Shown: positions 1-32,000, numbered from the stretch's first letter. The stretch is 32,000 nt of DNA from Candidatus Saccharimonadota bacterium (GCF_964030745.1 NZ_OZ034918.1:570001-602000), one strand, 5' to 3'. The notes: generated by a model from the letters alone, not told the origin. Numbers and translations are program-made.

Positions 1-122
1 CGCTTGCGGGCTGAGTTCACGATTTTCCCGCTGAAAAAGATATCGATTCAGCTATTTACTATCGGGCCAGACTTTTTATCGAAGGAGATAAGGGGCACAA
101 ATACAAGCGTGTAATGCAGCTC
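1..122 (+). repeat. Family-A long-palindrome repeat, partial copy cut by the window edge
   Basis: nt 1-96 are identical to 25084-25179. They are the reverse complement of ~5278-5372 and ~7940-8036. Confidence 0.9.
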
Positions 123-185
123 CTAGAAAAACTAGAAAAAATGCGTTTTCAATCACAGTGCTGAGTAAAAAATAAGACAAATTCC

Positions 186-640
186 TTAAGTTGACGCCAT
201 TGAGGGTTCACTGATGATACCAATAGCCGTTAATTGTATGCTGGTATGTATAATGGCATTCAGAACACTTAAAATACCTGTAGTGATTCTAACGAATCTA
301 CCATATACACCCATGAGTTCTCCAAGCGTTAAACAATTAGAAAAATAGACCATTTTAGGAACAATAAAGAGCGCTCTAATCATATAGGCAATGGGAGAGA
401 GGCAATAGAAATATTAACAATAATGCCTTTGTTGAATACAGCAGCAGCATCACTCAAGACACTGCCTGCACCTATATCAGTAGCCAAGTAAGTAGCAACT
501 AGGGGAATAACTCCATACATCTTATCGGAAATAGTGTATTCTTTCATAGTTTTAGAGCCTTTGCCTGCAAATAGTCCTATAAAAAAAGTAACTAATAAAA
601 AGATGTATATGATGACATGGTCTAGGTCTGCGTAGTTCAT
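186..640 (-). pseudogene. Sodium:solute symporter (SSS) N-terminal fragment, frameshifted and truncated
   Basis: Two overlapping ORFs (380-640 and 186-383) align in order with the N-terminal part of the SSS proteins at 17842 and 19308. Matches include EYTISDKMYG..VATYLAT versus EYAVGNKQFATATLVATVLAT, and LGELMGVYGRFVRITTG versus IAETIGNVYGKYPRIITA. The frame breaks near 380. Homology stops at 184-201, where an IS-end-like sequence (cttaagttgacgccattg) lies. Confidence 0.75.
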
Positions 641-722
641 TTTGGTAAATTTTTATGTTTATCTAGTGATAGATGCATTGCTTAGTAATTTAGTTTAGTT
701 AAAGTAGAAAAAGATAATCGTT

Positions 723-1349
723 ATGGCTTTTTTATATACCATTAATGGAATTTCTGGTACTCCTAGACAAAAAATAACAAACTATATAATGGAGTATTTT
801 AAAAAAAAGGGGGAAAGAATAGCTTGCATAGCTGACCCGAAGGGATCTAACTACAGCCAGTTAGCTAATAACATAGTCGTACATCATCATATAGCGTTGT
901 CTGCTTTTACAGAAGCGTTGCTTTACCTTACCTGTAGCAAAGAAATATTTGATCAGGTTGACTGGAATCACTACGATATAATAGTTTCTAAAGGTTCCTT
1001 TTTAGAAACATTTGGCTATCAAAATCAGCTAGCTGATTGGGAACTGGAAGAGGCTAGAAAAATATTTTTCCTATTTGCTAAACATATTAGGCATACGTAT
1101 CCTTTCCTTTCTATTATACTTACAGAAGATTATATAGCAGCAAAAAAACGTGCTGGAAAAAAGTTTGAATACAAAGGTGAGCAAGAAAAATACTTAATCG
1201 ATTCGGATCGTTTTCTGCGGATTAAACAACATCCTATTATTCAAGAGATAGGTATCAAATTGGTTAATGTTGAAATAAAAAGCAGAGATCCATGGAAAGT
1301 GTTTCAAGAAAAGATAGAACCTATTTTACATGCTCGGCCTATGTTGTGA
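723..1349 (+). CDS. Thymidylate kinase (Tmk)-like protein with degenerate P-loop
   Basis: 208 aa, ATG start. It is colinear by eye with Tmk: YTINGISGTPRQK versus IVIEGLEGAGKTT, ADPKGSNYSQLANNIV versus REPGGTQLAEKLR, and LSIILTEDYIAAKKRAG versus LTLYLDVTPEVGLKRAR. The GxxGxGK[ST] motif is absent. Confidence 0.55.
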   Translation: MAFLYTINGISGTPRQKITNYIMEYFKKKGERIACIADPKGSNYSQLANNIVVHHHIALSAFTEALLYLTCSKEIFDQVDWNHYDIIVSKGSFLETFGYQNQLADWELEEARKIFFLFAKHIRHTYPFLSIILTEDYIAAKKRAGKKFEYKGEQEKYLIDSDRFLRIKQHPIIQEIGIKLVNVEIKSRDPWKVFQEKIEPILHARPML

Positions 1350-1600
1350 TACTTCAACTTTTTTATTGAACTGGGAAGTGTTCGCAAAATGTCATCAGCT
1401 TAAGGTTAATATTTTATTGATTACCACCTATAATAGTATATTTTTTAGATTTGCTTTTTTATTTATTATTTTAAATTTTGAGTTTTGATTTTGTTATAGC
1501 ATAAAAAAGTATAAAATTCATTTTATCCATCAAAACCACAGCTTGGTTAATAATCACTTTATTTTAACGATATTTGCTGCTAAGATATAAGCTTTTTGCT

Positions 1601-1686
1601 GAGGGATTGATTTTTTGTCCACTTTTTTATCAAGCAAAAAGGGGGATAAAAATACATTATTAACCAGTGATGTGAACAAATACAAG
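1601..1686 (+). repeat. Repeat module C (degenerate copy)
   Basis: gagggattgattttttgtccacttttttatcaag...cattattaaccagtgatgt matches 5829-5910 and the reverse complement of 24571-24650. Confidence 0.8.
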
Positions 1687-1734
1687 TTAAGCACCCTTTG
1701 CAGGCAAAAGGTGCATCAAATAAATGAATAAACC

Positions 1735-2769
1735 ATGGTGTCTTCAGCTACAGCTAATGCGAAACCTTCTTTTTCGCCTATTGATACAGCAGATCTTTCC
1801 CCTTTTTATGCACAGTGGTATGAGATGATGTTGCTTCTGCGTAAATTCGAAGATAAGGCTGCCCAGCTTTATGGGCAGCAAAAGATTCGAGGGTTTTGTC
1901 ACCTTTATACAGGGCAAGAGGCTTGTATCGCTGGCGTTGTTACAGCCTTGCGCCAAGGGGATAAATACATTACAGCTTATCGTGACCATGCCCATCCAAT
2001 TGCATTGGGGAGTAGCCCGAATCATGTCATGGCAGAGTTGTATGGTAAAGCTACTGGTGTTTCTAAGGGATATGGAGGGTCTATGCATATGTTCGATAAA
2101 CACTGTCATTTTTTAGGTGGCCATGGCATTGTTGGTGGCCATGTGCCTTTAGGGGTGGGTATTGCCTTTGCTGAGCAATATAAAAAAACAGACAATCTTT
2201 GTATTACCTTTATGGGCGATGGTGCGTTGCGTCAGGGTGCGGTCCATGAAGCCTTCAATTTGGCCATGCTGTATAAACTACCCATTATTTTTGTTATTGA
2301 AAATAATGGGTATGCTATGGGTACTTCAGTAGAACGGAGTTCTAATGTCACGGAGCTCTATCGACTGGGCAGCAGTTATGCTATGGATGCAGAACGCTTA
2401 GATGGATTATGTGTAGAAGCAGTACACCGTGCTGTACAGCGAGCAGCCGTAAAAGCTAGAAGTGGTGTGCCCACTTTGTTGGAACTGGTAACCTATCGTT
2501 ATAGAGGCCATTCCATGTCTGATCCTGCTGCCTATCGTACAAAGGAAGAGGTAGAAACCTATAAAGGGCAAGATCCCATCCTTAAGCTTAAAGCATTGAT
2601 GCTAGAAAAGCAAGTTGCGGATGAAGCAGCCCTGGAAGCCATTGACAAAAAAGTAAAGGATCAAATTGCGCAAGCAGTTGCTTTTGCAGAGGCTTCTGCC
2701 TTTCCAGATCCAGCAACTGTTTATGATTATGTGTACAAACAGATTGATTATCCATTTCTTCAATATTAA
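1735..2769 (+). CDS. pdhA: Pyruvate dehydrogenase (acetyl-transferring) E1 component, alpha subunit
   Basis: 344 aa. Typical E1-alpha/TPP-binding signatures: FCHLYTGQEA, GGHGIVGGHVPLGVG, FMGDGALRQGAVHEAFNLA, ENNGYAMGTS, YRYRGHSMSDP. Confidence 0.9.
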   Translation: MVSSATANAKPSFSPIDTADLSPFYAQWYEMMLLLRKFEDKAAQLYGQQKIRGFCHLYTGQEACIAGVVTALRQGDKYITAYRDHAHPIALGSSPNHVMAELYGKATGVSKGYGGSMHMFDKHCHFLGGHGIVGGHVPLGVGIAFAEQYKKTDNLCITFMGDGALRQGAVHEAFNLAMLYKLPIIFVIENNGYAMGTSVERSSNVTELYRLGSSYAMDAERLDGLCVEAVHRAVQRAAVKARSGVPTLLELVTYRYRGHSMSDPAAYRTKEEVETYKGQDPILKLKALMLEKQVADEAALEAIDKKVKDQIAQAVAFAEASAFPDPATVYDYVYKQIDYPFLQY

Positions 2770-2774
2770 ATCTT

Positions 2775-3461
2775 ATGAAAATAATAGACATTAATAGTAT
2801 CCCTAGAAATATTTCAGAAGACAAGCCGGACCAAGAAATCGTAGCTGTGCTCAAGCGAAATAGACGAAAATGGTATATCGTTGGCTTTACTGCTGTTTTG
2901 CTTGCAGCAGCTGCTTGCTTTTGGTTTTTTTATGTAAGGGAAACAAGAAATTTAAAAGCGCAGGATGATGTGTTTCAAGCGATTTATGCTTTTGAAGCAG
3001 GTGATTTTGATAAAGCGTTAAAAGGGGATGGGCCACACAAAGGCTTTTTGGAAGTCATTAAACAATATCCTTATACTGCAACAGCCAATTTAGCCTGTTT
3101 TTATGCAGGAGTTGCCTATATGCACCAAAAGGAATATGATCAAGCAATCTCTTTTTTAAGTAGATTTAAGGCTAGTGATTTTATCTTACAAGCCCGTGCT
3201 TGGTGTGTAATGGGTGATGCCTATAGTGAACAAAAAAACCATAAGCAAGCGGCTGTTTATTACATGAAGGCTGCTCACTATAAGGAAAATAATGTATATA
3301 CCCCTGGCTACTTGGTTAAAGCAGCCATTGCTTTTGAAGCAGATAAACAATATAAAAATGCCTATAATTGCTATCAAGAGATTGTAGAAAAATATCCAAC
3401 TTCACAATATGGTAGTGGGTTGGCCATTAAGGAAGCCAGTCGCCTCTCTGCTCTTTTATAG
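2775..3461 (+). CDS. Membrane-anchored tetratricopeptide-repeat protein
   Basis: 228 aa. It has an N-terminal TM helix (WYIVGFTAVLLAAAACFWFFYV) followed by TPR-like repeats (ACFYAGVAYMHQKEYDQAISFL, MGDAYSEQKNHKQAAVYY, AFEADKQYKNAYNCYQEIVEKYP). It starts 5 nt after pdhA. Confidence 0.7.
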   Translation: MKIIDINSIPRNISEDKPDQEIVAVLKRNRRKWYIVGFTAVLLAAAACFWFFYVRETRNLKAQDDVFQAIYAFEAGDFDKALKGDGPHKGFLEVIKQYPYTATANLACFYAGVAYMHQKEYDQAISFLSRFKASDFILQARAWCVMGDAYSEQKNHKQAAVYYMKAAHYKENNVYTPGYLVKAAIAFEADKQYKNAYNCYQEIVEKYPTSQYGSGLAIKEASRLSALL

Positions 3462-3484
3462 TTAGACTAGATTTTATTGCACTT

Positions 3485-5194
3485 ATGCACAAACGGTGGG
3501 TGATTCAATCTGTTAAAGCGTCTGATCGGGTAGCAGGATTAGAAAATGTGCTAGGCACCCCCTCTGCGATTTCAGCTATTTTAGTGCATAGAGAGATAGA
3601 AACTTTTGAAGCAGCCAAACATTTCTTTCGCCCCTCTTTAGCGCAGTTGCATGATCCCTTTTTAATGCAAGGCATGGAGCAAGCAGTAGCCCGTTTGCAG
3701 CAAGCGTTAAGCAGAAAAGAAAAAATATTAATTTATGGTGATTATGATGTAGATGGTACTACAGCTGTAGCGATGGTCTATAGTTTTCTGCAATCCTTAC
3801 CTGGTGCAACGGTAAGTTATTATGTACCAGACCGCATGACAGAGGGTTATGGCGTTTCCATGCAAGCCATAGAAAAAGCATACCAGGATGGTATTCAACT
3901 GATCATTACCTTAGACTGTGGTATAAAGGCTTATACCTCCATTTCGCGGGCCGTTGAACAGGGTATAGATGTAATTGTTTGTGACCACCATGAAGTAGGA
4001 GACAGCTTACCACCAGCTTATGCTATTTTAGATCCAAAACAGTCAGGTTGCGCTTATCCCTTTAAAGAGCTATCAGGCTGTGGTATAGGGTTTAAACTAT
4101 TACAAGCTTTTTGTAAGCAATCTGGATTAAAGCCTGACATCCTTTATAAATATTTAGACCTTGTAGCGGTGAGCACCGCTTGTGATATTGTTCCATTGGT
4201 AGGTGAAAATAGGATTTTGGCTTATTTTGGCATTAAACAATTAGAGACCAATCCCTCTCCAGGGTTGCAAGCATTAAAGGAACTGGCATTCTTTGCCACC
4301 ACAATTACCATTTCTGACATTGTTTTTAAAATAGGTCCACGGATTAACGCTGCTGGACGCATGAGCCATGCCTCTTTGGCTGTGCAGTTACTTGTAGAGC
4401 AAGATGCAGTAAAAGCCTATCATTTAGCCCAGTCTATTGATCAGCAAAACCTCCTGCGCCAATCGCTTGATCATACCATTACACAAGAGGCCTTGGTTAT
4501 GATAGAAAATGCCCCCCCTCAAAGCAAAAGCAATGTGCTTTTTAATCCAGACTGGCATAAAGGTATTGTTGGTATTGTAGCATCCCGTTGCATTGAGCAG
4601 TGTTACAGACCTACTGTGATTTTAACGCTTTCTGATGGACAGGCTACTGGTTCTGCTCGTTCGATACCTGGCTATAATATTTATGAGGCGATTTCTGCTT
4701 GTAGCCCGCTTTTACATCAATATGGTGGCCATGCGTTTGCTGCAGGCCTTACTATGCCACTAGCGCATATGGCTAAATTCCAGCAAAAATTTGAGGAAGT
4801 AGTATCCGAAACCATAACGGATGAGCTGTTGATGCCGCAGCAAATCATTCATGCCCTGATTCCATTTCAGGCCATTACGCAAAAATTTGTAAACATTTTG
4901 ATGCAAATGGCCCCCTTTGGTCCAGGAAATGCCACGCCAGTATTTGCCAGTGAAAAAGTTTATGCCCGTACCTTTCATGTGATGAAAGGCAAGCATCTTA
5001 AAATGGAATTATATCAGGTAGATTGTGCACAATCTTATGAAGCGATAGGGTTTGGGTTAGGAAGCTATTTTCCGCTCGTTTCCAATAAAAAACCATTTTC
5101 AATAGCCTATACTATAGGATACAATTATTACTTAGGTAATAAATCCCTACAACTTATCATAAAGGATATTAAACAAGCAGCATATGTTGCCTGA
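3485..5194 (+). CDS. recJ: Single-stranded-DNA-specific exonuclease RecJ
   Basis: 569 aa. DHH-family motifs are present: IYGDYDVDGTT, TLDCG, VCDHH, GPRINAAGRM, and the DHHA1-like GGHAFAAG. Confidence 0.92.
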   Translation: MHKRWVIQSVKASDRVAGLENVLGTPSAISAILVHREIETFEAAKHFFRPSLAQLHDPFLMQGMEQAVARLQQALSRKEKILIYGDYDVDGTTAVAMVYSFLQSLPGATVSYYVPDRMTEGYGVSMQAIEKAYQDGIQLIITLDCGIKAYTSISRAVEQGIDVIVCDHHEVGDSLPPAYAILDPKQSGCAYPFKELSGCGIGFKLLQAFCKQSGLKPDILYKYLDLVAVSTACDIVPLVGENRILAYFGIKQLETNPSPGLQALKELAFFATTITISDIVFKIGPRINAAGRMSHASLAVQLLVEQDAVKAYHLAQSIDQQNLLRQSLDHTITQEALVMIENAPPQSKSNVLFNPDWHKGIVGIVASRCIEQCYRPTVILTLSDGQATGSARSIPGYNIYEAISACSPLLHQYGGHAFAAGLTMPLAHMAKFQQKFEEVVSETITDELLMPQQIIHALIPFQAITQKFVNILMQMAPFGPGNATPVFASEKVYARTFHVMKGKHLKMELYQVDCAQSYEAIGFGLGSYFPLVSNKKPFSIAYTIGYNYYLGNKSLQLIIKDIKQAAYVA

Positions 5195-5249
5195 ATGGAT
5201 AGATGAGCCTATACTAGGCACCATTCTGGCAACATTGCCTACAAATTTA

Positions 5250-5436
5250 GTAGTATCCATTCACGCCTCTGGCTGGCCGCCTTATCTCCTTCGATAAAAA
5301 GTCTGGCCCGATAGTAAATAGCTGAATCGATATATTTTTCAGCGGGAAAATCGTGAACTCAGCCCGCAAGCGGGCTTCAAACAGACGATTTTCTAATCCG
5401 CTGAAAAAGATATCACTCAGGTGTTAGTGTTTTACT
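5250..5436 (-). repeat. Family-A long-palindrome repeat (copy A2), interrupted at its end by MITE-B
   Basis: Reverse complement of 25020-25208. It resumes at 5580-5612 (actagagcgccattttttttatcgaaggagacg) after the 143-bp insertion. Confidence 0.9.
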
Positions 5437-5579
5437 AGACCTCTTGCAAAACCTATTTCTAATGGCAATTTTGGTGTCGAAGCTTGTCTATGCTCCTCAA
5501 ATACATTAAGTATTCTGCGGTGCTCGACTACACTTCTCCTAAAAATTGCTCATCACAAAGTAGGTTTTGCAAGAGGTCT
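5437..5579. mobile_element. MITE-B, 143 bp, nested in family-A copy
   Basis: Terminal inverted repeats are agacctcttgcaaaacctat and gtaggttttgcaagaggtct. The element is flanked by ACT (5434-5436) and ACT (5580-5582). The uninterrupted target gttttactagagcgcc is seen at 8093-8108. Confidence 0.85.
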
Positions 5580-5802
5580 ACTAGAGCGCCATTTTTTTTA
5601 TCGAAGGAGACGCGGGGGCTGGTAATGGACTAGCCACTTGCTTTTTCAGCCAAACGTAGCGTATGCGTTTAACGCTATGTCCATAGTAGAAAAATGCCCC
5701 TGTAAAAAGTGGGGAAATAGGCCTCATCCCTTGCAGATGATTAGGAAAAACAGATTCCTTTGAAGCCCGCGCAGCGGGCGACTTCTGTTTTTCCATCTGT
5801 AA
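5580..5802. repeat. Mosaic of short repeat modules (family-A end fragment plus shared modules)
   Basis: ctagagcgccattttt..atcgaaggagacg..ggctggtaatgg..ttgctttttcag recurs at 24460-24535. It also contains a GC hairpin, gcccgcgcagcgggc, at ~5766-5780. Confidence 0.7.
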
Positions 5803-5910
5803 GGGGTGAGGTCCCCAACTTTTTACCGAGGGCTTGATTTTTTGTCCACTTTTTTATCAAGAAAAAAGTGGAATACAATTCATTATTAACCAGTGACGTA
5901 AATAGATACA
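5803..5910 (+). repeat. Repeat module C
   Basis: Matches the reverse complement of 24571-24675 and 1601-1686. It contains a perfect 10-bp stem, ccactttttt (5846-5855) / aaaaaagtgg (5862-5871). Confidence 0.85.
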
Positions 5911-6026
5911 TTTAGTATGCTAAAGATACTAAATGGTACTCTTAATAGTACTAAAATTATTGCTTTGTTTTTGTCCTATCACCTCAGTAATATGGCTAAA
6001 GCACGTACGCAAAATTAGAGCCACTA

Positions 6027-6380
6027 CTACCATCTCTGCCAAAAGTTCGGATATGGATGAGGGAGACTACTCAAACCTCGGGATAAGCTTTCCTGAGTGT
6101 TCGTACTATTGGCCATTCCAGAATATAGACCATATAGATACTGCCCCATTTCTGCCATAGTAAAACTATGGAGCATAGTGAAACATATGGAACATAAAGT
6201 ACCCATCATTATTTTCTTATTGCCGATCTCGAATCTTGGCATGCTATGGAGACTCCAACCTTGCTGGCTCTCCTGACTCCCTCCACCTAATGCTTCCCTT
6301 GTGTTCACACAAGCAGATAAGGTACTTAAGCAGAATAGCCCGATAAATAGACCTACTCTATAGTGTGTATACTTTTTCAT
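6027..6380 (-). CDS. Hypothetical small lipoprotein (possibly a remnant)
   Basis: 117 aa, ATG start. It has a signal peptide with a lipobox (GLFCLSTLSAC). There are no recognisable domains, and it sits between the repeat island and the IS left end. Confidence 0.3.
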   Translation of the reverse strand: MKKYTHYRVGLFIGLFCLSTLSACVNTREALGGGSQESQQGWSLHSMPRFEIGNKKIMMGTLCSICFTMLHSFTMAEMGQYLYGLYSGMANSTNTQESLSRGLSSLPHPYPNFWQRW

Positions 6381-6398
6381 AATATTATTTATTTAATC

Positions 6399-7713
6399 AA
6401 GTTGAGGCCGTTGCAATAGACCTTTACGATTTGCCATAAAAAGTATCTTTTTATTTTTTAGAAGAAGGTAAAAAAAGGTTAAATTCTATTGATTTTTTTA
6501 GGTATTGATGCTTAAAACTTTTAATAATATTGTGTATGTCGCTCAAGCAAACTAAGCAATTAAGTTTTTCAGATATTTCCGCCAATAAGCGTAAGTGCAA
6601 ACACACTTTCTTTGATCAAATCAACAAGCTAGTTAATTGGTCAGTAGTAGAAAAAGCACTCCGATTACATTATCCTAAAGGTTTACGTTTATCAGGCAAA
6701 CCGGCCTATAGTCCTCTGCTTCTATTCAAAATGCTATTGCTACAGACGTGGTATGGCTTGAGCGACTATGCAGTCGAAGAAGAAGTGAATGATCGTATCA
6801 CTTTTAGCAGATTTTGTGGTATTTCGATGGATAGTTCTGTTCCAGATCATAGTGTACTAAGTAGATTTAGAACTACCCTTACAGAGAAGAATGCTTTAGA
6901 AAAGTTATTGCATATCATTAATAATCAGCTATCTGATCATGGTGTATTGGTTCAAAACGGTTCAGCAGCTGTAGATGCTTCTATTACCCCTACCCCTAGA
7001 CGCCCTAAAGGTAAAAAAAGCTACGATCTGCATGAAGATGGAACCATAACCACAGCTGAAAGTTATCAAAAAGGAGTAGATCCAGAAGCAAGTTGGATAA
7101 AAAAAGGCCATCATCTCTACTATGGCTATAAGCGGCATGTTCTTGTGGAAAGCAAAGAGGGGTTGGTGCTAGCCGTAGGTACCACAAAAGCATCTAGTCA
7201 TGATAGTGGGCATTTACAGGTATTATTGGATAAAGTAAGGCTAAAATCAGGCAGCAGACTCTATGCAGATAAAGGCTATAGCGGGTCGCCCAACGAAAAT
7301 TTACTAAAGAAAAAGAAGTTAAAATCAGCTATTCAGAAAAAAGGGGCTAGAAACAATCCTTTATCACCCACTGCTAAACGGTTTAATAAATTAGTATCTA
7401 AAACGCGCTATAAAGTAGAACGGGTATTTGGAAGTATTAAAAGTTGGTTCCGTAGCTCAGGAGCCAGATATATAGGCCTTGCTAAAACCCATACGCAACA
7501 TGTTATGGAGGCAATAGCCTATAACTTATATAGGTCCCCAAACATCATATTAAGAGGTATCTAGGGGAATGGTGTGTCCAAAATAGATTGAAAATGACTA
7601 AAAAATCAGTAAATAAATAGTTTTATACCACTATAACATCAAATATGGCAAGGAAATAACCCTGGAAGATTAATCAAAATTATACCTTCAACCTATCACA
7701 ACGGCCTCAAGTT
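6399..7713 (+). mobile_element. IS5-family insertion sequence, apparently intact
   Basis: The left inverted repeat aagttgaggccgttgcaatag (6399-6419) matches the reverse complement of 7693-7713 (aacttgaggccgttgtgatag) at 18 of 21 positions. These repeats enclose a single DDE transposase ORF. Confidence 0.85.
6536..7564 (+). CDS. IS5-family DDE transposase
   Basis: The N-terminal region (LSFSD..FFDQINKLVNW..PAYSPLLLFKMLLLQTWYGLSDYAVEEEVNDRITFSRFCG..PDHSVLSRFR) is typical of IS5-type transposases. DDE candidates are AVDASI, LYADKGYSG and YKVERVFGSIKSWF. The first ATG is at 6536; the ORF track starts at a TTG at 6530. Confidence 0.9.
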   Translation: MSLKQTKQLSFSDISANKRKCKHTFFDQINKLVNWSVVEKALRLHYPKGLRLSGKPAYSPLLLFKMLLLQTWYGLSDYAVEEEVNDRITFSRFCGISMDSSVPDHSVLSRFRTTLTEKNALEKLLHIINNQLSDHGVLVQNGSAAVDASITPTPRRPKGKKSYDLHEDGTITTAESYQKGVDPEASWIKKGHHLYYGYKRHVLVESKEGLVLAVGTTKASSHDSGHLQVLLDKVRLKSGSRLYADKGYSGSPNENLLKKKKLKSAIQKKGARNNPLSPTAKRFNKLVSKTRYKVERVFGSIKSWFRSSGARYIGLAKTHTQHVMEAIAYNLYRSPNIILRGI

Positions 7714-7904
7714 ATACTAACAACCACTCAGCAAAATCATCGCAGCATATTCAATAATCTATTGATATTCCGCTATTTGCTTGATCTTAACAAGGCAAAA
7801 ATCTTAATGAGGCGTAATGTAACCCATTATTCCTCTTGAAAATTTGCATCATTAAACATAATTGATAATACAAAAAAACAAATAGTTCTGCAATAGAAAG
7901 GTAG

Positions 7905-8117
7905 GATCTATTCACCGTATCTATTCACGCCTGTGGCTGGGCCCTCTTATCTCCTTCGATAAAAAGTCTGGCCCGATAGTAAATAGCTGAATCAATTGTT
8001 TTTAAGGGGAAAATCGTGAACTCAGCCCGCTACGCGTGCTTCAAATAGAAGATTTTCTAATCTGCTAAAACACATATCGCTCAGGTGTTCGTGTTTTACT
8101 AGAGCGCCATTTTTTAA
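7905..8117 (-). repeat. Family-A long-palindrome repeat (copy A3)
   Basis: Colinear with 5250-5436 plus 5580-5596 and with the reverse complement of 25005-25208. The central hairpin is diverged (gcccgctacgcgtgc). The outer atcgaaggag end is missing. Confidence 0.88.
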
Positions 8118-8196
8118 AGCATATGTATACTTTTTTTCATAGCATTTAATGCTTGAAAAATTCTCCTGTAATATTGTATTATTATGGGATCAAGTG

Positions 8197-9168
8197 CTAT
8201 TTATTGGGAAGTATTTCATCTGTTGCTACACTCGTACGCATTTGGGTATCTGCTTTTATATTTTGCATGCGGTAATAATCCATTACACCCAACTGGCCAT
8301 TTCTTAACGCCAATGCTAAAGCCTGGGGTACCTCTGCTTCAGCTAAAATAACCTTAGCCCTTGCTTCCTCAGATTTAGCCTTCATTTCTTGCTCTAAGGC
8401 TACTGCCATAGCTCGTTTTTCCTCGGCTTTAGCCTCGGCTACACGCAAATCAGCATTGGCTTGATCAATTTGGAGTTTGGCGCCAATATTGTCGCCCACA
8501 TCTACATCTGCAATGTCAATAGAAAGTATTTGAAAAGCAGTGCCTGCATCCAAACCCCTATTCAATACCAACTGTGAAATGGTATCAGGATTGGCCAATA
8601 CTTCTTTGTGACTCATAGAAGAACCAATAGAAGTAACAATCCCTTCTCCTACACGTGCTAAAATGGTTTCTTCTCCCGCACCACCTACCAATTGTTGAAT
8701 ATTGGCTCTAACCGTAACCCTGGCTTGGGCAATAAGCTGAATCCCATCCATAGCCACAGCTGCTACAGAGGGGGTATTGATCACTTTTGGATTTACAGAA
8801 ATTTGCACAGCTTCAAATACATCCCGACCTGCTAGGTCAATAGCCGTAGCTTGCTTAAAAGAAAGGCTAATATTGGCTTTATCTGCAGAAATAAGTGCTT
8901 TAATAACAGATGGCACATGGCCACCAGCCAAATAATGGGTTTCTACCTCCATAAGGGTCAGCTCAAGGCCCGCTTTAGTGGCTACTATAAGCCCATCTAC
9001 AATAACAGCAGGAGGCACCTTTCGAATGCGCATAAAAACCAACTCAAATAGGCCAACTTGTACACCAGAAAAACGGGCTGTAATCCAAAGGCCAAGTGGG
9101 AAAAAATAAAAAAATACCAGACAGACAACGATAAGAAAAAGATATAAATAGAGCTGCGCAATGACCAT
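8197..9168 (-). CDS. floA: Flotillin-like protein FloA (SPFH domain, UPF0365 family)
   Basis: Near-colinear by eye with Bacillus FloA/YqfA: [89 protein letters not shown]. The ATG at 9168 gives a short tail before the TM helix. The ORF track extends to a GTG at 9252. Confidence 0.9.
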
Positions 9169-9332
9169 GATGATATATAATAAGGGTTTCAACCAAATAG
9201 CTCCCGCTCTATACCAAACTTTAAGTCTGCGTCTATAATCAAGAAGGAGCACATGGATGCTTTAAATCTAATGGTTTGTCATGAACCATCAAAATGTTTA
9301 ACCATGAATTATGTGGCAAAGAGATCTCCCTG

Positions 9333-9716
9333 TTATTGACCGGTCAATGCTATCAACTTAAAGAATGTATGTTGTTGACTATTAAATAATATAGCATTCT
9401 TGGAACCATACAAAGCAATAAGTTGCGCATCTACCTTATCAGTTTTAGTTATATGATGCATTGCCTTAGAAAAGTGTTTGATTTGCCTTGGATTAACAAC
9501 TGAAACAGCTATCTCAGCTGATACAAGCATCTCTACTAATAAAGAACCATAATTGCCAGTAGCCTCTAAAACACAGTGATGCAAGGATTTATCAAGTTGA
9601 GCTAAAAATAGATTAATCCCATTTACATCATTTGTATAGGTAACTGTAGTAAAGCCTGAACCTTTACGAAAAGCAGCTACAAAACTGCTTTTTGCTATAT
9701 CAATGTCTATATATAT
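9333..9716 (-). pseudogene. IS110-family transposase, N-terminal fragment only
   Basis: The minus-strand frame reads IYIDIDIAKSSFVAAF...HHCVLEATGNYGSLLVEMLVSAEIAVSVVNPRQIKHFSKA...KTDKVDAQLIALYG, a DEDD/RuvC-like IS110 N-domain. There is no canonical start (ATA where ATG is expected). The frame ends after ~125 aa and lacks the C-terminal domain. Confidence 0.8.
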
Positions 9717-10004
9717 TTCATATTATTAGAAGTTTATACTAAATTGATCCATCTTCTAAACTATCGTCGCAACCACGGGCTCTAAGGGCCACGAACTATG
9801 CAGTTTTTAAGATGAAAAGAGCTGGGAGCGGAACGTGTAAAACGGTATCTAATACTAGTACTTAGGCAACCTTATTCCAACTCTTTAATTAACATAAGCT
9901 TATAATACAAACGTACGACACTTATATCAAAAGACCCGACAGACCCGTTCCTGAACCTTTTTTCCTACCTTTAATACATCTTCTATTACCTGAATTAACC
10001 TGAC

Positions 10005-11762
10005 ATGTATACCCGTAAACTACCAATCGGCCTTAGTAACTTCCATAAGCTGGTAACCAACGATTACCTCTTTTGTGATAAAACACCTATGATTGCTGAA
10101 TTCTTGGAAAAGGGAGAAGAAGTTACGTTAATTACCCGACCTCGTCGTTGGGGCAAGACCCTGAATATGTCTATGTTGCAGCATTTCTTTGCTTCAGAGG
10201 TCAATGGGGTAAATACAGCAGGCTTATTTGATAATTTAGCCATAGGTAGATTAGAAGGTGCTCGATACATTAAGCAATACCAAGGAAAGTACCCTGTTAT
10301 TATGTTAAGCTTTAAGGATGTCAATGCAGATAGCTTTCAAGGGGCTTACAATGCAGTGTATGAATTGATCTTAAAGGTTTATAGCTTTTATCTCTATTTA
10401 TTTACAAGTGATAAAGTTAATGAGCTACAGTTAGAGCAATTGTATGTTATTCGCAATAGACAAGCTAATCAACAACAATTAGAATCCTCTTTAGAATTAC
10501 TCAGCCAATGCCTCTACCAACATCATGGTCAAAAAGTCTATATTTTGATAGATGAGTATGATACCCCGCTTAATAAAGCTTATGGCAATCAGGCATACTT
10601 GAATGATATAGTCGCATTTATGCGTAATCTCTTTAGTGCTGCCTTAAAAGATAATGATGCACTAGAAAGAGGCGTATTAACTGGTATACTGCGTGTTTCT
10701 AAGGATAGTATGCTTTCTGGATTGAATAACCTCAAAACTTACACCCTTTTAGATAAAGGTTATAGCAGCCACTTTGGTTTGAGCGAAATAGAAGTTCAAG
10801 ATTTATTTACCAAACAGAATCTTGCTATTTGCATGGACCAAGTAAAAAGTTGGTACAATGGTTACAAGGTAGGAGATTTAGTCATGTATAATCCTTGGTC
10901 CATTATTTACTGTTTGAGTGAAGAGGGTCGATTTGATGTCTATTGGGTAAATACAGGAAATAATGATTTAATTAAACAACTCATTCTTTCCTCTAATGAG
11001 AGCATTAAAGAGCAATTTACACAATTGATGCAAGGAGAAGCGTTAAGGGTATCTATCGATAAACATCTTGCTTTTGATGTGTTGGATAGAGATGAAATTG
11101 CTTTGTGGAGTTTACTGTTGTTTGCTGGATATATAACCTTTCAAACAAGTAACCTAAGTTTAGATAGTGATTTATATGATTGTATAGTTAGGGTTCCCAA
11201 TCATGAAATACGTAGACTCTACAATAGATTCTTTAAAGAATGGTTAAGTAGTAAGTTTGTTGATCAAGGCGTTTATGCCTCTTTTTTAGAACATTTAGTA
11301 GCTGGATCGGTGCCTCTTTTTGTAGCACAACTGAGCTTCTTCTTATGTCAAAGTGTTAGCTGTTTTGATACACAAGTTCCAAGAAAATCAGAAGGGTTTT
11401 ACCATGGTTTTGTTCTGGCCATGTTGGCGAGTTTGGGAAGAACCCACTATATACGCTCCAATAGAGAAAGTGGCTTAGGGCGTTATGATGTGCTACTGAT
11501 TCCCAAAGAAGGTACGCAGGCAGTTTTATTGGAATTTAAGCATGTACGTAAGGAAGAAGATTTGAAAAATGCAGCTCAATTTGCGTTAGATCAAATACAA
11601 TTGCAAGCGTATCATACTGAATTATTACAATATCCGCATGTTAAAGAAGTCATAGAATGCGGCATTGCTTTTTCCGGAAAGTCTGTATTAGCTGCTTATG
11701 CTACTTATGATTTGGTGCATAGACAAGCTGGAGCAGTGAGTTGGACGGAACTATATAAATAA
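10005..11762 (+). CDS. AAA-ATPase-like / PD-(D/E)XK nuclease family protein (paralog 1)
   Basis: 585 aa. Motifs: CDKTPMI..LITRPRRWGKTLNMSML (P-loop-like), VYILIDEYDTPLN (Walker-B-like), and C-terminal ESGLGRYDVLLIP...VLLEFKHV (D...ExK nuclease motif). This architecture is the one I recall as Pfam AAA-ATPase_like plus PDDEXK_9. Confidence 0.85.
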   Translation: MYTRKLPIGLSNFHKLVTNDYLFCDKTPMIAEFLEKGEEVTLITRPRRWGKTLNMSMLQHFFASEVNGVNTAGLFDNLAIGRLEGARYIKQYQGKYPVIMLSFKDVNADSFQGAYNAVYELILKVYSFYLYLFTSDKVNELQLEQLYVIRNRQANQQQLESSLELLSQCLYQHHGQKVYILIDEYDTPLNKAYGNQAYLNDIVAFMRNLFSAALKDNDALERGVLTGILRVSKDSMLSGLNNLKTYTLLDKGYSSHFGLSEIEVQDLFTKQNLAICMDQVKSWYNGYKVGDLVMYNPWSIIYCLSEEGRFDVYWVNTGNNDLIKQLILSSNESIKEQFTQLMQGEALRVSIDKHLAFDVLDRDEIALWSLLLFAGYITFQTSNLSLDSDLYDCIVRVPNHEIRRLYNRFFKEWLSSKFVDQGVYASFLEHLVAGSVPLFVAQLSFFLCQSVSCFDTQVPRKSEGFYHGFVLAMLASLGRTHYIRSNRESGLGRYDVLLIPKEGTQAVLLEFKHVRKEEDLKNAAQFALDQIQLQAYHTELLQYPHVKEVIECGIAFSGKSVLAAYATYDLVHRQAGAVSWTELYK

Positions 11763-11869
11763 GGAAGAGTGGTATAATACACGCCCTTGAATTAGCTACT
11801 CTGTAAAAAACTATATAAATTTAGGGTGTGTTTTTAGCTTTAGATCGATAATAAAGGAATATAGTAATG

Positions 11870-11934
11870 TGTAGTAGTTGATATTTATAGCCAAGACAAT
11901 TTAACAATTGTCAGATTAAATATCAACTACTACA
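11870..11934. repeat. Perfect 18-bp inverted repeat with 29-nt spacer between the convergent AAA/PD-(D/E)XK genes
   Basis: tgtagtagttgatattta (11870-11887) pairs with taaatatcaactactaca (11917-11934). The right arm overlaps the last codons and stop of the 11923-13752 gene. It may act as a bidirectional terminator or may be an IS-end remnant. Confidence 0.8.
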
Positions 11935-13752
11935 TGTTTCTACTTCTTGAAAATAGCCAGCAGCATTAACGTTAAAATTTTTACGTGACATTACCTGAAA
12001 AGTATGCCACTCATCGCGTTGATGTATTTCAATAACTGCCTCTGTAATATTGAGTTTTGCAGCATCACATTTTAAACCTATAAGCACCTTCTTATGGCAT
12101 AAATCATATTGAAGGCTATAATCTTTATGACGTATTTGCTCCAAAGCTTCTAAGGCTGGTTTATCTACTTTTAGCTCAAAAATATAGATGGTTCTATGCT
12201 CATTATCTTGGTCTTCCATAATGATATCTGTACGGCCTATACCACTATCCCTTTCAGCACTAGCCCAAATACCATCGCTGGTATGAAAAGCACCGTTGAG
12301 AAAGGAGTATAAAGCACCCTGAAAACTCCTTTCAGATTTATCGAGAAAGCGGTAGCCTGCTTTGGCCAAGCAACCACTTCTAAGGCAGTTAAAGAAGGCC
12401 AACCAGTTGTCCGTTCTTAAATAATCTAGAATAGAATCTCTATATACCCTTCCTGCTGCTGCTTGTTTTTGAGCTATAAAATCAGCTAATACAAGTTTTA
12501 AAGCAGATTTTACTTCCCCATTAGGAAATTTTAAATAGTAATCAGTTTCGTTTTTGTCCGTTCTACAATCATTTGTAAATCCATCAGGATCTAACGTAAG
12601 GTACCCGGTTTGATACATTAGAGGCAGTAGAGGAGTTGTATGGAGCGTGCTAGCAACATATTCGAATGACTCTTGACTCATGATAAAATCATCTTTATCC
12701 CAATCTATGTTGAACCTACCGATATTATTTTTGATTTGTTGTAGTAAGATGGTAGGGTTACCAGAGTTGGACCAGTAATTACCAAATGATTTATCTCTAA
12801 AAAATTTTAATATAGAGTCTGGATTATAAACGCTTATTATTTTATCATCTGTAAAGCAATACCCATTATAATAATCCTTTAACGCTTGCTTGAGTTGAAT
12901 AAGTGTGTACTTTTCTTCCTGTCTCTTTTTTCTGTTAAGTTTTTCAAGTACTGGATTAATAATTTTTTCCTTGCTAAGGAATAGGTTGTCAATATCCTCT
13001 TCTGTATACCCCAACATCTCTGCATAATCCTCATGCAAGGATATATCATTGGCTGAATTGGCCCCTGAGGTAAGACCAGATAAATGAAATTTAGTTACAC
13101 CCGTTACAAAAATAAATTTACAGTCCTTCTGATGGGCTTTTAAAACTTTGAAAAATGAACTCAGAACGGATAGTACCTCTTCATACTGTTCTTTTTCACA
13201 GGAAATTAGTGGACTGTCGTATTCATCAATTAAGATAATGGGGGTAGGTTCATAATTATCTAGTTTGTTCAACAAATTAATTACTCTCTTTAGGTAATCT
13301 TCACATGCTTCATCTATCGAAATATTTATCTTATCGTTTACCTCAAAAAGCTCAGCAATATCATACAACTTTCTGTTAAGGCTTTTTTTTAGTTCCGTTG
13401 GGCCATCTTTAGCCAATTCTGAGAAATTCAACCAAATAACTGGATATTTTTTCCACTTATAGGTTGGATCTTCATAAATAGCACACCCTGTAAATAATGC
13501 TTTATTTCCTTTTGCTATTTGATCTATGGTATCAAGGAGTAGCGATTTACCAAATCTGCGTGGTCTTATAAAGAAGAAATAAGTACCATCATCGTTAAAT
13601 AGCTTAGCTATATAAGAGGTTTTATCTGCATAAAAGCTAGCATCTATCATCTGTTTGACGCTAGATTTTCCAATAGGAATGCGTACACCTCTGGCAGTGA
13701 TTGTTTTGCTTTCCTCGGTGCTTAAGCCTTTATCTTCTCTTTTATATTCCAT
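11923..13752 (-). CDS. AAA-ATPase-like / PD-(D/E)XK nuclease family protein (paralog 2)
   Basis: 609 aa, ATG start. Motifs: YADKTSYI..FIRPRRFGKSLLLDTI, PIILIDEYDSPL, and C-terminal DSGIGRTDIIMED...IYIFELKVD. Same architecture as 10005-11762. Confidence 0.85.
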   Translation of the reverse strand: MEYKREDKGLSTEESKTITARGVRIPIGKSSVKQMIDASFYADKTSYIAKLFNDDGTYFFFIRPRRFGKSLLLDTIDQIAKGNKALFTGCAIYEDPTYKWKKYPVIWLNFSELAKDGPTELKKSLNRKLYDIAELFEVNDKINISIDEACEDYLKRVINLLNKLDNYEPTPIILIDEYDSPLISCEKEQYEEVLSVLSSFFKVLKAHQKDCKFIFVTGVTKFHLSGLTSGANSANDISLHEDYAEMLGYTEEDIDNLFLSKEKIINPVLEKLNRKKRQEEKYTLIQLKQALKDYYNGYCFTDDKIISVYNPDSILKFFRDKSFGNYWSNSGNPTILLQQIKNNIGRFNIDWDKDDFIMSQESFEYVASTLHTTPLLPLMYQTGYLTLDPDGFTNDCRTDKNETDYYLKFPNGEVKSALKLVLADFIAQKQAAAGRVYRDSILDYLRTDNWLAFFNCLRSGCLAKAGYRFLDKSERSFQGALYSFLNGAFHTSDGIWASAERDSGIGRTDIIMEDQDNEHRTIYIFELKVDKPALEALEQIRHKDYSLQYDLCHKKVLIGLKCDAAKLNITEAVIEIHQRDEWHTFQVMSRKNFNVNAAGYFQEVETCSS

Positions 13753-13997
13753 TTCTTTTTATTTAGGGATCTATAATTGTGGCACACACTGCAAGATAGA
13801 TAGTTTTCATAGCATTTAGTTAGGAATGATTAGCTTTTCAATATTCTGGAAAGTATTGTTACGGTAAAATACCTATACAAACTTGGGAAGATAGCAAAAA
13901 ACTAGTCTTTGAAAAAAAATAACTAAATCGCCTATCTTAAAACCATACGTGATAAACTAAACTTAACGGACATGTATATATGCTAATTTTTACTACC

Positions 13998-14023
13998 TGT
14001 CAGATTAAATATCAATTACTACA
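13998..14023 (+). repeat. 26-nt direct repeat of 11909-11934, continuing into a solo IS-end-like sequence
   Basis: tgtcagattaaatatcaaTtactaca matches tgtcagattaaatatcaaCtactaca at 25 of 26 positions. It is followed by caatggcctca, which resembles the IS5-element right end (cacaacggcctcaa). Confidence 0.8.
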
Positions 14024-14035
14024 CAATGGCCTCAT

Positions 14036-14135
14036 CTTATTTCTAATGGCAATTTTTTAAATGCAGCGTGGTTGAGCACCGAAGCATACTAGATGTATTT
14101 GAAGCGCTATAAACAAGCCTCATCATTAAAATTGA
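14036..14135. repeat. Degenerate, rearranged MITE-B copy
   Basis: It has the left subterminal sequence tatttctaatggcaatttt. This is followed by the MITE-B interior in inverted orientation (gagcaccgaagcatactagatgtatttga matches the reverse complement of tcaaatacatctagtattctgcggtgctc). The outer terminal inverted repeats are missing. Confidence 0.65.
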
Positions 14136-14279
14136 CTTTAATCCCTTCACATAAATTATTTCTATAAAAGGTTGAACCTTTGGTTGCATTTAGCTAAGTT
14201 TGTTGTACACATCAATTGAAGGCCTTATTGTAGTCTTAAATTACATGCCACTTACCAAATCGTAAAACGAAAAAATCAG

Positions 14280-15275
14280 ATGAGCAACGATACTTATGTA
14301 GATGAACCTCTTTTGCAAGAGAATAAAAATAGATTTGTTTTATTCCCTATTGAGCATCACGATATTTGGAGTTTCTATAAACAAGCGGAGGCCAGTTTTT
14401 GGACTGCAGAGGAGATTGACCTTAGTCAGGATATAAAAGACTGGGAAAACTTAACATCTGGTGAAAAGCACTTTATTACCCATGTGCTTGCTTTTTTTGC
14501 TGCTAGCGATGGCATTGTAAATGAAAATTTGGTTCAAAACTTTGCCAATGAGGTACAATATACAGAGGCTAAGTTTTTTTATGGATTCCAGATTGCTATT
14601 GAAAACATCCACTCTGAAGCCTATTCTTTACTGATCGATACCTATGTCAAAGATCCCAAAGAACGCCATAGATTATTCAATGCTATAGAAACCATTGAGT
14701 GGGTGGGGAAAAAGGCAGATTGGGCGTTGCGTTGGATTAGTAAAGGTTCCTTTGCAGAGCGGTTAATTGCCTTTGCAGCAGTAGAAGGGATCTTTTTTTC
14801 TGGTAGTTTCTGTGCGATTTTTTGGCTTAAAAAAAGGGGATTAATGCCAGGGCTAACCTTTTCTAACGAGCTTATTTCTAGAGATGAGGGGCTACACTGC
14901 GATTTTGCTTGCTTGCTCTATAACCAACATATCAAAAACAAACTCCCGGAAGAGCGGGTTGCTCAAATTATAGCTGATGCAGTTGCCATTGAAAGTGAAT
15001 TTGTATCTGATGCCTTGCCAGTCAAGTTGATTGGTATGAATGCAGCGTTGATGACCCAGTATATTCAATTTGTTGCCGATAGACTGCTATTAGAGCTGGG
15101 ATGCAAAAAAATCTATCATGTAACCAACCCATTTGATTTTATGGAAATGATTGCTTTGCAAGGCAAAACCAATTTCTTTGAGAAGCGAGTAGGCGAGTAC
15201 CAAAAATCAGGGGTCATGAGCAGCATCTCTGAAGATAAAGACAAAGCACGATTTAAATTAGATGAGGAGTTTTAA
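14280..15275 (+). CDS. nrdB: Ribonucleoside-diphosphate reductase, class Ia, small (R2/beta) subunit
   Basis: 331 aa. Strongly R2-like and especially close to eukaryotic R2 as I recall it: [69 protein letters not shown] (radical Tyr and ExxH present), SRDEGLH, and a C-terminal FKLDEEF tail. Confidence 0.95.
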
Positions 15276-15486
15276 AACTTTATCAAAAATTCCCAAGTAG
15301 TAGCCTTACATACAGCCTTTAATCCTTAAGCAGTTAGATGCATCCTATGCAGCAGCACTATTCTCTATTAGCCAGGGGAGAAAATGCTTACGGAGTGCAT
15401 ATGGATCATCTGATGTAGACCACTGAGTGTGATGCATGGCATGCCTATTATTCGATGAACAATCAATAAAATATTATAAAGAGTAG

Positions 15487-17817
15487 ATGTTAGTTATAAA
15501 ACGCGATGGACGCTTAGAATCAGTTAAATTCGATAAAATAACCGCTAGAATAGAAAAGCTCTGCTATGGGTTAAATAGGGATTATATCGATGTCATAGCT
15601 ATTGTTAAAAAGATTATTGAAGGCATTTATGATCAGGTAACTACTTCAGCTATAGACAACTTGGCGGCAGAAACAGTAGCAACAATGGCGGTATACCATC
15701 CAGATTACGCTATTCTAGCTGCACGCATAGCGATTTCCAACCTACATAAGGAAACGAGTAAATCTTTTTCTAGTACCATAAAAAGGCTCTATACCTATGT
15801 AAATCCCTCAACTGGTCAGCATGCTTCCCTTATAGCTCAGGATGTGTATAAAATTATTTCCAGCCATGCAGCAACTTTAGATAATGCCATTGTGCATGAA
15901 CGTGATTTTACCTATGATTTTTTTGGTTTTAAAACATTAGAGCGTTCTTATCTGCTGAAAATAAATGGAAGGGTTGTAGAACGTCCTCAGTATATGTTGA
16001 TGCGTGTAGCAGTAGGCATTCATGGAAATGATTTAGATGCTGTGCTTGAGACCTATCAGCTCCTGTCTGAAAAATGGTTTACCCATGCCACGCCTACGCT
16101 TTTTAATGCAGGCACACCTAACCCACAACTTTCTTCCTGCTTTTTACTAACCATGCAAAGCGATAGCATTGAAGGTATTTACAATACCCTTACACAGTGT
16201 GCAAAAATATCTCAATTTGCTGGAGGCATTGGATTAAGCATTCATAACATACGTGCTACAGGTTCTTATATTCGAGGGACCAATGGTATTTCTAATGGGA
16301 TTGTACCAATGTTGCGGAACTTTGATATGACCGCTCGCTATGTAGATCAAGGAGGAGGCAAACGCAAAGGTAGTTTTGCCATCTATCTAGAGCCTTGGCA
16401 TGCAGATATCTTTGACTTTTTAGAGTTAAAGAAAAACCATGGAAAAGAGGAAAGAAGGGCCAGAGATCTTTTCTATGGGCTGTGGATTCCAGACTTATTT
16501 ATGCAACGTGTAGAGGCAGATGAGATGTGGTCACTCTTTTGTCCTAATGAAGCACCAGGGCTCTCGGACTGTTATGGAGCAGCATTTGAGCAAAAATACA
16601 AACAGTATGAAAAAGAAGGCAAAGCACGTACTTCTATTAAAGCACAAACGCTTTGGTTTGCGATTTTGGAGTCTCAAATAGAAACAGGAACCCCCTATAT
16701 GCTCTACAAAGATGCTGCCAATCAAAAGTCTAATCAAAAAAACTTGGGTACTATAAAGTCTAGCAACCTCTGTACAGAGATTATAGAATATACTTCGCCT
16801 GATGAAATTGCGGTTTGCAATCTTGCCTCTATTGCGCTCCCTATGTTTGTGGATGCCAATCGCTTCTTTGACCACAACAAATTATATACGGTTACCTATC
16901 TGGTCACCAAAAACCTTAACAAGATCATCGATCGGAATTATTACCCTCTAGCGGAAGCCCGCACTTCTAACTTAAGACACAGACCGATTGGTATTGGTGT
17001 GCAGGGACTGGCAGATACATTTCTTAAAATGAAGCTTGTGTTTGACAGCCCAGAAGCACGGTTACTCAATCAAGAAATTTTTGAAACCATTTATTTTGCC
17101 GCATTAACCGCTTCTAAAGATTTGGCACAGAAAGAGGGAGTATATGAAAGCTATCCTGGATCACCCATTTCACAAGGTATACTACAATTTGACATGTGGG
17201 GGGTAACCCCTTCTTCCGGAAGATGGGACTGGGATCACTTGCGTAACGAAATAGCCTGGCATGGCATAAGAAACGCACTACTGGTTGCGCCAATGCCCAC
17301 AGCCTCTACTTCTCAAATCCTGGGAAATAACGAATGCTTTGAACCCTATACCGCTAATATTTACACCCGAAGGGTGCTGTCTGGGGAATTTATTGTGGTA
17401 AATAAATACCTATTAGAGGATCTTATTCAGCTTGGTCTTTGGAATGAACAGGTGAAAGAAGCACTCATGATGGACAATGGCTCCATTCAACAGATTGCCT
17501 GTATTCCACAACACATTAAAAACCTCTATAGAACGGTTTGGGAGATTCCTCAAAAATCTATTATTGACATGGCTGCAGACCGTGCGCCCTATATTTGTCA
17601 AAGTCAAAGCCTAAATCTTTATGTGAAGGATGCAACCATGGCTAAATTAACCTCTATGCATTTTTATGCTTGGAAAAAAGGACTAAAAACGGGAATGTAT
17701 TACCTACGTACCAAGGCTGCAGCAGACGCTATTAAGTTTACCATACAAAAGAAAGAAAAAGTTGAAACACCTTTTCCAAGTGAAGGAGAAAAAGAATGCT
17801 TAATGTGCAGTGGCTAG
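15487..17817 (+). CDS. nrdA: Ribonucleoside-diphosphate reductase, class Ia, large (R1/alpha) subunit
   Basis: 776 aa. It has an N-terminal ATP-cone ([20 protein letters not shown]), the active-site region SSCFL and [26 protein letters not shown], and a C-terminal CLMC redox tail. Confidence 0.95.
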
Positions 17818-17841
17818 CTGGCCTATTTAACGCTTTGCTTT

Positions 17842-19296
17842 ATGACATACTTTAATATCTCGTTATGTATAATAGCTGCTTTTTTGTTGTTAACCTTGAT
17901 GGTAGGCATTTGCTTTAGTAGGCAAAAAATCACTTTTCGAGAATATGCAGTAGGCAATAAACAATTTGCTACCGCCACCTTGGTGGCTACAGTATTGGCT
18001 ACTTCCTATGGTGGGGGAGGGTTCATTCGTAATGTGCAGTATGTCCATAAACTTGGCCTGTATTGGATTATTCTTGTTTCGTTTGTGGATAGTTTCAGTA
18101 TATGGCTCTTTAGTAGATTGATGTTACGCATGGGGCCATTTATGCACAACCTCTCCATTGCAGAAACGATAGGTAATGTCTATGGTAAGTACCCAAGAAT
18201 TATTACCGCTTTGGTTGGTATTTGTCAGTCTATTATTGGCATTGCTATGCAAATTATCGCAATGGTCTACATGGTTAGCGTGTGTGTAGGTCTAAATTTA
18301 GTTAATTCCCAAATTATTACTATTCTTGCTGCTTTAATCCTTATTGCCTATTCTGTTTTTGGAGGCGTTCGTGCCGTTACCATTACAGATATCTTGCAGT
18401 TTATCACCTTTACTACCATTATTCCATTTTTAGCTTGGTTGATGTTTAAAACAACAGGTAAATCCATAGTAGAGGTCTTCGTTTTTCTACAAACGCAAGA
18501 AAAATTCCAGGTGAGTAGCCTACGCCAGTTTGATATGAATCTATCAGCGATAATTGCAATAGCTCTATGTATTATGGTTCCTGATATCGGGGCACCTGAA
18601 GTTATGCAAAGGGCCTATATGTCTTCTGGTGCTCATCAAGCACAAAAAGTCTTTTCATATGTCAGTTTTTTTAGTTTTTTGATTATAGGTTTTATACTAC
18701 TAATTAGTCTATTTGTTTTTGTAGGGGGAGGGGTAGGGTTACCAAGTGAAGCTATTTGGCATTATATCATAATGAACACTTCCCCCCTTTTTAAGGGCAT
18801 GGTTTGTATCAGCTTGCTTGCTATGGCTATGTCTACAGCTGATTCTTGCCTACATGTTTGCTCTGTTATGGTTAGTCATGATATTATGGCCACCATACAG
18901 GAAGAAATTGATGATGTGCGTAAACTTAAAATAGCTAGATCAACCACATTAGTAGTGGGGCTAGCTAGTATGTTTTTGGCTTTTTATTGTAAGGATCTGG
19001 TGGAATTGCTGATGCTAGGTTTTGCTTTTTCCCTTCCAGTAGTAACTGCTCCTGCTTTGTTAGCTGTTTTTGGTTTTCGAGGTACTTCCCGTACTGCTTT
19101 GATCGGTATGGCTACAGGTGCGCTGGCTATTTTAGTTTGGAATCAATGGGTGGAACCTGTAACGGAAATCAATGGCGCCTTTATCTGTATGTTGGCCAAT
19201 GGTTTGGCTATGATGGCTGCCCACTATTTACTCAAACAGCCAGAAAGTGCAGGGTGGGTTGGCACTAGTGTTATAACTATTGTGAAAACTTTTTAA
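17842..19296 (+). CDS. Sodium:solute symporter (SSS/SLC5) family protein, stand-alone paralog
   Basis: 484 aa, highly hydrophobic and multi-TM. It aligns along its full length with residues 1-472 of the downstream 1203-aa protein. It starts 24 nt after the nrdA stop. Confidence 0.8.
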   Translation: MTYFNISLCIIAAFLLLTLMVGICFSRQKITFREYAVGNKQFATATLVATVLATSYGGGGFIRNVQYVHKLGLYWIILVSFVDSFSIWLFSRLMLRMGPFMHNLSIAETIGNVYGKYPRIITALVGICQSIIGIAMQIIAMVYMVSVCVGLNLVNSQIITILAALILIAYSVFGGVRAVTITDILQFITFTTIIPFLAWLMFKTTGKSIVEVFVFLQTQEKFQVSSLRQFDMNLSAIIAIALCIMVPDIGAPEVMQRAYMSSGAHQAQKVFSYVSFFSFLIIGFILLISLFVFVGGGVGLPSEAIWHYIIMNTSPLFKGMVCISLLAMAMSTADSCLHVCSVMVSHDIMATIQEEIDDVRKLKIARSTTLVVGLASMFLAFYCKDLVELLMLGFAFSLPVVTAPALLAVFGFRGTSRTALIGMATGALAILVWNQWVEPVTEINGAFICMLANGLAMMAAHYLLKQPESAGWVGTSVITIVKTF

Positions 19297-19307
19297 CGAT
19301 TTCTTAT

Positions 19308-22300
19308 ATGATCTGCTTGAATATACCGCTCGTAATAGTAGGAGCCTTTTTGGTATTAACCTTGGTGGTAGGTATCTATTTTAGTAGAAAAAAAACTACT
19401 TTTCGGCAATATGCAGTAGGTAATAAGCAGTTTGCTACTGCTACTTTGGTGGCTACGGTATTGGCTACGCTTTTTGGAGGAGGAGGGCTGGTGCGTACTA
19501 TAGAGCGTGTCCATAGTTCTGGTTTTTATTGGGTAATATTAGCACTTTCAGGTAGCTTGGCTGTTGGGGTTATCAGTCCATTGGCCTTGCGTATGGGACC
19601 ATTTATGCAGCACCTTTCTCTTCCAGAGACTACAGGTAAAATATATGGTAAGTATGCGAGAGTTATTACGGCCTTAGCCAGTATTGGTTCTTCTATTGCT
19701 TTAATTGCTGGTCAAATCAATGTGATGTCCCTGGCTATTAGGATCTGTATAGATTCAATTGATCCAAAATCAATTACAATTTTTGCAACTTTAATACTTA
19801 TTGTTTATTCCATGTTTGGAGGTATTCGTGCCATTACCTTGACGGATGTATTACAATTTGTAACCTTTGCTGTTATTATTCCGCTTTTGGCTTATTATAT
19901 GATGTTAGCAACAGGAGATAAGCCAGTTGGTGAAATTATTTCTTTTTTACAGAGTCAAAAAAAATTTCAACTTAGTAGCGTATTGTATTTTGATACAAAA
20001 CTAGTCGCTATGATTGCGCTGATTTTATCTAATCTTATGTCCTATATAGACCCACCAACCATGCAGAGGGTCTATATGTGCTCTGGTCCTATCCAAGCAA
20101 GAAGTGTTTTTTTATATTCTACCTTTTTTAGCTTTGTTATAAAGATTTTTATAATTCTAGTGGGCCTATTTGTCTTCGTGGGAGCACCAGAGTTGCCGGT
20201 GGAATCCATTTGGAGTTATATAATGGTTCATATCCCACCTATGTTTAAGGGGGCAGTTTCCATTAGTTTACTTGCCATGGCTATGTCTACAGCTGATTCT
20301 TGCTTAAATTCATGTGCTGTTATGGTTAGCCATGATATTTTAGAAAGTGTAAGGGGTGTAAAGGATGTTCCCTATGTTCATCAGATCCGATTAGCTAGGA
20401 TAACTACTCTAGTTGTCGGACTATTTGCTATGGTATTATCTTTTTATTATGGCGATTTATTAAATCTATTTGTACTAGCTCTTGATTTGTCCGTCCCTAT
20501 CATAACGGCCCCTTTTATATTAGCTATTTTTGGTTTTAGGGGTACTTCACGTACCGCTTTGATCGGTATGGCTACAGGTGTATTGGCTATTGTAGCCTGG
20601 AACAAATGGGTTGAACCATCAACAAAAATAGACGGTTCCTTTGTGTGTATGTTAGCCAATGGTTTGGCTATGTTGGCTGCCCACTACCTATTCAAGCAGC
20701 CGGAAAATACAGGGTGGGTTGGGCCGGACGATGCCTTTGTACAGTTGCAGCAAGTCCGTGCCCGTAAACAGCAGGCACGTAAAGAAGCGATTAAAAATGG
20801 ATTGCTACATTTCAAAGAAACCTTGGCGCGACTGCGCCCCAGTCATGCTACACTTACATGTGTGGGGTTTTATGTACTTATCAGCAATTTACTAACCTAT
20901 TTTATAGCCCCTATTACTGACCATGGAGGCTGGCTCATTGCGCAGCTCTTGATAGGCATTTGCTTTTTAGGGTATAGTACCTTTGTCTCAGAAAAAATAA
21001 AACTGATTCCAAATTGGCTTATTGGACTACTTTGGCTAACTGGCTTATCTTTTTGCTTGCCTATCAATGTGCTATGGCACTGGTGGCATGGCACCAATCT
21101 GCTCTTAACCTTAGGTTTATCTTTGGTCCATTTGGTAGTAACCTTGTTGGTGCTTCCTTTATATCTTGGTGTCAGTTTTGTAATGGCTACCCTATTTATG
21201 GTTATCTACCTAAGCTCCATTTATTGTACCAATACATTAGTGCTTTCGCCATCAACTGTTGGGTTTCTGTTACTCTTCTGTTTGGGCTTAGGTTTGCTTA
21301 TTTTTGGCATTTTTGTTTACCTTAAGGCTAAGAATAATCATTATCTTGACCAAGTAAGCTACTTAAGGAATAGAGAGAAGATGCATACATCTCGTAAGCT
21401 AAAGGAATCGCTCTATAATTCAGCTATGCTTACTACTGCTCATACCCAGCCTAAAGGAACCGGCTCTATTTTAGCCCAAGTAGTAGGAAAAGTGGAAGAA
21501 TCCATCTCCTTTTTAGATGACGACATGCCCCTTTATAAAAAGGATTTCCAAAGCATTATCAATAAGTTTTATGATTGGGTGACCTATTTCAATAAAAAAG
21601 ACAAGGCCAAGGACCATGCATTATTGCAGCCTACTAAAATTACTGTAGATGCGTTGATTCGTAAGGTAGAGGTTGCCTTGTCTCAAGAGGTTGTACATCC
21701 TCCTAGGCTTTTTGTAGCGCAAATACAGGGGGGGGATAGTGTGCATTCTTTTTATATTATATGCGACATCGATCAGGTAATCTATGCATTGGTTAAGGCT
21801 ATTTTACAAGTTGGTAAGCTAGAAGATACGCTTGCGCCATTGGTTAAAATAGAATTCCACACCACCTCTTTGCAATTTAAACAGGCAGATCCTCTTGATG
21901 ATAGCGCGCCTTCTTGTATCGCTTTCGAAGCCATTGCGTTAGTGATAAGCGACCTTAGTACGCCTCCTGAAGCGCTTCCGACCATCAAAGCGGTCTATGA
22001 TGATGTGGTAGATGGCATGGGGGCACAAGGTAGACCAGAAATGTCACCATCGTTGGACCTTCAGCAGGAAACGATAGCCAGTATTGTGGCTGCCCATTAT
22101 GGTTATATGGAATATGGGACTGATGTTAAGAACAAAGCTATATTATTGGTATTGCCTACTGATGTCACAGCTATTCGTGATAAAATGATGATCAAGCTAC
22201 CTATAGACTGCTTAACATCCGAAATGCCTATCACCCCTAAGGAGCAAGCCGATTCCATGATGGTATTGATGCAGTTCCATGACTATATCTGCAAGTCTTC

Positions 22301-22919
22301 TCATCGATCAGATCCTGTTGATGTAGCCACAGTTTCTGGTTTGCTTTTATTGTTGCGGAAACATTTTCGCTTTAGGCGGCATAGCTCTGGCCAATTGTTT
22401 TATGTACGGGCGGTAGGCATTGCTGAATTGGTGGTAGAATGGGTTTTTCACTCGCCTAAAGTAATTTATGCCTCTTTGCTCTATGAGTTGGTACGCCATA
22501 CCTGTTTGCCCCTTTCTTATATTAAGCGCCATTATAATTTAGGCGTCTATGCCTTTGTATTGAATGTAGTGGGTATAGACAAACGTCAAGAACTAGATCA
22601 TCCCTCATTGCTTTATGTCCAGAACCGTTTGAAGGCAGCCATTAAAGAAGACCATGTACAGCTCTCTGTGCTCTTTATAAAACTGGCTGAGCGGCTCTAT
22701 GACCTACGCCATGCAGCAGGTTACATGCACCTCACAGAGGTACAACATATGGCGCAGGAAACCTTGGCTATAGATGTGCCAATAGCCCATGCATACTTGG
22801 GCCAAGAGATAAGCATGGCATTAGAGCAAGCGGCCAAACAGGCATTAGAGATTTATAAAAATAAACGTCAAGAACAATACATGCACCCGTCCTTCAAGGA
22901 CTTAGGACAACCCACTTAA
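19308..22919 (+). CDS. Multidomain membrane protein: SSS domain + extra TM block + degenerate HisK-like module + degenerate RelA/SpoT-type HD domain
   Basis: Uninterrupted 1203-aa frame. The SSS domain runs to ~20722 (WVG). A TM block spans ~20855-21330. The HK-like region spans ~21420-22170, with AHTQPKGTGSI resembling an H-box and ICDIDQVIYALVKAILQVGK...LLVLP resembling a HATPase fold. The HD-like region spans ~22321-22840, with HSSGQLFYVRAVGIAELV, SLLYELVRHT, IKLAERLYDLRH and AQETLAIDVPIAHAYLG. Confidence 0.75.
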   Translation: MICLNIPLVIVGAFLVLTLVVGIYFSRKKTTFRQYAVGNKQFATATLVATVLATLFGGGGLVRTIERVHSSGFYWVILALSGSLAVGVISPLALRMGPFMQHLSLPETTGKIYGKYARVITALASIGSSIALIAGQINVMSLAIRICIDSIDPKSITIFATLILIVYSMFGGIRAITLTDVLQFVTFAVIIPLLAYYMMLATGDKPVGEIISFLQSQKKFQLSSVLYFDTKLVAMIALILSNLMSYIDPPTMQRVYMCSGPIQARSVFLYSTFFSFVIKIFIILVGLFVFVGAPELPVESIWSYIMVHIPPMFKGAVSISLLAMAMSTADSCLNSCAVMVSHDILESVRGVKDVPYVHQIRLARITTLVVGLFAMVLSFYYGDLLNLFVLALDLSVPIITAPFILAIFGFRGTSRTALIGMATGVLAIVAWNKWVEPSTKIDGSFVCMLANGLAMLAAHYLFKQPENTGWVGPDDAFVQLQQVRARKQQARKEAIKNGLLHFKETLARLRPSHATLTCVGFYVLISNLLTYFIAPITDHGGWLIAQLLIGICFLGYSTFVSEKIKLIPNWLIGLLWLTGLSFCLPINVLWHWWHGTNLLLTLGLSLVHLVVTLLVLPLYLGVSFVMATLFMVIYLSSIYCTNTLVLSPSTVGFLLLFCLGLGLLIFGIFVYLKAKNNHYLDQVSYLRNREKMHTSRKLKESLYNSAMLTTAHTQPKGTGSILAQVVGKVEESISFLDDDMPLYKKDFQSIINKFYDWVTYFNKKDKAKDHALLQPTKITVDALIRKVEVALSQEVVHPPRLFVAQIQGGDSVHSFYIICDIDQVIYALVKAILQVGKLEDTLAPLVKIEFHTTSLQFKQADPLDDSAPSCIAFEAIALVISDLSTPPEALPTIKAVYDDVVDGMGAQGRPEMSPSLDLQQETIASIVAAHYGYMEYGTDVKNKAILLVLPTDVTAIRDKMMIKLPIDCLTSEMPITPKEQADSMMVLMQFHDYICKSSHRSDPVDVATVSGLLLLLRKHFRFRRHSSGQLFYVRAVGIAELVVEWVFHSPKVIYASLLYELVRHTCLPLSYIKRHYNLGVYAFVLNVVGIDKRQELDHPSLLYVQNRLKAAIKEDHVQLSVLFIKLAERLYDLRHAAGYMHLTEVQHMAQETLAIDVPIAHAYLGQEISMALEQAAKQALEIYKNKRQEQYMHPSFKDLGQPT

Positions 22920-23193
22920 CTTAAGGTTATTTTAATTTTATTTTGTATTATTGCGCTAGTTAGTCGCCCCTGAAGTATTATTTATTTACTTACCTGTTAA
23001 TCACAATAACAAGTATCAAAAACCTTTTTGTATTGATTATCAAATTAAAAAAATGATATAATCCAGTACTCATCTGAATACCTTAGGATCGACTAGTTAA
23101 AATAAAGCTGATCTGTCGTTTGATGTTCCTGTTCAAATTAGTAGCAGAAAGTACTTCTATATCACGCTTTTTTATTGGTATCAAGAAATTATT

Positions 23194-24381
23194 ATGAAGC
23201 AATTTATCCTAAATACTACCATACTAATGGTTAGTAGCCTCCTTTGTACGTTACAAGCAAGCAGCTGTTCGCAAGCGCAAAAGGAAAAACAGCAGAATCC
23301 TATTAGTAGCTTGAAGCCTCTATTCGACTCCTTTAGTCAAGGAGTATATAACACACCAATTCAGTATCATAATAGTTCATCTGTTGAATTAGGTCAGACA
23401 ACGGCTACAGGTGGTAATCTAATACATACAGCTGAATTAGGTCAGACAACGGCTACAGGTAGTAAGCTAACACATACAGCTGATGAAGCACTAAATAAAA
23501 AGCGGGATAAAGCTAGTCGAATTAGTATAGGATTATCAAGCGAGGAAGCTCATTTTGTAGATAATGTAGGCCAAAAAGATTCAGAGCTTGCAAAAAATAG
23601 GGAAGCGTTCGAAGGAGTCATAGGAACCGTCCGTAAAACTTTGGACAAAGATATTAAGCCTGCGTACAGTATGGTGCAGAAAATGATAGATGACTTGGAG
23701 CAAGAACCCAAAGCAGCCACTATGCTAAATATGCCACCTCAAACTCTATTAGCACCACTACGTCTTCAGCCTATTTTTTATCCTATTGAAGACAAAGAAG
23801 AAAATAAAGTAATGGGCATCTTCAAGAACTTAATCCGGAATTACCCCGGCATAGAAGATATAAAAACCATCAAAGAATTTCTATTACAACTTTCTGCTCA
23901 ACTAGAAACCCTGAGCCAGGGCTTTGATAAAGTAGAAGAAATAAAACGACTGTTTGCAGATACAGCGGAAGCAACCATACTGCTAGAAAAATTCAATGAA
24001 CTACTACTGTGGCATAAAGAGTTCGAAAATTCCAAACATATTCTTAAATTTTTATTTAATTCATCGAGCTTACCACCTGTATCAGAAATACAGGCAACCT
24101 TTAGCGCATTAGAGGTTTTACATAAAAAAATTGATAATAATAGTAATCATGCAGGTGAACTGCATGATATATTGTCGGAATTAAAAAAGATTTATAAACA
24201 ATTTTTGGCAAATTATGAAAGCTTCTGTGCGACTCTGTCTAGATCCAATGATGGGCAAGATTCTGAATATGGGTACCTAAAAGCATACTTTTTAGTTTTA
24301 GAAATGATCTATACCCACCATTATGGATTTATGTTAGTAGAGAAAACGGTTGAAAGAATAAAGAATAGCGCTAACTCATAG
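23194..24381 (+). CDS. Hypothetical secreted lipoprotein with internal tandem repeat and helical C-terminal region
   Basis: 395 aa, ATG start. It has a signal peptide with a candidate lipobox (LLCTLQASSC). No recognisable catalytic motifs. Confidence 0.6.
   Translation: MKQFILNTTILMVSSLLCTLQASSCSQAQKEKQQNPISSLKPLFDSFSQGVYNTPIQYHNSSSVELGQTTATGGNLIHTAELGQTTATGSKLTHTADEALNKKRDKASRISIGLSSEEAHFVDNVGQKDSELAKNREAFEGVIGTVRKTLDKDIKPAYSMVQKMIDDLEQEPKAATMLNMPPQTLLAPLRLQPIFYPIEDKEENKVMGIFKNLIRNYPGIEDIKTIKEFLLQLSAQLETLSQGFDKVEEIKRLFADTAEATILLEKFNELLLWHKEFENSKHILKFLFNSSSLPPVSEIQATFSALEVLHKKIDNNSNHAGELHDILSELKKIYKQFLANYESFCATLSRSNDGQDSEYGYLKAYFLVLEMIYTHHYGFMLVEKTVERIKNSANS
23386..23481 (+). repeat. 2 x 48-bp in-frame tandem repeat inside the lipoprotein gene
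   Basis: The two units are gaattaggtcagacaacggctacaggtGgtaaTctaaTacatacagct and gaattaggtcagacaacggctacaggtAgtaaGctaaCacatacagct. They encode ELGQTTATGGNLIHTA and ELGQTTATGSKLTHTA. Confidence 0.95.
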
Positions 24382-24405
24382 AAATAAGAATTTTATCGTA
24401 ATAAA

Positions 24406-24423
24406 CTGAGGCTATTGCAATAG
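24406..24423 (+). repeat. Solo IS5-like terminal repeat (IS scar)
   Basis: ctgaggctattgcaatag versus the left inverted repeat of the intact IS, ttgaggccgttgcaatag (6402-6419). No transposase is adjacent. Confidence 0.6.
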
Positions 24424-24449
24424 CCAGTTCCAGCCGTGCGTCTCCTTTC

Positions 24450-24675
24450 AGCTATTTACTAGAGCGCCATTTTTTTATCGAAGGAGACGTAGGGCTGGCA
24501 ATGGTTAGCCATTTGCTTTTTCAGAAAAAGGCAGCCATAGTGATGAATGGATATGGCAGAAAAGTAGATTTGTATCTAATCACGTCACTGGTTAGTAATG
24601 AATTGTATTCCACTTTTTTCTTGATAAAGAAGTGGACAAAAATCAAGCCCTAGGTAAAAAGTGGGGGACCTCACC
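24450..24675 (-). repeat. Mosaic repeat modules (family-A end fragment plus module C), inverted relative to 5580-5910
   Basis: 24455-24495 (tttactagagcgccatttttttatcgaaggagacg) matches 5577-5612. 24571-24675 is the reverse complement of module C (5803-5910). Confidence 0.8.
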
Positions 24676-24779
24676 GCCATAGCATTGAACACACAATGGC
24701 GTCAACTTAAGAGTGATATATTATTGACTATTAAATAGAATAGCATTTTTTACATGGAGTATTGGTATACGCAGTACTT

Positions 24780-24962
24780 GTGGCCACCGATAAAAGATTT
24801 GGCGCGCAGTAAAGGCAATGAAACAATCTATTGTTCAGCGGGAAAAACAGAACTTGCCTACTTCGTAGGCTGCAAACAGGCTGTTTTTCTAATCCGCTGA
24901 ACAATAGATTGTTTAAAGACTTCCGCTTTACTGAAGCGCCGCATTCCTTTATCGGCGGCCAC
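24780..24962. repeat. Family-A' long palindrome (structural variant of family A)
   Basis: The outer arms gtggccaccgataaa and tttatcggcggccac pair, as do the inner arms aaacaatctattgttcagcgg and ccgctgaacaatagattgttt. The apex is gcctac-ttc-gtaggc. The layout is the same as the family-A core, but the stem sequences differ. Confidence 0.85.
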
Positions 24963-24986
24963 AATAGATTTTCTTATCATTATCAG

Positions 24987-25208
24987 CCCCGCGTCTCCTT
25001 CGATAAAAAATGGCGCTCTAGTAAAATACTAACGCCTGAGCGATATCTTTTTTAGCGGATTAGAAAATCGTCTGTTTGAAGCCCGCTTGCGGGCTGAGTT
25101 CACGATTTTCCCGCTGAAAAAGATATCGATTCAGCTATTTACTATCGGGCCAGACTTTTTATCGAAGGAGATAAGGGGCCCCAACCACAGGCGTGAATAG
25201 ATACTACT
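24987..25208 (+). repeat. Family-A long-palindrome repeat (copy A4, most complete)
   Basis: Imperfect palindrome centred on gcccgcttgcgggc (25081-25094). ctccttcgataaaaa (24995-25009) pairs perfectly with tttttatcgaaggag (25156-25170). Inner arms: gcgatatctttttt-agcgg / ccgctgaaaaagatatcg and gaaaatcgt / acgattttc. Confidence 0.92.
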
Positions 25209-25220
25209 ATATTTTTTCTG

Positions 25221-26213
25221 CTAGAAAGATTGAATGCCTATGGCTTCTCGTACCATTTCTATGGTTGCTTTTGCCAATTGAGCTGCTTTTGCAGTACCAT
25301 AATGGAGTATTTCTTTTACCATGTTGGTATCCAAACTATCCCTTTTTGCTCTGATAGGGCCTAATAAGCGTTGTAAACTATCATTTAAGATGTTTTTAAT
25401 GACCACGTCACCCAATCCACCACGTCTGTAGTGAGCTTTTAAGTCAGCAACAGCTTCCTGGTCACTATGAAAGGCATCTAAATAGGTAAATACAACATTG
25501 CCTTCTACACGTCCAGGGTCGCTAGCTTTAATATGGTCAGGGTCTGTATACATCTGAAAAACTTTTTTCTTGATGACATCTGGTGGATCGGAAAGTGCAA
25601 TGGCATTGCCTAATGACTTGCTTGACTTGGATTTACCATCTATGCCCACTAGCCTAGATGTTTTACTTAAAACCGCTTTGCATTCCTTTAAAATGTTGGT
25701 GTGATAGATTTTATTAAAACGCCTAACGATTTCATTGGTTTGCTCAATCATGGGCAATTGATCATCCCCAACTGGGACCAGCTCTGCTTGAAATAGGGTA
25801 ATATCTGCCGCTTGACTAACCGGATAACAAAAAAAACCTGCCGGAATGGATTTACTATATCCTTTTTGCTGTATTTCATACTTTACAGTAGGGTTGCGAT
25901 TCAATTGACCCAAAGTGACCAAATTGAGATAATAAACTGTTAACTCTGCAATTTCTGGTATTTGAGACTGAACTACAATGGTTGTTTGGTCAGGGTCAAT
26001 CCCAATGCTTAAGTAATCCTTGGTAACTTCAATAATATTTTGAGTAACTTTTTCTGGATGGTCAAAATGATCCGTTAAGGCTTGTAGGTCTGCTACTAGG
26101 ATATACTGATCGTATGTACTTTGCAATTTGATCCTGTTTTGCAAGGAGCCAATATAATGACCTAAATGGAGTTTGCCAGTTGGCCGATCACCTGTTAAGA
26201 TTTTCTTTTTCAT
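25221..26213 (-). CDS. trpS: Tryptophan--tRNA ligase
   Basis: Class I aaRS motifs: GDRPTGKLHLGHYIG (HIGH-type) and KSSKS (KMSKS-type). Also VGDDQLPMIE, typical of TrpRS. The ATG is at 26213 (MKKKILTG); the ORF track extends to a TTG at 26234. Confidence 0.92.
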   Translation of the reverse strand: MKKKILTGDRPTGKLHLGHYIGSLQNRIKLQSTYDQYILVADLQALTDHFDHPEKVTQNIIEVTKDYLSIGIDPDQTTIVVQSQIPEIAELTVYYLNLVTLGQLNRNPTVKYEIQQKGYSKSIPAGFFCYPVSQAADITLFQAELVPVGDDQLPMIEQTNEIVRRFNKIYHTNILKECKAVLSKTSRLVGIDGKSKSSKSLGNAIALSDPPDVIKKKVFQMYTDPDHIKASDPGRVEGNVVFTYLDAFHSDQEAVADLKAHYRRGGLGDVVIKNILNDSLQRLLGPIRAKRDSLDTNMVKEILHYGTAKAAQLAKATIEMVREAIGIQSF

Positions 26214-26241
26214 GCTTGTGTAACCTTCATTCAATGGAGCT

Positions 26242-26940
26242 TTATCCTATCTTGGTCTTACATAAAGCATATAATATGTATAACCAAACACTACAAAAAA
26301 GTCCTTCAACCTGCATAGCTGTGGTCAAGAGGATCCATACTACTATTAAAAAGTAACGGGATCTATTCGCTTGAAAAGAAAACCCTTGAAACTTCAAAGC
26401 TACAAATGAAATATTGGCAACCAATAGATAAGAAAGTAGTATCGTGAATAAAGGCAACACCAGGGGCTGCGTTAACCCATTGACCAAGTCTGGATAAAGG
26501 GCGCGTTTTAAAATCATAGGTAATGTGGCGATCAGTATGGCACTAGCTGGTGTGGGCAACCCCCTAAATTGATTTGTCTGTTTGGGATCCACATTAAACT
26601 TAGACAACCTAAGTGCCGAAAAGACAACTATACATAAAGCTACATAAGGACGATAAGGACAGCGCTCATAAGTTTGAATCAATTTATAGAGTATAGCCGC
26701 AGGCAACATGCCAAAACTAATAAGGTCTGCTAATGCATCTAATTGCTTTCCGAAGGCAGATTGTGCATGCAGCAATTTTGCAGCGAAACCATCTAAAAAA
26801 TCAAAACAAGCCCCTATAAATATGCTATAACCAGCATATATCAGATGACCGTTTAGGGCCAGTACGGTGCCTATAGCGCCGCTGATTAGGTTTAAAATAG
26901 ATAAACAATTGGGAATATGCTTTTTCATATTTTCCTGCAT
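26242..26940 (-). CDS. pssA: CDP-alcohol phosphatidyltransferase, probable CDP-diacylglycerol--serine O-phosphatidyltransferase
   Basis: 232 aa, multi-TM. CDP-alcohol transferase motif: DFLDGFAAKLLHAQSAFGKQLDALADLISFG (DGx2Ax8Gx3Dx3D). Size and layout fit Bacteroidota PssA. Substrate assignment is inference. Confidence 0.75.
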   Translation of the reverse strand: MQENMKKHIPNCLSILNLISGAIGTVLALNGHLIYAGYSIFIGACFDFLDGFAAKLLHAQSAFGKQLDALADLISFGMLPAAILYKLIQTYERCPYRPYVALCIVVFSALRLSKFNVDPKQTNQFRGLPTPASAILIATLPMILKRALYPDLVNGLTQPLVLPLFTILLSYLLVANISFVALKFQGFSFQANRSRYFLIVVWILLTTAMQVEGLFCSVWLYILYALCKTKIG

Positions 26941-27111
26941 TCAAATAAAACATCGTGGAACGCCCCCTATTAGGAAGCTAACATCATGCTGTTACCAGCG
27001 GTAGCAATATAACTGATTTGCCTTCGATATGAAAATCATCACGCCGTTTATCTATGATCTTGACAAAGATGGTTAGGCGTAATCAAATTAGCAGCCAACC
27101 CAAAAGATTAG

Positions 27112-27253
27112 AGACCTTCTGCAAAACCTATTTCCAATGGCAATTTTGGTGTCGAAACTTGTCTATGCTCCTCAAATACATCTAGTATTCTGCGGTGCTC
27201 GACGGCGCTTCTCCTAAAAATTGCTGATCACAAATAGCTTTTGCAGAAGGTCT
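27112..27253. mobile_element. MITE-B, 142 bp, second copy
   Basis: Terminal inverted repeats are agaccttctgcaaaacctat and atagcttttgcagaaggtct. It is flanked by TAG (27109-27111) and TAG (27254-27256). The interior is colinear with 5437-5579. Confidence 0.85.
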
Positions 27254-27343
27254 TAGGTCGATGCCATAAATCTTCTATTCAATGTTTGGGAAATAGCCTA
27301 ATATACCCTAAATTGGATAGGTTTATTTCGATTGAAATTTTCT

Positions 27344-27425
27344 GCGCATGTGGTGAAATTGGTATACACGCCATCTTGAGGGGGTGGTGCTTTCGGGCAT
27401 GGGGGTTCGAGTCCCCCTGTGCGCA
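27344..27425 (+). tRNA. tRNA-Leu (anticodon GAG)
   Basis: Hand-folded 82-nt class II tRNA. Acceptor gcgcatg/tgtgcgc (two G-U pairs); D arm gtg-aaattggtata-cac; anticodon arm ccatc-ttGAGgg-ggtgg; long variable arm tgctttcgggcat; T arm ggggg-ttcgagt-ccccc; discriminator A. CCA is not encoded. Confidence 0.88.
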
Positions 27426-27474
27426 CGGAAAGCAGTTTGTATGCTGCTTAACTGTAGTCTTTGAGAAACCCTTG

Positions 27475-27549
27475 GGGTGGTTAGCTCAGATGGTTTAGAG
27501 CATTCCGTTGACATCGGAAAGGTCGTTGGTTCGAGTCCAATGCCGCCCA
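27475..27549 (+). tRNA. tRNA-Val (anticodon GAC)
   Basis: Hand-folded 75-nt cloverleaf. Acceptor gggtggt/gccgccc (two G-U pairs); D arm gctc-agatggtttag-agc; anticodon arm ttccg-ttGACat-cggaa; variable aggtc; T arm gttgg-ttcgagt-ccaat; discriminator A. CCA is not encoded. Confidence 0.88.
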
Positions 27550-27626
27550 CAATATTGGAATTCTTTAATGCATCCCCCCTAGGCTGCATTAAAGTAGATA
27601 AAATAATACTCAAATTTAGTTGATCA

Positions 27627-28445
27627 TTGCGTGCCCATAGAAGATTTTTGGATTATTTCGAGCGTAAGTATCAGTTGGTGATTCGAAATGTTGAAAATTT
27701 TGCGGAGCATATAACGCCTCCTTTTAGTTATGTAACCCTCATTACAGTATTTTTATCATGGTTATGTGTGAGTTTTGGCCTTAGCTTATGGCTGGCCAAG
27801 ACCGTTTTGGCTAGGTGGATGAACCCTGTCTATATAGAGGCAGAAAATCAAAAAAAAATACTTTCCTTGGCTACTACGGTAGAAGCATTAGAGCAACAGA
27901 TTACATACCAAACAAAGTTTATTGCCACCTTGCAAAAAATCATTCAAGGAAAGTCTAAACAGCTGCTTCCCGCTACACCTCCTGCTACTACTCAGGAGCC
28001 GACAATAGAAACTGTATCGAAAACACCGCCATCTCTGCCTGAATCGACCAATCACAAAAAAACCGTTGAAACCAGGTCGCCTTTATTATTTCCCCCTATT
28101 AGTGGAATGATTACAAAACCATTCCATAGGGAAGGCAACCATTATGGAGTCGATATTGTGGCAAAAGACAAAGATCCTATTAAGGCTATAGCAACTGGTA
28201 TCGTGATTTTTGCTGATTGGTCTGTTGATACAGGATGGGTTATTGTGATTCAACATTATAACAATATCGTTTCAATCTGTAAGCATTGTGCTTTTTTATT
28301 TAAAAAAGTTGGTAACTTGGTTAGGGCAGGTGATGTGGTGGCGCTTATGGGCAACTCTGGAGAAATTTCTACGGGGCCACATTTACACTTTGAGCTTTGG
28401 AGCGAAGGCGTTGCACTAAATCCGGAAGATTATATTAATTCCTAA
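27627..28445 (+). CDS. M23 family metallopeptidase (membrane-anchored)
   Basis: 272 aa. It has an N-terminal TM helix and a Pro/Thr-rich linker. The LytM-type catalytic motifs HYGVDIVA (HxxxD) and GPHLHFELW (HxH) are present. The only start upstream of the TM helix is the TTG at 27627. Confidence 0.85.
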   Translation: MRAHRRFLDYFERKYQLVIRNVENFAEHITPPFSYVTLITVFLSWLCVSFGLSLWLAKTVLARWMNPVYIEAENQKKILSLATTVEALEQQITYQTKFIATLQKIIQGKSKQLLPATPPATTQEPTIETVSKTPPSLPESTNHKKTVETRSPLLFPPISGMITKPFHREGNHYGVDIVAKDKDPIKAIATGIVIFADWSVDTGWVIVIQHYNNIVSICKHCAFLFKKVGNLVRAGDVVALMGNSGEISTGPHLHFELWSEGVALNPEDYINS

Positions 28446-28449
28446 AAAA

Positions 28450-28947
28450 ATGTTCAATAACAAAATGAAAAGTACAAGTCCTGTAACCATTAGCAACATC
28501 ATAGGCCAGGGCTCTCACTTAGAAGGTAATATACATACTACAGGTAATTTGCGTGTAGAGGGTAAAATAACAGGTGGCATTAAGACAAAAGCAAAAGTGG
28601 TGTTGAGCCATACTGCTCAGATAGAAGGCAATATTGTAGCGCAGAATGCTGAAATTGGTGGAGAGGTCAAAGGCACGATAGAAGTGATAGAATTGCTTGT
28701 GCTTAAATCAACCGCAACCGTATGGGGCGATATTATTGCCAGCAAACTGATTTTTGAAGAGGGTGCTTGTTTTGATGGGAAATGTAAAATGGGTAAGGAA
28801 CATAAAACCATTAACAACTATGAACGAGATTGTCTTTCTGCCGCTCCAACTGGCCCATCTTCTGAATCAGAAGAGTTTGAATATGTTGAAAAACAATCAG
28901 AAAGTACAATGACATCTACCCGATCTAATCAATCAATGATTCCTTAA
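28450..28947 (+). CDS. Bactofilin (polymer-forming cytoskeletal protein)
   Basis: 165 aa. It has the repetitive beta-helix signature of the bactofilin/DUF583 domain (LEGNIHTTGNLRVEGKITGGIKTKAKVVLSHTAQIEGNIVAQNAEIGGEVKGTIE...GDIIASKLIFEEGACFDGKCKMG) and a disordered acidic tail. It starts 4 nt after the M23 gene. Confidence 0.88.
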   Translation: MFNNKMKSTSPVTISNIIGQGSHLEGNIHTTGNLRVEGKITGGIKTKAKVVLSHTAQIEGNIVAQNAEIGGEVKGTIEVIELLVLKSTATVWGDIIASKLIFEEGACFDGKCKMGKEHKTINNYERDCLSAAPTGPSSESEEFEYVEKQSESTMTSTRSNQSMIP

Positions 28948-28948
28948 A

Positions 28949-30160
28949 ATGAATAGCCTCATAGAACCAAAAGTACGTGGATTCCTATGCACTACTGCCC
29001 ATCCAACAGGTTGTGCACAAAATGTAAGTGAACAAATAAAATATGTAACTAGCCATGCTCCAATTGCATTGGGTCCTAAGAAAGTACTGATCATAGGAGC
29101 ATCTACAGGTTATGGCTTGGCCAGCAGAATAGTTGCCGCTTTTGGGGCTAAAGCGCAGACCATAGGTGTCTTTTTTGAACGAGCGGCTGATGATAAACGG
29201 ACTGCCTCTCCTGGTTGGTACCATACAGCTGCTTTTGAGCAAGCTGCTCATCAAGCAGGGCTTTATGCTAAAAGCATTAATGGAGATGCCTTTTCAGAGG
29301 CTATCAAGCGAGAAGTCATTGCGTTAATCAAACAGGATTGGGGTGGGGAAGTAGATTTGGTTATCTATAGCCTAGCTTCTCCCCGTCGCACCCATCCCCA
29401 AACAGGCATAACCTTTAAATCTGTTTTAAAACCTATTGGGGCGCCCTATAGCAACAAAACCATTGATATAATCAGTGGTCGTCTTTCGACTGTTTGTATG
29501 GAGCCTGCAACACCTCAAGAAATAGCAGATACAGTTGCAGTTATGGGAGGTGAAGATTGGACCATGTGGATAGAAGCTTTGTTAAAGGAAAAGCTACTCG
29601 CTAAGACTGCACAAACAGTAGCGTACTCTTATATTGGGCCTCAGTTAACAGATCCGATCTATTCAAAAGGAACCATTGGAGCAGCGAAAAAAAATTTAGT
29701 AGCAGCAAGTAAAATCATACAACAACGACTCACCTCTATTCATGGAAAAGCACTTATTGCTGTCAATAAAGCGTTGGTTACACAAGCTAGTGCAGCCATA
29801 CCGGTAGTACCTCTTTACATTTCATTGCTTTATAAGATCATGAAAGAAAAAGGTTTGCACGAGGGATGTATAGAGCAAATGTATAGGCTATATGTTGATC
29901 ATTTGTATAGGCAAGATGGTCAGGTATCTGTAGATGAACAAGGCCTGATTCGCATAGACGATTGGGAAATGCGGGAAGATGTACAACAAGCTGTTGCTGC
30001 GCTCTGGTCAAAGGTAGACGATAACAATGTAGCTACGCTTACTGACTTTGTAGGCTACCGTCATGAATTTTATAAATTATTTGGTTTTGAAGTAGAAGGG
30101 GTGGATTATACTGCTGCGCAAGCGGTAGAGATTCCCATACCTTCTTTAAAGAAGCCTTAA
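28949..30160 (+). CDS. fabV: Enoyl-[acyl-carrier-protein] reductase FabV (trans-2-enoyl-CoA reductase family)
   Basis: 403 aa, colinear by eye with Vibrio FabV: RGF.CTTAHPTGC, VL.IGASTGYGLASRI, GVFFE, LYAKS.NGDAFS, VYSLASP.R, VMGGEDW, VAYSYIG, AIPV.PLYI, GLHEGC.EQ.YR. It starts 1 nt after the bactofilin stop. Confidence 0.93.
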   Translation: MNSLIEPKVRGFLCTTAHPTGCAQNVSEQIKYVTSHAPIALGPKKVLIIGASTGYGLASRIVAAFGAKAQTIGVFFERAADDKRTASPGWYHTAAFEQAAHQAGLYAKSINGDAFSEAIKREVIALIKQDWGGEVDLVIYSLASPRRTHPQTGITFKSVLKPIGAPYSNKTIDIISGRLSTVCMEPATPQEIADTVAVMGGEDWTMWIEALLKEKLLAKTAQTVAYSYIGPQLTDPIYSKGTIGAAKKNLVAASKIIQQRLTSIHGKALIAVNKALVTQASAAIPVVPLYISLLYKIMKEKGLHEGCIEQMYRLYVDHLYRQDGQVSVDEQGLIRIDDWEMREDVQQAVAALWSKVDDNNVATLTDFVGYRHEFYKLFGFEVEGVDYTAAQAVEIPIPSLKKP

Positions 30161-30171
30161 TAAACTCTTCC

Positions 30172-32000
30172 TTAAAAAGGATAGCCAATGGCCAGGTTGA
30201 AAACGGGTTGTAACTGCTTTAGTGGTTGTCCAGAAGGTCTATGTAATGGAAAGGCTAAATCCCCACATAGTACGAAGGTATTATAGAAATTTAACCGTAA
30301 GCCAAAACCACCCCCTATTGCAAAAGCTGGTGTCTTAAAATAGAATTTCATTTCTGGTGGCGCATCTTTTGACAACCGCCAGGTATTGCCCATGTCTAGG
30401 AAAAGTGCTCCTTCTAGGTGGCCAATTAATTTTCGACGCAGTTCTATATTGCCTAGCAAGAGTAAATCCCCTTTGCGTACTTCTTTTTTATTTCCTTCGT
30501 ATGCACCAGGACCAACCATTTGCCTATCCCAAGCCCTTACACTACCATGCCCCCCTATTGCATATTGTTTGTCTGGATGGACTTTATCTGCTGCCGTATA
30601 GCCTTTCGCAGCACCTAATTTAGCTTGGCAAGCTAGTGTCGTATCTGTGGCAAGTTGAAAGGCATGACGATAGCCTATATCAAATTTAATATATTTGTAA
30701 ACTTGAAATGTTTCGGGTAAAATCTGCTTAAAGGGAGTTAGATGTTCAAATAATCCTCCATGTTCTATACGAATTGAAGCCATCCATCTATATCCATCCA
30801 ACGCATTTAGAGATAGTGTAGGGGTAGCTGCTTTTATCGTGGCTATGCAGCCTATGCTAGTTAAAAAAGAAGGTGATCTTAATTTTGTTGTAAGCTTGTC
30901 TACTGCTGTAGCCTTTATGGTTTGGGGATAATCAAATACCACTTTAAATGGTGAAAATTGATAGGAGATATGCTTGTTATACCAATCATAATGTAATGTG
31001 GCATCTATTTTTTGGCTATTGTAAATAGGGTTTTTTGTCAAACTGTAGCCAATATTCAGTGTAGTGCTTGGATTAAAATTTTCCAGCATCAGATTGGTTT
31101 TTTTGGGTAGCCAGAGTATAAAACGAGGTGTGGTAAATTTACTGCGTAATCCATAGGCAATATTTTGGTAAAGCTTAGAGGTGGTTTGTATGATGAATTC
31201 CTCTCTCAATGCAATACTTGCTTCTATATTCAGGATACCTAGGCCGGCAACCTGTCTTATAATAGGGTTCAGCTTGATGGTAGGACGGAGCCGCTTTAGA
31301 TTGAGGTTAATACACTCCCCGCCCAACTCTATTTGCAACCTTACCCGTTCATAAGGCTTTGCATGAATGTAAACAACCAATTCATCCGCTTCTATTTTGG
31401 GTAAAATCGAAATCGATTCAAATGTAGCAGTTCGATAGAGCCGTTCATAGGTTTCTAGAATTTTACTTTTATTATAAAAATCACCAGGTCTAAGCGGTAT
31501 TTTACCTGCTAAATCTTCTAAGGGATATCGGTTTGATGGTACCAAAAAATCAAGGTTCTGACATGTTTTTGTTTGTAGATGTATAGCACTTGCTTGCTGA
31601 TCCTTTTGGCTGGTTAGATCTACTATGACACGTCCTATTTTTGTTTTATGAATGGTGGTATCGGGTGCACCTACTATAGTAGTTACAGCTATGGTATGGT
31701 CATTTTTCGATAGATCGGCTTTAAAGTATACATACTGTTCGTCAAATTCAAAGTACCCATTATCAGACAACAGGTTGATAATGCGCTCTTGCTCGTTGAC
31801 AAAATCTTGATATTGATAAGGGCAGCCTACTTTAATAAAGCTTTCACTATTATGGCCAGCTAATAGGTCGCGTATTGGTTTATAGTTTATCTGTAAACTT
31901 GTTGAAGCAATTTTATACACATTGTGTTGCTGTATGCGATAGGTCACGCATACTCTTTGCTTTTGAAAATCAGTTTTGCTGGTAACTTCAGCATCTAAAT
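30172..32000 (-). CDS. Omp85/BamA-TamA family outer-membrane protein, 5'-partial (runs off the window)
   Basis: The C-terminal beta-barrel ends in an aromatic residue (NLAIGYPF), with an alternating beta-strand pattern and a POTRA-like N-terminal part. The frame stays open from 31947 to nt 32000, so the GTG at 31947 in the ORF track is probably not the true start. Confidence 0.75.
   Translation of the reverse strand, partial: LDAEVTSKTDFQKQRVCVTYRIQQHNVYKIASTSLQINYKPIRDLLAGHNSESFIKVGCPYQYQDFVNEQERIINLLSDNGYFEFDEQYVYFKADLSKNDHTIAVTTIVGAPDTTIHKTKIGRVIVDLTSQKDQQASAIHLQTKTCQNLDFLVPSNRYPLEDLAGKIPLRPGDFYNKSKILETYERLYRTATFESISILPKIEADELVVYIHAKPYERVRLQIELGGECINLNLKRLRPTIKLNPIIRQVAGLGILNIEASIALREEFIIQTTSKLYQNIAYGLRSKFTTPRFILWLPKKTNLMLENFNPSTTLNIGYSLTKNPIYNSQKIDATLHYDWYNKHISYQFSPFKVVFDYPQTIKATAVDKLTTKLRSPSFLTSIGCIATIKAATPTLSLNALDGYRWMASIRIEHGGLFEHLTPFKQILPETFQVYKYIKFDIGYRHAFQLATDTTLACQAKLGAAKGYTAADKVHPDKQYAIGGHGSVRAWDRQMVGPGAYEGNKKEVRKGDLLLLGNIELRRKLIGHLEGALFLDMGNTWRLSKDAPPEMKFYFKTPAFAIGGGFGLRLNFYNTFVLCGDLAFPLHRPSGQPLKQLQPVFNLAIGYPF

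Follow-up and report, generated by a model that had tools for sequence, protein, structure and literature searches.

A Cardinium membrane protein joining a sodium/solute symporter domain to histidine-kinase-like and Rel/SpoT-type HD modules

Introduction

The window analyzed here (i.e., the whole stretch of 32,000 nucleotides) contains a long open reading frame that the first-pass annotation had read as a 1203-aa chimera: a transporter followed by further membrane helices, a pseudo-histidine-kinase and a Rel/SpoT-type HD domain with substituted catalytic residues. The locus raises the question of whether such a chimera is a genuine gene and, if so, what an importer would do with two attached enzyme-like modules that have lost their catalytic residues.

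Results

Gene integrity and architecture

The frame is uninterrupted from ATG to stop at positions 19308-22919 of the plus strand, as had been noted, and its 1203-aa product is a 100% full-length match to an NCBI protein of an insect symbiont, the Cardinium endosymbiont of Philonthus spinipes, encoded on a 1,093,165-bp contig. At least eight full-length paralogs, the 1203-aa protein among them, are encoded on this contig. Given the existence of approximately 100 colinear full-length homologs (1110-1250 aa) from many independent genomes and metagenomes, the fusion of separate genes during assembly, raised earlier as a possible refutation, is excluded. The ORF is a genuine, intact Cardinium gene encoding an inner-membrane protein of four modules: a complete domain of the Na+/solute symporter type, a bundle of six membrane helices, a DHp and CA pair derived from histidine kinases, and a Rel/SpoT-type HD domain. 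The chimera observed in the first-pass annotation is thereby confirmed, and its interpretation is supported with three qualifications. The features of the locus, with the evidence for each in parentheses, are as follows.

17842-19296, plus strand: short-form paralog with the SSS domain only, 484 aa (BLASTP, junction sequence)
19308-20723, plus strand: SSS/SLC5 (LeuT-fold) Na+/solute symporter domain, aa 1-472, approximately 13 TM helices (Pfam, NCBIfam, profile, AF2)
20724-20852, plus strand: cytoplasmic basic linker, aa 473-515, VQLQQVRARKQQARKEAIK... (sequence, AF2 secondary structure)
20853-21332, plus strand: second membrane block, aa 516-675, six TM helices (hydropathy, AF2 helices)
21333-21617, plus strand: DHp-like helical hairpin without the phospho-acceptor His, aa 676-770 (AF2, ZraS/ThkA alignment)
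21618-22187, plus strand: CA-like (Bergerat/GHKL-fold) alpha/beta domain, aa 771-960 (Foldseek, profile against PDB, motif counts)
22188-22337, plus strand: helical linker between the CA-like and HD-like domains, aa 961-1010 (AF2 helix 977-997)
22338-22877, plus strand: Rel/SpoT-type HD domain (Pfam HD_4), aa about 1011-1190 (Pfam, structure alignment, profile)

Symporter domain and short-form paralog

Pfam SSF (PF00474) matches aa 35-424 over profile positions 1-406 of 406, with an E-value of 2e-10 and 40.6 bits against a cut-off of 22.8, and the NCBIfam sss superfamily model TIGR00813 matches with an E-value of 8e-14, under its own trusted cut-off. The protein-family profile of this domain, compared with the PDB, yielded CHT1 (3e-22) and SiaT (1e-20). 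The full-length AF2 model, whose pLDDT is about 85-95 across aa 40-470, was compared with the PDB by Foldseek, which ranked SiaT (5nva; E-value 3.6e-12, TM-score 0.82, rmsd 3.6 Å, 480 columns) ahead of CHT1, SGLT, NIS and vSGLT. Residues 1-472 thus combine a PF00474 profile over the whole permease core with a LeuT-type fold, and are the full SSS permease that had been proposed.

The TM8 motif AMSTADS is kept family-wide, with S331 invariant and M326-D330 at least 90% conserved. Its S327 and T328 (20286-20291) are a putative counterpart of the Na2-site Ser/Thr ligands of PutP and vSGLT. The short-form paralog, which ends 11 bp before the ATG of the long gene, matches the long protein over aa 1-474 at 57% identity (BLASTP); the short form (about 470-505 aa) is repeatedly present among the sampled Cardinium genomes, where orthologs of 473-476 aa share 69-77% identity. 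The conservation of this Na+-site-type motif and of SSS-only short paralogs argues for a functional transporter in the permease part.

Linker and second membrane block

The basic helix and roughly six hydrophobic helices described earlier were also recovered, and the coordinates given for the locus hold. In the AF2 model, the basic linker forms a single long helix (475-500) and then a short one. The segment does not resemble a STAC domain; Pfam yielded no match at E<=1 within aa 473-1203 other than HD_4. The six TM helices of the second block correspond to hydropathy peaks at 516-536, 543-561, 568-589, 598-616, 628-646 and 654-672. A Pfam search matched this block to no family, and it presents the lowest conservation of the protein family, with a mean pairwise identity of 0.36. 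Its final TM helix runs unbroken into the cytoplasm as helix 648-704 (AF2), a continuity also found in sensor kinases.

Kinase-like module

As a single sequence, the middle region matches nothing in Pfam or the PDB, and Pfam HisKA and HATPase_c were matched neither in the 1203-aa protein (E<=1) nor in eight relatives (E<=0.1). A family profile of the region, however, matches ThkA (E-value 1.5e-8) and ZraS (1.5e-5) in the PDB. The profile searches proposed in the first-pass annotation returned HD_4 above threshold and the kinases by family profile, but not the Pfam kinase families expected. In the structural search, also proposed there, the AlphaFold model of the region (pLDDT 77) yielded 235 Foldseek matches in the PDB at E<=1e-3, and the top 50 are all DHp-CA-type kinases or kinase-like proteins (i.e., two-component sensors, RetS and phytochromes). 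The best E-values are 5.4e-9 for ZraS, 6e-9 for HK853, 9e-9 for CckA and 2.5e-8 for RetS (6dk7), with modest TM-scores (0.3-0.5) because the DHp/CA orientation differs from that of solved kinases. At the level of fold, the model indicates membership in the DHp-CA histidine-kinase superfamily, with a DHp-like hairpin built from mid-region model helices 2-33, 43-59 and 66-95.

The loss of the ATP-binding boxes, claimed for a unit colinear with HisKA/HATPase_c, is borne out across the 99 full-length members compared. The N-box column is K830 (21795-21797) in the 1203-aa protein, and Asn occupies it in one of 88 Cardinium-type members and 6 of 11 relatives; the G-box motif D.G.G occurs in 0/99 and G.G.G in 1/99. 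The H box, previously read as retaining its His, requires correction. The codon at 21441-21443 does encode His712, yet the H-box His of ZraS aligns with the adjoining T713, His712 lies in a low-confidence loop, and none of the other 98 members has a His in this column or its neighbors, so that the residue is a paralog-specific coincidence. H930, G932 and P950 are family-invariant in the CA-like domain, where AHYG (H930, 22095-22097) and LP (P950) are the counterparts of the terminal HGG...LP stretch in the CA domains of kinases; the region of the ATP lid falls in a variable loop modelled with low confidence (AF2). No response regulator was found within the 32-kb window or beside the five related loci examined. 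Judged by its motifs, the kinase-like module is dead, having neither phospho-acceptor His nor ATP-binding G boxes across the family. In the helical linker that follows it, a low-confidence segment (961-972) stands ahead of helix 977-997, and conservation inside the Cardinium-type group is 0.52.

Rel/SpoT-type HD domain

The proposal of a C-terminal Rel/SpoT-type HD domain was upheld. Pfam HD_4 matches with an E-value of 1.2e-8 and 35.3 bits (cut-off 27.2), the C-terminal 224 aa match Rel structures in the PDB as a single sequence (8acu, 1.9e-6; 1vj7, 4e-6), and the HD family profile matches Rel at 1e-33 and MESH1 at 1e-13. Both the HD_4 profile and the similarity to solved Rel/SpoT hydrolase domains place it in the RSH superfamily.

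Residues were assigned by residue-wise alignment to 8acu and 1vj7, using RelSeq numbering. The Mn2+ ligands H53, H77, D78 and D144 read R1034, Y1059, E1060 and E1128, and the catalytic E81-D82 pair and N148 read R1063, H1064 and D1132; the H147 position is Y1131, while R145 is kept as R1129. The replacement of the HD dyad by YE at 22482-22487 (Y1059/E1060) was therefore correctly identified, together with a wider set of metal and catalytic substitutions. The substitution table covers the 99 full-length members (88 Cardinium/Amoebophilaceae-type and 11 relatives), and a further 42 relatives were counted separately. The canonical set is absent from 88/88 Cardinium/Amoebophilaceae-type members: Y at H77, E at D144 and D at N148 are invariant, R at H53 occurs in 87/88, and D78, E81 and D82 are variably substituted (D78 by E, G or A, or left as D), giving the nearly fixed set R, Y, E/D/G, R, H/R/Y, E, D. 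Outside this clade, 39 of 53 full-length relatives (10/11 and 29/42) have the canonical H/H/D/E/D/D/N; all of these are uncultured. Most full-length relatives outside the clade thus combine this architecture with an HD active site that is canonical by sequence, and (p)ppGpp hydrolysis is predicted to be present in these relatives and absent in the 1203-aa protein.

The HD domain is nonetheless the most conserved in the Cardinium-type group, with a mean pairwise identity of 0.66 (83 members), versus 0.55 for the SSS domain and 0.36-0.47 for the other domains. Such conservation shows constraint, although it does not specify the constrained function. Given how strongly the substituted domain is conserved, a role of the two dead modules as binding domains, as first suggested, is plausible.

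Family distribution and literature

The family is large, expressed and uncharacterised. Its architecture is not rare: the members form a few hundred 50%-identity clusters, which databases label 'sodium:solute symporter family transporter' or 'HD domain-containing protein'. Some homologs, of 960-997 aa, lack the HD domain, and other copies are truncated or split (513 aa with SSF, 438 aa with HD_4). Together with the conserved SSS-only paralogs, these show that at least some members can do without the cytoplasmic modules.

Pieces of the family have been reported as an expansion of 'sodium-solute symporters' (PMC5698495, PMC8831229), as a 'rickSpo' hydrolase expansion (PMC3153485), and under the name 'spoT/sodium glucose cotransporter' (PMC6232779). 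In the literature searched, the family appears only piecemeal, and the fusion, the kinase-like module and the loss of catalytic residues are not analysed. The suggestion of an undescribed architecture is qualified accordingly, the family being large and annotated.

Comparison with known systems

CbrA, CrbS/MxtR and RpuS, like the 1203-aa protein, carry an N-terminal 13-TM SSS/SLC5 domain and cytoplasmic DHp and CA domains in one polypeptide. In comparison with the CbrA/CrbS type, the 1203-aa protein lacks STAC and PAS, in whose place stand a helix of 45 aa and an additional bundle of six TM helices; its DHp lacks the phospho-acceptor His, its CA lacks the G1 and G2 boxes and, in Cardinium, the N-box Asn; a Rel/SpoT HD is its last module, and no cognate regulator was found nearby, where an unlinked one may still exist. 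Of the features of SLC5/STAC sensor kinases beyond the SLC5 domain, STAC and PAS, the H box, and the N, G1 and G2 boxes are all absent.

The C-terminus shares its HD_4 (RSH hydrolase-type) domain with the small alarmone hydrolases Mesh1, PbcSpo and 'rickSpo', whose full H/HD/ED/D/N catalytic set is also found in the canonical-HD relatives. Here, in contrast, the HD_4 domain closes a membrane protein of 1203 aa (aa about 1011-1190), which so falls outside the SAH class of Atkinson et al. 2011, defined by an HD domain alone, and in the clade of this protein all metal ligands and the catalytic ED pair are replaced. The 14 'rickSpo[H]' proteins that Atkinson et al. reported in Amoebophilus asiaticus (PMC3153485) very probably belong to the family of the 1203-aa protein. 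Of the (p)ppGpp synthetases, one Rel[HS] is documented, and that for A. asiaticus only.

The hydrolase domain of E. coli-type RelA[hS] is catalytically inactive and, like the Cardinium HD, is an RSH hydrolase domain that has stayed conserved after losing catalysis, in a structural or regulatory role (PMC3153485); its partners in the polypeptide are synthetase and ribosome-binding domains, where the Cardinium HD has a transporter and a dead kinase module, and the replacement residues differ. RetS-type modules likewise have a DHp-CA fold without canonical autokinase function. RetS, however, acts on the partner kinase GacS in a two-component network, whereas no such partner is evident for the 1203-aa protein, and at 12-15% identity the two are only remotely similar in sequence.

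Discussion

The reading we favor, with a probability of roughly 60%, is that of a transceptor-like importer with alarmone hydrolysis as its ancestral output; in Cardinium, the output domain would be a non-catalytic binding or regulatory module, a function that we infer. The SLC5-domain sensor kinases CbrA and CrbS are the precedent for regarding the protein as a 'transceptor', a concept applied to CbrA, whose SLC5 domain was shown to transport histidine (PMC7918813, PMC7096432). The protein would probably dimerise through its DHp-like helices, like histidine kinases; the models are monomeric, so this is deduced from the fold. The transport cycle of the symporter would probably be coupled mechanically to the cytoplasmic modules via the six-TM bundle and the unbroken helix 648-704. 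Ancestrally, the protein would have hydrolysed (p)ppGpp-type alarmones as its output, and nutrient uptake would therefore lower the starvation signal. The Cardinium domain, apparently no longer an enzyme, has most likely been kept as a binding module, since its conservation is the strongest in the protein. Its Arg-rich, metal-free pocket would suit a phosphorylated nucleotide, the alternative being a protein partner, and the module would adjust the activity of the importer to which it is attached or signal that importer's state.

An unlikely account is that of a plain nutrient importer whose C-terminal 700 residues are a relic of a formerly functional sensor/hydrolase, ballast heading for loss. 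In its favor, the catalytic residues are gone from both enzyme-like modules, SSS-only paralogs are abundant and conserved, and truncated, split and HD-less copies exist. Against this, the HD-like domain is the best conserved of all (0.66 over 83 Cardinium-type members), the replacement residues are themselves largely fixed, and about 90 members remain full length in many reduced genomes, which normally shed DNA of no use. Alternatively, the substituted HD could still be an enzyme with altered chemistry, e.g., a phosphohydrolase for another nucleotide that needs no metal or binds it through different ligands: the substituted set is conserved as active sites are, and the fold and several phosphate-contacting positions are retained (the SG motif, R1129 at RelSeq R145, and a conserved ETL...P.A motif). 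We consider this very unlikely given that the four HD-superfamily metal ligands and the E81/D82 pair are all replaced together, and the H...HD...D metal site is not known to be dispensable for any enzyme of the HD superfamily.

A non-canonical but functional histidine kinase with an unlinked response regulator, as in CbrA/CrbS, would agree with the DHp and CA fold, the profile similarity to ThkA and ZraS, and the N-box Asn kept in some relatives. It is nevertheless highly improbable: 98 of 99 members lack a His at or beside the H-box column, the family lacks G1 and G2 boxes, the presumed ATP lid is variable and poorly predicted, no Pfam kinase family is matched even at E<=1, and no regulator lies in the window or at the five related loci. 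As for an assembly or annotation artefact fusing separate genes, no support was found, the sole hint being the split versions elsewhere; the identical protein in a public genome, its full-length paralogs on the same contig, the colinear homologs in independent assemblies, and the continuous AF2 helix joining the membrane and cytoplasmic parts reduce its probability to practically nil.

If the transceptor-like reading is true, the at least eight long and several short paralogs per approximately 1-Mb genome would supply importers that differ in specificity and share one mode of post-translational control. A bolder version, which we regard as rather doubtful, has a single protein serve as the whole pathway between nutrient uptake and the stringent response, and in it the Cardinium/Amoebophilus hydrolase has become an alarmone or nucleotide receptor gating at least eight paralogous importers. 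Were this version true, solute flux through the symporter would switch on alarmone hydrolysis in the intact-HD relatives, the kinase-derived transmitter would work independently of phosphorylation, and a post-translational 'stringent control of import' would replace transcriptional regulation in a genome with few regulators.

The long gene and its product

Two adjacent genes of the window belong to the family studied here:
19308..22919, + strand: long SSS-fusion ORF, 1203 codons, uninterrupted
17842-19296, + strand: SSS-only paralog, 484 aa, 57% identical to the permease domain of the long gene and ending 11 bp before it

The long product is identical, over its full length (100% identity), to the public "sodium:solute symporter family transporter" of the Cardinium endosymbiont of Philonthus spinipes. 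This confirms the single 1203-aa frame read in the first-pass annotation, every coordinate of which was verified for this gene. Cardinium, of the family Amoebophilaceae (Bacteroidota), manipulates arthropod reproduction, is widespread and is not culturable. At least eight full-length paralogs of the long protein are encoded on the 1,093,165-bp Cardinium contig. The window has a G+C content of about 38-40%, and its other genes include those for ribonucleotide reductase, TrpRS, Omp85, FloA and an IS element; both are consistent with a Cardinium source. A 103-aa TTG-start ORF in another frame of the TM-block coding region (21014-21325, + strand), hydrophobic in composition, is very probably spurious.

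Permease and second membrane block

The Pfam SSF family aligns to aa 35-424 over all 406 profile positions (40.6 bits, cut-off 22.8), and the family profile matches the solved SSS transporters CHT1 (3e-22) and SiaT (1e-20). The full-length AlphaFold model has a mean pLDDT of 79 and a pTM of 0.66, with pLDDT 85-95 in the permease, which superposes on the sialic-acid symporter SiaT with a TM score of 0.82 (rmsd 3.6 Å). The TM8 motif AMSTADS is conserved family-wide, and we take its Ser/Thr pair to be equivalent to the pair that makes the Na2 site in PutP and vSGLT. Given these results, the permease looks complete and is predicted to be functional, in line with the full SSS permease originally proposed.

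The basic helix and roughly six further hydrophobic helices noticed in the first reading were likewise recovered from sequence and model:
aa 475-500: basic helix past TM13
between aa 516 and 672: six hydrophobic helices

This second membrane block has no Pfam family match and is the least conserved region of the protein. In the model, the last TM helix is predicted to run on into the cytoplasm as one helix (648-704), an unbroken layout typical of sensor kinases.

Kinase-like module

Searched as a single sequence against Pfam and PDB, the middle region (aa 676-960) returned nothing; its kinase fold was revealed only by a family profile and a structure model. Against PDB, a 12-sequence profile matched the Thermotoga kinase ThkA (E 1.5e-8) and ZraS (1.5e-5), with alignments spanning the first helix of the DHp hairpin to the N-box helix. 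The terminal "IIeAHYGy...vyViPv" aligns with "IVEQHGGTIQV...FTLWLPV" of ZraS. The AlphaFold model of aa 676-1012 has a mean pLDDT of 77, rising to about 90 in the alpha/beta domain, and Foldseek found 235 PDB matches to it at E<=1e-3. The best 50 of these are all histidine-kinase or kinase-like modules of the DHp-CA type (i.e., helical hairpin plus ATP-binding domain), including ZraS (5.4e-9), HK853 (6e-9), CckA (9e-9) and RetS (2.5e-8); phytochromes appear lower down.

The family was examined in an alignment of 99 full-length members, comprising 88 of Cardinium/Amoebophilaceae type (hereafter Cardinium-type) and 11 more distant relatives. The phospho-acceptor His of ZraS corresponds to T713, and no other member has a His in this column or its neighbours. 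H712, initially read as a retained H-box His, must be abandoned as such, being seen in this one member of the 99 and lying in a loop with pLDDT <50. The N-box Asn is replaced by K830 and occurs in one of the 88 Cardinium-type members and six of the 11 distant relatives. The D.G.G motif is found in 0 of 99 members and G.G.G in one. A candidate G1/G2 remnant, "DGMGAQG" (aa ~903-909), was rejected: it misfits both motifs, does not recur in paralogs and falls in a loop of pLDDT <50. Hence, the proposed HisKA/HATPase_c-like segment without ATP-binding boxes is borne out and, judged by its motifs, the module is catalytically empty. The counts across the family thus suggest that the pseudokinase state is ancestral to the whole family.

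Searching the mid-region profile against 1.84 billion representative proteins gave 380 clusters at E<=1e-3. The best 150 carry the domain at about aa 670-980 in proteins of 1110-1250 aa, or else are fragments. This divergent kinase module therefore appears to be essentially specific to the SSS/6-TM/HD architecture.

HD domain

Pfam HD_4 matches the C-terminus (aa ~1011-1190) with 35.3 bits (cut-off 27.2). The last 224 aa align with B. subtilis Rel (8acu, E 1.9e-6) and RelSeq (1vj7, 4e-6), and the family profile scores 1e-33 against Rel and 1e-13 against MESH1. Catalytic positions were mapped from the 1vj7 alignment.

Table. Residues of the long protein at RelSeq catalytic positions
RelSeq H53: R1034
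RelSeq H77: Y1059
RelSeq D78: E1060
RelSeq E81: R1063
RelSeq D82: H1064
RelSeq D144: E1128
RelSeq R145: R1129 (kept)
RelSeq H147: Y1131
RelSeq N148: D1132

Neither the four metal ligands nor the catalytic ED pair survive, and the SpoT/Rel-like HD domain with substituted catalytic residues described in the first-pass annotation stands.

In the 99-homolog alignment, the canonical catalytic set is missing from 88 of 88 Cardinium-type members, whose typical motifs are "LLY[EDG]LVR[HRY]T" and "KLAERLYDLR". Y, E and D are invariant among them at the H77, D144 and N148 positions and R occupies the H53 position in 87 of 88, while D78, E81 and D82 are variably substituted. The canonical residues (H/H/D/E/D/D/R/N) are present in 10 of the 11 more distant relatives. 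A further 42 full-length representatives split into 29 with the canonical residues and 13 that have degenerated in differing ways; HD catalysis has therefore been lost repeatedly in the family. Mean pairwise identity of Cardinium-type members is highest in the HD domain (0.66), compared with 0.55 in the permease and 0.36-0.47 in the TM block and kinase-like parts.

Extent of the family

Rather than being a one-off chimera, the long protein belongs to an expressed and uncharacterised family of considerable size that centres on Amoebophilaceae, with transcription of members shown in a related strain. Short forms of about 470-505 aa are a recurrent class in the sampled Cardinium genomes (473-476-aa orthologs are 69-77% identical), which rules out the 484-aa paralog being a random truncation. 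Split, truncated and HD-less copies also occur. In Cardinium of Nabis limbatus (OZ239769.1, locus L085, 634-12615), a family cluster contains two short forms (479 and 465 aa), a split copy (a 513-aa SSF gene with a 438-aa HD_4 gene directly after) and a 1204-aa homolog that is the best match of the window gene (68% identity). This cluster shows that duplication and breakage of the family are ongoing.

The relatives with a canonical HD domain are all uncultured, and several bear hallmarks of host association. Describing them as "free-living" was rejected, given contigs with ankyrin-repeat, patatin, TPR or transposase genes, tandem paralogs, or a 1.45-Mb chromosome. Long paralogs in tandem or close together are also seen among relatives outside Cardinium (L084:6001-13298 in CP136537.1, and L001); examples are a "Roseivirga sp." MAG with a chromosome of only 1.45 Mb and a metagenome contig with an ankyrin-repeat protein and a transposase. 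Together these observations suggest that the family as a whole is linked to host-associated Bacteroidota.

A genome-collection scan using the full-length alignment, with HD motifs as search patterns, returned ordinary Rel/SpoT at 78 of 80 loci, only L002 and L003 being informative. L002 (JAQSWU010000002.1, 4986-7979), in a MAG labelled Rickettsiaceae, encodes a 997-aa homolog with 32% identity in SSS, a colinear AHYG...P and no HD domain, to be explained either by lateral transfer from one intracellular bacterium to another or by faulty binning. The label is of interest since Amoebophilus HD domains were filed under the Rickettsiales "rickSpo" group by Atkinson 2011 (PMC3153485).

Genomic neighbourhood

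The following features lie near the two genes:
6530-7564, + strand: IS-type transposase, DUF772 + DDE_Tnp_1, TTG start
10005-11762, + strand, and 11923-13752, - strand: two convergent paralogs, each AAA-ATPase_like + PDDEXK_9
14280-17817, + strand: ribonucleotide reductase small and large subunit genes, directly upstream
23194-24381, + strand: 395-aa ORF downstream of the long gene

Genes beside family members are housekeeping and not conserved between genomes, and no response regulator was found near the long gene or at the relatives' loci examined. Just 24 bp separate nrdA from the short SSS gene, suggesting that nrdB-nrdA-SSS(short)-SSS(long) form a single transcription unit. The nrdA-SSS adjacency is not kept at the best-matching long-form homologs of two other Cardinium genomes (L085, L086), and a scan of 14000-24500 for sigma-70 promoters and terminators found as many as in shuffled sequence and was uninformative on co-transcription. 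Mobile elements are also common beside family members elsewhere (L001, L085, L086). No Pfam family exceeds its threshold in the 395-aa ORF, whose hydrophobic N-terminus ends in Cys (a possible lipoprotein signal) and which contains the direct internal repeat ELGQTTATG(G/S)(N/K)L(I/T)HTA. As to the two AAA-ATPase_like paralogs, a "putative AAA-ATPase" family is reported to have expanded more than any other in Cardinium cPpe (PMC6232779).

Comparison with known systems

In working, the long protein is closest to the SLC5/STAC sensor kinases CbrA and CrbS, transporter-sensor kinase fusions accepted as bacterial "transceptors". Unlike these, it has no STAC/PAS domain, H box or G boxes, and no response regulator was found. 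Profile and alignment place its tail in the RSH hydrolase-domain superfamily, but the tail lacks the catalytic residues and does not count as a "small" alarmone hydrolase. The nearest analogue of the tail is the inactive hydrolase domain of RelA, and that of the kinase-like part is the RetS-type non-phosphorylating module.

Literature labels the family plainly as "sodium-solute symporters". For Amoebophilus asiaticus, one paper gives 19 symporters whose function is unknown (PMC8831229). Another, by Atkinson et al., describes the species as a "Rel[HS] + rickSpo[H] expansion" and places its rickSpo proteins, 14 in number, in the class of small alarmone hydrolases, those "containing only the HD domain" (PMC3153485). 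Very probably, the rickSpo expansion and the separately reported symporter expansion are the same genes. One review treats signalling proteins in which an SSS domain is joined to sensor kinases, GAF or PP2C; fusions to HD domains are absent from it (PMC7918813). The literature search found no paper naming both "Cardinium" and "alarmone", and the fusion architecture, kinase-like module and pseudo-enzyme state are analysed nowhere in it; the component pieces are known. The initial view of an undescribed architecture thus holds for the analysis of the fusion, but not for the family, which is already in databases and, piecemeal, in the literature.

Proposed mechanism and alternatives

We propose that the long protein is a four-module fusion derived from an alarmone-hydrolysing transceptor, with the Cardinium HD domain serving as a binding module, and give this combined reading a probability of about 0.6. 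Its architectural part is near certain; its functional part, drawn from sequence and models, has between one chance in three and one in two. The protein would dimerise through the DHp-like hairpin, and conformational changes of the symporter would pass via the six-TM bundle and the continuous helix to the cytoplasmic modules. In the ancestral canonical-HD form the output would be alarmone hydrolysis, so that taking up nutrients would reduce the starvation signal. In Cardinium, hydrolysis would be gone and, with three metal/catalytic positions now Arg, the domain may form a metal-free basic pocket. Most likely it would bind a phosphorylated nucleotide or a partner protein, regulating the importer or reporting on it.

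The main rival, a plain importer with a relic tail, would also fit the lost catalytic residues of both enzyme-like modules, and we consider it improbable. The dead HD domain is the best conserved part of the protein, which indicates purifying selection on a new, presumably non-catalytic role rather than decay. An HD enzyme with altered chemistry is still less probable; R145 is kept and several substituted positions are invariant, which would favour it, but every metal ligand and the ED pair are gone. That the kinase-like module is a working kinase is scarcely credible: its fold is recognisable, but the H box and the G boxes are missing in nearly all family members. The chance that the long frame arose as an assembly artefact is negligible, with the identical protein present in the public genome and colinear homologs of 1110-1250 aa in independent assemblies.

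The proposed protein would extend the transceptor principle to another output, alarmone hydrolysis of the (p)ppGpp type, coupled via a kinase module unable to phosphorylate, and such a finding would surprise specialists in alarmone signalling and symbiont physiology. Two conserved pseudo-enzymes as a tail, with intact-site relatives for comparison, reframe the study of these proteins. If true, the family would provide a direct physical link, hitherto undescribed, between nutrient import and alarmone turnover.
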